In this document: positions 1-64,000 of the stretch, piece by piece
Layout of the letters: each line of letters begins with the position of its first letter
Position numbering within the stretch: position 1 is the first letter of the stretch
NCBI GenBank assembly: GCA_048213135.1
Contig: PS015059.1
Coordinates: 44,231-108,230 of the forward strand
Length of the DNA: 64,000 nucleotides
From: Reclinomonas americana ATCC 50394
Taxonomy: Eukaryota
Reading direction: 5' to 3'
The notes under the pieces: model-generated
Told to the model about the DNA's origin: nothing
Databases searched by the model: none
What the model saw: only the letters and a program-made list of their open reading frames with translations
Made by a program: the position numbers and the translations under genes

Positions 1-633
1 GTAAGCCTGCTTGAGTGCACGGATGAGAGAGAGACAAGGAGACCACAAGAGAAGGCAACGCTTCTGTGTTGGCAATTGATTGCGCACAGACTGGATCACC
101 AGGCGCACCAGCGCACCAACAAAGGCCTGCTCTCCCTCCCTCTCTCTCCCTCTCTCTCCTCCTTCTCCACGCAACGACCCGTATACGATCTCGCCGCCCG
201 ATCCAAGTACTCCCACGCGCTCAATCGCCGCGCCACATCACTCGACTGCAGATCGTCGGTGCGCGCCGAGAGCGCCCGCGGTCCATACGCCCACACCTTC
301 CACCCGACCATACTCAGCGTCACACTCGCACTCATCAACAGTGCCGCGCGCACAAGCTTGCTGCTCCCGCCACTCTTGCTGCTCTTGCCCGTCGCCATGG
401 TCGTCACAGAGCCGACGGCCACGGGAGGACTCGAGGGAACTGTGTGAGAGAGAGAGAGAGAGTGAGTGTGTGTTCGAGAGAGTGAAAGTGCTCTCTCACG
501 CACTCGCTCTCTGTCTCTTCTATTTCTCTCTCTCTCTCTCTTTCTCACCAACGACTCCGCCCGGGCTGCGCGCAAGTGTGTGCGCGGTGAGGCGCGACAC
601 TTGCCGCGTGGAGTGCAAGAACGAGGAGAGCAT
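1..633 (-). CDS. Hypothetical protein, 5' part (runs off window start); possible mitochondrial presequence followed by a hydrophobic helix
   Basis: ATG at 633: MLSSFLHSTRQVSRLTAHTLARSPGG (S/R-rich, no acidic residues), GT-AG intron containing (CT)n, then VPSSPPVAVG...KLVRAALLMSASVTLSMVGWKVWAYG...AWEYLDRAARSYTG. No family recognised. Confidence 0.45.
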
Positions 634-1054
634 GGGTGTGTGTGTCTCTCTTCTGAGCGCTCCGTTTCGAACTTGCAGCGCGCTGGAAACGCCGCAGTTT
701 CGCGACTTATTCTCTTTCTTTGGACAACCTTTTTCTTCTTTTCCCCTTTCCCCTTTTCTTCTTCTTCTTCTCGGGTGCTGGCGAAGGATGCTTGGCGACT
801 GGTTATGTGCTTCGGAAATGCTGAGTACACAGTGTGTACGACAGATATATCAAACATCAAGGGTCGAAATCGATATCTTCTGTGCGCTACGGCTGCAGAC
901 CCAAACGAATCGTCTGCTCCTTGTCGCTGCGCGTAACAAACACCTCCCTCCCCTCCCCTCCCTCCTCTCTCTCTCTCTCTCTCGCCACCCGTCCAAAACA
1001 AACTTTCTATGCAAACTCCGCCCTTGACCAAAAAAATCATGCGTTTTTTAGGTC

Positions 1055-3418
1055 TCATCTCGTTGGCACCGAGCCTGCTGGAGGTGGTCGATATGAGGTG
1101 GCGGCTGGTCCCGGTCCCGGTGCTGGTGCGCTGGTTGGTGCTCCTGCGGCTGGGAATGTTGTTACGCGGCTGCCTGCTGGTGGTGGCTGCTGTGGTCGTG
1201 CAGCCGCGGAGACGCCAGCACCGGCGGCAGGTCGCAGGGGCAGGCTGCGCAGTGAGGCGGCGCTGTTGGTGCGGCGATACACGGACGACGACATGCTGTC
1301 GTCTGTCTCCTCGCCCGTGTCGTAGGCGGCGGTGGCGCTGAAGCCACCGTTGCGAGGGAATACAAAGCTCGATTCGTCGCCACTTGCAGCTCCGCCGCCG
1401 CCGTTGCTTGCACGCTGTACATGTAGAGAGAAAATGAGAACCAAGAGGTGGACCCGTGCGTAGTCGACTTTGTGCGCACCACAAAGAGCGTCGGCTGGTA
1501 CTGCTGCAGCGGCGGTCGCGTCGATCCCGTGTCACTGTCTGTGCGCATGAGGATGAGAGTGTTAGCTGCGTGCCACTCACACACTCAACATAAAAAGCGA
1601 GGACACACCAACAGGCGAGCTCATGGCACCAATGCTCGGCGTGCGTGGTATCTGTGGCAAAGTGCGTCAGTCGCAAGTAAAATACCCCAAATCACAATCT
1701 CATCCGCAACTGAGATCAACGATGCGTCGTTGTCGGGCAGCACCGTCGGCATAAACTGCTGGGTGAACTTGGAGGGTATGAACTGCGGCAGCGCGCTCGA
1801 TTTGCGCGGACCCGACGAGAGTGCGACCGGCACCGGCACCGGAGTGGATGACATGGAGGACGAGGAGGAGCCGGGAGTGGCGCGGTTGCCGCCACTGATC
1901 AGCGCGGTCTGACCAGCGGGCGCCGTGGCCGTGATCGGTGGCGGCTGGAATAGGACACTGGCAGGCGCTGCGGTGGCATTGGCTCGCGGTGGCAGCACAG
2001 GCGACACGCCCGGAACCGTGGTGCGCACAACGGCCGCCTGACGACAGTCGCAGTGTGAGCACGCGTGCACATGCGCATTAATGTCAGCGAATGCACACGT
2101 ACCGAGGACGGGAGGGGTGGTTCGACTGCGTCTGTTGCAGCGAGCGAGGCCATGGGCGGCACAAGTGGACGAGCGACACCCGCCGTCGGCTGCACACTCG
2201 ACGAGGAGCCGACGGAGGACGGGCTGGCGGGTATCGTGCTCATGTTGCTGGCCAGCGAGAGGGAGCCCATGGAGCGCATACTGGCGGCCGAATCAGCACG
2301 TGGTCGGGAGATGGGCTGCGCCGCCGGCGGGGCAACGAGCGTCGCCACCACTGGGGGAGCAGGGGCGACACCGATCACTGAACTGGATCGCTGTCGCTCC
2401 GCCAACCACTTGCGCTCCTGTGCAGACCCGGCAGGAGGTGGAGCGCCGCTGCAGTCACACACAGAAATAAGAAGAAAAGTGAGAGTCGACAATAAATGAA
2501 GACGACAACAATGAGAACGCACGATGCTAGCGGCGACGGTGCAGTCGGCGACGACGCGGCAATCGCCGTGACGACCGCTGGCGGTGCTGGTACAGTGGTC
2601 GACACCAACGGTGGTGGCGGCGGCGGCGGTTGTAGTGTTGGTGGAGATGGTGCGACTGCAACTGCGGCCGCAGGTGCAGGCAGCGACGGCTGCACGAACC
2701 GATCAGTGGCAGATGGCGTGTAAAATACAGGTTCAGGCGGAGCTACGACAGGCGCCGCAGAAGCGGCCACCAACAAAGGCTGTACAGTGGTGGCCGCTTG
2801 CTGCGACGGAGGTGCACCGGCAAGTGAGGGTTGTAGTCCACCGGCAGCCGCAGCCGCAGAAGAGACGGCTGCCGCAGAGCTTGGCGACCGTGGTCGCGGG
2901 GTGGATACGGGTGTCGTGGGCGACGGTGCCGCCGACGACGCCGCCGCCACCGTCGCCATGGATACTGGAGAAGGAGTGGTGGCTGTCATCGTGGTTGTCG
3001 TTGTGTTGGTTGCCGTGGGCGGCGGCAGGCCACCCTTGGAAGCTAGCACGGTGCCAGCAGGCGGTGGCTGCGCGGCGGCGCGATTCTGGTGCTTCCGCTT
3101 TGGTACTTTCGGCGGTTTCGGTACCAGCCGGTTCATGTACATGGGATTGTGCGCAAAGTCTTGTGCCTCCAGCACGACGCCGCCAGGCGAAGAGGCCAGA
3201 TCGGGTGAGTCCGACTGCACACGAGGCAAAACGTTCAGCTGCCATTGTTTCCCTTCTCAAGGAACGAGGGCGTGTCGATAACATACCCTGCCCGACAACA
3301 TTAACCGCGAGAGAGTGGCCGGCACGCGGGACTCGCGACCGGAAACCACGGTGTGCAACAAATCCATCGCTTGCTCGCTCTGCACCGGCGCACAAATGTC
3401 AGCCTTGGTCGACGACAT
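1055..3418 (-). CDS. Hypothetical Pro/Ala/Ser-rich multi-exon protein
   Basis: ATG at 3418 (MSSTKADICAPVQSEQAMDLLHTVVSG...), then successive minus-strand ORF segments 3229-2375, 2522-1899, 2070-1621 and 1444-1055, apparently separated by GT-AG introns (not all junctions traced). Mostly low complexity, with one ordered patch (LPQFIPSKF...VADEIVIWGILLATDALCHRYH). Confidence 0.5.
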
Positions 3419-3538
3419 GATGAGAATATCGACGCGAAACTGTCAAGTCCGGGGTTGCGCGAGAGGCGCCATCTGATTCAAACAAGGTAGATGTGAGGGC
3501 GGGATAGATTCTGCACAACATCGGCACCCTTGCTCTAC

Positions 3539-6500
3539 TCAACTGGCAGCCCTCGAGTATCGCCGCCGCTCACGGAATCGCCGCTGTAATCTTGTAATAG
3601 CGTTGACCATGCGTACCAACTGTGCCACACGCACGCTTCAGTCGGCCCATGTGCAACACTGCACAAGGAACGGCACTCACCTTCCAGCCCGAGATCGAGC
3701 CCGACACGGTAACGGCAGAACCCGAGCCACTCTCAAGCGCGCGCAGGGCGTTCCGCTCAGCTACGGGCACAATCGTGAGTACTCAACGGATGATTCACGC
3801 GCTACACGTCGTAGACACACCAGTGACAATGCGCAGAGCGTGCCGCTGCTTGCGCAAGTCGCGCCGCAGCTCCGAGTTCATCGACAGCAGGTATTTCAGC
3901 ACTTGACTCCAGTTGGCAATCTCGCGCTCCCGCTGCTCCCGATCAAAGCTCATCTCGCGCAGATCCGCCTTCAAGTTGACGTAGTGCCTGTCCTTCACCT
4001 CACACAGCTCGCTCAAGAACTCGAGGTAGCCCTGTGTGTAGCTGTGCAGGTCCACCAGGTACGAGAAGAAGGCGTCGGCATTGTCGAACTCGTGCAGCTG
4101 CGGATGTGCCAGCGGCTCCAGCGGGAAGTCGGGTGTGAGGTACTCGCCCTGTGTGGACGCGAACTCGCTCAATCAGCACGTTGATCATACATCACAGTGC
4201 AGTAAAGGTCACACACCTGCACCGTGTGCTCTCCGCGCGGCGAGAGACGAGCATTGTTACTTCGGTAAGTGAAAGATCGCGATGTCGCCGCACGGCTCTC
4301 GGCACTCGACGGTCGCGCTCCACCGGGACTGACACCGAGTTCCGAGCCACTAATGTCCGACGAGAGCGACGACGACGGACTGCTCATGCCTGTGCTCACA
4401 CACATGCACACACACACACACCACCACGCGTATGAGATGAGAGTGTCAAGTTGCGCATTGTTCTTCCAGGATAGAAGCCCACCTCCATTTCGCGCGTGAT
4501 ACGTGGGATCCTCGTCTCGCATGCGATCCTCCTCCGAGCGCAGTCGCTGCTGCTCCACACGGTCTCGCTCGGCCTCGCTCTCCCATCGCGTGCGCTCCTG
4601 ATTCTCCCGTCGCATGTTGTCCTCAATCGGTTTCCGACTCCGCTCAAACACCTCTTGCACAAACTTGTACAGGAACTGCACCAGCTTCCAGGCCTCTTCC
4701 AGATTCGCTGCCGTCACCTCATCCATGGCCACCGTGCCAGGTTCACCGCTGTGACCTACAGGTACAGAGATTATGAGAAGGCTGAAATGCACGCATGCTC
4801 ACTACGACCTCCCGCCACGCACCTGGGTGCAGATGACGACCGGGTTGCGAAAACACTGGCCGTGCCGACGAATCGACATGCTGCATCCCACACACAAGCA
4901 CAGGCGTCAAATCACCATTCTCCAAAATCTCTCTCGCTCTTTCCCTCTCACGCACGCACCATCAGTGTGCGCAGCTCCGACTCCTTGTCGGGCGGCAACT
5001 CCACACCCATGTCCTTGACTGCGAAGGGTGGACGGGTAAGCAACACAGAACAGTGCGCCGATTAGGGCACAGTGGAGAGGACGCAACGCTTGGCGCTAAT
5101 GGATGAAATCACGCCCTCATACTTGGTACTCATAATGTACTCGCGGAGCAGATAATCGTTCTCGATGGTCGACAGCTGCATTTGCAGCTTGTTGCACAAC
5201 TCCCGATAATCGACCTGTCGAATGATCCGTCAGCACGAAAGGAGGCCAAGTTGCGAGGGTGAGCGGCTGACACCCACCTCCAGATTGACCACGGCGTGCG
5301 TCTTGACAAACATGCATCGCTGCGCAAACAGCAACGTGCTCAGCGACTCTTGCGAGCACGCTCGTGTGGGACCGACTGTCGCCACGAGGCATGTGTTGGT
5401 GTTGCCGCCGAGCGAGTCCTGTCAAGACGACGGGATGAGCAACAACGCTGCGCACACACAGTCTCCTCTTCGTCGCTCAACTTGCAGCAGGCGCGTGAGC
5501 TTCGAGTCGCGGAACGGCACGTGTGGATTGGTGGGATCCGACAGCGCGGCAATCACGTTGCCGAGCGCGGAGAGCGACTGATTGATGCTCTTGGCCTCCT
5601 CCAATCGCATGCCGTCGCTCTGTGTCTTGCGCACACGTTCACTGCCGGCGAGATCCACCATGGTCAGCTTGGAGCGAATCGTCTGCGCCATGGTGTATGT
5701 CTCCTTTTCCGCGGGCGCCTGTGACATCGAGATCGTGAGACAAGACTACCATTTTTTGTATCGCCAGTGTCTGTGCACACACCGCATCCGGAATGGCCAC
5801 ACGCTCCACCGGACGCGACACGCGCAGTCGCTGCTCCATATTGATGGTCAGCACTGTGTGCGAGCGCGACGAGGTGTCGTTCATCATCGTCGGCGCCATG
5901 ACGCGATTCTCCAGTCCCATGTTGATAATGTCGACCGCCTCGGAGATGTCGTGCACGTGCACCACCGTGAGGTTCTCCACAAAGATGCCGCGGTCGGGCT
6001 TCTCTCGAATGTTGACATTCTCGCCTTCTGGGTTCAGTAGGTCCTGAATCTGTTCGCGAGTACGGGTCATTCTCCACCTAGTCAAGCACGGTTTCGCCAG
6101 CGCACTCACCGTCTCCATGTAGATTTGCAGAAAGGATATGGAGATGGTGACAGACTCGGTCTCCGGGCTGTGCGCACTACTAAAGATGGAGCGCAGCGCC
6201 GACGGTACCAAACCGGAACCGTCGGCACGTACTGTGCCGAGAATTCCCATTGTGTACGTCTTACCAGTGCCGGTCTGTCCATACGCCATCAGCGTTCCAT
6301 TGTAGCCTTGCAGAACGTGCTGTATGGCAGCCGAGTGAGATGAGTGCGTGTGAGTGTGAGTTGAGAGGCACAGACCTCGACAATGGGAATTCCAATGGTC
6401 GAATACACCTGATCCTGCGTCACCACCGGGCCAAACACCTCATCGAACTCGAACTCTCTCGTGTGCGACTGACCACGCAAGAGCACACATCAGCGACACA

Positions 6501-6792
6501 GCGGGCAAGAGAGAGAGAGATACACGCACACAGAGAGAGAAACCTTGTTCGGCTTGAGGATGACTTTGCGTTCGCGAGGAGTGTTGATCGCCTCCACGAC
6601 ATTCTCATAGTCGGCTTCGCTCGACACCTCACTCTGGAATGGAGGACGCACACGCACGGCCACACGAACACGTCCCTCTGCGCTCGCACACAAACACAGA
6701 GAGAGAGAGAGAGACGAGTTAGGCGTCACAACAAGCGACTTAGGCGTCGCCGTTTCGTCGCTTAGTATCAACACACACACCCCACCCCCTCC

Positions 6793-6833
<41 letters not shown>

Positions 6834-6960
6834 CACACACACGAGTGAGGTGACCGTTTGTGAGTACGCAACGTGGAGGCGCCCGTTGTTTGCCCGTCAG
6901 AGGCGGAGTCGCCGAGCGCGCAGGAGGCGTTGGCGTCGCACGCGACCCCTCGCCACTCAT
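3539..6960 (-). CDS. N-terminal-motor kinesin with coiled-coil stalk and C-terminal IQ-like motif (multi-exon)
   Basis: Spliced exons give [38 protein letters not shown] (P-loop), NDTSSRSH (switch I), VDLAGSER (switch II), [20 protein letters not shown]. Last exon [26 protein letters not shown], stop at 3539-3541. Confidence 0.93.
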
Positions 6961-7042
6961 ATGAGCGAGCTTCAATGTGGAAAAGTGGGCCCAACCTCAC
7001 TTTCACCGTCCGCTGCAATCGACAAACACCCACTTTTTATTT

Positions 7043-7054
7043 TTTCGCGCCAAA
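7043..7054. promoter_or_regulatory. Overlapping bidirectional E2F-type site TTTCGCGCCAAA in the 110-bp head-to-head promoter of the kinesin and C2CD3
   Basis: Exact TTTCGCGCCAAA (TTTSSCGC-like on both strands) between ATG 6960 (-) and ATG 7071 (+). Confidence 0.5.
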
Positions 7055-7070
7055 AAACACTCTCTCGAGA

Positions 7071-17598
<10,528 letters not shown>

Positions 17599-17874
17599 AT
17601 CTGCTTGTTTAATGTTGTAGTTTCGGTAGTAGCTATCCCCTCCTCCCAGTGCGTCAAATCGGTCCCTCCCCGGCGCTCGCCTCTCATCAACCCATCCGCC
17701 ACTGTGCGCGGGAGCAGTGCCGACTAGGTACAACGGACACCGCCACCCACTGTGGCAGCAATGGGGAAAGAGAGCGGCGAGGCCAGCAGGAAACACGACC
17801 AATTAAACACCAGAGAATCAGAGTACTCGGAGGTGCAACCTCCGGATAACGTGCTCGCCCAATATAGCGCCTGT

Positions 17875-18920
17875 TCAAGGCGACGTAGGCGTGCCGGCAT
17901 CGGAGCTCGGCGAAAGCAGCAGGGAGCTGTTCGGCGACATGGCGCTGCCGCTGTGGTGCGGCCACAAGTTCAACGCCTTCAGTTCGCGCACAAAGGCTGC
18001 GTGCACCAGCACACCAACGCGTGAGACTCACACACACAGCAAGGACAGGACGAGACATGCAAGCTCAACCTTCACGACATCTCTTCTCGGCCTTGGGTCC
18101 CTCGACGCGCACGTGCAGGCCGGTGAGGAGATCAACAATCTCCGTCAGTGTGTCACTGCGCACGGTGTGAGGAGTGCAGGGGGTATGGAGAGGGAGAAAG
18201 GAGGGAGATGGAGGGAGACGGAGGGAGGGAGGGAGGGAAGGAGGGAGAGGAGAGAAAAGAGGAAGAAGAGGGAGAGGAGAGAAACGAGGGAGAAGAGGGG
18301 GAGAGGAGAGAAATGAGGGAGTAGAGGGAGGGAGGGAGGGAGAAAGTGCAGAGGGAGAGGGGGAGTGTAAAAGGCGAGAACGTCACGCACAGAAAGAATG
18401 TGTGCGTGTGCGTGCGTGTGAGAAAGACGACAAACCTGTGGCGCAATATTTGCACAAAGCGTCCGACGAGACGCGTTGTCTGACTGCCGAGTGCCAGCTG
18501 CGCAGCATTGAGTTGCGCCACATCCCTTACAGTGACCTGCAGCGGACAGTGAGGTGGAGGACGAGTGATGGGCGGGTCGATCAGCGCTACGCAACGTTCT
18601 CAAAGTACTCCTTTTCGATCTTGTACTTGTCGGCAAAGAGCGACAGAGCGTCCCGATCAATCACCGACTCGGCTGCGCGTCGCCCAACAAACAACACACA
18701 CGAAACTCACGTGTCAGTCGTCGTCCACACGACACACATGCGCCTGTCAACTCTGCGCAACATTGAATAGCCTCCTGAATGTCAGCGGCGACCTCCGCAC
18801 GTGTTCGTGGCGCTCGCACCAGCTGCGTGACCGCTGCACGTGTGGAACGTGAGCCACCGGCCGCTGCCGCCTGCACACTCGCTTCGACTTGTTCCAGCCG
18901 CTTCTCGGCCGCTTCCATAA
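17875..18920 (-). CDS. Hypothetical protein 'gene X', copy 1 (3' exons; 5' part in gaps)
   Basis: Spliced: MEAAEKRLEQVEASV...CCAELT|AESVIDRDALSLFADKYKIEKEYFEN|VTVRDVAQL...ILRH|SDTLTEIVDLLTG...CRE|AFVRELKALNLWPHH...GTPTSP*, all GT-AG and in frame. A possible upstream exon lies at ~19990-20100. Confidence 0.65.
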
Positions 18921-19112
18921 ACNNNNNNNNNNNNNNNNNNNNNNNNNNNNNNNNNNNNNNNNNNNNNNNNNNNNNNNNNNNNNNNNNNNNNNNNNNNNNN
19001 NNNNNNNNNNNNNNNNNNNNNNNNNNNNNNNNNNNNNNNNNNNNNNNNNNNNNNNNNNNNNNNNNNNNNNNNNNNNNNNNNNNNNNNNNNNNNNNNNNNN
19101 NNNNNNNNNNNN

Positions 19113-19629
19113 GAGAGAGAGAGAGAGCAAGAGAGTGAGAGAAGTAAGTGTCTCAGAGTGTCTCAGAGTAACAGAGGGAGGAAGATAGAAAGAGAGAGTG
19201 AGTGAGAATGCCTGTCGCCCTTCTTCTGCATGCATGAGTGTGCGCGTGTGTGAGTGAGAGAAAAGAGAGAGAGAGAGAGGAGAGAATGTGTCACAGTCAA
19301 TGTAAGAACGACACAGGAATGCAATGAGCGAGCGCGTGTCTGTGAGAGAAGGAGAGAGAGAGAGGGCGAGAGTGAGAGTAAGACTGCACCCTTCTTCCCT
19401 TCACAGCATGCGTCAGTGAGCGAGTGAGAATGCAAGAGAATGTCTCTCTCATTCCTCTTTCTCTCTCATTCTCTCTCTTTACATAAGACACGCACGCACA
19501 CAGAGACACACGCACTAACCATTGTTGTATCGTCGCTCACAGCTGATGCGTCGCCTGCACAAAGAGAGAGAAGAGAGAGAGAGAAGAGAGAGGACATGGT
19601 CAACAAAACACACACACACACACACATAC

Positions 19630-19660
<31 letters not shown>

Positions 19661-19774
19661 AGGGAGAGAGAAGGGAGAGAAAGAGAAGGGAGGGAGAGAG
19701 AGGAGGGAGGGAGAGTGGGAGGGAAGGGGAGAGAGAAAGAGAGAGAGAGAGAGACAGAGAGAGAAAGAGAGAGA

Positions 19775-19831
<57 letters not shown>

Positions 19832-19976
19832 GAGGGGGAGGGAAGAGAGACAGGAGAGAGAGACAGAGAGAGAGAGAGAGAGGCAAATGCAAGAGTAAGA
19901 GAGAAAGAAAGCAATGAGAGGAGAGAGAGGAGAGAGAGAGAAAGAAAGCAAGCATGAGAGAGAGAGAGAGAGAGAC
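19113..19976. repeat. Long (GA)n/purine-rich low-complexity tract
   Basis: Nearly continuous GA/GGA repeats; the RERE/SLSL ORFs here are artefacts. Confidence 0.9.
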
Positions 19977-20240
19977 GGTGCTCACACGTACAGATGTGTC
20001 ATGGCAGTGGCCAGGACGTTGTACATCGCGTCAGTCCATTCCCAGGCACCAAAGGCACTCATACTCAACGAGAATCGCGCTCGTCTGAGTGGACGTGCTC
20101 TTGTGCGTCTGCGCGCGCGTCTGGTTCTCTCTCTCTCTCCCTCTCTCTCTCTCTCCCTCCCTCCCTCTCTCTCCCTCTCTCCCTCTCTCCCTCTCTCNNN
20201 NNNNNNNNNNNNNNNNNNNNNNNNNNNNNNNNNNNNNNNN

Positions 20241-22643
20241 ATTACTCGAATGAAACGGGATCTACAACTGGCTCAGATGCGGCGTGCGGAGGTGGAGGCG
20301 ACTCGCGATCGGCTGCGGGTTCAGCTAGAAGCGACCCAAGCTGAGCTGGAGACGACCCGCGATCGACTGCAGACTGAGCGTGAGATGGCCCGCCAGTGCG
20401 CCATCGATAAGGAGTTGGCCCAGCGACAGCTTCTTACGGTGGAGACGAACCGCAATTGGCTGCGAAATGAGCTGAAGACGACCCGCGCTCGGCTGGAGAC
20501 TGAGCTGGAGACGACCCGAGAACGGATGAAGGAGTCCCGCGATCGGCTGGAGACTGAGCTGGAGACGACCCGAGAACGGATGAAGGAGTCCCGCGATCGG
20601 CTGGAGACTGAGCTGGAGACGACCCGCGATCGGCTGGAGACTGAGCTGAAGGAGTCCCACGATCTGCTGCAACGTGAGCGGGAGGCAGCCCAGCAACAGT
20701 GTGTGAGCACCCTGGAGAACGCCCGGGAGCAGCATGCGATCGACGTGGCTCGCCTACGACACGAAGCCAACGTAATCCAGCAGTCGCTCCAACAAGAGAA
20801 CGCTGTCCTCCGTGATGCCCTCAGCGCTGCCGAGGCTGCCCACTGGGCGGCCCTTTCCTTCGCCACCGCTCATGGCCGGTCGGCGCAAAAGGTATGAAAC
20901 TTTACAAGTGCTGTCGTGCGTCGCTGCACACATGCTGCGCATGCCGCCGACCCTGACGCTGACTTCGCTTGTCTTGGCTCTCAGGCCTTTGCCAGATTCG
21001 GACTCAGGTGCGCCGAGAGAAGAAAGTCAACAGTGGCGATGAAGACACGGCAAGCTTGCCACATTCTCAGCCTGCAGGTGCATCCTTGGTGATCCCTCGT
21101 GCTATATGCAATGCGCGACAATAAGCACTGATTTTCGACAACCTGCATTCATGTGTTGTGTAATGCAGAAGTGTGTCCAGTACGAGCTTCGTGGGCGGTG
21201 TTGCCAGCTTGCGATCGAGAAGTTTGGTCATCCAGTGCACTGCTGTCGAAACTGCATCATGCTGCCGTACAAATGGCATGCTCAGCATGATAGACACGAA
21301 ATCTGTGTCACGGTAAGTGGCACAACTGGAGGTACCATGCGTCTCGGCGTCGCTCATTCTTCTCTCACGGGTGACCACATATACTTAGGCCGACGGCTAT
21401 CTGTTCTGCATCGATCGCGATACCACATCTGCGCCTGGCTACCTCACGTGGGGGCACGCAGTGGCGGCCGGAGTGGTGGCCAACGTTGACGTGCCCGACG
21501 CATTTACTCTGAACACTCGCATTCGTGTGTTCGATCGCGAGACATGTGCCCGGAAAGATACTGTGCTCCTGCCGCACATGAGTCTTCTTCTGCGGCATGC
21601 TGTCGCCACGGATACTCGAGCACGTGACGCCGGCGGCGTTCTGCCCGCCGAGATCCTCCATCATCTCAGGGTTGCCGCCGCCGCCGAGGAATCAGAGTCG
21701 ATTGGCGACGATGAAGTTGTGTGTCCCTGTATCATGACTAGCTTTTGTTCGGCGACTGACGATGTGACGACGTCACAGCTAAAAACTCTACGTTCTGTGC
21801 AACGTCGTGCTGTCAAACCTGCTCGCGAGGGCGATGATGCCGAGACGGACAAGGACGGTGACGATGCCGATGAAGAGGATGGTGACGAGCACGACAATCC
21901 CAGTGACTTCTCGTCGGAGGGCCCGTCTGAGTCTGCGCCCTCAGCTGGCGATGGTTCGAATTCGCGGTCGGCTCCGTCTCGCACGGATGCCACGAATTCG
22001 CGGTCGGAACTGACTGGCTCCGGTAACGAGCAGTCGACGCCGACTGCAGCGGCCGGTGGACACGGCGAAGGCGATGCCCACGGTGGCGAAGAAGCTGTCA
22101 CGCTTGTCGAGAAACTTGTCACGGCGATTGGCAAGCTCACCACAACTGATTTTGTGGAGTCGTGGCGGCAAGAGACCATGGTGGCTCACGAACCCGGGCC
22201 CGCCGCCGTCGACTTGTTTGCTGATACTGTCCACGGACCCACCGCGGCCATCCATGACGGCCACGACGACGCTGCTTCGGAAGATAATGACTTCCTGTCG
22301 GACGTGCGGATGACGAGCTATGATGGCAGCTTTGATGAGGAATTCGAAGACGCTGACGAGGAAGACGAGCAGCAGCAGCTGGGGGAGGAGGACGACAAGG
22401 AGGAGGAGGAGGAGGAGGAGGACGAGGAAGAGGAGGAGGTAGTGGAGGGAGCCATCGATAACGCAGTTGAGGAGGCGGAGGTGCACGATGTTGACGACGC
22501 CGTCGTCATGCGAAGCACTGCTGGAGATTGTGGTGGCGTTTCGCCGGCGAATGGTGCGGAGGCCGCAGCGAGTGCTGGCTTGATTGAGCCTGCTGAGCGA
22601 GTGCCGGAGTCAGCAGCTGGTGACCGTGAGATCAAGCGATCAC
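20241..22643 (+). CDS. 'Gene Y' copy 1: repetitive coiled coil + HNH-type endonuclease-like domain + acidic tail (both ends in gaps)
   Basis: ELETTRDRL repeats, then spliced AFARFGLRCA...QACHILSLQ|KCVQYELRGRCC...RNCIMLPYKWHAQHDRHEICVT|ADGYLF...LLPHMSLLLRHAV, then a D/E-rich tail. The AxHI...NxxxL...HxxxD...LP...LLxH pattern is that of HNH_2-type nucleases. Confidence 0.65.
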
Positions 22644-23784
22644 NNNNNNNNNNNNNNNNNNNNNNNNNNNNNNNNNNNNNNNNNNNNNNNNNNNNNNNNN
22701 NNNNNNNNNNNNNNNNNNNNNNNNNNNNNNNNNNNNNNNNNNNNNNNNNNNNNNNNNNNNNNNNNNNNNNNNNNNNNNNNNNNNNNNTTTTGCGTGCACG
22801 GTGGTACTGGTGTGGGTGCGTGCCTTCATCAGTGTGACAAATTGTAGAGGAGTTGCAGGGACAACTCGAACGATAGAGTGTGTTTTTTGTGTCCTCAGTG
22901 CACTGGCTGTGATGGTCAAGATACGATGCAAGCATACATGAAAACTTCTCTTTTAATGTGCTTGTGCGTGTTGTGTGTCCACCATCTGGGGAGCTCCATT
23001 GCGCTTGCAATGATATGGAAAGGTGCATCTGCACCTCATGAAAATCGCAGAGAAGAAGGGGGAGAAAAAAAGGCAACGAGAACGCACGACAAGCACAGCG
23101 AGTCAGCTACTGATCGCTGTCTCCCACATACACCGACTGGCACACGCTCGACACGCCCACATCGCCGTCGGATCCAGCTGCGTGCACGAACGACGCAGCG
23201 CTGTCGACTGCCACGGTGAGTAGCTGCACGTCGGTCGACANNNNNNNNNNNNNNNNNNNNNNNNNNNNNNNNNNNNNNNNNNNNNNNNNNNNNNNNNNNN
23301 NNNNNNNNNNNNNNNNNNNNNNNNNNNNNNNNNNNNNNNNNNNNNNNNNNNNNNNNNNNNNNNNNNNNNNNNNNNNNNNNNNNNNNNNNNNNNNNNNNNN
23401 NNNNNNNNNNNNNNNNNNNNNNNNNNNNNNNNNNNNNNNNNNNNNNNNNNNNNNNNNNNNNNNNNNNNNNNNNNNNNNNNNNNNNNNNNNNNNNNNNNNN
23501 NNNNNNNNNNNNNNNNNNNNNNNNNNNNNNNNNNNNNNNNNNNNNNNNNNNNNNNNNNNNNNNNNNNNNNNNNNNNNNNNNNNNNNNNNNNNNNNNNNNN
23601 NNNNNNNNNNNNNNNNNNNNNNNNNNNNNNNNNNNNNNNNNNNNNNNNNNNNNNNNNNNNNNNNNNNNNNNNNNNNNNNNNNNNNNNNNNNNNNNNNNNN
23701 NNNNNNNNNNNNNNNNNNNNNNNNNNNNNNNNNNNTACACACACACACACACCAAGTCCCCTGCTCACTCTACCACACACGCAG

Positions 23785-23870
23785 GAAAACGAGTTCTTTG
23801 CCAGCGTGTTGCAATGTCGTCTCGCCGAGGCACAGGCGTACTTGACAGCTGCCGGTCTTCCACTCGCGGC
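23785..23870 (+). pseudogene. Truncated duplicate of the first visible exon of the ankyrin-acyl-CoA synthetase gene, at the duplication junction
   Basis: GAAAACGAGTTCTTTGCCAGCGTGTTGCAA...TCGCGGC matches 29364-29449, then switches abruptly to unit-start sequence at 23874. Confidence 0.8.
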
Positions 23871-23902
23871 TGCATAATGTGCTCGCCCAATCTAGCGCCC
23901 GC

Positions 23903-26345
23903 TCAAGGCGACGTAGGCGTGCCGGCATCGGAGCTCGGCGAAAGCAGCAGGGAGCTGTTCGGCGACATGGCGCTGCCGCTGTGGTGCGGCCACAAGTTCA
24001 ACGCCTTCAGTTCGCGCACAAAGGCTGCGTGCACCAGCACACCAACGCGTGAGACTCACACACACAGCAAGGACAGGACGAGACATGCAAGCTCAACCTT
24101 CACGACATCTCTTCTCGGCCTTGGGTCCCTCGACGCGCACGTGCAGGCCGGTGAGGAGATCAACAATCTCCGTCAGTGTGTCACTGCGCACGGTGTGAGG
24201 AGTGCAGGGGGGGATGGAGAGGGAGAGAGGAGGGAGAGGAAGGAGAGAGAGAGGGAAGGAGGAAGGGAGGGAGAGGAGAGAAAAGAGGAAGAAGAGGGAG
24301 AGGAGAGAAACGAGGGAGAAGAGGGGGAGAGGAGAGAAATGAGGGAGTAGAGGGAGGGAGGGAGGGAGAAAGTGCAGAGGGAGAGGGGTGTGGAAAAGGC
24401 GAGGACGTCACGCACAGAAAGAATGTGTGCGTGTGCGTGCGTGTGAGAAAGACGACAAACCTGTGGCGCAATATTTGCACAAAGCGTCCGACGAGACGCG
24501 TTGTCTGACTGCCGAGTGCCAGCTGCGCAGCATTGAGTTGCGCCACATCCCTTACAGTGACCTGCAGCGGACAGTGAGGTGGAGGACGAGGGATGGGCGG
24601 GTCGATCAGCGCTACGCAACGTTCTCAAAGTACTCCTTTTCGATCTTGTACTTGTCGGCAAAGAGCGACAGAGCGTCCCGATCAATCACCGACTCGGCTG
24701 CGCGTCGCCCAACAAACAACACACACGAAACACACGTGTCAGTCGTCGTCCACACGACACACATGCGCCTGTCAACTCTGCGCAACATTGAATAGCCTCC
24801 TGAATGTCAGCGGCGACCTCCGCACGTGTTCGTGGCGCTCGCACCAGCTGCGTGACCGCTGCACGTGTGGAACGTGAGCCACCGGCCGCTGCCGCCTGCA
24901 CACTCGCTTCGACTTGTTCCAGCCGCTTCTCGGCCGCTTCCATAACCNNNNNNNNNNNNNNNNNNNNNNNNNNNNNNNNNNNNNNNNNNNNNNNNNNNNN
25001 NNNNNNNNNNNNNNNNNNNNNNNNNNNNNNNNNNNNNNNNNNNNNNNNNNNNNNNNNNNNNNNNNNNNNNNNNNNNNNNNNNNNNNNNNNNNNNNNNNNN
25101 NNNNNNNNNNNNNNNNNNNNNNNNNNNNNNNNNNNNNNNNNNNNNNNNNNNNNNNNNNNNNNNNNNNNNNNNNNNNNNNNNNNNNNNNNNNNNNNNNNNN
25201 NNNNNNNNNNNNNNNNNNNNNNNNNNNNNNNNNNNNNNNNNNNNNNNNNNNNNNNNNNNNNNNNNNNNNNNNNNNNNNNNNNNNNNNNNNNNNNNNNNNN
25301 NNNNNNNNNNNNNNNNNNNNNNNNNNNNNNNNNNNNNNNNNNNNNNNNNNNNNNNNNNNNNNNNNNNNNNNNNNNNNNNNNNNNNNNNNNNNNNNNNNNN
25401 NNNNNNNNNNNNNNNNNNNNNNNNNNNNNNNNNNNNNNNNNNNNNNNNNNNNNNNNNNNNNNNNNNNNNNNNNNNNNNNNNNNNNNNNNNNNNNNNNNNN
25501 NNNNNNNNNNNNNNNNNNNNNNNNNNNNNNNNNNNNNNNNNNNNNNNNNNNNNNNNNNNNNNNNNNNNNNNNNNNNNNNNNNNNNNNNNNNNNNNNNNNN
25601 NNNNNNNNNNNNNNNNNNNNNNNNNNNNNNNNNNNNNNNNNNNNNNNNNNNNNNNNNNNNNNNNNNNNNNNNNNNNNNNNNNNNNNNNNNNNNNNNNNNN
25701 NNNNNNNNNNNNNNNNNNNNNNNNNNNNNNNNNNNNNNNNNNNNNNNNNNNNNNNNNNNNNNNNNNNNNNNNNNNNNNNNNNNNTCCGCATACGCAACGT
25801 TCGTTCTCGAGGTACTCCTTCAGTGTCTTGAACTTGGATTCCTCCTCGTACGCCATTTGACACAATGAACACGACTGCGAAGTTTATGAACAGGACACGC
25901 GGAATCATCTCAACTCGGGAGCTGGTGTTTCTGCAGGCAGCACTGGAGTAGTGCGAAGGGGTGTGCCTTACGTGTGTCGTGATGCAATGAGCGGCACGAC
26001 GTCGATTGAGATGTCAAGTCACGCGCGCGACGTTCCCCGAAGGTCACTTTACATAAGCGCGTTTCCGGCCGTTTCTTTCTTTGTCGCTGCTGGTGAGATG
26101 AGGTGAGTGCATCGGACGCTTTCATGGTCACATGGATGCATGCCTGACAGTCCGAGATGCAGCACGGCATCAGCGCCACCCGCAGGTACCGGTGGCATGC
26201 CCACCAGTTCAAAGATGCATATGAAGAAGGCGTCAGTGGCCCTTGCGGTTGCTCTCGCAAGTGCTTCGGCCCCGTCGCATGCTGCCTCTGGCTCCTCAAG
26301 CTCTGCACCAGCGCCAGCGGCAAGGTGCGTCTGCGCCCCCTGTAG
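23903..26345 (-). CDS. Hypothetical protein 'gene X', copy 2
   Basis: Same 3' exons and stop (23903) as copy 1; extra upstream exon SCSLCQMAYEEESKFKTLKEYLENE at ~25795-25873; 5' end uncertain. Confidence 0.6.
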
Positions 26346-26401
26346 AGTTGCAGACTTTGAGTCGACCGAGTGCGCGTGGGAGAGAGAGAGAGACGGGGAG
26401 G

Positions 26402-26441
<40 letters not shown>

Positions 26442-26486
26442 GAGAGGAGGAGANNNNNNNNNNNNNNNNNNNNCTCTCCTCCCCTC

Positions 26487-26533
<47 letters not shown>

Positions 26534-26603
26534 CACCCTCTTTTAGTGGTCAAGCTTATCATCTGTTGCGGGTCTGATGACTGACTTTGTTGTTCATTCG
26601 CAG

Positions 26604-29300
26604 CCTTGGCGTTGCCCCATCGGTAGCCGCTGCTGCGAACGCACCTCAAGATGATGTTGCTCGGTTGGCGGCCGCGGACGCACCCGTTCAAGCGCAGCTG
26701 CAGCGCTTGCTGGAACCGGAGGATCAAGAACTGGCTCAGATGCGGCGTGCGGAGGAGGAGGCGACTCGGCTGCGGGTTCAGCTAGAAGCGACCAAGACTG
26801 ACCAAAAGACGACCCGCGATCGACTGCAGACTGAGCGTGAGATGGCCCGCCAGTGTGCCATCGATCAGGAGTTGGCCCAGCTACAGCTTCTCAGGCTGCG
26901 AACTGAGCTGGAGACGACCCAGACTGAGCTTGAGGAGACCCAGGCTGAGCTGGAGAAGACCCGCGATCGGCTGCGGACTGAGCGTGAGATGGCCCGCCAG
27001 TGTGCCATCGATCAGGAGTTGGCCCAGCAACAGCTTCTCAGGCTGCGAACTGAGCTGGAGACGACCCAGACTGAGCTGGAGAAGACCCGCGATCGGCTGC
27101 GGACTGAGCGTGAGATAGTCCGACAGTGTGCGAGCGAACTGGAGTTGGTCCAGCAACAGCATCTTACGGCGGAGATGGCCCGCAATAGGCTGCGAAGTGA
27201 GCTGGAGACGACCCAGACTGAGCTGGAGAAGACCCAGGCTGAGCTGGAGAAGACCCGCGATCGGCTGCGGACTGAGCGTGAGATAGCCCGGCAGTGTGCG
27301 AGCGAACTGGAGTTGGTCCAGCAACAGCATCTTACGGCGGAGACGACCCGCAATAGGCTGCGAAATGAGTTGAAGACGACCCGCGATCGGCTGGAGACTG
27401 AGTTGGAGACGACCCAGACTGAGCTGGAGACGACCCGCGATCGACTGCGGACTGAGCGTGAGATGGCCCGCCAGTGTGCCATCGATAAGGAGTTGGCCCA
27501 GCAACAGCTTCTTACGGCGGAGACGACCCGTAATAGGCTGCGAAATGAGTTGAAGACGACCCGCGATCGGCTGGAGACTGAGTTGGAGACGACCCAGACT
27601 GAGCTGGAGAAGACCCGCGATCGACTGCGGACTGAGCTGGAGATGGCCAAGCAGCGTGCGGGCGAACTGAATGAGGCTCTGCAGATTCGTGCGGAGCTGG
27701 AGACAGCCAACGATTGGCTGCGGGCTGAGTTGCAAGCGCGTGCACTCGTTCTGGAGATGGACCAGGAGCAGCATGCGATCGATGTGGCTCGCTTACGACA
27801 CGAGGCCAACGTAAGGCAGCAGTCGCTCCAACAAGAGAACGCTGACCTCCGTGATACCCTCAGCGCTGCCGAGGCTGCCCACTTGGCGACCCTTTCCTTC
27901 GCCACCGCTCGCGCACCTGCAGCTCAGCAGGTTTGGCTCAACGTGCACTCTTGTTGCTGAGCGCGGGCGCCGACCTACTGACCGTCATATTTTTTGCTTT
28001 CTGTCAGATATTTACCGCCGGCGGACTTTCTTGCTCTCGCGATGCGGGCTCAACTCTGGTGCGCCATGTGGATGGACTGGAAGCTGTACACATTGTCAGC
28101 CTTAAGGTGCATCTTTGATGATCCCTCGTGCCGTAATGCGCGACAACAAGCACTGACCTCCGAACGGCATGGCGGCGCATTTGTCGTGTATTGCAGGAGT
28201 GTGTCCAGTACAAGCTTCGTGAGCGGTGCTGCCAGCTTGCGATTGACAAGACTGGCCATCCGGTGTACTGTTGCCGTAATTGCATCATGCTTCCGCGGAC
28301 GTGGCGTCAGCAGTTTGAAGCTCACAAAATCTGTGTCACGGTATGCAACCAGGAACATCACGACTGTCATCACACATGTTTTCCTCACTTGGTTGGTAAT
28401 TTGCTGCAGGCTGATGGGTTTCTTTTCCGCACCAGTCCACGGCGTACCTACCTCACGTGGGCACACGCAGTGCTGGCCGGGGTGGTGGCCCAAGTGCCCG
28501 ACGCATTTGCTCACCGTCCGCGCACTCGCGTTCGGGTGTTTAATCGCGTGGAATGCACCAGAGAGGATACTGTGCTCCTGCCGCACATGAGTCTTCTTCT
28601 GCAGCACGCTGTCGCCACGGATTCTCGAGCATGTCGCACCGGCCGTGTCGACAACGCCGTCCCGGAGGGTTTGCTTACTGCACTGAGAGCTGCTGTTGCC
28701 GAGGAGACGCCGACAAACGAGAACCAAGTTGTGTAATCTTGTAGCGCATGGATGTCACCCGTCGACACAATCCTTCTCTCATATTTCTCGTGCAGGTACG
28801 AGCGCTGCGAGACTTGCTCGGTGGTCAGAGTTCAGCTTGCATTAATATGAGCGAGGAAGCCAGCGCCGTCACGCTTGTCGAGAAACAAGTCAGGAAGATA
28901 CGCAAGCTCAACACGACTGCTTTTGTGGAGTCGTGGCGGCAAGAGACCGTGGTGGCTCACGAACCCGGGCCCGCCGCCATCGACTTGATTGCTGATACCA
29001 TCCACGGACCCACCGTGGCCAGCCATGACGGCCACGACGACGTAGTAGCGGAGGATTATGACATCCTGTCAGAAATTCGCTTGATGAGCTATCAAGATCT
29101 AGAAGACGCTGACGATGAGGAGGGTGAGGAAGAGGAGGAGAAGGGAGCCATCGACAACGCAGTTGAGGAGGCGGAGGTGCACGATGTTGACGACGCCGTC
29201 GTCATGCGAAGCACTGCTGGAGACTGTGGTGGCGTTTCGCCGGCGAATGGTGCGGAGGCCGCAGCGAGTGCTGGCTTGATTGAGCCTGAGCCAGCAGCCA
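26604..29300 (+). CDS. 'Gene Y' copy 2: expanded coiled-coil repeats + HNH-like domain (last His replaced by Arg) + acidic tail
   Basis: ORF 26587-27960 of ELETTQT/RDRLRTERE repeats (180-nt period visible, 27361 vs 27541); spliced IFTAGGLSCS...LEAVHIVSLK|ECVQYKLRERCC...RNCIMLPRTWRQQFEAHKICVT|ADGFLF...LLPHMSLLLQHAV. Same intron positions as copy 1. Confidence 0.65.
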
Positions 29301-29363
29301 NNNNNNNNNNNNNNNNNNNNCACACACACACCAAGTCTCCTGCTCACTCTACCACACACGCAG

Positions 29364-32300
29364 GAAAACGAGTTCTTTGCCAGCGTGTTGCAAGGTCGTC
29401 TGGCCGAGGCACAGGCCTACTTGACTGCTGCCGGTCTCCCATTCGCGGCCGACGCCGACTGGGTGCAGCACTTGTTGCAGTGGCGCGGAGAGGTGCCGGC
29501 AGTCGCCATCGCCAGTGCTGCTCCGCAGACACGCGCGCGAAAATCGGCATCGTCATCATCGTCAAGTGTACATGCGGATGTGCTGAATGCGGCGGTGATG
29601 ATTGGTGCTGAGGAGCATGTACTGCGCTTCCTTGTGCGCGCAGGTGTGTGTGTTTTGTGTTTGGAAGCAGCGGTGGTGAGAGAGTGATTGATTGTGATTA
29701 TTCCGCATGCAAAGGCGCCAATCCGTTCCGTCGTGATGTCGACGGCTTGTCGGCACTGGATCGTGCTCGCGAGTCGAAGCGCGGTTTGCATTCGCGTCTC
29801 CTCTTTTGTGCTGCGGTTTGTGTCGGCAAGAGTTTGACAGTGTTGCGTGCAGGTGACGTGTATGAGTTCTTGTTGCGAGAGTTTGAGGCGCATCATGCGC
29901 AGCGCGAGGTGCAGTACCACAACTTCCGTGATGAGATCGAGGCGCAGCACCCGATTGACGCCGAGGCGCTGTTGAGTGGCGGAGAGAATTTGATTTGTGT
30001 GTTGTCTCGTGCTATGCGCTCACTCTGTTACGATTGGTCGCGAAGCGTACGCAAGTTCGTGCCACACACGATCCTCTCCACGTTCTGGGACAATGTCAAT
30101 GTTGCGTCGCGTGTTGCTGGTGGTGTGGCCGCACTGCGGTGTGGCGGCAGTCGAGACTGACCTGTTGTCGTGTGCGTAGAATCCGGAGAGCGCCGACGAA
30201 CCGTGCTTCATGGAGCGCCACGATGGGCAATGGGTGGCGACCACGTGGCGGCAGTACGGCGAACTGGCCATGTGGGTCGCCTTTTATCTTCTTAGAGTAA
30301 TGCCTGGACTCGCTGCGCTCACTCATTGAACTCGCACAGTGCTGTTGGCAAATCGCTGCGTGCACTTGGTCTGCGACACATTGCGGAGGCAGAGGAGAAG
30401 CACAAGGTGGCGGTGTTGTCGCGCAACTGTTACGGCGTGATGCATCATTGGTGGTGTCAGTGTGCTTGCTTTACCGACACCGTGTCTGTCAGGTGTCAAA
30501 TTCATGGCCGCCGACATGGGAGCCATGTGCATTGGCGCCGCAACCATGGGCATCTACTGCAGCGAAGCCACATCAGGCGTGCAGTACATGTTGCGTGTTG
30601 ATGTTTGTGTACGCGCGTGTGTGGCCGGTGGAAATGTACTCATGCGGCAGCAGTGTGGAGAACTCGAGCAGCCACGTCTTGTTTGTCGACGGCATCGAGC
30701 AACTGCGCAAGACTGACCCCTTCCGTGATAGCATGCCGCCGTATTTTCGTGTTCGTCTCCCAGCGCATTCACTCGCGTCGTGTGTTTTGACACTCAACAA
30801 AGTGTGCGTACGTTCGTAGGTGGTTGTGTTTGAGTCCAAGCCTGGCGAGTTGCCGGCCGATGAGCGTGTGCTCTCGTGGAGCCAGTTCATTGCGCTGGGG
30901 AGGTGAGAGACCGGCGGAGGTGTTCTTGCTGGATATGCGTGACTCACTTTGTGGTCGGTGCAGCGAGGAAGCAGATGGAATCGAAGACTTTGCGCGCTCC
31001 ATCCCTGAGGAGGAGTTGTGCATGTTGGTGTATGTGCGTGCAAAGTGTCCAGGCTTGTGTACATGTGGCGTCCTTGTTTTGACTTGTGTGACGCCTCTGC
31101 ATGCAGACCTCTGGCACAACGGGCAATCCAAAGGTGCGTCTTTTGATTCGCGCACACTTTTCGACTGACCAGCTTACGTACTCTCTCTCTTTCTTTCTTT
31201 CGCGCAGGGCGTGATGTACAGCCACATCAACCTGGCGCACCAAGTTGACGGTATGATGCAATTGCTGCCACCTGGGCGATTCGACACCCTCAGGTTAGTC
31301 GTGCTACGCCGCATGTCATGTGTGGACTTTGGTCACCACTCACCGCACCCCGCAGCTTTTTGCCACTTTGCGTGCGTGACAATGAAGTGCACTTCTATTT
31401 CCTGCACTCGTGTGCTGACTCTGCATCCTGCCTTTGTGTGTGCGTGCGCGAATCACATGCAGCACATTGTTGCGTGCTGTGGAAGCGTAGACGGTGGCCT
31501 TGTGCATCCACTCACTCCCCATTGTGTGTGTGTGTGAGTGCAGGCTGAGCGCATTCAGGGACAGGTGAAGATTGTAGTTACATCTTGTTTGCTTAGCAAG
31601 CGCAGTTTCTCATCGCCCTTCTTGCAGCTCCTGCACATTGGCAAGGTCAATTGCACGTGGTTTGGCGAGAGCGTGTACGTTGCGTTGCGCTGTGTGCCAG
31701 TATCTTTCTTTGTGCATTGATCGTGTTGACTCGGTCGCTGCCTGCATCCATACCTAAATCAGACGGTGCTGAAAGACCTTGTCGACGTGCGTCCGAGCAT
31801 GTTGCTCTGTGTCCCGCGTCTGTGGCAAAAAATTCATGACGAGGTAACTTTTTGTCGCTCGTTTGCTACTCTCCAGCGATTACTTGAATGACTTTCTCAC
31901 GTACGCTCACAAAACAGATGCGTCGCAAAGTCAAGCAGGCCGGCACCGTGAAGCAGACTCTGTTCAACACGGCGCTCTCGATCGGCGACCAGGTGCGCGT
32001 TCTTCGCAACAACGGCCAGTCGATTCCACTTCTGCTCCGAGCCAAGTGGGCAGTGATGAAGATGCTTGTGGTCAACAAGGTGTGCGCGTCGTCGTGCCAA
32101 GCACACGTCAGTTTCAAGTTCACTAACGTTGGCTGTGTGTCCATGTGTGTCTCTAGGTCAAGGTCTGCACTGCGTACCACTCCCCATTTCCGTCTTGTCA
32201 GCGTCACTTATGCCGTCGTTGTGCAGCGCGCGCTCGGCCTCGACCGGTGCTACATGCTGGCCTCGGGTGCCAGTGCTCTTTCGGCTGAGGTTCTTGCCGT

Positions 32301-34269
32301 TCACACGCAAACAGCAGTGCGTTGTGCATCCCAGCTAATCTTGCATTTTGCTCAGGTGTCACGCTTCTTTGGCAGCCTGGATCTCGACATTCAAGTATGT
32401 GCACTTTTTTGGTGTGTCCACTGCGCTCACTCTCTATGACCCCCTCATTCATGTTGCAGGAAGTGTATGGGAGCAGCGAGTGCACCGGTTGTGGTACCTA
32501 CAATCCGCTGCCTGGCCGCGGTCCTGGTGGCGCCGGTGTGCGACCGGGAACGGTACGTCAGCATCGTTCTTGCTCGTTTCTGGCTGCTGCTGACGATGAT
32601 GCCGATATTTTCTGTTCACCAGGTGGGCATCGCGTTTCCTGGCATGCAGGTGCGCACGGGCGCCAAGGGCGAGGTGCTCTTCCGAGGACGTTGCGCAACC
32701 ACAGCGTCTGCTGTCTTGATCGCCAACGGACAACTCATCTATTCTCTCTCTCTGTCTCTCCTCTCCCATTGTGTTACCATTAGCCTGCGTGTTCATGGGC
32801 TACCTTGGAGCTCCTGTTGCGTCTGGAGATCGACGTCATCTCACCTACTGTTGACTGATCTGACACTTGTATCTGCGCACAGGAAACAACGTGCGTGCTT
32901 GTTCCCCTCTCTTACTTATCACTTGCCCCTTTCCTCTTTCACATTACACGCCGATGCGCAGCGCGAGTGCCATTGACGAGGACGGCTGGCTGCAGTGAGT
33001 GACTCTTGAGGGCCAACGTTGCTTCGCCACGTAGAGTGTGCTCATGCATGTGAATTCATTCACTGCAGCACTGGCGACGTGGGCCGTTTCACCGAGGAAG
33101 GCTACTTGATGATTACCGATCGGTGCGATTGCTGTCCGTGACTGTGAGAGTAGGTGTCGTTCAAATTTGGTCTCACTCTCGTCTCCGTTGTTGCTCGCAG
33201 GCTGAAAGAGGTTGATTCTTCGTGTGCTGCGACTTGTGTGAAATGACTGCCTCTCATCGGTTCGCATCGTGTACGCAGTTCCTCAAGACTGAGGGCGGCA
33301 AAATGGTCGCACGTGCGTATGTATGCTCGCCTCCATCGCGGTGTCGATGGAAAGCGATGGTGACTCATTGACATTGACGCTCATCGTGCAGCTGCGCCGA
33401 TTGAGCAGCGCTTCAAAATGTTCCCCATCATCTCACAGGGAGTGCTCATCGGTGATGATCGCAAGTACCTGGCAGCGTTGGTGTGCCTCGATGAGAGTAC
33501 CAAGCCAGTGGAGGTACGGCGTCGCGGATACTAACAGGTGGGACGCACAGTGCCTCATTTGAGTGCGTCACAGATCGATGGCGAGACTGTGGAAATCAAG
33601 GCCAACTTGCTGGTTCGTTTTCGTTGAACAGAGTGTATCATCTCTTGCTGGTGTTGAGTCATAGGTGGATTGTAGGCGTGGCTGCGTGAGGAGTGTGGCA
33701 TTGAGGTGCCGAACCCGCGCGAATTGACTGCAGAGCAGTTCGTGAAGGACGAGCGTGTTGCGTGGAAAAGATTGTGTGCATCGATTGCTCGCAGTTGTAC
33801 ACGCTCAATCCTACGCATAGGTTCTTGCGCGCATTGGCGAGTACGTGCGGTAAGTGGCGATGAGAATTCATGGACGGGGCGTGGCTGTGCGACGTTGCTG
33901 ACCCGTCGCGCAGTCAAATCAACGAGGGCAACGAGCGCATGCCGGAGGCGCTTCCTGGCTACGAGCGTATCAAAGTGTGGGAGCTGTTGCCACGCGAGTT
34001 CTCAGTAGCCAGCGGCGTTGCGTCTGGGCGAATATCTCCTTTGTTTTGTGCACGCGCGACTGCTGACGCCTCGTACTCAATAATAGGAACTGACTCCGAC
34101 ACTGAAATTGAAGCGCCGGGTGGTGCAGGCCAACTACAAGGATCTCATCGACGAGATGTACCGCCGCAATGACGCCGCATTCCAGCAGGCTGCTTCGTGC
34201 GTACCCATCGTTGCTACTTGCCGGCTACTACCGCCATCATCCTCACGTGCACACGTCAGTCGCAAATAA
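29364..34269 (+). CDS. Long-chain fatty acyl-CoA synthetase (AMP-forming, ACSBG/FadD15-like) with N-terminal ankyrin repeat; about 35 exons; first exon probably in gap
   Basis: Spliced motifs LVY|TSGTTGNPK|GVMYSH, TL|SFLPLC|HI|AER, VPRLWQK, Q|EVYGSSE, GEVLFRG|PCVFMGYL, DGWL|HTGDVG, ITD|RLKE|FLKTEGGK, G|ELTPTLKLKR. N-terminal VLRFLVRA|GANPFRRDVDGLSALDRA. Confidence 0.92.
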
Positions 34270-34367
34270 TTTCCACTCGGGGGGAATCAGAAGAGGAGTG
34301 CAAAACCACAACACCATTGAATTACCGTTGACAGAAAGGAAGGTGAGAACAAGAATGAATCGTCTAT

Positions 34368-36970
34368 CTACCGGCCATGAAAATCGGGGTCTGCGGTCTC
34401 GGATGTTCGCGCCGCTTTGGTCCGCGGCGATGCATCCACATCTGCAACATGCTCCACTGCCGGGCGCTTGCGCTCCTTGCCCCCACCAGCGGATGGTGGA
34501 GAGTGACCGCTGGCCAACGGTTGCGCAACAGAGGGTGGTAATACGGGTGAAGGAATGGGCGAGTTTCCGTCAGCTGCCGCGGCGACGCCCTGTAGCTCAC
34601 GGACGCGCGGATGCAACACCCGATGGTGGAGCGGTGAGCCCGGTCGAGCATAGCGCCGTCGATCGGGTGACTCCTGCTCAACCCCCTCCAACACCGACCG
34701 CTCCTCAGCATTGGTGCTCGGCACTGCAGTTGCGGTCATCAACGACTGAGTGACAACGCAGAGCTGGAGGTGGAGTGACGCGAGCTCACCAGAAATATTG
34801 GAGGCCTCACGAGAAGCACTCGATATTTCGTCCATGGATCCCTGACCGCTGCTGTCGGACGCCAAATCAACAGTCGTGATGCCATTCCCACCATGACCGG
34901 CACCAGCGGAGGCAGCCAGAGGTTGTAGGGCGGAGCCGACATTGTCATATGTGGCAACAGCTGTCGACGATAGTGATGACGATGATGGACCAGCCGATGA
35001 GGACTGGAGTGGCGAAGCCATTTGTGAGACCGGCACCGGCTCCACTGCAAGCCGCACAGGCGTTTGCACATCGTCACCCCACTTTACAAGCGCCAGTTCA
35101 AGTTGTGGCCGTCGTGGTGACGAAGACACAGGCGGAGACGCCTTGCCACGCGCAGAGTCCATGGTCAGCACGGCTCCCTTGGTCGAACGGCCTGTCACAG
35201 AGCGAGTCAGCAAAAGAGTGAGAACGTCACAAGAAGGGGAGGCCAGACAGCAGCACGAACCAGCCGTCGTCTGCGGCTTCCTTGGAGAGTTGTGTGCCGA
35301 CGAGGGTGCCGAAGGTGGTTGGAGAGGGAGTTGCGAGGACTGACTGCTTGACGGCGGTGGCGGCAGCGGCGACATTGAGGGTCTCTTGGATTGCGAAGTT
35401 GTTGTAGAAGCAGCAGCAGCGGCCGCCGCCGCCGCAGCTGCGGCTGCGGCTCCAGATGGGCCAGGCAAGAGTGAACCCGTGTGCGAGGGCGGAAGTGGCA
35501 TGTGTGACGGAGGCCCCACTCGGTTTTGCGAACCACCGGCACCCACGGACGACGCACCACCACCTGCACCTCCACCACCAACAGCTGGTGGAGCGCCGAC
35601 CAGCCGTGACCCTGGACCCACACCCGCAGGAGGAGGAGGAGGTGGTGGTGGTGGTGGCGGCGGCGGCGGTAGCACAGCCGGTGGGCCAGCCGCCCGCTTC
35701 GGATCGGACCTGGGTACACCTCCACCGCTGCCGCTGTTTCCCAGCTCTGCACCCAACGCATTGCTCTGCTTGCCGGCCGCCACCTGCCGCCGCTGCGCAG
35801 CCTGCGCGGCTGTCTGCACCGCAGCCGGAGCCAAAACACCACGAGGTGCCGTCGACGTTCCCACTGCTGCTGCTGCCGCTGGTGGAGCGGCGGCTGTCGC
35901 TGTCGTCGTCGATGTTGTTGTCGTTGTCGTGGTTGTAGTTGACGACGAACTGGTGGCCGTAGTCGCGCTGGAGCCAGTCGACGAGGAAGACAATGAATGA
36001 TGGCCGGGCAGTCCGACGGGCACCGCAAACGCAGATGACGACGACGCAGCAGGAGCGACTGGAACTCCCGACGTGTACGGTTCCAGTCGCCGCAGAGAAT
36101 CTCCAAAGCGCTGGCACCACTGACACGCCGACAGCATTCCACTCTGCGCATGCGGGCACGCACTGGTGTGCTCACGTGCCACGGCTTTCAATCGCCGAAA
36201 CATTCGCCGAGCAGGCGTATCCGCCGCAGCCGCACTCGCTTGCTGCATCTGCAGCTGCGACATGGATGACAACGACGAAGACGACTGCCCGACTCCCTGC
36301 GCGCCCAACGGCGACGACGAGGACGATTCTGGCTTGGACCCAGAACCAGCGGCACTCGCATTCTTCCGCCCCCGTTTGCCCTGAACACACACACACATGT
36401 GGATGTCAGTCGAGTGGAGTCGTCTCGTCGTCACTGCGATTACACGCAACTGTGCTCGAGGAAGTAGTGGTGGTGGTAGTGCTGGTGGCAGTGGACTCGA
36501 CCAGACCAACAACTGGCATCATCAGATCGCCGACTCGGCTGTCGAGGACCAAGCCGAGTGGAGTCGACGATGCGAGTCCCATGGAAGTGGCACGATAGCG
36601 ATCCATACCACTTCCTCCTGCTCCTCCTCCTGCTCCTCCACCTCCCAGTCCAGTGCCACCCCCGCCACCTGCATGCATGCGCGATGGTGCGTGAGTCAAA
36701 CACAGTTGGTCATGGCCATTGCAACCTGCGTGTGTGCGCGTGCGCCCCGTCTGTCTCTTCCTATGCAGCGCGTGCGAGTGTGCGTGAGTGCAGGCGGTGA
36801 TGCAGAGCAGTGACACACCGGATGGGAGCATCTCGCTTTGTCGGAGACTAGACGGACAATGTGTGCGTCCTGTGGGACTGCATGCTTTTCTCCGAGACGG
36901 ACTCGCGATCGCAGCGACGTGCAAACCTGCAGATTTGTTGCAACTCGACTCGTGGAATCGAAGCCATTCG
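34368..36970 (-). CDS. Hypothetical low-complexity (Pro/Ser/Gly/Ala) protein with a small Cys/His cluster and basic NLS-like patches
   Basis: 714-aa ORF 34368-36512 containing GKRGRK, REHTSACPHAQSGMLSACQWCQRFGD and KERKRP; 5' exons uncertain. Confidence 0.5.
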
Positions 36971-37417
36971 GCAACATACGTTGCAAGACGCGATCGGCCC
37001 GGACAAGAAATCAATGTCGAAAATAGTCGCGACCTGACTGCGGTTCAATGGACCAGAGCAGATGCAGCACTCGCTTGACAGTGTTTGCGGACGGTCAGTG
37101 CAGCTACATAGACACCGCGCAGCCCACCTGGTGAGAGACTCCCTGCATTTTCAGGCGATCACTGGTAGATGCTCATTGTTGTGTATGGATCAGTGAAGTT
37201 TCTATTATTCACTGCAATTCGACACGATTCGAACATGCCGGTTTTTGCCGCGCAGATTGCTGGCAAGTTTGGTGCCAGTGGACGTGGATAAAAGCGTCAG
37301 TCGACGCCGGTCGAGAGTAGAAACACTTTCAACACCAACTCAAGAGACAAGACAACCAGGAAGCAACAGCAACACAACAACNNNNNNNNNNNNNNNNNNN
37401 NAACAACAACAACAATC

Positions 37418-38110
37418 ATGCAGATCTTCGTCAAGACCCTCACCGGCAAGACCATCACTCTCGACGCTGAGCCGACCACCACCGTCGAGGCCTTCAAGGA
37501 GCTCATCCGCAACAAGGAGGGCATCCCCGCCGACCAGCAGCGCCTGATCTACGCCGGCAAGCAGCTGGACGACGCCCGCACTCTCGGCGACTACAACATC
37601 ACCAAGGAGGCCACCATTCACCTGGTGCTCCGTCTGCGCGGTGGCATGCAGATTTTTGTCAAGACCCTCACCGGCAAGACCATCACCCTCGACGCCGAGC
37701 CGACCACCACCGTCGAGGCCTTCAAGGAGCTCATCCGCAACAAGGAGGGCATTCCAGCCGACCAGCAGCGCCTGATCTACGCCGGCAAGCAGCTGGACGA
37801 CGCACGCACACTCGGCGACTACAACATCACCAAGGAGGCCACCATTCACCTGGTGCTCCGTCTGCGCGGTGGCATGCAGATCTTCGTCAAGACCCTGACC
37901 GGCAAGACCATCACCCTCGACGCTGAGCCGACCACCACCGTTGAGGCCTTCAAGGAGCTCATCCGCAACAAGGAGGGCATCCCCGCCGACCAGCAACGCC
38001 TGATCTACGCCGGCAAGCAGCTGGACGACGCCCGCACACTCGGCGACTACAACATCACCAAGGAGGCCACCATTCACTTGGTGCTCCGTCTGCGCGGCGG
38101 CCGCTGCTGA
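37418..38110 (+). CDS. Polyubiquitin-like precursor: three identical, strongly divergent ubiquitin units plus RC tail; intronless
   Basis: 3 x 228-nt units [76 protein letters not shown]; units differ only at synonymous sites; strong C/G-ending codon bias. Confidence 0.95.
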
Positions 38111-38283
38111 ATCCGCAGTCGGGCGCCGGCGGTCTAGAGGAAGCAATAATGATGGTTGTACAGCAACAATGTAAAACACACACGTACATGCAGAAAGCAA
38201 CGGCATTGACCATAAACAGCAATCTTCATCGCACTCACTCCACCAAAAACAATTCGATTCAGCACACCACTACTCTCTACGGA

Positions 38284-39009
38284 TCAATCCTGCTTCACCA
38301 CGACGCAAGCGCACGAGGTTGGCGAGTGCATAATCACGTGCTCCGCAACCGATCCCAGCGTCGACTTGCTCTGCAGCAGACGTATAAGGGACAAAAAACA
38401 GTGGCGTGCGGAGACACTGCACAACTCAACTCGTCGCGGATTCAACCCAACAGAGCCCATCACCACCACATCAATGGCCCGCGAACGAACTGATCACGCA
38501 ACACCATCCACTATGTCGGCAACAACGTGAGCAAAAGCACAAGAGCAACTCGCGCGCAACTCTCTTCGAGAATGATCTCTCGAGGTGCTCCACTGTGCTG
38601 CACGATATCGTTGTTCTCCGCACCAAAGCCGCACAGCTCCAAGTCCGTTTGCTTGTCATGCAGCAACGCACGACCCTGCTCGTCGCAGAAGTGAGCACAC
38701 GAGACACACACATGATCGCGCGCATTTATCAGGAGTCACCTGTGCGCCGGGACTCGTGGCCTCCTCGGAGCAGTTGAGCAGCGTGATGTGATCAATGTCT
38801 GGTCGTGCCAGGCGAACGCACCAGTCGAAGGCCTTCAGAGAGCACTTGCTGCGACGACGACGAGAGGGAAAAAAGATGCGATTTGAAGATTCCGATTCCC
38901 GCTCTTTGTCTCACTCGCTTGCTTGCTGTGTGCGCACGCACCTTCCGTCCATCGGCACCAGGTAGCGCACTGGCGGGCGCGAGCGAGCAGCATCAGAAAC
39001 ATCAGCCAT
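38284..39009 (-). CDS. Universal stress protein (UspA domain)
   Basis: Spliced RYLVPMDG|SKCSLKAFDWCVRLARPDIDHITLLNC...GAPREIILEE...AIDVVVMGSVG...TLGSVAEHVIMHSPTSCACVVVK; typical USP motifs (VxxDGS, DxxVMGSxG, LGSVAxxV). Confidence 0.85.
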
Positions 39010-39116
39010 GGTCGTTGAGCTCGTGTTCTCTCTCACACAAATAAAAAGCTAAGCGGAAGATTCCGACGGTCCCGCGCGCGTCCTGTTGTTCGATTTTCTC
39101 GTCATATCAACAAAGA

Positions 39117-42100
39117 ATGAGTGGGAAGAAGAGCGGAAAGGCCGGCGGAAGCGGCGGCGGGAAAGCCAGCAGTGGAAACAGCATGCAGGAGTTGATCAAA
39201 ATGCAGGGCTCCAGTCGCACACAAAAGCGCGTGCAGTTGAAGGAGAAGAAGGCGGCAAGTCGTTCGCGCGAGGCCACCACGGGTGATTTTGATGGAGTCA
39301 AGATTGTGGTGCGCATTCCCTTCGTCTTGTGTGCCTGATCGCTGCGCAGTGTGTTGAGCGTAATCGTGCAATGTGCGTGGTGCAGAAGAGAAAGCCGTTT
39401 GAGAAGAATCGGAAGCGCAGTCTGTCGGCTGCTGCGTCGGTGAGTGGGTGCACAGGGGCAGTGGGGCGAGAGGCGCGTGCGCTGGAGACACGACGGGCTG
39501 CAGAAAGTGTGGTGCTCGGCGTGTTGTGCATGTGCATGTGCAGATGTGCATGCACACACTTTTTTTGCTGACACACACACGCGCGCCCCCGCCTCTTCCG
39601 TGTGCCGTGCAGGATGAGTTCGACGATGATGATGACGATGGATCGCCACAGCAGAAGCGTCGTAAGGTGGCACCGTTGAGTGCGCAGGGCAAGAAGGACG
39701 AGGAGAAGCGGGTGCTGTCCAAGAAGGAGCGCAAGGAGCGCTCGAAGGAGAGGTCAGAGACCGCCATCTGCACCACGTGTTCGAGTGAGACAGGCGGTGA
39801 CTGATTCGTGTGTGTATGTGTGTGTGTGTGCATCGGAACAATGCACAGGCGATCGAAGCGCATGGAGCATTTCGACGAGTTGGATCAGGCCAAGAAGCTG
39901 TGGGAGAAGGCTCGTCCCGGCAATGTGACCAAGGATCGCAGGAGCGTGCTGGTGGCCAAGATTCACGAGCTCCTCGACGGAAAGCTGCATGAGGTCAGAG
40001 GAAAGAGAGAGAGAGAGAGAGACAGACAACACGGCGGGAGCACTTGTCCAACTGGGTTTCGTCGTGCAGATGGTGTTGCGGCAGGATGGATCGCGTGTGG
40101 TGCAGTTCATGCTCAAGTACAGCCCGATGGATGTGCGACGAGGCATGATTGATGAGCTGAAAGGTGTGCGCGCTCGTGCAAGCGTGCGACCATGTCTTTG
40201 GGTTGCCGACCAGTATTTTTGTGCAGATCAAGTGGTGGATCTGGCGGAGGACGCCTTTGGTCGCCACATTGTTCGCAAGATGTGCGTTTAGATGCCTTGT
40301 TGTGTGCTCTTCTGGTCCGCAGCATTGCTCATTCGACTCTTTTTGCAGGCTCAAGTATGCCGACCCCGACCGTAAGAACACGTTGGTGTCGCAGTTTTAC
40401 GGCCGAGTCCGTCCTCTGTTGACACACACGGTGTGTGCAATCGTTGTTGTTGGTGGTGGTGGTGGTATCTCTGATGCACGGGGCTCACGACTGTGCACAT
40501 GCAGCACGCCGGCGAGGTGCTCGAGTACATGTATTCGGAGGTGGCGACGTCCCGCCAGCGCTACATGATGCTGCAGGAGTTCTTCGGCAACGAATACGTG
40601 CACTTCAAGTCGGACGATATTCACTCTCTCGACGACTTGTTCGCCCGCTATCCCGATCGTCGTGCCGCAGTCATTGAGTCGCTGTCGAAGCTGCTGCACA
40701 AGTTGCGTCGCTTTGTGCCCACCTCCTCTTGCATGCATCCTCAATGCGCTTCTTCTTCTTCGTGACTGCAGTGCTGCACTGAAGGAGATTATGCTGAACT
40801 ACACAATCGTGCACCGGTTATTGCACGAGTTCTTCCAGCACGCACCGCCGGCCGAGTGCCGTGCGATGGTGCCGGAGGTGTCGGAGGCTCTGATTCACAT
40901 TCTGCACACCAAGGATGGTGCGGCTGTGGCTGCCGCGTGCATCACTTACGGATCGGCCAAGGAGCGCAAGGCCATTCTCAAGACGCTGCGTCACCACGTG
41001 CCGGCGGCGGCGGCCGACAGCAATGGTGTCGTGGTGCTGTGCCGTGCGTTGCAGGCGGTCGATGACACGGTGTTGACATTTAAGACGGTGTTGGGAGTTG
41101 AGTTGGCCTGGTGACGCTGTTCTGTTGTGTATTCGCCAAGCTGACGGTCTGTTGTTGCTGTGCAGGAACTGATTGCTCCCGATGAGGACGCTGAAACGGC
41201 GGCCATGGAGACGGACGCGGAGGCAGAGGGTCCGAAACCGTCGGCGGCTGCGGTGTCGAACGCCGATGTGCGCCGTGTGACTGGCTTCCTCAACGTGGCT
41301 TGCGATCGAGTGGCACGCAAGGTGCTCCTGTTTGTGGCGTCGGGCTTGAAGGCGCTGCCGAGATATTTCAGCGAAGATGAGCGCCGCATTCTCGATCCGC
41401 TGACGATTGAGGTTGGCGGACAGGTACGTCTCACAAGAGGCTTGTGAGACGTGTGAGTATCGTGGTTCTGACCAGAGTTTGGTGGTGGTGGTGCTTGCAG
41501 TCCAAGAAGACAATGGAGAAGAGATGTCAGGAGCTGTTGTTCGACCGCGTGACAAAGCGGTCGGTGATGGCCGGGCAGGTGTCGCAGCACTTGACCTCGA
41601 TCTTGCGTTCGTACGAGGCTTGCGATGTGCTGGTGGAGCTGATGGCGGCCTTTGAGAGCGACTCGGAGGACGCCAGTGAGCTGACCGATTTGGTCTCCGA
41701 TGCGTTCATCGAGCAAGAGGACGAGCTGCTGGCCTCGCAGCCGGGCGTTCGTGCCATCAAGCGCATGATCAAGCACTCGGGCGAGCACCCTGAATGTTGC
41801 GTGTGTTGCTGTCTGTCAATGAGAATTGGTGTGTGTGTGTGTGTTGCTCACTGGTGGCGACAGCATTTGATTTCGCGCGAGTGTTCCTCCGGCGCATTTC
41901 CGATCGCCTTCCCAGCTGGTGCGCGTCGGGCTCACTCGGTGCTTTCATCGCCGCCTCCTTCATCGACAATCCACAAACGTCGGCCACGGTGAGTTGCACC
42001 GACATTGAGGCCGGCTGTGTATGATTTGCGTGTGCCTCACACGCTGCTCTGTGATGATCAGGTGTGCAAACTGCTGGCTCCGCACGGCAAGAAGATTGCG

Positions 42101-42349
42101 GCCAAGGGCAAGACCGGCAGCAAGGGTAGCGAGTTGGTCGCCAACTTGCTAAAGCAAAAGTTGCTGCCGGCGGGCGGTGCTGCGCCTGCTGAAGCGTCGT
42201 CGTCGTCGTCGTCAACACCAGTTGCTAGCAAGGCCGCCGCCGCAGCCGCAGCCGCAGCTGCTGCCGCCGCGAATGCTCCGAAGGTGTCCGCCAATGGCAA
42301 GGCACCGGCAGTCAACGGCAAGGCCGGCAAGAAGAAGAAGGCCAAGTGA
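39117..42349 (+). CDS. PUM3: Pumilio homolog 3 / Puf-A / Puf6-like nucleolar RNA-binding protein
   Basis: Basic N-terminus, AKKLWEKAR, DGSRVVQFMLKYS, FGRHIVRKMLKY, IVHRLLHEFF, LHTKDGAAVAAACITYGSAKERKAILKTL, AVDDTVL; Lys-rich C-terminus. Confidence 0.9.
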
Positions 42350-42410
42350 ACCATGTGAATCACCAATACGGCTGCCCTACGTTTCTCTGTTAATCATCAT
42401 CATTGCTTCA

Positions 42411-43805
42411 CTACTGACTGTCGTCACCGGCCGCTTCACCCTCCTTGTCCAAGCCGTACTTTTCTCTCACCGCCGCCAACTCCTCCTGCCGCTTCTTCAC
42501 GTCGAGTCGTTGTTGCATCTTTTGTTGTTGATAGTATAGCACAATCAGGTATCGGTCCAGGACGTTGAAACCGTTCAAGTGATCCAGCGCCTGCTTGGCA
42601 TCGAAAATGTCCTCGAAGACGACAAAGGCGGTGCCGCGGGTGTCCTTCTCGCAGCCACTGGTGAAGGGGAGGGTCAAGGGAGAGCAGGATGACGATGAGC
42701 GATGTGATGAACGAGAGACAGCAAGAAGAATGAGAAGAACAGAGAGTCAGCAAGAAGAACGAAAGGAGGATGGGTGACGATACGAAGAAGAGTGAGATGC
42801 TTGCTGCTTGCATCACCAACGATGAAGGAAGAGACAGCACGAGCAATTGAGTCAAACAACTGCAGAGAGTCGGAGGGTGGGTGACGATACGAAGAAGAGT
42901 AGATGCTTGCTGCTTGCATCACCAACGATGAAGGAAGAGACAGCACGAGCAGTGGAGTCAAACAACTGCAGAGAGTCGGCAAGAAGAACGAAAGGAGGAT
43001 GGGTGACGATACGAAGAAGACTAAGATGCTTGCTGCATGCATCAACAACAATGAAGGAAGAGACAGCACGAGCAATGGAGACAAACAACTGCAGAGAGTC
43101 AGCAAGAAGAACGAAAGGAGGATGGGTGACGATACGAAGAAGAGTGAGATGCTTGCTGCATGCATCACCAACGATGAAGGAAGAGACAGCACGAGCAATT
43201 GAGTCAAACAACTGCAGACTATCAGCAAGAAGAACGAATGCTGGGTTCGCAGCATGCACCACCAACGATGAAGGAAGAGACAGCAAGAGAAGTGGAGTCC
43301 AACGATTGCAGAGAGTCAGCAAGAAGAACGAAAGGAGGATGGGTGACGATACGAAGAAGAGTGAGATGCTTGCTGCATGCATCACCAACGATGAAGGAAG
43401 AGACAGCAAGAGCAGTAGAGAGTCGGCAAGAAGAAAAGATGGATGGGCGACGATACGAAGAAGAGTGAGATGCTTGCTGCATGCATCACCGACGATGAAG
43501 GATAGCGTGGTTGTGGAAATGAGCGAGAGACTAAGAAGGTGGATCAGCAAGCGACAGCAAGATGGATGTGTCCCCTCTCATTTCCTCTTCTCCTCCCCCT
43601 TATGCGCAACAGTCGAATCTGCCTAATGGCCCCAAAGCGCCCGAAAATGTCATACATCTCCTCCGCCTTGATGTTGTACGGCAAGTTCCTGTGTGACACA
43701 CACACACAGAAAAAATTGAGTGTCTCGTGCAATGCAGACACAGCATGCACAGCAACACACACCGAACGTAGAGAATGCGAGAGCACTCCGGTGGCAACCG
43801 CGTCT
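42411..43805 (-). CDS. SF3B6: Splicing factor 3B subunit 6 (p14), RRM; first exon not located
   Basis: [82 protein letters not shown]. Confidence 0.95.
42711..43500. repeat. Intronic minisatellite, ~123-bp unit, ~7 partly truncated copies, in the last intron of SF3B6
   Basis: GCAAGAAGAACGAAAGGAGGATGGGTGACGATACGAAGAAGAGTGAGATGCTTGCTGC recurs at 42751, 42979, 43102 and 43319, with variants at ~42875, 43225 and 43426. Confidence 0.9.
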
Positions 43806-43975
43806 GTGTGAAGAAAGAGAGAGAGAGAAAGAGTGAGCGCCATCACACGACATGTCACGCGCGCACACACACACGCAGAGGTGAGCGCGCCCCACTATGA
43901 ACACCACGTGCAAGGCAACGACTGATCACGTTTAAAGGCAGAGACTCAATGCACAGAGAAACGAGAGACAATTGC

Positions 43976-44065
<90 letters not shown>

Positions 44066-44467
44066 TAGTAGTGTAGTAGTAGTAGTACGTACGACGACGT
44101 ACGACGTACGTACGTACGTACGTACGTACGTACGTACGTACGTACGTACGTACGTACGGTACGTCGTACGTACGNNNNNNNNNNNNNNNNNNNNNNNNNN
44201 NNNNNNNNNNNNNNNNNNNNNNNNNNNNNNNNNNNNNNNNNNNNNNNNNNNNNNNNNNNNNNNNNNNNNNNNNNNNNNNNNNNNNNNNNNNNNNNNNNNN
44301 NNNNNNNNNNNNNNNNNNNNNNNNNNNNNNNNNNNNNNNNNNNNNNNNNNNNNNNNNNNNNNNNNNNNNNNNNNNNNNNNNNNNNNNNNNNNNNNNNNNN
44401 NNNNNNACGGTTCGGACGGTACGGAGGTAGGGTACGGGTCGGGTCCGGGTCGGGTCGGCGGACGACG

Positions 44468-44523
<56 letters not shown>

Positions 44524-44629
44524 GTGAGTGAGTGAGTGAGTGAGTGAGAGAGAGAAAGAACGTGATCCCGACAACTCTGTGTCTCTCTCATTCTCTCTGT
44601 GTCTGTGTGCATCACTCACTGTCTTGCAG

Positions 44630-47377
44630 GTCTCAACGAGTGACGAGGTGTTCCGCGACCCGAGTATGCCGATCGAGGACCGCGTGCGCGACCTGATTGC
44701 GCGCTTGTCTCTGGAGGAGAAGGTCTCGCAAATGGGTCACGAGGCCTTGGCGATTGAGCGACTGGTGTGCTGCTGCTGCTGCTGCTGCTGTTGATCGTTC
44801 GTTGTCGACCACTGCTGTTGATGGTCTGCGCTGTGTAGGGCATTCCGCCGTATGTGTACTGGAATGAGGCGTTGCATGGGGTGGCGAGGGCGGGAACGGC
44901 CACGGTGTTTCCTCAGGTTTGTCTCTGTGTTCCCCACTGGTGAGTGCAAACGTCGCTGATTAATGCGTAGGCGATTGGTCTGGCGGCCATGTGGGATACG
45001 GCGTTCATGAGGAGTGTGGCCGAGGCCATCTCGGACGAGGCGCGCGCCAAGTATCATGAGGCGTCGGAGAGGCAAAAGGACTATGGGCACTACAAGGGTG
45101 AGCCGTGTGCACGCCCATGTGTGCGTGTGTGGCACTCATTCGTCGCGTCGTGCTGTGGCAGGTCTCACGTTTTGGGTGGGTATCAGCTGGCCTCACCGCT
45201 CCCTTCCCCCTCTTGTCCCTCACTCCCTCCACAGTCTCCCAACATCAACATCTTCCGCGATCCGCGCTGGGGTCGCGGACAGGAGACCTACGGCGAGGAC
45301 CCATTCCTGACATCGCGCATGGCCGTGGCCTTTATTCGTGGTCTGCAAGAGATTCCTCACCACCACCGACGCAGCAGTGAGCCGCATACGCTGCTAAAGA
45401 CCGCCGCCTGTGCCAAGCACTTTGCTGTGCACTCGGGACCGGAGGCCTCGCGCCACCGATTCAACGCGGAGGTGTCGATGCGGGACTTGCGCGACACGTA
45501 CTTGCCGGCGTTTGCCGCCAGCGTGCGAGAGGCGCGTGTCGAGTCGGTCATGTGTGCCTACAATCGGGTGAATGGCGAGCCGGCGTGCGCCAGCCAGACG
45601 CTGCTCGGCAAGATTCTGCGCGAGGAGTGGGAATTCGACGGGCACGTGGTCTCTGATGTGCGAACCCGTGACATGTGCCGCTCCCTCCCTGTCTCTCCCT
45701 TCTCACTCCTCGCTGCACAGTGCTGGTCGCTGCTGGACCTGTTCGACAAGAAATGCCACGGAGTGGTGGACACGGAGGAGGAGGCCGCGGCGCTGGCGGT
45801 GAAGAACGGCTGCGATCTGAACTGCGGCCACACCTTCCGCCGGCTGGTGGCCGCCGTGAAGCAGGGTCTCGTGGACGAGGCCGTCGTGGACCGTGCCGTC
45901 GGCCGTCTGCTCACCACACGCTTCCGATTGGGCATGTTTGATCCGCCGGAGCGACTGCCGACGCAAGTGCGTCTGCCGCTGGACGTGGTCGACTCGAACG
46001 AGTTTGCCGACCGGGCACTGAATGCGGCGCGGCGCTCCTTGGTCCTGCTGAAGAACACCAACGGCTTCCTGCCGCTCAACGCCAACTCGGTGCGCCAGGT
46101 GGCCGTCATTGGCCCCAACGCCCACAATGCCGAGGTGCTGGTCGGCAACTACGCGGGCCAGCCGTCGCGCGACGTCACCTTCCTGGAGGGTCTGCGCGCG
46201 CGTCTGGGCGTGGCACGTGTGCGGTTCGCGCAGGGCTGTCGCGTGTTCAAGGAGAAGAAAGTTGGTGAGTGTGGGTGTGATGACGGGAAAGGGCGGGGAT
46301 CGTCGTTGTGACTCACACCTACACGTGCACAGACACCGGCTTTGACAACATTAGTGAGGTAAGAGTCGCATGCTTTGGTGCACGGCGTGAGGTGCCGCTC
46401 AGTCTTTGTTGCGGTGGCAGGCGGTGGCGATTGCGCAGCGGTCGGATGTGGCGATCCTCTTCCTTGGTCTGAATGCGAGTGTGGAGGGCGAGGGTTGGTC
46501 ATATTGTTTTGACTCGTGCGTCAAGCCACTCCCTGACATGCTGTGTTGTGGTGATGCAGGCGATGGCGAGACGGACGCCGAGACCGATGCGTCGCTGTCG
46601 GGCGACAAGCTGCATTTGAATCTGCCGGGCCGGCAACAGGAGCTGCTGGAGCGCGTGCATGCCACGGGCACACCGGTGGTGTTGGTGCTGGTCTCCGGCA
46701 GCCCGTTGTCGGTGACATGGGCGCACGAGTCCACCATTCCGTCGATTGTGCAGGCCTGGTATCCGGGTCAGGCCGCGGGCACGGCGCTCACCGAGCTCTT
46801 GTTTGGCGACGTGAGCCCGGCCGGCCGTTTGCCCATCACCTTCCCGCGCTCGGTCGACGACTTGCCGCCGTTTGACGAGTACTCGATGGTCAACCGCACG
46901 TACCGCTACAGCTCGGTGGAGCCGCTGTACCCGTTCGGCTACGGCCTGTCGTACACTCGGTTCGAGTATCGCGACGTGGAGCTGACGACGACGCGGGCCA
47001 CGGTCGACGAGGTGGCTCACCGACCACTGCCCGTGCGCTTCACCGTCTTCAACGCCGGCGAGCGCCAGAGCGACGAGGTCGCGCAAATGTACGTGCGCCG
47101 CGAGGGCGGTCGCGCCAACTTTGAGCTGCGCGGCTTCGTGCGCCTGCAACGCCTCATGCCCGGCGAGTCGCGGTCGGCCCGCTTCGAGCTCTCCGCCCGC
47201 CACCTGGCCACCATCACCGACGACGGCGAGTGCCTCCTCCTCCCCGGCACCTACTCCATCTTTGTCGGCGGCTCACAGCCCGACCAGCGCAGCGTGTCGT
47301 TGATGAGTGGTGTCGAACCCATAGAGATCACCCTCTCCATCACTGGCGACGACCCAGTGGAGGTTCCCTACGCGTAA
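44630..47377 (+). CDS. Glycoside hydrolase family 3 (beta-xylosidase/beta-glucosidase type) with C-terminal Fn3-like domain; start exon probably in gap
   Basis: FRDPSMPIEDRVRDLIARLSLEEK, WNEALHG, ATVFPQ|AIGLAA, GLTFW|SPNINIFRDPRWGRGQETYGEDP, KHFA, MCAYNRVNGEPAC, VVSD|CW (nucleophile Asp), QAWYPGQ, PAGRLPITF, YPFGYGLSYT. Confidence 0.96.
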
Positions 47378-47472
47378 TCAATACCATACACGCACGAAAC
47401 TTCTTGTTGTTGTCGCCTTGCATTCCGTTGCACAAACCGCAAAGACAGACAGGAAAGAAAAGAGAGAGACGT

Positions 47473-48163
47473 CTAGTTTTCGATCACATTGACGACATTG
47501 ATGCTCTTGGTGTCGAAGGGCAAGTCCGACAGCGTCAGCGGGTCAGGCAATGCTGAGTTGGGATCATCGAGCATGAACAGTTCCTGTGCACACACAACAA
47601 GCTCAGAGACAGCAGCACAGCAGAGAGAGCGAACAGTCATGCCACTCACCACTGAGCCATACTCCAGCTCAAATTCGCGATCAAGGAACTCCTTGAGGAA
47701 GGCAATGGTGTGGCCGAGCTTGAACTGGTGTGCAGGGGGAGAGAGACAAGTCGCGGCTGCAGATGAGCATGGCGCGAAAAGACAGACTGACACGCACACA
47801 CACACGCACACACACAAAGACGTGCGTGTGAGAGAGTGGTGCACGCAACATCCTGCTGCGACTCGCCCTTGCCTTGCGGCAAGCGGAAGAGCACGCGAAT
47901 GGTCTGACCCATCAGCTCAATTTCCTGCGCCAATGCACACACACACACACACACACGCACAGACAGAGAGAGTGAGCACGCGCACACACACTGCCTCTAT
48001 CTCTTGCGCACACCTGTCGCTCGAGATCATCATGCGAGGAGCCCATGTGAGCCTCAGGAATGGACAATCCGCCCAGCACGCCTCCTGCGCCTGAGCGCCC
48101 GCCTCCGCGCGAGCCACCCTCGCCCTCGTCGCCGCTGTCAAAGTCACGCTCGTCGTCGCTCAT
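47473..48163 (-). CDS. Small protein with acidic N-terminus and a predicted ubiquitin-like (beta-grasp) domain
   Basis: MSDDERDFDSG...LERQ|EIELMGQTIRVLFRLPQG...QD|FKLGHTIAFLKEFLDREF...|ELFMLDDPNSALPDPLTLSDLPF...VNVIEN*; four in-frame exons; no C-terminal GG. Confidence 0.65.
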
Positions 48164-50313
48164 TGTGTGTCGTTCAGAGGGGGGGTCCCTGACAAGTGGG
48201 GGACGCGGGGACACCCTTCTTTGTGACCAGTGGAGGGCAGGGGACTTCTTGCAGAAAATGGGTTGGGGGTGGGGGACGTTGGCGTGCTCGAGGTGGGGTG
48301 CAGAGGTCCCCCGAACACGCCAACACAGCTGACACAAGATGACTTCCAACTGACAGTTTACAGTTTACACAAGAAACAGACCAGCTCGGAAGCGAAACAG
48401 CGACTCGTGCAAGGCCTCGCACATACATACTGGCATGATACGCACCAACTTCGTCGGTTTCTTGCGTCATTGTCACGCTGCACAAGAGCGGCCATGCATG
48501 TGCAAGTCCCCAGACGTTTTAGCGGAATGGCCGAAGATGCGCGCGCCCGCCATGCCAGAGTGGTTGCCCTCGTTCGCAGACGCATGCGGCAGACATACTG
48601 ACAGTGATTGTATCGTGTGTGTCATTGCTCAGAATCGCGACGACCCAAGGTTGCAAGCGTTTTGACATTAACAAAACATATCTAGAGCATTTCACTTGTA
48701 CGACTTCCATATACTTTATTCAAAGGTTCAGTCAACTTTGACAGTGGAAAACCGCACATGATGCAACATGCCAGTCAACCATTAATCGTACTTCTTCCAA
48801 AGTTGCTTCGCTTTACTGTAATTTGTATTCCACGACGGCACGATACGACTTCAGTCTTCTGATACCAACACCTCTTGCTATCTTTCTCGTTTCCTTTCTG
48901 GAATTCGGCGTCAAATCCATGCTTGTCATGAGCCGTGGTTTCTCTTGCAGAAACACCAGCATTAGCCATCTCGACTTTTTCTCGCTTTTTTTCGTGATGT
49001 CTGAGTTTCTGGTGCTCACTGAAGATGGTGATCATCATGCAGCTGTGTTGCTGTTTGGATTAGTAAAGTTGTTGTTGTTGTTGTTGTTGTCCATCCAGTC
49101 GATGGGACCGCAGCTGATCACGTTGGGCGTCGTTGTTGCGTAAAGCCAGCAAACGCACTCATTAACTTGTCGAGCAGCACCCTCCACGACGGTGTCCACC
49201 CTCTGTCACATATGAATGGGAATGACCAGCAAAACTAGAACTCAAAAAACAGAAACGCGCTTCGCGCGGCTTGCATTTCAAACTGTCTTCAACTGGATTC
49301 TCTGCGCGCCACGCGCGCGCGCACGCAACCGTACTTTGTTCGTAGGCGCGTCAGACGCGCATCCCCGCAGCGCGGACTGCTTGCACATGCAGAGTATCGC
49401 ACGTGCACGCACCACAGCAGCGGAAAACACTGCAATAGTCGCCTTGTCACCCACCCGTCGCTCGCCGACCCACTTCAGGAGCCGGCACGCCGTCGACCAT
49501 CACCACCACTCTCCCCAGTCCAAATATGCACGCTTCACCAACACATGCGTACCCTGCAGCTGCCGTGTGCAGTCGGATCGAAGAGCGCGCGCACAGCAGT
49601 GCTATGTGCTGCAGGCAGCGCTTGAGGCGTACAAGGAACACCCTGGATCGGAGCTACTCGGCCTGAGGATGGCTGCACGCGATGCACAAGAGAGCGATGG
49701 GAGCACGCGCACAAGTGAGAAACGTGGTGCCGAGAAGAGGGTGACAGTGCGATGCAATCTCCGCCAGTGCATCGCAAGGCACAGAGGGATCGCGCGGCTC
49801 CAAGAGTGGCACACACGAACTTCAACGGGTAGGCCCACAGGCGCACAGCACTCAAAGAGGAGTGGGAGTAAAACAACACAACCTGGCACACATCCACATA
49901 TCCGACACAAAAATGACATAAATCCTTGTCAGAGAGCAAGGCCAGACTGCAAAAAAGCGGCCACTGGCGTGCTTGGGGGATAGGGCGACAATGGACAGCA
50001 CACTGGAGCCGAGCAGCACTGCGCGCGACGAGTCCACTTCCATTTTTCGACATTCTTGGTGTGCTGAGCACAAAAGAATGCTCTAACACTCGCCTGAGCG
50101 TGAGTAGGGTGGGGGACTGGGTGGAGGCTACGGAGGGGTGGGGGACGCCGCGGAGCGGCCGGAAAAAGGTTGGGGACAGAGACTATCCAAAGCGAGCCAA
50201 ATGACCCCGGACCCCTGTTCAGTGAAGAGAAGGGCCGAGAAGGACAGTTCTCGTTCGTTGGCGGCGTTCCCGCGCTTTGTGCATTGTCCTCACTTTGACG
50301 GCGCGAGAGAGCG

Positions 50314-53300
50314 ATGGATGAGCTGTGCAGTCAGCTGTCCTCATTGACTGTTGCGTGCTTGCCTGTGTGTGCGTGCGTGCGCGTGCGCGTGTGCATGTGT
50401 GCTGACTTTGATCGCGCAGGTTCGTGATGCGACGCAGGTGAGTCTGTGCACTCACGCCTCTGTCTCTCTCCCTCTCCTTCCCTGCTTCTTTGTCTCTCTA
50501 CCTCTTCTCGCTGTGTTGGTCTCGCGCGTTTCATTTGAGCCGACGCAACGATCATTTCGATCTGTACTGGATCGTTGATTTTGCTGGCGGGTTGTTGTCT
50601 GATCGTTTCCGTTGCTGATCGGTGGGTGGCTGGCCAGGTGACGTCGGCTGCGGCTGATGCGCAGGTGCGGCGCGCTCTTTTTTTTTGTGCTCCTTGTTCG
50701 ATTTTGTGTGTACCTGTGCACCTTACATAAGAATGTGCAAAGGCGGCGGCATCATCACCGCCAAAGAAGAAGATCACCAAGCGCATGCGCGAAGACTACA
50801 ACAGGCACATTGCGGAGGGCAAGCAGTTTGAGGTCTGTTGGTGCGACGGCACGCCACCCGCTCTCTCTCTCTCTCACACTCGTTGGTGGCAGACGGAGGA
50901 GGACTGGCGTCGTGCGTTGATGGCGTACGAGAGGGCAGCGGTCATCAGCAGCAATGATGCAGCACTGCAAAAGAAGATTGCAAAGCTGCAGGTGTGTGGT
51001 CCTGCACACATGGTGAGCGCACATGTGTGGCTGAGTGTGATGATAGGGTCGAGTGGCGGCCGCCAACGCTTCTGCTGTCGCCGCCGCCTCCACCACACCC
51101 TCGTCGTCCAAGGCTTCGGCTGCAGCGCCGGCCGCAGTCGCGCGGGTGCGCACTGTGGCGCCCTTTGAGGACGAGTTCCGCATGTCGGCCAGTCACTACG
51201 AGCAGTTGCATCAGTATCAGTGCGAGGGCGTCAAGTGGCTGTGGCGCATGCACGTGGTGGGCCGTGGATGCGTGCTGGGTGTTGCGTCTGTTGCCATCTC
51301 TCTCTCCTCTCCCTTGATTGCGGCTGCTGACGCCCACAGGTGCGCAGGATGACATGGGTCTCGGCAAGACCGTGCAGCTCTGTGCCTTCCTCAACGGCCT
51401 GTTCACGTCGAGCCTCATTCGCACGTGTCTGTTGGTGCTTCCGCCGAGTCTCCTCGGTAACTGGAAGCGACACTTGGCCGAATGGTGAATCAGTGAGCCG
51501 CTTATCTGTGCTGGTGTGCCTGTTCTCACGTCTTGCGCCAGGTGCCCCGCGGTTCGCGTCGAAGAGTTCCACGGCAACAAGACCAATCGACGCGACCTGG
51601 CCGTCGACACCATTCACAAATACGGGGGCGTGTGCTTGACCACGTACGGTGAGTTGCAACATCGCTGCAACGGTCTCTTTGTCACTGCTTGTCTCACTGC
51701 GGTGGCGAGCAGGCATGATGATCAGCGCCAACGCCGATACCATCATGAATGCGCCCGAGTGGGACTACTTGATTCTCGACGAAGGCCATCTGCTGAAGAA
51801 CACTGCCACGAAGCGCGCCAAGGCCATTCGTTGTGTGCCGGCCAAGATGCGAGTGGTGGCCAGTGGAACGCCGGTGCAGAATAACTTGGGAGTTGAGTGT
51901 GTCGACTGCCTGGTGACCAGTGCATGCATCGCCTCACACTTGTTTTTCTCATCTCCTGCCTGCAGGAACTGTGGGCGATTTTCGACTTTGTCACTGATGG
52001 CACTCTGCTTGGCGACAAGCGCGACTTTCGACAGGACTTTCAGATCCCCATTGAGAAGGTGTCGCGCTCACTGTGCGTTCAACACTGCGTTGTCTTGCAT
52101 CCTCATCCATCGTTCAGGCAAACGAGCGCGATGCAAGCACGTCGGCCAAGGCGCTGGGCCAGCGTCTCATGCAGCGTCTCTTGTCCATCATTCAGCCGTA
52201 CTTTTTGCGCCGCGAAAAGAGTCAAGTGATGAGCTGCGGCGCCGAGCCTTCGTCGTCATCGTCGGCAGCAGCGGATGGCGAGCCGGAGGGTGGCTCACCA
52301 TCGACTGGCAAAGAGAACCGGGTGAGGCGCCGGTGTTGGTGAATCGTGCCTCCACTTGTCATGCCCGTGAGCGACTCACTTGCGCGCGCAGGGCGCATCA
52401 CAGATCCAGCGACAGCATTCGACGCTGAGTGTCCGCAAGAATGACTTTATCGTGTGGACGTATTTGAGCCCGCGCCAGCTGTCGATGTATGAAGACTTTT
52501 TGAGCAGCGAGCGAGTCGAGCGGGTGAGTGTGATACAAGCTGCGCTTGTGTGCTTGTGCTCACGGCACGCTGACGTGACTGTCGTGCAGGTGTTCCAAGA
52601 CATTTCGTCGCCCTTGGAGGCGCTGACAGCGTTGAAGAAGTTGTGCGACCACCCGCTGTTGGCGCACGTCGGCGATGCATTCAACGAAGTGTTTTTGCCG
52701 ATTCGTGTCGAGTTGCGTGGCAGAAAAACACGCTTCGTTTTGTATTCGATTCCTCCCCGTTGCTTACTATGTGGGATGTGAGTAGTTTTGATGAGGAGAA
52801 GAGAGCGCAGCTGATAGAGGAGAGTGGCAAGCTGGTGTTCCTCACCAACCTGCTGCGCGACTTGTTTGCCGACGGCCATCGCGTGCTGATCTTCAGTCTG
52901 TCTACGCGCATGTTGGATATTGTGGAGCTGTTGCTGAAGAATGTTGCGTGTGTGGCTGAAGTAAGTGGACAGAGCGATGCGCAAGCAATCGCTGACGCGG
53001 GGAGCGCGCAGGTGTACTCGTACGTGCGACTTGATGGGTCCGTGACGAAAATGTCGGATCGCGACGCCATCATTGAGAGTTTCCGCACCGACCCCTCTGT
53101 GTTCGCCTTTCTGTTGACGACTCAAGTCGGTGGCCTCGGCCTGACGCTGACCGAAGCTGATCGCGTGGTGATTTGTGAGTGGTTTTTCTCTTGGGCGCAG
53201 AAATTTGTCTTGTGCAGCACAAGTCGCTGACGTGTGCTGCTGCAGTGGATCCCTCGTGGAACCCGGCCACAGACAACCAGGCTGTGGATCGCGCGTACCG

Positions 53301-55657
53301 TCTGGGCCAGCGCCGCAACGTCGTCATCTATCGCCTGATCACCTGCGGCACCATCGAGGAGAAGATCTACCGCAAGCAGGTGTTCAAGAACGCGCTCATG
53401 AAGAGCACGAGTGAGAAGCGACAGCAGTACAGGTGTGTGTGCAGGTGATAAGTGATGGATGGCGTGCAGATGACTGACTGACTGACTTTGTGGTTCGGTC
53501 AGATACTTTTCGCGACAGGAGCTGCGCGATCTATTCAAGCTCGACGATCACCACATGTCGGAGACGCAGAAGCAGCTGCACGAGTTGCACGCACACCAGC
53601 GCGTCACTGATGCTGATTTGGATGCGCATTTGGAGCGCCTGTCGCAGTTTGGTGCGGCACTTCGTGTCGGTCGGTGCTCTCTATCTTTTTCTCACTCCCC
53701 ACGACAGGCATCTACGGTGTGAGTGATCATGATCTGTTGTTCAAGCGGGAGGTAGACGACGACGTGACGGACGCGGCGGCGCACCAACAGGTGTTGACTG
53801 TGGTACGTGCGCGTGAGTGTTTGTGGCGAGTGCTGCCGTGCAGTGCTGTTCGCCTGACGTGCGCATGGTCGTGCAGGTCGACAAGCGCACCGAGAAGCTC
53901 ATTCTCTCCTCTGCCACCAAGAAGAAGCCACCGGCACGTGATGACATACGCAGCACGCCATTTACCGTCAACCCTGGCGACAGGCCACTGCACAAACCAT
54001 CCGCACTGGTCACTGCACTGCAATCGGTGCCTCGCAGTCTGGCGCCACCCTCGGCGGGCAGTGCGACCTCCAATCGGTCGGTGCTGTGTACGTGATCGTT
54101 GTCCTCTTGTGCAACACAAGCTAACAGGCAGTGTGTCACAGATTTGTCGGAGCTAGCCAACCGCGGTTGTCGACAGAGAGCGAGTTGCGTGGCGGACGAG
54201 TGAGTTTGTTTGTGGCAAAAGAATGTGTTTGGCTGACATGCGAGGACGGCAGTGGACCGTTTGACTTTTCTGCCACTGCGCGCGTACTCGACGAGATCTC
54301 GAGCACGCTGCCGAAGGCCGAGAGGTCGTCAACAGGAGACGAGGCAGAGTGGCAGCCGGCGGCGGCACAAACGCCACCCAAACCCTCGCCTGCTCCTGCA
54401 CGACGCGTACTCATGTCACCGGAAGACGAGCCACTGCCGAAGCGACCGGTGCGGCCTGCCAGCGCCGCTGCACCGCCACCTGCCACAGGGCCGACACGTC
54501 GCGTGCTGGAGTCGCCTGCAGAAGATGAGGCGAGTCCTGCGCCGCCGCCCAAGTCCACCACACCTGCTCCAGCCCGCCGAGTGCTCATGTCGCCGGAAGA
54601 TGAGCCGCTGCCGAAGCGACCGCCAGCAGCAGCAGCAACAGCGGCGGCTGCATCCACGCGCCGTGTGTTGGAGTCGCCTGCGGAAGATGAGGCGACTCCT
54701 GCGCCGCCCAAGCCCACACCTGCCTCGGCCCGCCGAGTGCTCATGTCGCCGGAAGATGAGCCGCTGCCGAAGCGACCGCCACCAGCAGCAGCAGCGCCTG
54801 GACCCACACGCCGTGTGCTAGAGTCGTCTTTGGAAGATGAGGCGAGTCCTGCGCCGCCGCCCAAGTCCACCACACCTGCTCCGGCCCGCCGAGTGCTCAT
54901 GTCACCGGAAGACGAGCCGCTGCCGAAGCGACCGGTGCGGCCAGCTGCCACGGGGCCGGTGCGCCGTGTGCTGGAGTCGCCTGCAGAAGATGAGACGCCG
55001 CCGCCGCAGAAACCAGGACCTGTACGCCGGCCTTTCGGCTCGGACGCTTCGTCGTCGTACCGAACGGCGTCGATTGGTAACGATACCGGGAGCGGTGACC
55101 ACGATGACGATGATGCACCGGTTTTCATCACTCGTCCCGCTGCAACTCGATCGGTGGCCTCGGTTGGCGATGAGGACGAGGAGGAGGAAGAGGAGGATGG
55201 TGATTACGACGATGGCGACGACGAGGAAGAGGAAGAAGAGGCGGAGGAGGCAGGAGAGGAGTACGATGAGGACTCGGATGACGAGTTTTGTGCCCATCGA
55301 CAGTTTCAGCTGGTCATGGACACGACAACGGGCGAGATGAGCGTCGCTGACGAGGGTGACGAAGAAGAGGAGGCAGAAGAAGAAGAGGAGGAGGAGGAGG
55401 AAGAGGAGGACATGGATGACGACGGGCGGCGGGGCATGGTGGAGAGGTTCCGCGAGGAGTTCCTGGTGACCATCCCGCTGGAGAGTGTCACCATCGCCGA
55501 TCGTCGGCGCTACAATGCCCGTCTGCGGCAAGCGCGCCAGCTCGAAGCAGCAGGCGAAACGGAGGGCGCCCTGACCGCATACTTTGACTGCCTCGACATT
55601 TGCGACGCCGACCGCGATCTCCAGCTGCATGTTGCAGTGTTGTATCTCAAGAATTGA
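50314..55657 (+). CDS. ERCC6L: SNF2-family DNA translocase PICH/ERCC6L with N- and C-terminal TPR-like helices
   Basis: [124 protein letters not shown]; terminal [28 protein letters not shown]. Confidence 0.92.
54401..55030 (+). repeat. Coding tandem repeat in PICH: alternating [16 protein letters not shown] / [11 protein letters not shown] units (8 motifs)
   Basis: Directly visible in ORF 54131-55657. Confidence 0.9.
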
Positions 55658-55703
55658 GGCATGAAGGCGAGGCACCCTTGTGGGCATGGGCACCTGATAG
55701 CGC

Positions 55704-55775
55704 GGTGCCGTGGTCTAGTGGTATGATTCTCGCTTAGGGTGCGAGAGGTCGCGGGTTCAATCCCCGCCGGCGCCC
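55704..55775 (+). tRNA. tRNA-Pro (anticodon AGG), intronless
   Basis: GGTGCCG/CGGCGCC acceptor stem, TGGTCTAGTGG A box, CTCGC-TTAGGGT-GCGAG anticodon arm, GGTTCAATCC B box, followed by an oligo-T Pol III terminator. Confidence 0.97.
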
Positions 55776-55946
55776 CTTCTTTTTTTTCCTTTTTTCTTTT
55801 TTTTTTTTCCCTGTTTGTTTGCACGTGCCTTGATGGATCAAAGCAGCAGTGTGGTCTTTACAGGGACGGAGTGATCAGAGAAGGCCAGTGCGAAGCAAAC
55901 ATTGTCCGACAAGGACACGCGTACAACAAAACAAAACCAACAAAGG

Positions 55947-57009
55947 ATGCAAGACGACGCACTGCGCCTGCGCAAGATCGCCTTTGTGTCTTCGCTCGAT
56001 GGCACCACACCATGGAACGTGATGCTCACCATCTGCGTTCTCCCAGTGCGTCAGTCGTTCTCTGTTATTCATGCACCCACAATGTCATCGCTCACCTCCG
56101 CTGCGCGCAGACAGTGGAGCACGCACACGCACTGCTGGCACCGCTCATTCTGCGCTATGCCACCCCCGCCAGCTGGCGACGAGTCGTCTCTGCGGCACTC
56201 GACATTGCCTTGAAAGTGTGGCTGCCGCTCTTCTTCCTTACCGCCGGCTACGAGTGGTGGAAACGAGCAGAGTTCAGTGTGCCGCTGATGGTGGCGGTGC
56301 ATGCAGCTGCATGGATGATGATGACGAAGAACAAGGAGAAGGAGGAGAAGAAGGACGTGATGGGTCGACGACTGGGGTTTCTCAGTGCAACTCGCGCCAC
56401 GCTGATGATTGCCACTTGTTGCGTGCGAGCGAGCGTGTTGTGCTCTCCTCTCTCCTCACTCCTCACCATTTATCATCCTGTCGTGCACAGGCATCTCGAT
56501 CTTGGCGGTCGACTTTCCTGTGTTTGCTCGGGAGCTGGCCAAGACGGAGACGTACGGCTCGTCGCTGATGGATGTCGGTGTGGGAGTGTTTATCGTGTAT
56601 CTCGGCCTGGTGTCCAAGTCGACGGCAGTGGAACCGGTGCATGTTCCGCTGCGTGCACGACTGCGCCGTGTGCTGTTCGGCTCGGGTCCGCTGCTGTCGA
56701 TTGCGGTGGTGCGGCTGGTGGTCACTCGCCTGCTCAACTACCAGGAGCACGTCAGTGAGTATGGCGTGCACTGGAACTTTTTCGTGACCCTGGCCGTGAT
56801 GCTGGCCGTCGACTCGCTGGTCACCGTGCGCTCTCCCAAGGCGGCACTGATGGGTGCCGTGGGCATGCTGGTCGTGCATGAGGTGGTGGTGCTGCGGCTG
56901 CTCGGTGGCGCGGCGTACATTCTCGACGATTCGGTGCGCCACGCCAACCTGCTGGCGCAGAACAAGGAGGGCGTGCTGAGCCTCACGGGTGGGTGGCACG
57001 AAAGTAGGA

Positions 57010-57071
<62 letters not shown>

Positions 57072-57468
57072 GGTAGGTAGGTACGGTAGGTCGGTACGGT
57101 ACGGTACGTACGTACGGTACGGTCGGTACGGTACGGTACGGTACGTAACGAACGTAACGTACGTACGTACTTACGTTNNNNNNNNNNNNNNNNNNNNNNN
57201 NNNNNNNNNNNNNNNNNNNNNNNNNNNNNNNNNNNNNNNNNNNNNNNNNNNNNNNNNNNNNNNNNNNNNNNNNNNNNNNNNNNNNNNNNNNNNNNNNNNN
57301 NNNNNNNNNNNNNNNNNNNNNNNNNNNNNNNNNNNNNNNNNNNNNNNNNNNNNNNNNNNNNNNNNNNNNNNNNNNNNNNNNNNNNNNNNNNNNNNNNNNN
57401 NTACGAGTACGTACGTACGTAGACGTACGTACGAGAGTAGTACGACGTACGTACGTACGAGACGAGAG

Positions 57469-57511
<43 letters not shown>

Positions 57512-58242
57512 TGAGTGCGCGAGTACTGACTGCGTGACGTGCAGGATACACATCTCTGTATCTGTTTGGCGTGTGGACGGGCATGCTGGCCAACCGCACC
57601 TATTGTGCCTCACCCAAACGGCCATCCATGGTATGTGTGTGCCAGCTGTCTTGTCGTGTTTTGTCGACAGCAGTTTCTCATGTGCACCTTTGGCACAGCG
57701 CCCGCGCGTGGCCGCTGCTGTTGCTGCAGTGGTCCTGATTGTGAGCTTTGTGCTGGCGCACGTGTTGCAGCCGTCGCGTCGTCTGGTGTGTAGATTGCTT
57801 CCAGTGTGCAGACGAACCTGTCTTGGGTGCGCTAACTCGCACGAACAGCTCAATGCTGGCTACATTTGCCTGGTCATGGCGCTGGTGGCGACGCAGATGC
57901 TGATGCTCGCGTGGCCGGCGGGAGCGCGGCACGAGGAGAGTGCTCTTGTGCGCGCACTCAACGATAACGCCATGCTGGTGTTCCTTTTTGTTGCGTGGTG
58001 TGCGGTTTGTGCGTTGATGATCATCATCAATCCTGAAACCCCCCGTCATGCAGGCCAACTTGACGACGGGTGTGGCCAACTTCTCGCTGGTCACCATCGA
58101 CACCGAAGGTCCACTGGCCTACTTTGCTCTGCTGCTGCACTGTACGGCGTTTGCTGTGTTTGCACTGACACTGCGGTCGCGTGGCATCTCGTTTTCGATG
58201 CGCTCCCTCGTCAAGAAGGACGACGGCCTGAAGACCGAATGA
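55947..58242 (+). CDS. PIGW: GPI inositol acyltransferase PIG-W / Gwt1
   Basis: KIAFVSSLDGTT, IAT|CISILAVDFPVFARELAKTETYGSSLMDVGVG, YQEHVSEYGVHWNFFVTL, QNKEGVLSL, PSRRL|LNAGY, NAMLVFLF|ANLTTGVAN. Confidence 0.95.
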
Positions 58243-58301
58243 GAGATGCGGGCGCGGGCACACGAGCGTCGCAGGAATTTTACTCCTGCAAGCCAGCGCA
58301 C

Positions 58302-61300
58302 TCATGTGGGTGGCACTGGTTCCGGAGGCACCAGGTCCTCCTGCAGAACGAGTTGAAGTGTGTCGGAGACCTGCTCGAACGTTGGTCGCGCAGACGGGTT
58401 GTCCGACCAGCAGCTCTCAATCAGTCTGTAATAAAGCAGAGTATTGATTGAGTACATGTTGTTCTTTGTTTTTTGTTTGTTGTGTCAAACCTCTTCAGTC
58501 GGTCTGGCAGGTCTGCGGCGAGCTCGGGTCGCCGGTTGTAGGTACTAACTTGATACATGATGGCTGCAAAGGAGACGAGAAAAGAGTGAGAGACAAACAC
58601 ACACACACACACACCGGTTGTGTTGCGTGTCAAGAACCACTCACCAAAATCGTTGGTGATGGTGGAGAATGGTCTCTTGCCCGAGATTATTTCGTTCATC
58701 ATCACTCCAAAACTGTACACGTCCACGCTCTTGTTGTACGCATCGTCGCCACCTGAAACAAAAGACACGGCCGTCAACAAGGATTCGCAACACGGGAGAG
58801 GTACAGCAGAGCACGCAACGCAGAATCTCGGGCGACATATACGCAGTGGTTCCTGTGGCACGAGTAGTGATGAATGCACGAAAACGCGGAGAGAACAACC
58901 AACACACACGCTGCGTACCTCCAAAAGTGGTGAGCTGAGAGCCTCCTCTCGACCCGACCACCTTGGCAAGCCCAAAATCTGCACGATGAGGTGGAGGAAA
59001 TGAGAGTGGTACGATGGTAAAGGAAAATAGGGGGAGAGTGCCATCGCACCGGCAATCTTGGTCGTCGGTATGCTGCCAGCAGAGACGCACAGCACATTGG
59101 CAGGCTTCAAGTCTGCGCACACACTCCAGACTGAGTCACAAACGTTCAAATCACAGGCTACCGCCATCATTATTGCGCACACACACCTCGATGCACAACA
59201 CCAATGACGTGCCTGGAGAGAGAGGAGAAAGAAGTGAGGGACGCTGTGTGAAAATGAGAACACGGAGTGTTGTCGACGCAACAAGAACGCCATGGTCGAA
59301 CTGATTTGCTGGCAAATAGTGAGCCGATCCTGCAGCGTGGCAGCGAGACCGGCAGGCGATTTGAGCCATCCGTGCTGCGCGGACGTGCACAGAATCAGAA
59401 GGTGGGCGCACATAGTCTGTGCAAAGTGCGGTGGACGCAACGAGATCACCACCGGGAACGTACTCGGTGACAATGTAGCAGACGCCGGAGGTTTCGGTGT
59501 TTGCGCCGACAAAATTGACCACGCCCGGATGTCTCGCTCGACTCAGCGCCAGCAACTCGCCCGACACGTCCGTCGATTCACTCGTAATCAATTCCTTGAT
59601 GGCCACTGGCGCTCCAAACAGGCGACCCTCGAATACCTTGCCGAATCCGCCACTGCAAGCGAGAGGACGCGGTGTGTTCAGGTCGCTAAAAAGATGACGC
59701 TGGTGACGACGGCACACGCAACGAGCCGAGCACACGACCGAGTTTCAAGTTATCCATGTTGATGCGCACAAACTCCACCGACGGCTTTGCCTCCATGGCT
59801 GGTACGACGCTGCGTCGTCGATGGTTCTCTTGCGAGGCCATGGTGCGCAAGTAATCCAAGTCGGCGAGCTCTGTACGTGATCAGTGAGCACGAGTGGCAA
59901 GGGCGGGAGAGAGGGGGGGGGAGGGAGAGAGAGAGATCCCACGCACCAGCAACGGCGCTTGCCACTGGCGCCGACACCTCGAGTGCCACCGTGCCTGCCA
60001 CACTCGGCTTGTTGCCATCTGCGACGGTGTAAGGTGACGGCCGCGATGTCGACTAAGAGAAGCGTACTCACCGCCAACACCAATAGTGTCCAAACCCTTC
60101 TTAATGTAGTCCTTGACATAGTCAATCACCTCAAAACACACGGAACCATACTGCAGTGCCTCCTCATTGTCGGTGGCCATGTACACACACTCCACCCACG
60201 GCGCACGCGCACTGCTGCTCAGCCGCTCACACATGGCCGGCGGAATGAATCTACGAGATCGCACTTGTCAGCAGGCGAAGAGAAGGAAGAGGAGTCAAGT
60301 ATGAGCAGCAAAACGCACTTGCCACTCTCGGTGGCTTCGCGGGTACCGACCAGGAGGATGAAAGAGTCGGGAAATCTGCGCAAAACATGCAAGAGGTGAG
60401 CAACACGAAATGCAAATAGAGCGCAAGGATATCGGTGCAGACGCACGTTGTCTGCAAGTGGTTGACCTCTCGCTTCAGCGAATTCAGCGACGCAGTGTCT
60501 GGCAACGCTGATAAGTACGAAGTGACGAGCATGGGTGACATTCATACACTGTCTCGGGCACACCTGACATGCCAAAGCACAGGCAGATCAAGTCGACCGA
60601 CGTCAAGTGCGCCACCTCGCTGGTGAACACGCCAAACAGAACCGGATCTCGCGACTCCAACGCCCCACCACAATCGTACAAGTGCAACAGCGTCGGTTCT
60701 TCGTCAATGTCGATCAGCAGCTGAGTACAGCGCATCGGCGTGAGTGAGGAATGGCGAGAGACAGTGACAAAAGCACACGACGACGCACATGCACGCGTCG
60801 ATTATCGGGCGCCACTGTGGGCGATCCGTGTTCATCGAATGTGAGCGGAAGCGGATCCTCGGCCGTGGCCGCCAGCATGCGCGTGGTGGCCGCCTGATGG
60901 TTGCCAAAGAAGAAGACTCGGGCGTGCTGACGCACACCAGGACGCGACAAGTCACCCTGCGAGTCGTCGCTCATCATGCTCGATTCCATCAACGACACCG
61001 AGTTGAGGGAGCTGGCCGACACTGAACGATTGAAGAACAGCGTCGGTGGTGAGCCCGGTGTCGAACTGCCGTCCTGTTGAGCAGAAGCAGTCGTGGACGA
61101 CACCGTGGTGGTGGTCGTCCAGGGAGACCGCGGTGCGGCAGCGGCGGTGACAGCGGTGGTGGTGATGGGTGCAGACCCCGAGGATGTCTGTGTCGCGAGT
61201 GCGGGAGCGGAAGCTGCTGCCGACGGCGCACTTGCAGCTGACTCGCGACTGCCAAAGCCCGCAATGCTGTTCTCGCCTACATTTTTTCAGCACACCGAGT

Positions 61301-61629
61301 CAGAATGCGGCTGGCGAAGCGAAAGGACGGGGCGGAACACGCAACAGAGGTATTCGTACAGTGAATCGCTGAGCATGGAACGCAGAACATCGGGTTGGGC
61401 CTTGCTTCGCCGCAGTTGGCGCACCACATCCGACGTCCAGTCGAGCACGTGTGGCATGTTGACCACCATGCCTGACAGAGGGGAAAAGTTTGTGAGAGGG
61501 GGGAAGAGGCAGGTGAGAAGAGAAGAGAGAGGCGTAACATTGTGGGGTTCCGCGGACGGTGATGGATGAGTTGTATGGTCGAACGGCGACGACCCACTGG
61601 GGAGGAGTCAAAGGGTGAGTGAAGCCGAA

Positions 61630-61679
<50 letters not shown>

Positions 61680-62278
61680 GACGCGTCGTGTGTACGTCTA
61701 CGTTACGTCGTAGTTCGTCGTCTCACTACTACGTTACTACTACTCTACGTCGTCCGTCGTCTCTTCTTCTTNNNNNNNNNNNNNNNNNNNNTGCTGTACC
61801 GTACATCCGCCTTCGGCCGTACAGCAGAGAGAGAGAGAGAGAGAGAGAGAGAGCAGCCGTCTGTTATGCACTTGTCAGTTTGTCGCTCACACTCTTAGCT
61901 AATCACTCGGCCTGACTCTCTCTTTCTATTTCTCTTCCTGACTCGTTAGTCAAACGCTCATACGGCCTGTCGCCTTCCGATCATTATGCCTCATTCACGA
62001 CTCACTAATCTTTCTTTCCCTCCCTCTATTCCGTCCCTCTTTCTCTCTCTCTCTCTCTTCTCGCTTTCTCTTTCTGACTCAAATGCCAGTCAAACGCTCG
62101 CATGGTAGTCGCAAACGACCACCCAAACCCAGCCACGGTGCACTCCCCCAACTCTCTTCTCTCTAATTTCTTTCTCTCTTTCTGACTCAGGCGACAGTCA
62201 AACGCTCGCATGGAGTTCGCATACGACCACCCAAACCCAGCCACGGTGCACTCCTCCACCTCTCTCTCCTCTCTAATT

Positions 62279-62322
<44 letters not shown>

Positions 62323-63442
62323 GTCAGTCAAACGCTCACGACTACCGATCTCCGACCACCCAAAGCCAGCCATTCTTATCTTTCCCTCCCTCGTCCCCCT
62401 CCTCTCTCTCTCTCCCTCCCTCCCTCCCTCTCTCCCAACTCACCGGCAGCGACCACAATGTGAGACCCTGCATACCACACGCAGTCAGCAGCAGCGAGAA
62501 CACGCACAAGCACCTATCGACAACGCACCTTGACGACACTGATGCTGGTCACATACAGCACCTCCAACGGCAAGTCACGGAAAGCTCCACTCAGATAGCT
62601 CTGCGACGCGACAGCACGCGTGAGACAGGCAGCCGCACAAGCAACGCACGGACGACGCCTTTCCGCACATGCACGTGCTTGCGAACGTCCTTGAATTCGC
62701 GAAAACGATGCTGCCTCGACTCCCACTGATCCACGGCCACCCACTCCGCCACATCCGCATAGTCCGGGTCGTGGAGAATCACCTCCAGCATCTCCACGCG
62801 CAACCTGGCCGGCAGTGCAAACCGACCCGCACGACTGTGTGATCGCACGCACGAGTCAGAGCTCCCGATCATCGATCATCACCGTCTCGAGTGTACGCGC
62901 GCAACGATTGCACATAGGCATCGCAGCTGGGTGAAATCAGACCGCCAACCACAAGCTTGCCTTCCTTGCTCTCCAGGTGTCGCTTGGCCACACGAAACAT
63001 CTGCGTTGCGCGCGGGCGTGTGAGTTGATTGACTGATAATCCCTCCCTGTCTCTCTCTCTCTCTTCACTCACTCACCTCCAAAATCGTGGCATTGGGCGG
63101 GGAAAACGATCCCGTGGTCAACAAGATGACGGGTTTCGCGCGTGACTGCGCCTTGCCGTCTTCGGCCGCCACTCGCCACTCGTTCTCCAACTCACTCAGC
63201 ACTCCCTGCAGCTTGCTCATGTTGTGGCCTTCAGTCGCAAGTGCCTCACTGGATCTGTGTGTGCGAGAGAGAGCAGGTGAGTGAGTGCGAGGGATCAATG
63301 AGCGTGAGTGTGTGTGTGCTTGTGTGATGATGACTCACAGTGTGCGAAGAGTGCGTGCGCCGCTCATTGTTGTTGCTGTGGACGAGTTTGTGGAAGGGGG
63401 AGAGGCGAGGGAAGAGGACCCTGCATGGCCGGGCACCGACAT
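58302..63442 (-). CDS. Multidomain protein kinase: degenerate NMNAT/NadD-like domain + degenerate Ras-like domain + TKL-type kinase
   Basis: In-frame GT-AG splicing from MSVPGHAG(63442) through VILLTTGSFSPP, VVGGLISPSCDAY, VDQWESRQ, WVVAVRP, DWTSDVVR..LSDSLYEYL|CEN, RVFFFGNHQAATT, LYDCGG, FILLVGTRE and APWVEC to LG|SGGFGKV, VAIK, HR|DLKPAN, DFG, TTAYMSPE, DVYSFG, CWSDNPSARPTF; stop at 58302. One junction near 60510-60590 is unresolved. Confidence 0.75.
61947..62372. repeat. Degenerate ~110-140 bp intronic tandem repeats separated by (CT)n
   Basis: AGTCAAACGCTC...CGACCACCCAAA(C/G)CCAGCCA at ~62088, 62195 and 62325, partial at ~61948. Confidence 0.8.
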
Positions 63443-63768
63443 CGATGTGGTCGTTTCGTCGTCGGTCGGTGGCCAGACAAGGCAATGGGACAAGCTGACG
63501 ACTTCTACTGATCAAGGAAGCTGGGCGTGGAGCCCTTCTTGTGCCACAGAGGCGAAGGGCGCAAGGCTTCCTCCAACCACGGCGATGGCTGCCACGTCGT
63601 GTTCACTCTTCGAGTTGTCACAAACGCTTACGAACTTCGGCTCTTCATCTTCTGACACCGTTGCGATGTTTAGAGGCCCACGAGTTGGCCAAAGCAGCTC
63701 CTCACGGTCAAGCAATTCAAGTGCCTTGCCACTTATCTGTCGCCCTCCTTGCTCCTTGGCTCATTCAT

Positions 63769-64000
63769 TCACCTCTCGCCATCCGCAGCCGGCCACCGCC
63801 GCTCAATCGCCCGCACCACCTCGCGCACCATGTCGTCCACCGGAACCTCCAGCACATCCACCGCCACTGCATTCTCCTCCTGCTCATCCGGCTCCTCCAG
63901 CGTCGCAAACTGACTCGCCACCAGTGTCGCCGGCATAAAGTGTCCACGCCGCTCCGTCATGCGCCGCTCAATGAGCTCCCGTGATGCGCGCAGGTACACA
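63769..64000 (-). CDS. IDNK: Gluconokinase (GntK/IdnK family), C-terminal part; start beyond window
   Basis: VYLRASRELIERRMTERRGHFMPATLVASQFATLEEP: the RxGHFMPxxLxxSQFxTLEEP signature. Confidence 0.9.
   Translation of the reverse strand, partial: VYLRASRELIERRMTERRGHFMPATLVASQFATLEEPDEQEENAVAVDVLEVPVDDMVREVVRAIERRWPAADGER

Follow-up and report, generated by a model that had tools for sequence, protein, structure and literature searches.

The window analysed here, a 64,000-nucleotide stretch of Reclinomonas americana ATCC 50394 DNA, contains a tandem duplication of ~6 kb that carries two copies of a gene named Y (Y1 and Y2). The explanation toward which we lean, with modest confidence, is that Y is a duplicated lineage-specific gene encoding a rod, a divergent HNH_2-type His-Me finger, and an acidic tail, and that the neighboring gene X is a bystander.

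Results

Gene Y lies in a ~6-kb tandem duplication

Self-BLAST of the window defines two consecutive units (Table 1). The left ends of these units (17846-18920 and 23874-24945) share 98.0% identity over 1076 nt, the Y segments are 74.4-93.5% identical, and the right ends (23742-23870 and 29321-29449) are 94.6% identical. The best explanation is a segmental tandem duplication of ~6 kb, which took Y, most of X, and, from a downstream gene, Z, the first exon that is visible. In the ORF listing, the copy of that exon left behind in unit 1 (Z') has a reading frame that meets a stop just beyond the unit junction. As assembled, the tandem duplication of Y that had been noticed in the original prediction is real, as assessed by self-BLAST and by the position of the unit junction (23870/23874) inside a single gap-free contig (23736-24947). 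It is very unlikely that the two copies are instead two haplotypes, or a collapsed repeat, put in tandem by the scaffolder. Such an artefact would be in keeping with the near identity of X in both units and with the N gaps, 7 of the 12 in the scaffold lying between 18923 and 29320. However, the junction between Z' and the flank of X is found within one contig, the left flanks of X differ (unique DNA before 17846, the Z' fragment before 23874), and the Y copies differ by repeat number, by an insert, and by a dS of ~0.55. Contigs from three public DNA runs did not cover 23736-24190, an outcome that carries no weight for the junction itself. Sub-threshold Rfam matches to "miRNA" on the (GA)n/(CT)n stretch around the N gap at 26387-26536 were rejected as low-complexity artefacts.

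Table 1. Features of the two duplication units, in window coordinates
Feature	Position	Strand	Content and basis
Duplication unit 1	17846-23870		X1, Y1, and the Z' fragment of a downstream exon; self-BLAST
Duplication unit 2	23874-29449		X2, Y2, and the start of Z; self-BLAST
X1	17875-18920	-	Same five exons as X2; 98% identical to X2 including introns
Y1 coiled-coil exon	20250-20891	+	Open frame; 33-nt and 54-nt tandem repeats; AlphaFold2 helix; hydrophobic period 3.6
Y1 exon B	20985-21077	+	Cys...A-C-H-I-L-S; first His codon at 21060
Y1 exon C	21169-21312	+	Cys-rich, then CCRNCIML (Asn codon 21250) and W-H-A-Q-H-D (His codon 21277); PF13391, E = 0.0092
Y1 exon D and acidic tail	21389-22642	+	Remainder of domain with LLPHMSLLLRH; runs into gap 22644-22787
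Z' fragment	23742-23870	+	Counterpart of the Z exon at 29321-29449 (the first one visible), 94.6% identity; ORF listing
X2	23903-25856	-	First exon with ATG at 25856, gap 24948-25784, five in-frame exons, stop codon
X2 exons after gap	24946-24787, 24697-24621, 24561-24461, 24183-24098, 24024-23903	-	Spliced frame
Y2 putative exon 1	26221-26324	+	ATG at 26221; splice model keeps frame open
Y2 coiled-coil exon	26604-27930	+	Repeat units of 126-180 nt; splice model
Y2 exon B	28008-28106	+	Cys...A-V-H-I-V-S; splice model
Y2 exon C	28197-28340	+	Asn retained; His>Arg (CGT at 28305), Asp>Glu; Pfam scan empty
Y2 exon D	28410-28730	+	Splice model and copy comparison
Y2 acidic tail exon	28796-29299	+	Runs into gap 29301-29320

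Both copies of Y share their exon-intron structure

Splicing of Y1 and Y2 is predicted to occur at identical sites, with GT-AG introns. These include the intron with a GTGCAT donor that had been reported at the same site in both copies, which is indeed present at 21078 and 28107. Intron lengths (Y1/Y2) are 93/77, 91/90, and 76/69 nt, differences that are not multiples of 3, whereas exon lengths are 93/99, 144/144, and 327/321 nt, differing by 0 or 6 nt. The conserved intron positions, together with the confinement of frame-breaking length changes to introns, speak for the favored explanation of Y. The spliced model of Y2 runs for 833 codons without a stop. A gap (20198-20240) cuts off the 5' end of the Y1 coiled-coil exon and conceals where the gene starts, so that Y1 may be a truncated copy. 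Exon D of Y1 contains a candidate in-frame intron at 21719-21778.

Y encodes a repeat-built rod and ends in an acidic tail

The coiled coil of Y is made of nested repeats of 21, 33, 54, and 126-180 nt. The rods, of 214 and 402 residues, contain 0-1 Pro and 1 Gly with a hydrophobic period of 3.5-3.6, and AlphaFold2 models the coiled coil as a single helix over residues 2-212 (pLDDT 94). The rod is thus most likely a dimerising coiled coil. The tail, with a D+E content of 23-29% and a pI of ~4.1, is probably disordered. Repeats, helix, and composition agree with the order previously proposed for Y, i.e. a repeat-built coiled coil, then a domain, then an acidic tail.

The Cys-rich domain of Y resembles HNH_2-type nucleases

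Between rod and tail lies a Cys-rich domain of ~190 aa, which, judging from its sequence, most likely represents a strongly diverged HNH_2-type His-Me finger (beta-beta-alpha-metal). Its motif begins in exon B with ACHILS in Y1 and AVHIVS in Y2, each preceded by a Cys 17-19 residues upstream. The two B exons are 35% identical, with the Cys and A.HI.SL contributing 6 of the 12 identical residues, and A.HI arises in 1004 (Y1) and 2228 (Y2) of 200,000 shuffled versions (0.5-1.1%). In exon C, RNCIML is common to both copies and is aligned with NGLLL of the HNH_2 family by HMMER and hhalign, with Cys replacing Gly. The H-x-x-F-D element is matched by H-A-Q-H-D in Y1, but not by R-Q-Q-F-E in Y2. The codons cited for the motif residues in the original prediction (CAC at 21060, AAC at 21250, CAT at 21277, and CGT at 28305) were read from the sequence exactly as given.

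Profile searches point in the same direction at low scores. When Y was scanned exon by exon against Pfam, the sole match of Y1 exon C was PF13391 (HNH_2), with E = 0.0092 and 16.3 bits over profile positions 32-65 of 66. None of the Y exons attains the Pfam gathering cut-off of 21 bits for this family, and Y2 exon C and both B exons have no match whatsoever. With ~17 query pieces scanned, it is not unusual for chance alone to yield an E-value of 0.009. The HNH_2-type reading of the original prediction, for which a check against this profile had been proposed, therefore holds for the order of the motif and for a Pfam match to Y1 exon C, but that match is below threshold and confined to this one exon. 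Our own HNH_2 profile, built from 29 bacterial loci, gave 2.5 to 4.6 bits on Y. The 4.6 bits of spliced Y1 were reached by 2 of 2000 shuffles and the score of Y2 by 29 of 2000. Lengthening the profile so that it took in the C-terminal LP...L..H element brought no gain for Y (4.0 vs. 4.6 bits). Alignment by hhalign brought AxHI, N, and HxxHD of Y into one alignment (P = 0.0018) with a probability of only 14.7%, the spacing from AxHI to N being ~19 residues longer in Y than in the bacterial family.

We consider it unlikely that the likeness to HNH arose by chance, in which case Y would be a lineage-specific coiled-coil/acidic protein with a Cys-rich module, zinc-binding or disulfide-bonded, of no nuclease ancestry. 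In line with such a module, eight Cys in exons B and C are conserved in the alignment of Y1 and Y2. All HNH scores (Pfam, own profile, and hhalign) are sub-threshold, searches of NCBIfam, PADLOC, and PHROGs returned nothing relevant for Y, homologues of Y were not found in the collections searched (see below), and an AlphaFold2 model of Y2 exons C and D, with the in-frame intron retained and exon B left out, has a mean pLDDT of 38 and is not interpretable. Against chance, the two halves of the motif lie on separate exons in the correct order, conservation within the otherwise diverged exon B falls on the motif residues, and the sole Pfam match is to the family predicted beforehand.

Relatives of Y were sought in several collections. 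Searching 1.84 billion representative proteins with phmmer returned no match for Y. In word-based searches restricted to longer proteins, none of 1470 candidates passed for the 179-aa read-through of Y2 exons C and D, and none of 6960 for the Y1 tail. Among metagenome contigs, 0 of 358 pattern matches were confirmed for exon D and 0 of 116 for exon C, and the ESM Atlas gave no usable match to exon C or exon D queries. A PDB match of exon C to CO dehydrogenase (E = 0.7) was dismissed as a chance Cys-motif match. In the protein collection, a kinesin exon from the same window has no match above 50% identity, which indicates that relatives of this organism are missing from it, so that the blanks for Y say little about novelty.

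The two Y copies have diverged in their nuclease-like exons

Y1 has the full motif set (C...AxHI, N, and HxxHD), whereas Y2 retains the first His and the Asn and has lost two motif residues. Copy 2 does carry the His>Arg change noted earlier, together with Asp>Glu. Comparison of the copies gives dN/dS values of 0.35 (exon C) and 0.55 (exon D). With a dS of ~0.55 the nuclease exons are old, and the flanks and X are nearly identical, a mosaic that would fit if the duplication is old and its flanks have undergone gene conversion.

Because Y1 keeps the full motif set, it would be expected to bind a divalent metal and, in an oligomeric form joined by the rod, to cut or nick DNA. Y2 is probably a catalytically impaired paralogue, which may retain DNA binding or association with Y1 via the shared rod. 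A more speculative possibility, to which we give little credence, is that Y1 and Y2 form an active-nuclease and pseudo-nuclease pair, belonging to a family of eukaryotic His-Me fingers not seen before. Which copies pair would be set by the variable coiled coil, and Y2 or the acidic tail would restrain the nuclease. Such a pair, in a little-sampled protist lineage, might serve in self/non-self recognition, act as a killer-protector module, or consist of a secreted effector and a decoy.

Gene X is best read as a passenger of the duplication

The spliced frame of X2 is open over 181 codons, and an exon-level Pfam scan of X identified no family. The five exons that follow the gap in X2 are also present in X1, upstream of which lie a gap and unrelated DNA. 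The head-to-head arrangement of X and Y is visible only in unit 2, in which the two ATG codons (25856 and 26221) are divergent and 364 nt apart; the spacer region (25785-26453) has no counterpart in unit 1. The X copies are ~98-100% identical, compared with 74-94% for the Y copies and 74% for the nuclease exons. Since X is 98% identical when its introns are counted in, it is best read, from these sequences, as having been carried along by the duplication rather than as a partner of Y.

Two functional readings of the locus bear on this. It had been proposed that X and Y form a toxin/antidote, drive, or defence module, in which Y1 would be a toxic nuclease and X, the degenerate Y2, or the acidic tail of Y1 itself would counteract it. 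The presence of a nuclease-like domain in an intact and a degenerate form, the divergent arrangement of X2 and Y2, and a loose parallel with Spok, in which a variable coiled-coil repeat accompanies a nuclease domain that killing depends on (PMC6660238, in the part available), would be compatible with such a cassette. However, X shows no sign of co-evolution with Y, has no recognisable Pfam domain, and adjoins Y across a spacer found in one unit only. A single duplication event carried both genes, so their adjacency requires no functional link, and dN/dS is below 1 for exons C and D. Furthermore, in the same part of PMC6660238, the Spok nuclease is PD-(D/E)XK and the antidote a kinase domain, neither of which Pfam detects in Y. 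The module found no support in the comparisons made here, and we regard it as highly improbable. Alternatively, Y could be a secreted or compartment-targeted nuclease effector, with an N-terminal signal peptide, which acts on foreign or extracellular DNA, much as Crinkler-type HNH effectors damage the DNA of their host, its duplication and fast divergence reflecting an arms race. We think this is not likely, although Y is a repeat-rich orphan gene that has been duplicated in tandem and diverges fast, and Y2 exon 1 has a signal-peptide-like start, with MKK, a 13-residue hydrophobic stretch (Kyte-Doolittle mean 2.13 over residues 4-16), and a region of small residues. The Crinkler header carries an LxLFLAK-type motif at the N terminus, after the signal peptide. 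No Crinkler-type N-terminal motif was seen over residues 1 to ~60 of the Y2 model, in which exon 1 and its splice are predicted, and the gap hides the N terminus of Y1. HNH_2 domains do occur in secreted CRN effectors, including AeCRN13 and BdCRN13 (PMC5289972) and PvCRN16 and PvCRN23 (PMC8044898), according to the available parts of these papers.

Discussion

Y is probably a new architectural variant of His-Me finger protein. In the accessible part of the 2017 His-Me finger classification, the eukaryotic repertoire comprises fungal members and Crinkler effectors (PMC5714182, Table 1). If the domain of Y is a true His-Me finger, the eukaryotic HNH_2 repertoire gains an architecture in which a long repeat-built coiled coil is combined with an HNH_2-like domain and an acidic tail. 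This architecture was not found in the available parts of the cited papers, a set not compiled by a literature search aimed at it. Y1, with its motif intact, and Y2, with two motif residues replaced, offer a natural pair for testing nuclease against DNA binder. Given weak evidence and poor sampling of the organism, the Y domain is for now a lead rather than a result.

Among known systems, Podospora Spok resembles Y in having an N-terminal coiled coil built from a variable-length repeat and a nuclease-type domain downstream. It differs in its nuclease, which is PD-(D/E)XK and not His-Me, in its resistance kinase domain, and in the length of its coiled coil, ~40 aa compared with 200-440 aa in Y (all from the part of PMC6660238 available). 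Pfam scans of all Y pieces revealed neither a kinase nor a PD-(D/E)XK family. The CR-HNH domains of Crinkler/CRN effectors, including AeCRN13, BdCRN13, PvCRN16, and PvCRN23, form group 38 of Jablonska et al. 2017 (PMC5714182, Table 1). As far as the accessible parts of PMC5714182, PMC5289972, and PMC8044898 describe them, they are like Y in that a eukaryotic HNH_2-type domain lies C-terminally in a protein that is modular, evolves fast, and may be secreted; unlike them, Y has a coiled-coil rod where the Crinkler header stands, a comparison by description rather than by sequence. HNH_2 (PF13391) itself covers group 6 in the accessible part of the same classification, comprising the restriction enzymes AlwI, BbrI, and HphI and fungal members. 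Y departs from this family in several respects. The Pro of HIxP is Ser and the Gly of NG is Cys, with a score below the cut-off; the loop from the first His to the Asn is Cys-rich and ~19 residues longer; the N-terminal partner is a 200-440-aa coiled coil instead of a DNA-recognition domain; and Y has an acidic tail, introns, and a eukaryotic host. What Y and HNH_2 share is the order C...A-x-H-I, N-x-x-x-L, H-x-x-[F/H]-D, with a partial Pfam match, and, by eye, an L-P...L-x-x-H element that resembles the C-terminal LPxRF.P...L..H of the bacterial family.

Tandem duplication of genes X and Y

Self-comparison of the window delineates two tandem units, each with gene Y, which encodes a coiled-coil rod, a Cys-rich middle domain of ~190 aa and an acidic tail, and its minus-strand neighbour, gene X (copies X1/Y1 and X2/Y2). 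The X parts (17846-18920 and 23874-24945) are 98.0% identical over 1076 nt, introns included, with only a handful of differences once the initial 30 nt and a microsatellite in an intron are left aside. The Y parts are much less alike, with identities of 89.9% (20258-20434), 91.9% (20712-20871), 74.4% (21060-21622), 85.5% (22094-22321), and 93.5% (22409-22592). Unit 1 ends with a 129-nt piece (Z', 23742-23870) that is a copy, at 94.6% identity, of the first visible exon (29321-29449) of gene Z, which lies downstream of Y2. The junction between Z' and the 3' flank of X falls within a single contig without gaps (23736-24947). The left flank of X is therefore not the same in the two units, which argues for the predicted duplication being real, rather than for two haplotypes laid in tandem.

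Positions of genes and other features in the window
Feature	Positions	Strand	Remark
Unit 1	17846-23870		
Unit 2	23874-29449		
X2, first exon	ATG at 25856	-	beyond an 837-N gap
X2, five exons	24946-24787, 24697-24621, 24561-24461, 24183-24098, 24024-23903	-	joined open frame, 181 codons
Y1, exons	up to 20891; 20985-21077; 21169-21312; 21389 onward	+	open-frame splice model
Y2, exons	26221-26324; 26604-27930; 28008-28106; 28197-28340; 28410-28730; 28796-29299	+	splice model
Open frame between Y1 tail and Z'	23107-23238	-	ends in a stop
Z	29364-30157	+	begins with a splice acceptor
Ubiquitin-family array	37415-38100	+	PF00240, E=4e-30

The scaffold is eukaryotic and gappy (12 runs of N, seven of them between 18923 and 29320), with a GC content of 0.55-0.62 in most 2-kb bins, abundant (GA)n and (CA)n microsatellites, and genes interrupted by many short GT-AG introns. 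When a kinesin exon from the window was searched against a protein database, there was no match above 50% identity, and the named matches were mostly from stramenopiles, ciliates, and plants. The proteins searched thus include none from a close relative of the organism, so every failure to find a homologue is weak evidence of novelty. Elsewhere in the window, the ubiquitin-family array comprises at least three units of 76 aa (228 nt each, 96-97% alike), with many departures from canonical ubiquitin, and may be a divergent polyubiquitin-like gene. Other internal tandem repeats, with 80-93% identity in the self-comparison, are found at 42700-43500 and 54372-54994.

Gene Y is predicted to encode a coiled-coil rod, a middle domain and an acidic tail

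Intron sites are common to Y1 and Y2, including the one with a GTGCAT donor that had been noticed in both copies. Paired introns (93/77, 91/90, and 76/69 nt in Y1/Y2) differ by frame-breaking lengths and exons by 0 or 6 nt, so the predicted splice model has good support from this comparison. The reading frame is open through all exons in both copies, and the joined Y2 exons give 833 open codons. The start of Y1 falls in a gap (20198-20240). In the Y2 model, the initial MKK is followed by 13 hydrophobic residues and then a region of small ones, and the putative exon 1 thus resembles a signal peptide.

Tandem repeats of 21, 33, 54, and 126-180 nt, nested in one another, make up the N-terminal part of Y. 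The 214 and 402 rod residues examined include 0-1 Pro and one Gly; acidic residues account for ~20% and basic ones for 17-18%, and hydrophobicity recurs with a period of 3.5-3.6. As modelled by AlphaFold2, the 214 residues from Y1 form one helix (mean pLDDT 94). The tail contains 23-29% Asp+Glu, with a pI of ~4.1. A coiled coil made of repeats and an acidic tail, both part of the original prediction, are thus borne out. Pfam matches of the rod (SNARE, ApoLp-III, and others) were set aside as the usual coiled-coil cross-matches.

Two intronic features were also observed. The first ~55 nt of the intron between middle-domain exons B and C (21078-21135 and 28107-28160) are far better conserved between copies than the adjoining exon B, and may serve in splicing or mark a short tract of gene conversion. 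RNAalifold pairs them with the intron's 3' end, with no covariation in what are only two sequences. In the first Y2 intron, many sub-threshold Rfam "miRNA" matches at 26387-26536 coincide with inverted (GA)n/(CT)n sequence flanking an N gap, and were rejected as a low-complexity artefact.

The middle domain is probably a divergent His-Me finger

Direct reading of the sequence finds the motif codons where they had been placed. Y1 has His (CAC, 21060), Asn (AAC, 21250), and His (CAT, 21277), while in Y2 the last of these is Arg (CGT, 28305) and the neighbouring Asp is also replaced, by Glu. In the Pfam scan, which covered ~17 query pieces, the sole match of Y1 exon C (48 aa) alone was HNH_2 (PF13391; E=0.0092, 16.3 bits versus a cut-off of 21), spanning positions 32-65 of the 66 in the profile. 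The first half, which this match lacks, would be expected in exon B. In both copies, exon B has a Cys and, 17-19 residues on, A-x-H-I-[LV]-S. The exon is otherwise only 35% identical between copies, and the Cys and A.HI.SL account for six of the 12 residues that are the same in both. When exon B is shuffled, A.HI appears in 0.5% of the sequences for copy 1 and in 1.1% for copy 2. No match was found by Pfam for Y2 exon C or exon B of either copy, and the NCBIfam, PADLOC, and PHROGs libraries gave nothing relevant.

We also built an HNH_2 profile from 29 of the best 30 HNH_2 loci among those found in 80 of 401 sampled Pseudomonadota genomes; the remaining locus, in a genome flagged as unpublished, was left out. 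The spliced Y1 domain scored 4.6 bits, equalled by 2 of 2000 shuffles, and the score of the Y2 domain was equalled by 29 of 2000. When the two Y domains were compared by hhalign with the same set of bacterial sequences, AxHI, N, and HxxHD fell into one alignment (P=0.0018, probability 14.7%). By eye, the LLPHMSLLLxH of Y recalls the C-terminal LPxRF.P...L..H of bacterial HNH_2 proteins, but the HMM leaves the two unaligned. The loop from the first His to the Asn is Cys-rich, and ~19 residues longer than in the HNH_2 family. For Y2 exons C and D, modelled by AlphaFold2 with exon B absent and the in-frame intron retained, pLDDT was 38. The motif residues of Y1 and the PF13391 match support the proposed HNH_2-type reading, but all scores are below threshold. 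We consider it rather likely, on these sequence comparisons, that the middle domain is truly a His-Me finger, if a very divergent one; its HNH_2 assignment is probable but unproven.

Divergence is mosaic and X has not diverged with Y

Exons B to D of Y1 and Y2 have a dS of ~0.52-0.58. Over the final stretch of the rod and the initial stretch of the tail dS is 0.21-0.28, and where the tail ends it is 0.06. Z' and Z differ by 5.4%, and X1 and X2 hardly at all. The dN/dS ratio is 0.35 in exon C and 0.55 in exon D; the value of 1.5 in exon B is noisy, with 31 codons only. An old duplication, in which gene conversion keeps the flanks alike and the nuclease exons escape it, would fit this mosaic, as would a core that was replaced by that of a further paralogue.

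The stop of X2 lies ~30 nt from the duplication junction. Exon by exon, X has no Pfam family. An unusual donor, GTTGCG, apparently occurs at three X introns (24786, 24620, and ~25795, minus strand). X2 and Y2 start head to head, 364 nt apart, as described originally for both units. However, the spacer with both first exons (25785-26453, 669 nt) is single-copy in the window, and the matching place in unit 1 is taken by a contig (19113-20197) of microsatellite-rich DNA with no relation to it. X has not co-diverged with Y, and one duplication event would place X beside Y anyway, so their adjacency needs no functional link. Nothing in these comparisons, which cover the window, supports a toxin-antidote or drive system.

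Two other reading frames lie nearby. The open frame after the Y1 tail, mostly hidden by a gap (23241-23735), has no match in Pfam and may be another small gene. Z, which begins in the window with no ATG and has no Pfam family, must either have its 5' exons in a 20-N gap or be a continuation of Y2.

Comparison with known systems

The sequence observations of the original prediction are right; its conflict-cassette reading is unsupported. Most likely, Y is a coiled-coil protein particular to its lineage that contains a divergent His-Me finger domain and was duplicated in tandem, with two motif residues lost in one copy. For PF13391, a 2017 classification of His-Me fingers (Table 1 and the section on Group 6) lists a group of restriction enzymes (AlwI, BbrI, HphI) with 120 fungal members and a "eukaryotic pathogens effector CR-HNH" group with 132 eukaryotic members (PMC5714182). 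HNH_2 is recorded in the Crinkler (CRN) effectors PvCRN16 and PvCRN23 (PMC8044898), and an HNH-like motif is described as required for AeCRN13 and BdCRN13 to bind DNA and trigger a DNA-damage response (PMC5289972). Y shares its motif set with these families, but has neither the N terminus typical of Crinklers nor a bacterial recognition domain. The proposed parallel with the Spok spore killers of Podospora holds for a variable coiled coil and some nuclease, but not for the kinase and PD-(D/E)XK domains described there (PMC6660238), which Y lacks.

Follow-up and report, generated by a model that had tools for sequence, protein, structure and literature searches.

A polyubiquitin-type gene for an unusually divergent, uniformly maintained ubiquitin without K29 and serines

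A gene of the polyubiquitin type, which encodes three identical copies of an unusually divergent ubiquitin lacking K29 and all serines, occurs in the window, i.e., the whole 64-kb stretch of DNA that was analysed (a draft scaffold of 58% G+C with 12 N-gaps). Ubiquitin is the textbook case of a protein that hardly changes. The gene described here is real, intact, and under strong purifying selection, and it is of the ubiquitin type. Judged by sequence comparison, it is set apart by a combination of features, namely the largest divergence, uniform units, and Leu29. Such a uniformly maintained variant seems to be both new and rare: a literature search with a 14-residue variant peptide gave no match and no publication describing the variant was found, although supplementary alignments of PMC10457151 and PMC6332867 could include comparable cases.

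The open reading frame (37418..38110, forward strand) encodes 230 amino acids followed by a TGA stop, and its product matches Pfam PF00240 in three stretches (299.8 bits). Three units of 76 codons are arranged head-to-tail without spacers, as in polyubiquitin genes: unit 1 at 37418..37645, unit 2 at 37646..37873, and unit 3 at 37874..38101, all on the forward strand. The frame was described by Tandem Repeats Finder as a repeat with a period of 228, 3.0 copies, 95% matches, and 0 indels. The last Gly-Gly is followed by a C-terminal Arg-Cys cap and the TGA stop (38102..38110, forward strand). Polyubiquitin genes carry an extra capping codon at their end (PMC10457151), and the cap found here consists of two residues instead of the single one described in that source. 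Immediately upstream, a 20-N assembly gap (37382..37401) lies within an AAC-type microsatellite and ends 16 bases before the ATG, so that the 5′ leader is incompletely known; a short, terminating ATG-initiated upstream open reading frame accompanies the AAC repeat. The gap-free piece at 37402-44174 holds both the tri-unit gene and an exon of the splicing factor p14/SF3B6, in which 40/71 residues are identical to the human protein.

All three units have the same 76-residue translation. At the nucleotide level, unit 2 differs from unit 1 at 8 silent positions, while unit 3 differs silently from unit 1 at 7 and from unit 2 at 11. In the unit alignment, 13/228 nucleotide columns vary, 12 of them at the third base of a codon and one at the first base of a Leu codon (CTG/TTG); every one is synonymous. 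Since the units are distinguishable copies, the gene is not a collapsed repeat. Each unit has 56 synonymous and 172 non-synonymous sites, and pairwise dS ranges from 0.14 to 0.23 with dN = 0. If changes were placed at random, as under neutrality, the probability that all 13 would be silent is 1.2e-8. A hand calculation from the site counts gives about 40 non-synonymous changes expected at omega = 1 against 0 observed, and omega is therefore below about 0.08. The silent-only differences also imply that the units are not just fresh copies: silent sites have drifted, while the protein was held fixed. The same silent drift around a fixed protein is known from ordinary ubiquitin genes (PMC10457151). 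An earlier note, made from the DNA letters, had described the frame as three protein-identical units with silent differences only and had called the variant apparently selected, and both statements are borne out by the 13 synonymous and 0 non-synonymous columns.

With regard to codon usage, the frequency of C at third positions is 0.62 in the tri-unit gene, compared with 0.35-0.44 in the GH3 glycosidase, kinesin, and p14 exons. Thr is encoded by ACC in 26/30 cases, and a single codon serves each of Lys (AAG, 18/18), Glu (GAG, 15/15), and Asp (GAC, 15/15). This bias is the strongest among the genes examined in the window and represents an exaggerated form of the host pattern; as a sequence feature, it is compatible with high expression of the gene, which the earlier note had also supposed. 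Sampled words were present in 24 sequencing runs at about 5% each, with half of them in none, shares that are too small to indicate habitat or expression. The heat-shock-element motif was matched at 4 places in the window, where 9.35 were expected, and at no place within 1 kb upstream of the tri-unit gene.

Each unit shares 57/76 residues with human polyubiquitin-C in an HMMER alignment and 56/76 with a consensus built from 601 units, which were taken from 223 of the 240 listed protein matches; the variant is thus far from the near-invariance of ubiquitin. The differences from human ubiquitin fall at positions 16, 17, 20, 21, 23, 25, 26, 28, 29, 31, 32, 38, 45, 51, 53, 57, 62, 65, and 67 (19 in total), and the identical stretches include residues 1-15, 39-44, 46-50, and 68-76. 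The variant retains L8, R42, I44, K48, H68, V70, R72, and the LRLRGG tail. Six of the seven chain-forming lysines (6, 11, 27, 29, 33, 48, and 63) are present, namely K6, K11, K27, K33, K48, and K63, and position 29 is Leu. Among 279 distinct units in the matches listed, position 29 is Lys in 265 and Leu in none. In the same alignment, the phosphosites S20, S57, and S65 are replaced by Thr, Gly, and Ala, respectively, and no serine occurs anywhere in the unit. These observations agree in full with the earlier note, whose list of 19 differing positions (75% identity) was exactly reproduced and which had also reported the loss of K29 and of the phosphosites, the lack of serine, and the preservation of R72, the L8-I44-V70 patch, K48, K63, and LRGG.

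Canonical polyubiquitin genes, such as those of the yeast UBI4 and human UBB/UBC type, resemble the tri-unit gene in their spacer-free 76-codon units, short cap, and silent drift, as well as in the ubiquitin fold, hydrophobic patch, C-terminal tail, K48, and K63, all of which are intact here. However, polyubiquitin products are normally only 1-3 residues apart, whereas the variant is 19/76 residues away from human ubiquitin, has Leu29, no serines, and a two-residue cap, and is changed at 7/12 residues of the helix (residues 23-34). Outside the helix, the changes are found in the loop 16-21, at 38 and 45, and in the region 51-67. Four core residues are altered (V17A, I23V, V26F, and L67I), which we take to be a compensated repacking; likewise, the joint loss of D21 and K29 presumably means that both partners of one contact are gone. 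The best single-unit match in the PDB is the designed core mutant 1D7, which scores 117.8 bits for the entire unit and 31.2 bits for residues 16-45. A deep mutational scan in yeast identified R42, I44, K48, G75, and G76 as sensitive positions and L8, V70, I36, L71, and L73 as sensitive under stress (PMC4862753). None of the 19 changed positions overlaps with these ten positions named in that source.

The variant is predicted to adopt the ubiquitin beta-grasp fold. An AlphaFold2 single-sequence model of the unit has a mean pLDDT of 86.8 and shows the elements E-E-H-E-H-E, which is the order in ubiquitin, and the best PDB matches of this model in Foldseek are ubiquitin chains (TM 0.96, rmsd of about 1 Å). 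A match to PF00240 and a modelled beta-grasp are therefore combined in the tri-unit protein.

A scheme for the maturation and use of the variant may be outlined as follows. The tri-unit gene would function as a polyubiquitin-type gene and give rise to a linear precursor of three identical units capped by Arg-Cys, which deubiquitinases would cut after each Gly-Gly, with removal of the cap. The free 76-residue variant would be charged by the ordinary ubiquitin E1, since it retains an unaltered L8-I44-V70-H68 face together with R42, R72, and LRLRGG, and would then be passed to ordinary E2s and E3s and conjugated to proteins, as the surfaces known to be needed by these enzymes are unchanged. Variant chains could be built via K48, K63, K11, K6, K27, and K33, while K29 linkages would not be accepted. 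Serine phosphorylation would not be expected on the variant because all three canonical ubiquitin serines are absent. The remodelled helix face and the lack of serines may also change how the variant is recognised by readers and kinases that bind on that side. Baculovirus v-ubi shares about 76% of its residues with animal ubiquitin, hence is at a similar distance from the cellular protein, and is used by the eukaryotic E1/E2/E3 cascade (PMC10457151); by analogy, a ubiquitin as divergent as the variant may be usable by the normal cascade. Unlike the tri-unit gene, which lies in a host-like, intron-bearing chromosomal region, v-ubi is encoded by a virus, comprises one unit only, and has K29.

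The variant appears isolated in the collections that were searched. Its exact 230-residue and 76-residue sequences are absent from about 15 billion proteins. Homology searches with the 230-residue and 76-residue sequences listed 240 proteins, among which the best single unit has 59/76 identities; ranking was by summed score and the lists were filled by long canonical polyubiquitins, such that a close three-unit relative could rank below the best 120 matches listed. Fragments of 41-133 residues with at least 90% identity to the variant were not seen among the matches listed, where they should have ranked. In addition, neither metagenome nor viral contigs contained a match (0 in each) to a degenerate DNA pattern that covers 12 residues specific to the variant. 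Scans for related loci, which employed 8-residue peptides from variant residues 15-68, gave a best identity over these residues of 74% in viral contigs and, among the matches listed, of 72% in metagenomes and 67% in prokaryote genome contigs. The nearest unit among all matches listed has 61/76 identities, compared with 57/76 for human ubiquitin. It belongs to a contig (locus L010) on which its neighbours are the baculovirus genes P10, PP31, and LEF-11, and it is thus identified as a baculovirus v-ubi.

A tree was built from 370 distinct units, a segment being counted as a unit if it matched the variant at 40 or more residues, and units with X or a stop being excluded. In this tree, the variant pairs with a metagenome unit to which it is 59/76 identical (SH-like support 0.84), and its terminal branch is the 16th longest. 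Divergent units as such also occur elsewhere. Units of three environmental polyubiquitins (P0098, P0090, and P0097) match the consensus at 59-64/76 residues, with a period of 77 residues in P0090 and P0097, and those of the Tetrahymena ubiquitin genes in the matches listed do so at 62-69/76; metagenome contigs whose divergent units are unlike one another are present as well (L091). Units as far from the consensus as the variant made up 24/601 in a word-biased sample, and some of these are chimeric fragments.

Two alternatives had been offered in the earlier note, namely a main ubiquitin that has diverged to an exceptional degree or a second, lineage-specific modifier that is conjugatable and produced as a polyprotein. 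Both are compatible with the present results; what stood of that proposal is a real and selected gene of the ubiquitin type, and what fell is its NEDD8 flavour (see below). The reading ranked first, to which about an even chance is assigned, is that of a selected, lineage-restricted ubiquitin-variant polyprotein gene that is extra to ordinary ubiquitin genes elsewhere in the genome, the existence of canonical genes there being presumed. In favour of this reading, the ubiquitins encoded by the polyubiquitin genes of Plasmodium and human differ by 1-2 residues only (PMC10457151). The neighbouring SF3B6/p14 exon is ordinarily divergent (40/71 residues identical to human), which indicates that the lineage is not hyper-fast. 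The lack of a close relative in the collections searched is a better fit to a narrow, recently diverged paralogue than to an old, lineage-wide change. Precedents for extra loci are also available, such as the divergent ubiquitin cluster of Guillardia theta, which includes polyubiquitins (PMC6332867), and the ubiquitin variants of human UBBP4 (PMC7066184). The products of these extra loci, UbKEKS in the case of UBBP4, are unlike the main ubiquitin and may mark different targets (PMC6332867, PMC7066184). The tri-unit gene differs from the UBBP4 case in having three identical units with 19 changes each. We take UbKEKS to differ from ubiquitin at four residues only.

Several observations speak against an extra copy. 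No second ubiquitin-like sequence occurs within the 64-kb window, and the gene combines the textbook architecture of a main polyubiquitin gene with a codon bias stronger than that of its neighbours. The units of the other divergent polyubiquitins listed (P0098, P0090, P0097, and Tetrahymena) are unlike each other, whereas those of the variant are uniform. Furthermore, in the cases described in the available part of PMC10457151, it is the ribosomal-fusion ubiquitins that diverge while polyubiquitin stays canonical. Such fusions include UbS27a of many protists and UbL40 of Giardia and of the Plasmodium vivax and ovale lineages; like the variant, they have at least 15% of residues changed and keep the fold and hydrophobic patch (PMC10457151), but they are single units on a ribosomal protein, and here it is a polyubiquitin-type gene that is divergent.

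The second reading, which is possible but clearly less probable than the first, holds that the variant is the main ubiquitin of the organism, that canonical ubiquitin has been wholly replaced, and that polyubiquitin, UbL40, and UbS27a all encode the variant through concerted evolution. The canonical polyubiquitin architecture with its cap would fit this reading, as would the extreme constraint (0/13 changes non-synonymous, as in ordinary ubiquitin), the strongest codon bias among the window genes examined, and the absence of canonical ubiquitin from the 64-kb window. The surfaces for E1, E2, deubiquitinases, and proteasome are all intact, and the 19 changes avoid the positions reported as mutation-sensitive in yeast (PMC4862753). 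On the other hand, a replacement would be without precedent in the available part of PMC10457151, where polyubiquitin products of alveolates and human are 1-2 residues apart and divergence is described for ribosomal-fusion copies only. The neighbouring p14 exon is ordinarily conserved, and the predominance of Lys29 (265/279 distinct listed units), with no Leu29, argues in the same direction. An abundant, lineage-wide variant should also leave relatives in metagenomes and metatranscriptomes, and none above 61/76 is found among the matches listed, within the limits that ranking and the pattern used set to these searches.

The two readings carry different implications. It is an open question why the mutation-tolerant face of ubiquitin is conserved across eukaryotes, as stated in PMC4862753. 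In the tri-unit gene, 19 changes, none of them at a position known to be sensitive, became fixed, spread to all three units, and were then refrozen (omega < ~0.08). If the gene is an extra copy, its product would be a candidate for a ubiquitin signal that arose by natural evolution and can be read separately, although it runs on the shared conjugation machinery. Should the organism have no other ubiquitin, the frozen face would be rewritable wholesale, and K29 chains and serine phosphorylation would be gone from the whole system. If canonical ubiquitin has been replaced, the variant would far exceed in divergence any other working main ubiquitin of free-living eukaryotes that evolve at an ordinary rate, and it would amount to an experiment of nature on what keeps the tolerant face frozen elsewhere. 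Under either reading, the variant offers ready-made natural material for complementation and binding studies.

As a special case of the extra copy, the gene might derive from a virus or another organism through capture and later domestication, which is considered improbable. The nearest listed unit is the baculovirus ubiquitin, closer to the variant (61/76) than human ubiquitin is (57/76) and sharing with it D16, T20, V23, E28, A38, Y45, D51, and A65, and ubiquitins are encoded on many giant-virus contigs. However, an identity of 61/76 leaves a considerable distance, and the residues in common are substitutions that recur on the tolerant face. The window flanks consist of intron-bearing eukaryotic genes and not of a baculovirus genome; they are host-like, with the intron-bearing p14 gene on the same contig piece, and the codon usage is an exaggerated host pattern. 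In addition, the 370-unit tree joins the variant with the metagenome unit (59/76, SH-like 0.84) and not directly with the baculovirus group.

It was reported that algae with red-type complex plastids possess a second, plastid-located ubiquitin system (PMC5487736). That the variant is a plastid import ubiquitin (SELMA/PUBL-type) of such an alga is given a very low probability, slightly below that of capture. The named best matches of the neighbouring kinesin include two chrysophytes and an oomycete, which is a weak stramenopile hint. The frame opens with Met-Gln-Ile-Phe and has no leader peptide, be it a signal plus transit peptide or a recessed signal, and no ATG-initiated upstream frame reads into the gene, with the 20-N gap upstream as a small doubt. 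K48 is kept, in contrast to its loss in the diatom plastid ubiquitin, and a three-unit polyprotein form is not described for SELMA/PUBL-type proteins in the available part of the same source (PMC5487736). The plastid import ubiquitin was rejected on account of the retained K48 and the missing leader peptide.

Even more doubtful is that the locus is a relic without function or expression or was created by the assembly: the scaffold is indeed a draft, and one of its 12 N-gaps ends 16 bases before the start codon, but the frame is intact, 13/13 inter-unit differences are silent (P = 1.2e-8), codon bias is strong, and the units are distinguishable copies.

With regard to NEDD8, the closest classical ubiquitin-like modifier, the earlier note had taken D16, T20, V23, E28, and Y45 as NEDD8-like, and these five residues presumably do match NEDD8. 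Residue 72 separates the ubiquitin E1 from the NEDD8 E1, Ala72 being the NEDD8 state, and the variant has Arg. Within residues 16-45, the variant is about as similar to NEDD8 (1ndd, 28.7 bits) as to wild-type mono-ubiquitin (27.5 bits). Over the full length, wild-type mono-ubiquitin reaches 116 bits, and 60/60 PDB matches listed consist of ubiquitin, its fusions, or engineered forms of it, with no NEDD8 among them; among these matches, the variant is thus not closer to NEDD8. All five residues, together with A38, D51, and A65, are shared with the 61/76 baculovirus unit, and some recur widely among the 279 distinct units (D16 in 124, V23 in 34, and T20 in 24). Compared at the sequence level, the "NEDD8-like" residues are recurrent, acceptable substitutions on one fold face and not a NEDD8 signal, and the NEDD8 flavour in the earlier note is not upheld, given their presence in the baculovirus ubiquitin, the ubiquitin-type PDB matches, and R72. 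The variant is presumably identical to NEDD8 at about 45/76 residues, which is no nearer than ubiquitin itself is to NEDD8. The identity between ubiquitin and NEDD8 is given as 58% (PMC10457151). That the variant is the NEDD8 of the organism, or another classical ubiquitin-like modifier in polyprotein form, is the least probable reading of all: the marginally better score over residues 16-45 and the five matching residues stand against Arg72, an N-terminal hairpin, C-terminal strand, and tail identical to ubiquitin (residues 1-15 and 68-76), a polyprotein gene, and full-length PDB matches of the ubiquitin type only among the 60 listed. The NEDD8 identity was rejected on the basis of R72, the ubiquitin-identical termini, and these listed matches.

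Some other genes were also noted in the window, such as a kinesin, a SNF2-type helicase fragment, and a tRNA-Pro, which was the sole Rfam match. The GH3 glycosidase is of bacterial type, with relatives of bacterial type only, and is split by short GT-AG introns. Among the best 20 kinesin-match clusters looked up, five were named, four of them as Chromulina nebulosa, Chlorochromonas danica, Achlya hypogyna, and Paratrimastix pyriformis and the fifth as a metagenome bin labelled archaeon. The kinesin tail also matches the Chromulina protein.

The nearest sequence found to the variant, the 76-aa unit of the ubiquitin gene, is a baculovirus ubiquitin, which agrees with it at 61 of 76 positions and is encoded by a unit at 1959-2186 of two viral contigs (L008 and L010). 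On L010, this ubiquitin is neighboured by genes for P10, PP31, and LEF-11. The baculovirus protein of both contigs has in common with the variant 8 of the 19 substitutions that separate the latter from human ubiquitin, and these eight were apparently acquired by convergence.

Divergent polyubiquitins appear to be more frequent in environmental data than the consulted papers suggest. Several environmental polyubiquitins (the proteins P0098, P0090, P0097, P0124, and P0126, and the locus at 212-667 of contig L091) consist of units that match either the consensus of the listed ubiquitin units or the variant at approximately 54-64 of 76 positions and are mutually unlike. Two of them (P0090 and P0097) have a period of 77 residues, which resembles the Rhizaria-type insertion.

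With regard to the surroundings of the ubiquitin gene, an exon of the splicing factor p14/SF3B6 (42444-42656, minus strand; 40/71 identity to the human protein) shares an uninterrupted, gap-free contig piece with it. A 714-aa open frame located just upstream of the gene (34368-36512, minus strand) is composed in bulk of Ser, Thr, Ala, and Pro homopolymer runs and may be either a genuine protein of low complexity or a mere consequence of composition. An additional open frame of 288 aa (37340-38206, minus strand) runs antisense to the entire ubiquitin gene and is most simply regarded as a by-product of strongly biased codons on the plus strand.

Elsewhere in the window, a multi-exon kinesin gene (3846-6651, minus strand) encodes a motor and a tail that both match a protein of the chrysophyte Chromulina nebulosa. 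The best kinesin clusters that bear names comprise two chrysophytes, one oomycete, and Paratrimastix, together with a metagenome bin that is labelled 'archaeon' and evidently contains a eukaryotic contig. A GH3 beta-glucosidase-type gene (44842-47374, plus strand), which encodes an Fn3-like domain in addition to the N and C domains of Glyco_hydro_3, is split by short GT-AG introns. The best 120 listed relatives share approximately 43-52% identity with it, and any organism names they carry are bacterial; the gene is a candidate for bacterial gene transfer into this eukaryote.

Across the whole window, the only match of Rfam and ARAGORN was a tRNA-Pro (AGG) at 55704-55776 (plus strand). A long TC/GA dinucleotide repeat, one frame of which reads as Ser-Leu repeats, occupies 56466-57170 (minus strand). 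Microsatellites (AAC, CA, and similar) are abundant throughout, and several N-gaps are located within them.

Follow-up and report, generated by a model that had tools for sequence, protein, structure and literature searches.

The minus-strand locus at 63442..58302 of the analysed DNA (the window, 64,000 nt) raises the question of whether an NMNAT-like domain, a Ras-like domain and a protein kinase are parts of one protein or belong to adjacent genes fused in the gene model. Judged from the sequence, the locus is, with a probability of about 0.68, a single gene from a eukaryote whose DNA is GC-rich and densely interrupted by introns. Its product would be one protein of ~920 residues, in which two degenerate nucleotide-binding folds lie N-terminal to a putatively active Ser/Thr kinase of TKL type.

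Gene model and splicing

As rebuilt from the coordinates, 24 exons are spliced in frame into a CDS of 2763 nt encoding 920 amino acids, with the ATG at 63442-63440 and the stop codon at 58304-58302 (Table 1). The initial annotation had proposed the order NMNAT-like domain, Ala/Ser/Thr linker, Ras-like domain and kinase, which is the order recovered here, and every motif string quoted in it lies in the spliced frame, including GSFSP (residue 83), ISPSCDAY (116), DQWES (164) and DCGG (452), as well as VVAVRP, DWTSDVVR, LYEYLCEN, GNHQAATT, LLVGTRE and WVEC. Its two introns at 62445-61598 and 61345-61276 match the rebuilt ones (62443..61597 and 61345-61277) within 1-2 bases.

All 23 introns are of the GT..AG type, with 21 CAG and two TAG acceptors, and 22 of them measure 53-84 nt; the donor of intron 3 (GTACAC) is unusual. 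Exon 1 is joined in frame to exon 2 via an 84-nt GTGAGT..CAG intron, and Met47, encoded by exon 2, is a possible alternative start. Intron 6, joining phase 0 to phase 0 with a GTGAGT donor and a CAG acceptor, carries (GA)n/(CT)n runs and short repeats besides an assembly gap, which may hide an exon; by-eye comparison indicates that ~10 expected residues seem absent at the adjoining exon 6/7 junction. Homology is collinear over junctions 2/3 and 3/4 (NMNAT1 profile alignment), 9/10 to 12/13 (hhalign, Ras-like domain) and 15/16 to 19/20 (kinase relatives). The locus is bounded by neighbouring genes on both sides, as a same-strand open frame upstream terminates with a stop codon at 63769-63771, leaving 326 nt before the ATG, and GWT1 lies on the opposite strand, the frame taken as its last exon ending at 58242, ~60 nt from the stop codon.

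Table 1. Features of the locus, in window coordinates
Feature	Coordinates	Strand	Residues	Remarks
Exon 1	63339..63442	-	1-34	Putative start and low-complexity Ser/Thr/Ala-rich N-terminus, without homology support
Exons 2-8	61346..63254	-	~75-290	Putative NMNAT-derived pseudo-enzyme domain
Exon 2	63254-63077	-		
Exon 3	63000-62897	-		
Exon 4	62834-62675	-		
Exon 5	62600-62529	-		
Exon 6	62467-62444	-		
Intron 6	61597..62443	-		847 nt, sole long intron; 20-N assembly gap at 61772-61791
Exon 7	61596-61539	-		
Exon 8	61471-61346	-		
Exon 9, 5' part	60919..61276	-	276-395	Ala/Ser/Thr-rich linker (~120 residues), NMNAT-like to Ras-like domain
Exon 9, 3' part, and exons 10-13	60072..60918	-	~396-584	Putative Ras-superfamily-like pseudo-GTPase domain
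Exon 10	60720-60564	-		
Exon 11	60498-60447	-		
Exon 12	60375-60319	-		
Exon 13	60250-60072	-		
Exons 14-15	59723..60018	-	585-657	Connector, leading into the first kinase strand
Exons 16-24 and stop codon	58302..59652	-	658-920	Putative TKL-type protein kinase domain

The NMNAT-like and Ras-like domains

NMNAT is an enzyme central to NAD synthesis, and the NMNAT-like identity claimed earlier for the N-terminal domain is well supported. A profile built from 78 vertebrate NMNAT1 proteins matches the spliced protein with 40.9 bits (E 7.3e-15), where residues 75-181 correspond to profile positions 8-101 and the match spans two splice junctions; residues 61-300 alone score 44.7 bits, a value reached by none of 2000 shuffles (maximum 6.8). 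The hhalign comparison with an NMNAT1 profile gives 97.8% (E 7.9e-13, 38% identity, 93 columns), and the cross-control against the Ras profile 0.8%. When exon 4 alone was searched against the PDB, the best four of five matches were human NMNAT1 and NMNAT3 (E 0.65-1.7), while exons 2 and 3 returned nothing and exon 8 only unrelated weak matches; the Pfam scan of single exons placed CTP_transf_like on none of them, and a bacterial NadD profile did not match the protein. By homology over the nucleotide-binding core, the first fold is a descendant of eukaryotic-type NMNAT, with a C-terminal half (exon 8) that is barely recognisable (4.2 bits, equalled by four of 2000 shuffles).

The domain retains GSFSP, ISPSCDAY, DQWES and the Trp equivalent to W169. 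The motif (H/T)xxH, described as ATP-binding and catalytic (PMC12470169; PMC2654119), is lost as the initial annotation had stated: aligned with the NMNAT1 profile it reads N89-A-T-I92, where Asn89 occupies the Thr column and Ile92 the position of the catalytic His, the second His, which according to PMC12470169 is indispensable for NAD synthesis. The domain is therefore predicted to be catalytically dead and devoid of NAD-making activity. The NMN-binding motif WxxT, which PMC12470169 describes as confined to animals, reads F-R-E-F in the same alignment. SxxxxR reads T-S-D-V-V-R, with the Arg kept and Ser replaced by Thr in gapless register, within a region of weak alignment (4.2 bits). The region expected to hold G-x-D, the ribose-binding element of NMNAT, is not alignable. 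Enzyme-dead NMNAT mutants also work as chaperones.

For the middle domain, the match to the Ras fold proposed earlier is weak but specific. A profile built from 98 Ras-family domains scores 7.1 bits on the whole protein, where 3000 shuffles peak at 3.0, and 11.1 bits on residues 396-590 alone, where 3000 peak at 3.6, so no shuffle scored as high in either case. The hhalign comparison gives 91.7% (E 7.6e-7, 118 columns, 8% identity with the template's first row), and the cross-control against the NMNAT profile 2.5%. A profile from 28 bacterial Ras-family domains has no match, the Pfam scan of single exons placed Ras on none, and PDB searches with exons 10 and 13 returned unrelated weak matches only; among the giant-virus reference proteins, 70 of 70 match Pfam Ras. 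The domain is provisionally assigned to the Ras-superfamily G domains (PF00071 / PF08477) on this weak but specific evidence.

Its G3 motif DxxG is kept, as the initial annotation had noted, in the form DCGG, aligned to the WDTAGQ column. The P-loop motif GxxxxGK[ST], whose loss had likewise been claimed, occurs nowhere in the 920 residues, and the G1 position reads GNHQAATT; [NT]KxD also has no occurrence in the protein, where the G4 position reads TREA, and the G5 SAK position reads (V)ECV. Since both the P-loop GK[ST] and NKxD are missing, the domain would not act as a canonical switch. It resembles the pseudoGTPase domains of p190RhoGAP (pG1/pG2) and AAGAB, in which a G-fold lacking nucleotide-binding motifs is described as having a role in structure or interaction (PMC5593906, PMC12490416), but differs from them in lying directly ahead of a kinase and in that its nucleotide-free state is predicted from the motifs.

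The kinase domain and comparison with known architectures

The kinase contains all core catalytic motifs, namely the G-loop GSGGFGKV (657), VAIK (674), HRDLKPAN (766), DFG (789) and SPE (815), in agreement with the earlier description of it as intact. Pfam PK_Tyr_Ser-Thr is found on exon 16 (1.9e-8) and exon 22 (9.7e-6), and scores above Pkinase on both of these exons and in seven of the eight nearest long relatives; the domain is predicted to be TKL-type and active. A relative in another organism (P0121) shares 77% identity over residues 658-728 and its match stops at the identical exon boundary, while P0133, also from another organism, shares 55% over residues 674-808 and is collinear over four predicted junctions; P0124 aligns over the exon 15/16 junction. 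The connector consists of exon 14 (23 aa) and exon 15, and Pfam, run on exon 15, assigns it no family.

A close arrangement is that of the ROCO kinases (LRRK2 and the Dictyostelium Roco proteins), which likewise carry a Ras-like G domain N-terminal to a TKL-type kinase. In ROCO kinases, however, Roc is directly followed by COR, a domain larger than the 585-657 connector could hold; as only ~72 residues separate the Ras-like domain from the kinase, there is no room for COR here, its absence having been noticed before, and ROCO identity is rejected. Unlike ROCO kinases, the present protein has no detected LRR or ankyrin repeats, its G domain lacks P-loop GK[ST] and NKxD, and it contains an additional NMNAT-like domain. 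Of the 150 nearest relatives of the kinase, none carries a Ras/Roc domain according to the Ras profile, and a literature search returned no description of an NMNAT-Ras-kinase combination; these two narrow checks agree with the earlier statement that no such architecture is known.

With eukaryotic NMNAT1-3 (PF01467, CTP_transf_like), the first domain shares the N-terminal Rossmann core with GSFxP, ISPxxDAY and VDxWES, whereas NATI, FREF and TSDVVR replace (H/T)xxH, WxxT and SxxxxR, the C-terminal half is highly divergent, and the domain is predicted to be catalytically dead and fused to further domains. NMNAT joined to other modules is known from bacterial NadR (PMC7221760) and the mouse WldS chimera (PMC2654119), but those fusions contain an active NMNAT, combined with a small-molecule kinase plus HTH or with a Ube4b fragment, and, unlike the present protein, both lack a protein kinase as well as a G domain.

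Competing readings and possible function

The gene model could be an artefact in which two or three adjacent same-strand genes are fused, leaving a stand-alone pseudo-NMNAT, which would end just past exon 8, and a further gene that begins at an internal Met and encodes either the Ras-like domain with the kinase or the kinase only. Separate products are conceivable, as read-through of intron 8 meets a stop 22 codons on and in-frame Mets lie downstream, in the linker (~residue 375) and in exon 15 (~residue 621), and small intergenic regions do exist here, the locus being separated from its neighbours by ~60 nt on its 3' side and 326 nt on its 5' side. However, intron 8, through which the linker is reached from exon 8, is canonical (69 nt, GTTGCG..TAG), and its donor hexamer is used in four other introns of the same gene. 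The 124 codons from its acceptor to the Ras-like domain are free of stops in the model frame only, out of six, with a codon log-likelihood of +29.9 bits as compared with -42.5 and -8.1 in the other forward frames, and GC3 is 0.68 in the linker and 0.69 in the other exons, the intron GC content being 0.54. The NMNAT-to-linker junction is predicted from splice phase, the recurrent donor hexamer and this coding signal. Further downstream, intron 13 and intron 14 both have canonical form, and a terminator and a promoter would have less than 150 nt to share. Fusion of separate genes is thus considered unlikely; in that case a stand-alone pseudo-NMNAT beside a pseudoGTPase-kinase would remain, which is less remarkable. 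Less probable still is a decaying pseudogene, in which the N-terminal domains degenerate through relaxed constraint, either on a former NMNAT-GTPase-kinase or on captured gene fragments. Catalytic motifs are indeed lost in two of the three domains, and the NMNAT-like domain has diverged strongly in its C-terminal half, but the 920 codons run through 24 exons without a stop or frameshift, all 23 introns keep intact splice sites, the kinase motifs are complete, and exon 16 retains both the 77% identity and the shared exon boundary mentioned above.

If the locus encodes a single protein, we infer that the kinase would be its sole catalytic part, and that the pseudo-GTPase would stand where ROCO kinases have Roc, not as a switch but as a fixed, nucleotide-independent docking surface beside the kinase. 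The NMNAT-like domain, keeping the W169 equivalent and a TxxxxR form of SxxxxR, may be a non-catalytic regulatory module acting via self-association, or via a ligand or phospho-peptide held in its remnant pocket, and autophosphorylation would probably fall in the Ser/Thr-rich linker.

A more specific proposal, which takes up the sensing role suggested in the initial annotation and is tentative and on balance doubtful, is that the NMNAT-like domain is a working sensor, which would bind NMN, NaMN, NAD or ATP without turnover and set the kinase allosterically. Kinases with a dead enzyme as sensor are rare, GCN2 being the textbook case. The fold core is conserved in both the NMNAT1 profile and hhalign comparisons, and GSFSP, ISP..DAY, D.WES, the W169-equivalent Trp and the Arg of SxxxxR are kept (motif roles as given in PMC12470169), while the NMNAT mutant H24A is described as still folded and substrate-binding (PMC2654119). 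GCN2, a kinase controlled by a fused inactive relative of a nucleotidyl-transfer enzyme (HisRS-like; PMC11606652), offers a precedent for such a sensor, but the likeness is one of mechanism and not of descent, as its fold is class II aaRS-like whereas that of the present protein is a HIGH-type nucleotidyltransferase, the kinase group and domain order differ, and a ligand is known for GCN2 only. Against the sensor, both (H/T)xxH residues are gone, the WxxT NMN site reads FREF, and the region for the ribose-binding G-x-D element cannot be aligned.

More broadly, and as a rather speculative possibility, the NMNAT-derived domain might be the metabolite or phospho-ligand receptor of the kinase, gating the pseudoGTPase-kinase unit; candidate ligands are NMN, NaMN, NAD, ATP and phosphorylated segments, among them the protein's own Ser/Thr-rich linker. 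Through such a receptor the kinase would report NAD-precursor status directly, by means of a dead NAD-synthesis enzyme, in parallel, with a different fold, to the dead tRNA synthetase of GCN2 and to SARM1, which senses NMN/NAD. Should the protein be real, it would be a natural case of NMNAT-fold reuse beyond metabolism and a testable candidate for kinase sensing of NAD precursors or phospho-proteins, and would pair a G fold with a TKL kinase without Roc and without COR.

Gene model and continuity of the reading frame

The gene on the minus strand comprises 24 exons, which join, from the coordinates alone (57500-64000), into a stop-free frame of 2763 nt (920 codons). All 23 introns are of the GT...AG type, with 21 CAG and two TAG acceptors, and 22 of them measure 53-84 nt. 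In intron 6, the 20-N gap is flanked on both sides by (GA)n/(CT)n runs and by units of ~40-100 nt that occur repeatedly. The donor hexamers GTGAGT (five introns), GTGCGT (four) and GTTGCG (five) recur. The weakest junction is intron 3 (donor GTACAC), where the sole alternative GT ahead of an in-frame stop leads to a phase without any matching acceptor. On the 5' side, a same-strand open frame ends in a stop codon 326 nt ahead of the ATG; on the 3' side lies a convergent gene on the opposite strand for the GPI-anchor acyltransferase GWT1 (Pfam 4e-55), which is interrupted by a long N-run. As the frame taken as the last GWT1 exon ends ~60 nt from the kinase-gene stop, the 3' ends of the two genes must nearly touch or overlap.

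The critical joint is that between exon 8, the last of the NMNAT-like domain, and exon 9, which opens the Ala/Ser/Thr linker. If intron 8 (69 nt) were left unspliced, the frame would run on for 22 codons before a stop, and Met codons are available further downstream, both of which would suit separate genes on the same strand instead of one fusion. This alternative is nonetheless improbable, as the intron 8 donor (GTTGCG) is shared with four other introns of the gene and the 124 linker codons past the acceptor are stop-free in the model frame alone, the other five frames holding 1-4 stops. With the remaining exons and the introns as training sets, the codon usage of the linker is of coding type, at +29.9 bits against -42.5 and -8.1 for the other forward frames; one reverse frame outscores it (+51) but holds two stops. 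The GC3 of the linker is 0.68, compared with 0.69 in the other exons, and the GC content of the introns is 0.54. Further downstream, the Ras-like domain is connected to the kinase by two canonical introns and 72 stop-free residues. A single gene is our preferred reading, with a probability of roughly 0.8.

Features of the gene and of the window, with nucleotide positions in the window or residue numbers of the spliced protein
Feature	Position	Strand	Observation
Stop codon of upstream open frame	63769-63771	minus	
Kinase-fusion gene, ATG to stop	63442..58302	minus	stop codon 58304-58302
Intron 6	62443..61597	minus	847 nt; no other intron is long
20-N gap in intron 6	61772-61791		
NMNAT GxFxP			reads GSFSP, kept
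NMNAT (H/T)xxH			reads N89-A-T-I92
NMNAT ISPxxDAY			kept
NMNAT VDxWES			kept
NMNAT Trp corresponding to W169	exon 6		apparently kept, judged by eye
NMNAT WxxT			reads F-R-E-F
NMNAT SxxxxR			reads T-S-D-V-V-R
Kinase GSGGFGKV	residue 657		
Kinase VAIK	residue 674		
Kinase HRDLKPAN	residue 766		
Kinase DFG	residue 789		
Kinase SPE	residue 815		
GWT1 gene	56409-58242	plus	
GH3 gene	44971-47377	plus	
Internally repeated DNA	42674-43626		long open frames on both strands
Polyubiquitin-like gene	37418-38107	plus	
Segmental duplication, ~5 kb	17846-22592 and 23874-29288		74-98% identity
Coiled-coil gene in duplication	26581-27960		internal repeats

The NMNAT-like and Ras-like domains

Outside searches were run with single exons, while whole domains were compared by matching reference-family profiles with the spliced model, shuffles and cross-comparisons serving as controls. 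Among ten single exons compared with Pfam, the kinase alone was recognised. In phmmer searches of the PDB, exons 2 and 3 had no match at E<=10, and exons 8, 10 and 13 gave weak unrelated matches only (e.g. Atherin, cytochrome c2 and P450). Exon 4 (53 aa), which aligns at NMNAT1 residues 77-101, had five matches in the PDB at E<=10, of which the best four are human NMNAT1 (1kqn, 1gzu and 1kku; E 0.65-1.0) and NMNAT3 (1nup; E 1.7). Each value is marginal; however, as the initial annotation had already named the NMNAT family, only a handful of sequences, and not all 177,635, count as the search space.

The gene model was not matched by a profile of bacterial NadD proteins, 29 of them from Bacteroidota and one from E. 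coli. Eukaryotic references were sought by scanning for W..VD.WES.Q, the motif common to the PDB matches of exon 4, which yielded six stretches and no real NMNAT in viral contigs, and seven stretches in metagenome contigs: two animal NMNAT exons (L280 and L283), two chance open frames and three without a motif-bearing open frame. The L280 exon led to 120 vertebrate proteins among the matches listed, 117 of them containing PF01467, and an NMNAT1 profile was built from 78 full-length proteins of 270-295 aa. This profile scored 44.7 bits on residues 61-300, a value reached by none of 2000 shuffles (maximum 6.8), and hhalign matched the domain to the NMNAT profile at 97.8% (E 7.9e-13; 38% identity over 93 columns), compared with 0.8% for the Ras alignment as cross-control. 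The C-terminal half is matched far more weakly: a profile of the last 134 positions scores 4.2 bits for residues 183-300, and 4 of 2000 shuffles do at least as well; it places exon 8 on the SxxxxR helix region in the correct order, while exons 5-7 were left unplaced by hmmalign. The long intron separates exon 8 from exons 2-4, and the sole homology evidence that they form one domain is thus the weak match of exon 8.

The alignment bears out the loss of the (T/H)xxH motif claimed in the initial annotation. The second histidine of this motif is essential for NAD synthesis, while SxxxxR is needed for chaperone activity and dispensable for synthesis, according to PMC12470169. The first domain is identified from its sequence as an NMNAT by descent and, with this histidine lost, is very probably not an enzyme. 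An H24A NMNAT retained folding and substrate binding, as stated in PMC2654119.

Exon 10 had no usable match in the ESM Atlas, and a profile made from bacteria of one phylum (28 Ras-family domains, Pfam scores 60-124 bits) did not by itself match the gene model. Scanning viral contigs for the G3 motif provided a second reference set of 70 small GTPases, most of them on giant-virus MAGs; all 70 match both Pfam Ras and Roc. The combined profile (98 sequences) scored 7.1 bits on the whole protein (0 of 3000 shuffles, maximum 3.0) and 11.1 bits on residues 396-590 (0 of 3000, maximum 3.6), and the viral-only profile 5.9 bits (0 of 3000, maximum 5.3) and 9.6 bits (0 of 3000, maximum 4.7), respectively. 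With hhalign, the match reaches 91.7% and E 7.6e-7 over 118 columns (residues 421-546, strands 2 to 6) and spans junctions 9/10 to 12/13, identity to the template's first row being 8%; the cross-control with the NMNAT alignment gave 2.5%. The best single reference scored 11.6 bits (E 8.5e-6). The Ras signal is weak yet specific and in the expected register: DCGG falls on the G3 column, LLVGTREA on the strand and motif of G4, and WVEC on strand 6. Both the G3 and the G4-like assignments made earlier agree with this register, and the replacement of the P-loop holds as well, since the 920-residue protein contains neither GxxxxGK[ST] nor [NT]KxD. The domain carries the signal of a Ras-like fold in which G1, G4 and G5 are lost. 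As a pattern of motifs, this is what a nucleotide-free pseudoGTPase would show (compare PMC5593906 and PMC12490416).

The kinase, its relatives and the proposed working

Pfam PK_Tyr_Ser-Thr recognised exon 16 (1.9e-8) and exon 22 (9.7e-6), in both cases ahead of Pkinase. All catalytic motifs reported earlier are present in the spliced domain, and the kinase is intact in its motifs. A HMMER search with exon 16 against 1.84 billion representatives found 360 proteins at E<=1e-3. The best match, P0121, is an 85-residue open frame on a Logan contig of 1457 nt with 77% identity over residues 658-728, whose alignment stops precisely at the exon 16/17 boundary of the model. P0133 (139 residues; Logan contig of 2334 nt) shares 55% identity over residues 674-808, runs collinearly over four of the predicted junctions and parts from the model at the exon 20/21 boundary; it would either lack the four introns or be RNA-derived. 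The alignment of P0124 spans junction 15/16. These matches support the kinase part of the gene model and indicate relatives of it in another organism.

Of the near relatives, the eight longest are TKL-like kinases, most of which carry kinase domains in tandem; most of the nearest long relatives (P0122-P0134) have two to four kinase domains each. Accessory domains in the eight longest are guanylate cyclase (two), LRR (one), 5'-nucleotidase C-terminal (one) and the periplasmic-binding-protein fold (one), while none of the eight contains PF01467 or Ras. This domain mix suggests a lineage whose TKL repertoire is very inventive. A homologue search with exon 4 and exon 16 against longer proteins scored nothing. 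The initial annotation knew of no NMNAT-Ras-kinase architecture; this stands for open-access full text, where no NMNAT-kinase fusion was found, and for the 150 nearest kinase representatives, many of them short fragments, none of which matched our own NMNAT-like or Ras-like profile at E<=0.01. The nearest kinases already tend to recruit enzyme-like domains.

ROCO kinases and GCN2 are the systems closest to this protein, which resembles ROCO kinases in combining a G-domain with a TKL kinase. However, a true ROCO protein was rejected, as the P-loop is missing and the 72 residues between the Ras-like domain and the kinase leave no room for COR, whose absence had been noted earlier. In GCN2, too, a kinase bears a dead nucleotidyl-transfer enzyme, which is of another fold than here. 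The NMNAT descent, the Ras-like signal, the intact kinase and the lack of room for COR are observed in the sequence. Beyond these, we infer that the kinase would be the sole catalyst and that the pseudoGTPase would offer a fixed surface for interactions next to it. As a regulatory module, the NMNAT-like domain may act by self-association, or its remnant pocket may hold a ligand or a phospho-segment. Autophosphorylation of the Ser/Thr-rich linker is plausible. The earlier proposal of a putative NMNAT-like sensor for the kinase is possible, if rather doubtful.

Other features of the window

The GH3 gene encodes a glycoside hydrolase of family 3 with an Fn3-like tail. Its first long open frame shares 45-54% identity with bacterial genes, and a relative is encoded in 521 of the 532 pattern-matched stretches in prokaryotic genomes; this likeness could reflect gene transfer or merely a conserved family. 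The copies in the internally repeated DNA are 79-93% identical. The segmental duplication, which includes the coiled-coil gene and several N gaps, may be genuine or may stem from misassembly. The polyubiquitin-like gene, directly upstream of which lies an N-run, matches Pfam ubiquitin in three stretches (2.7e-91), and its copies are 96-97% identical in DNA; we take its repeat unit to depart from canonical ubiquitin at many positions.
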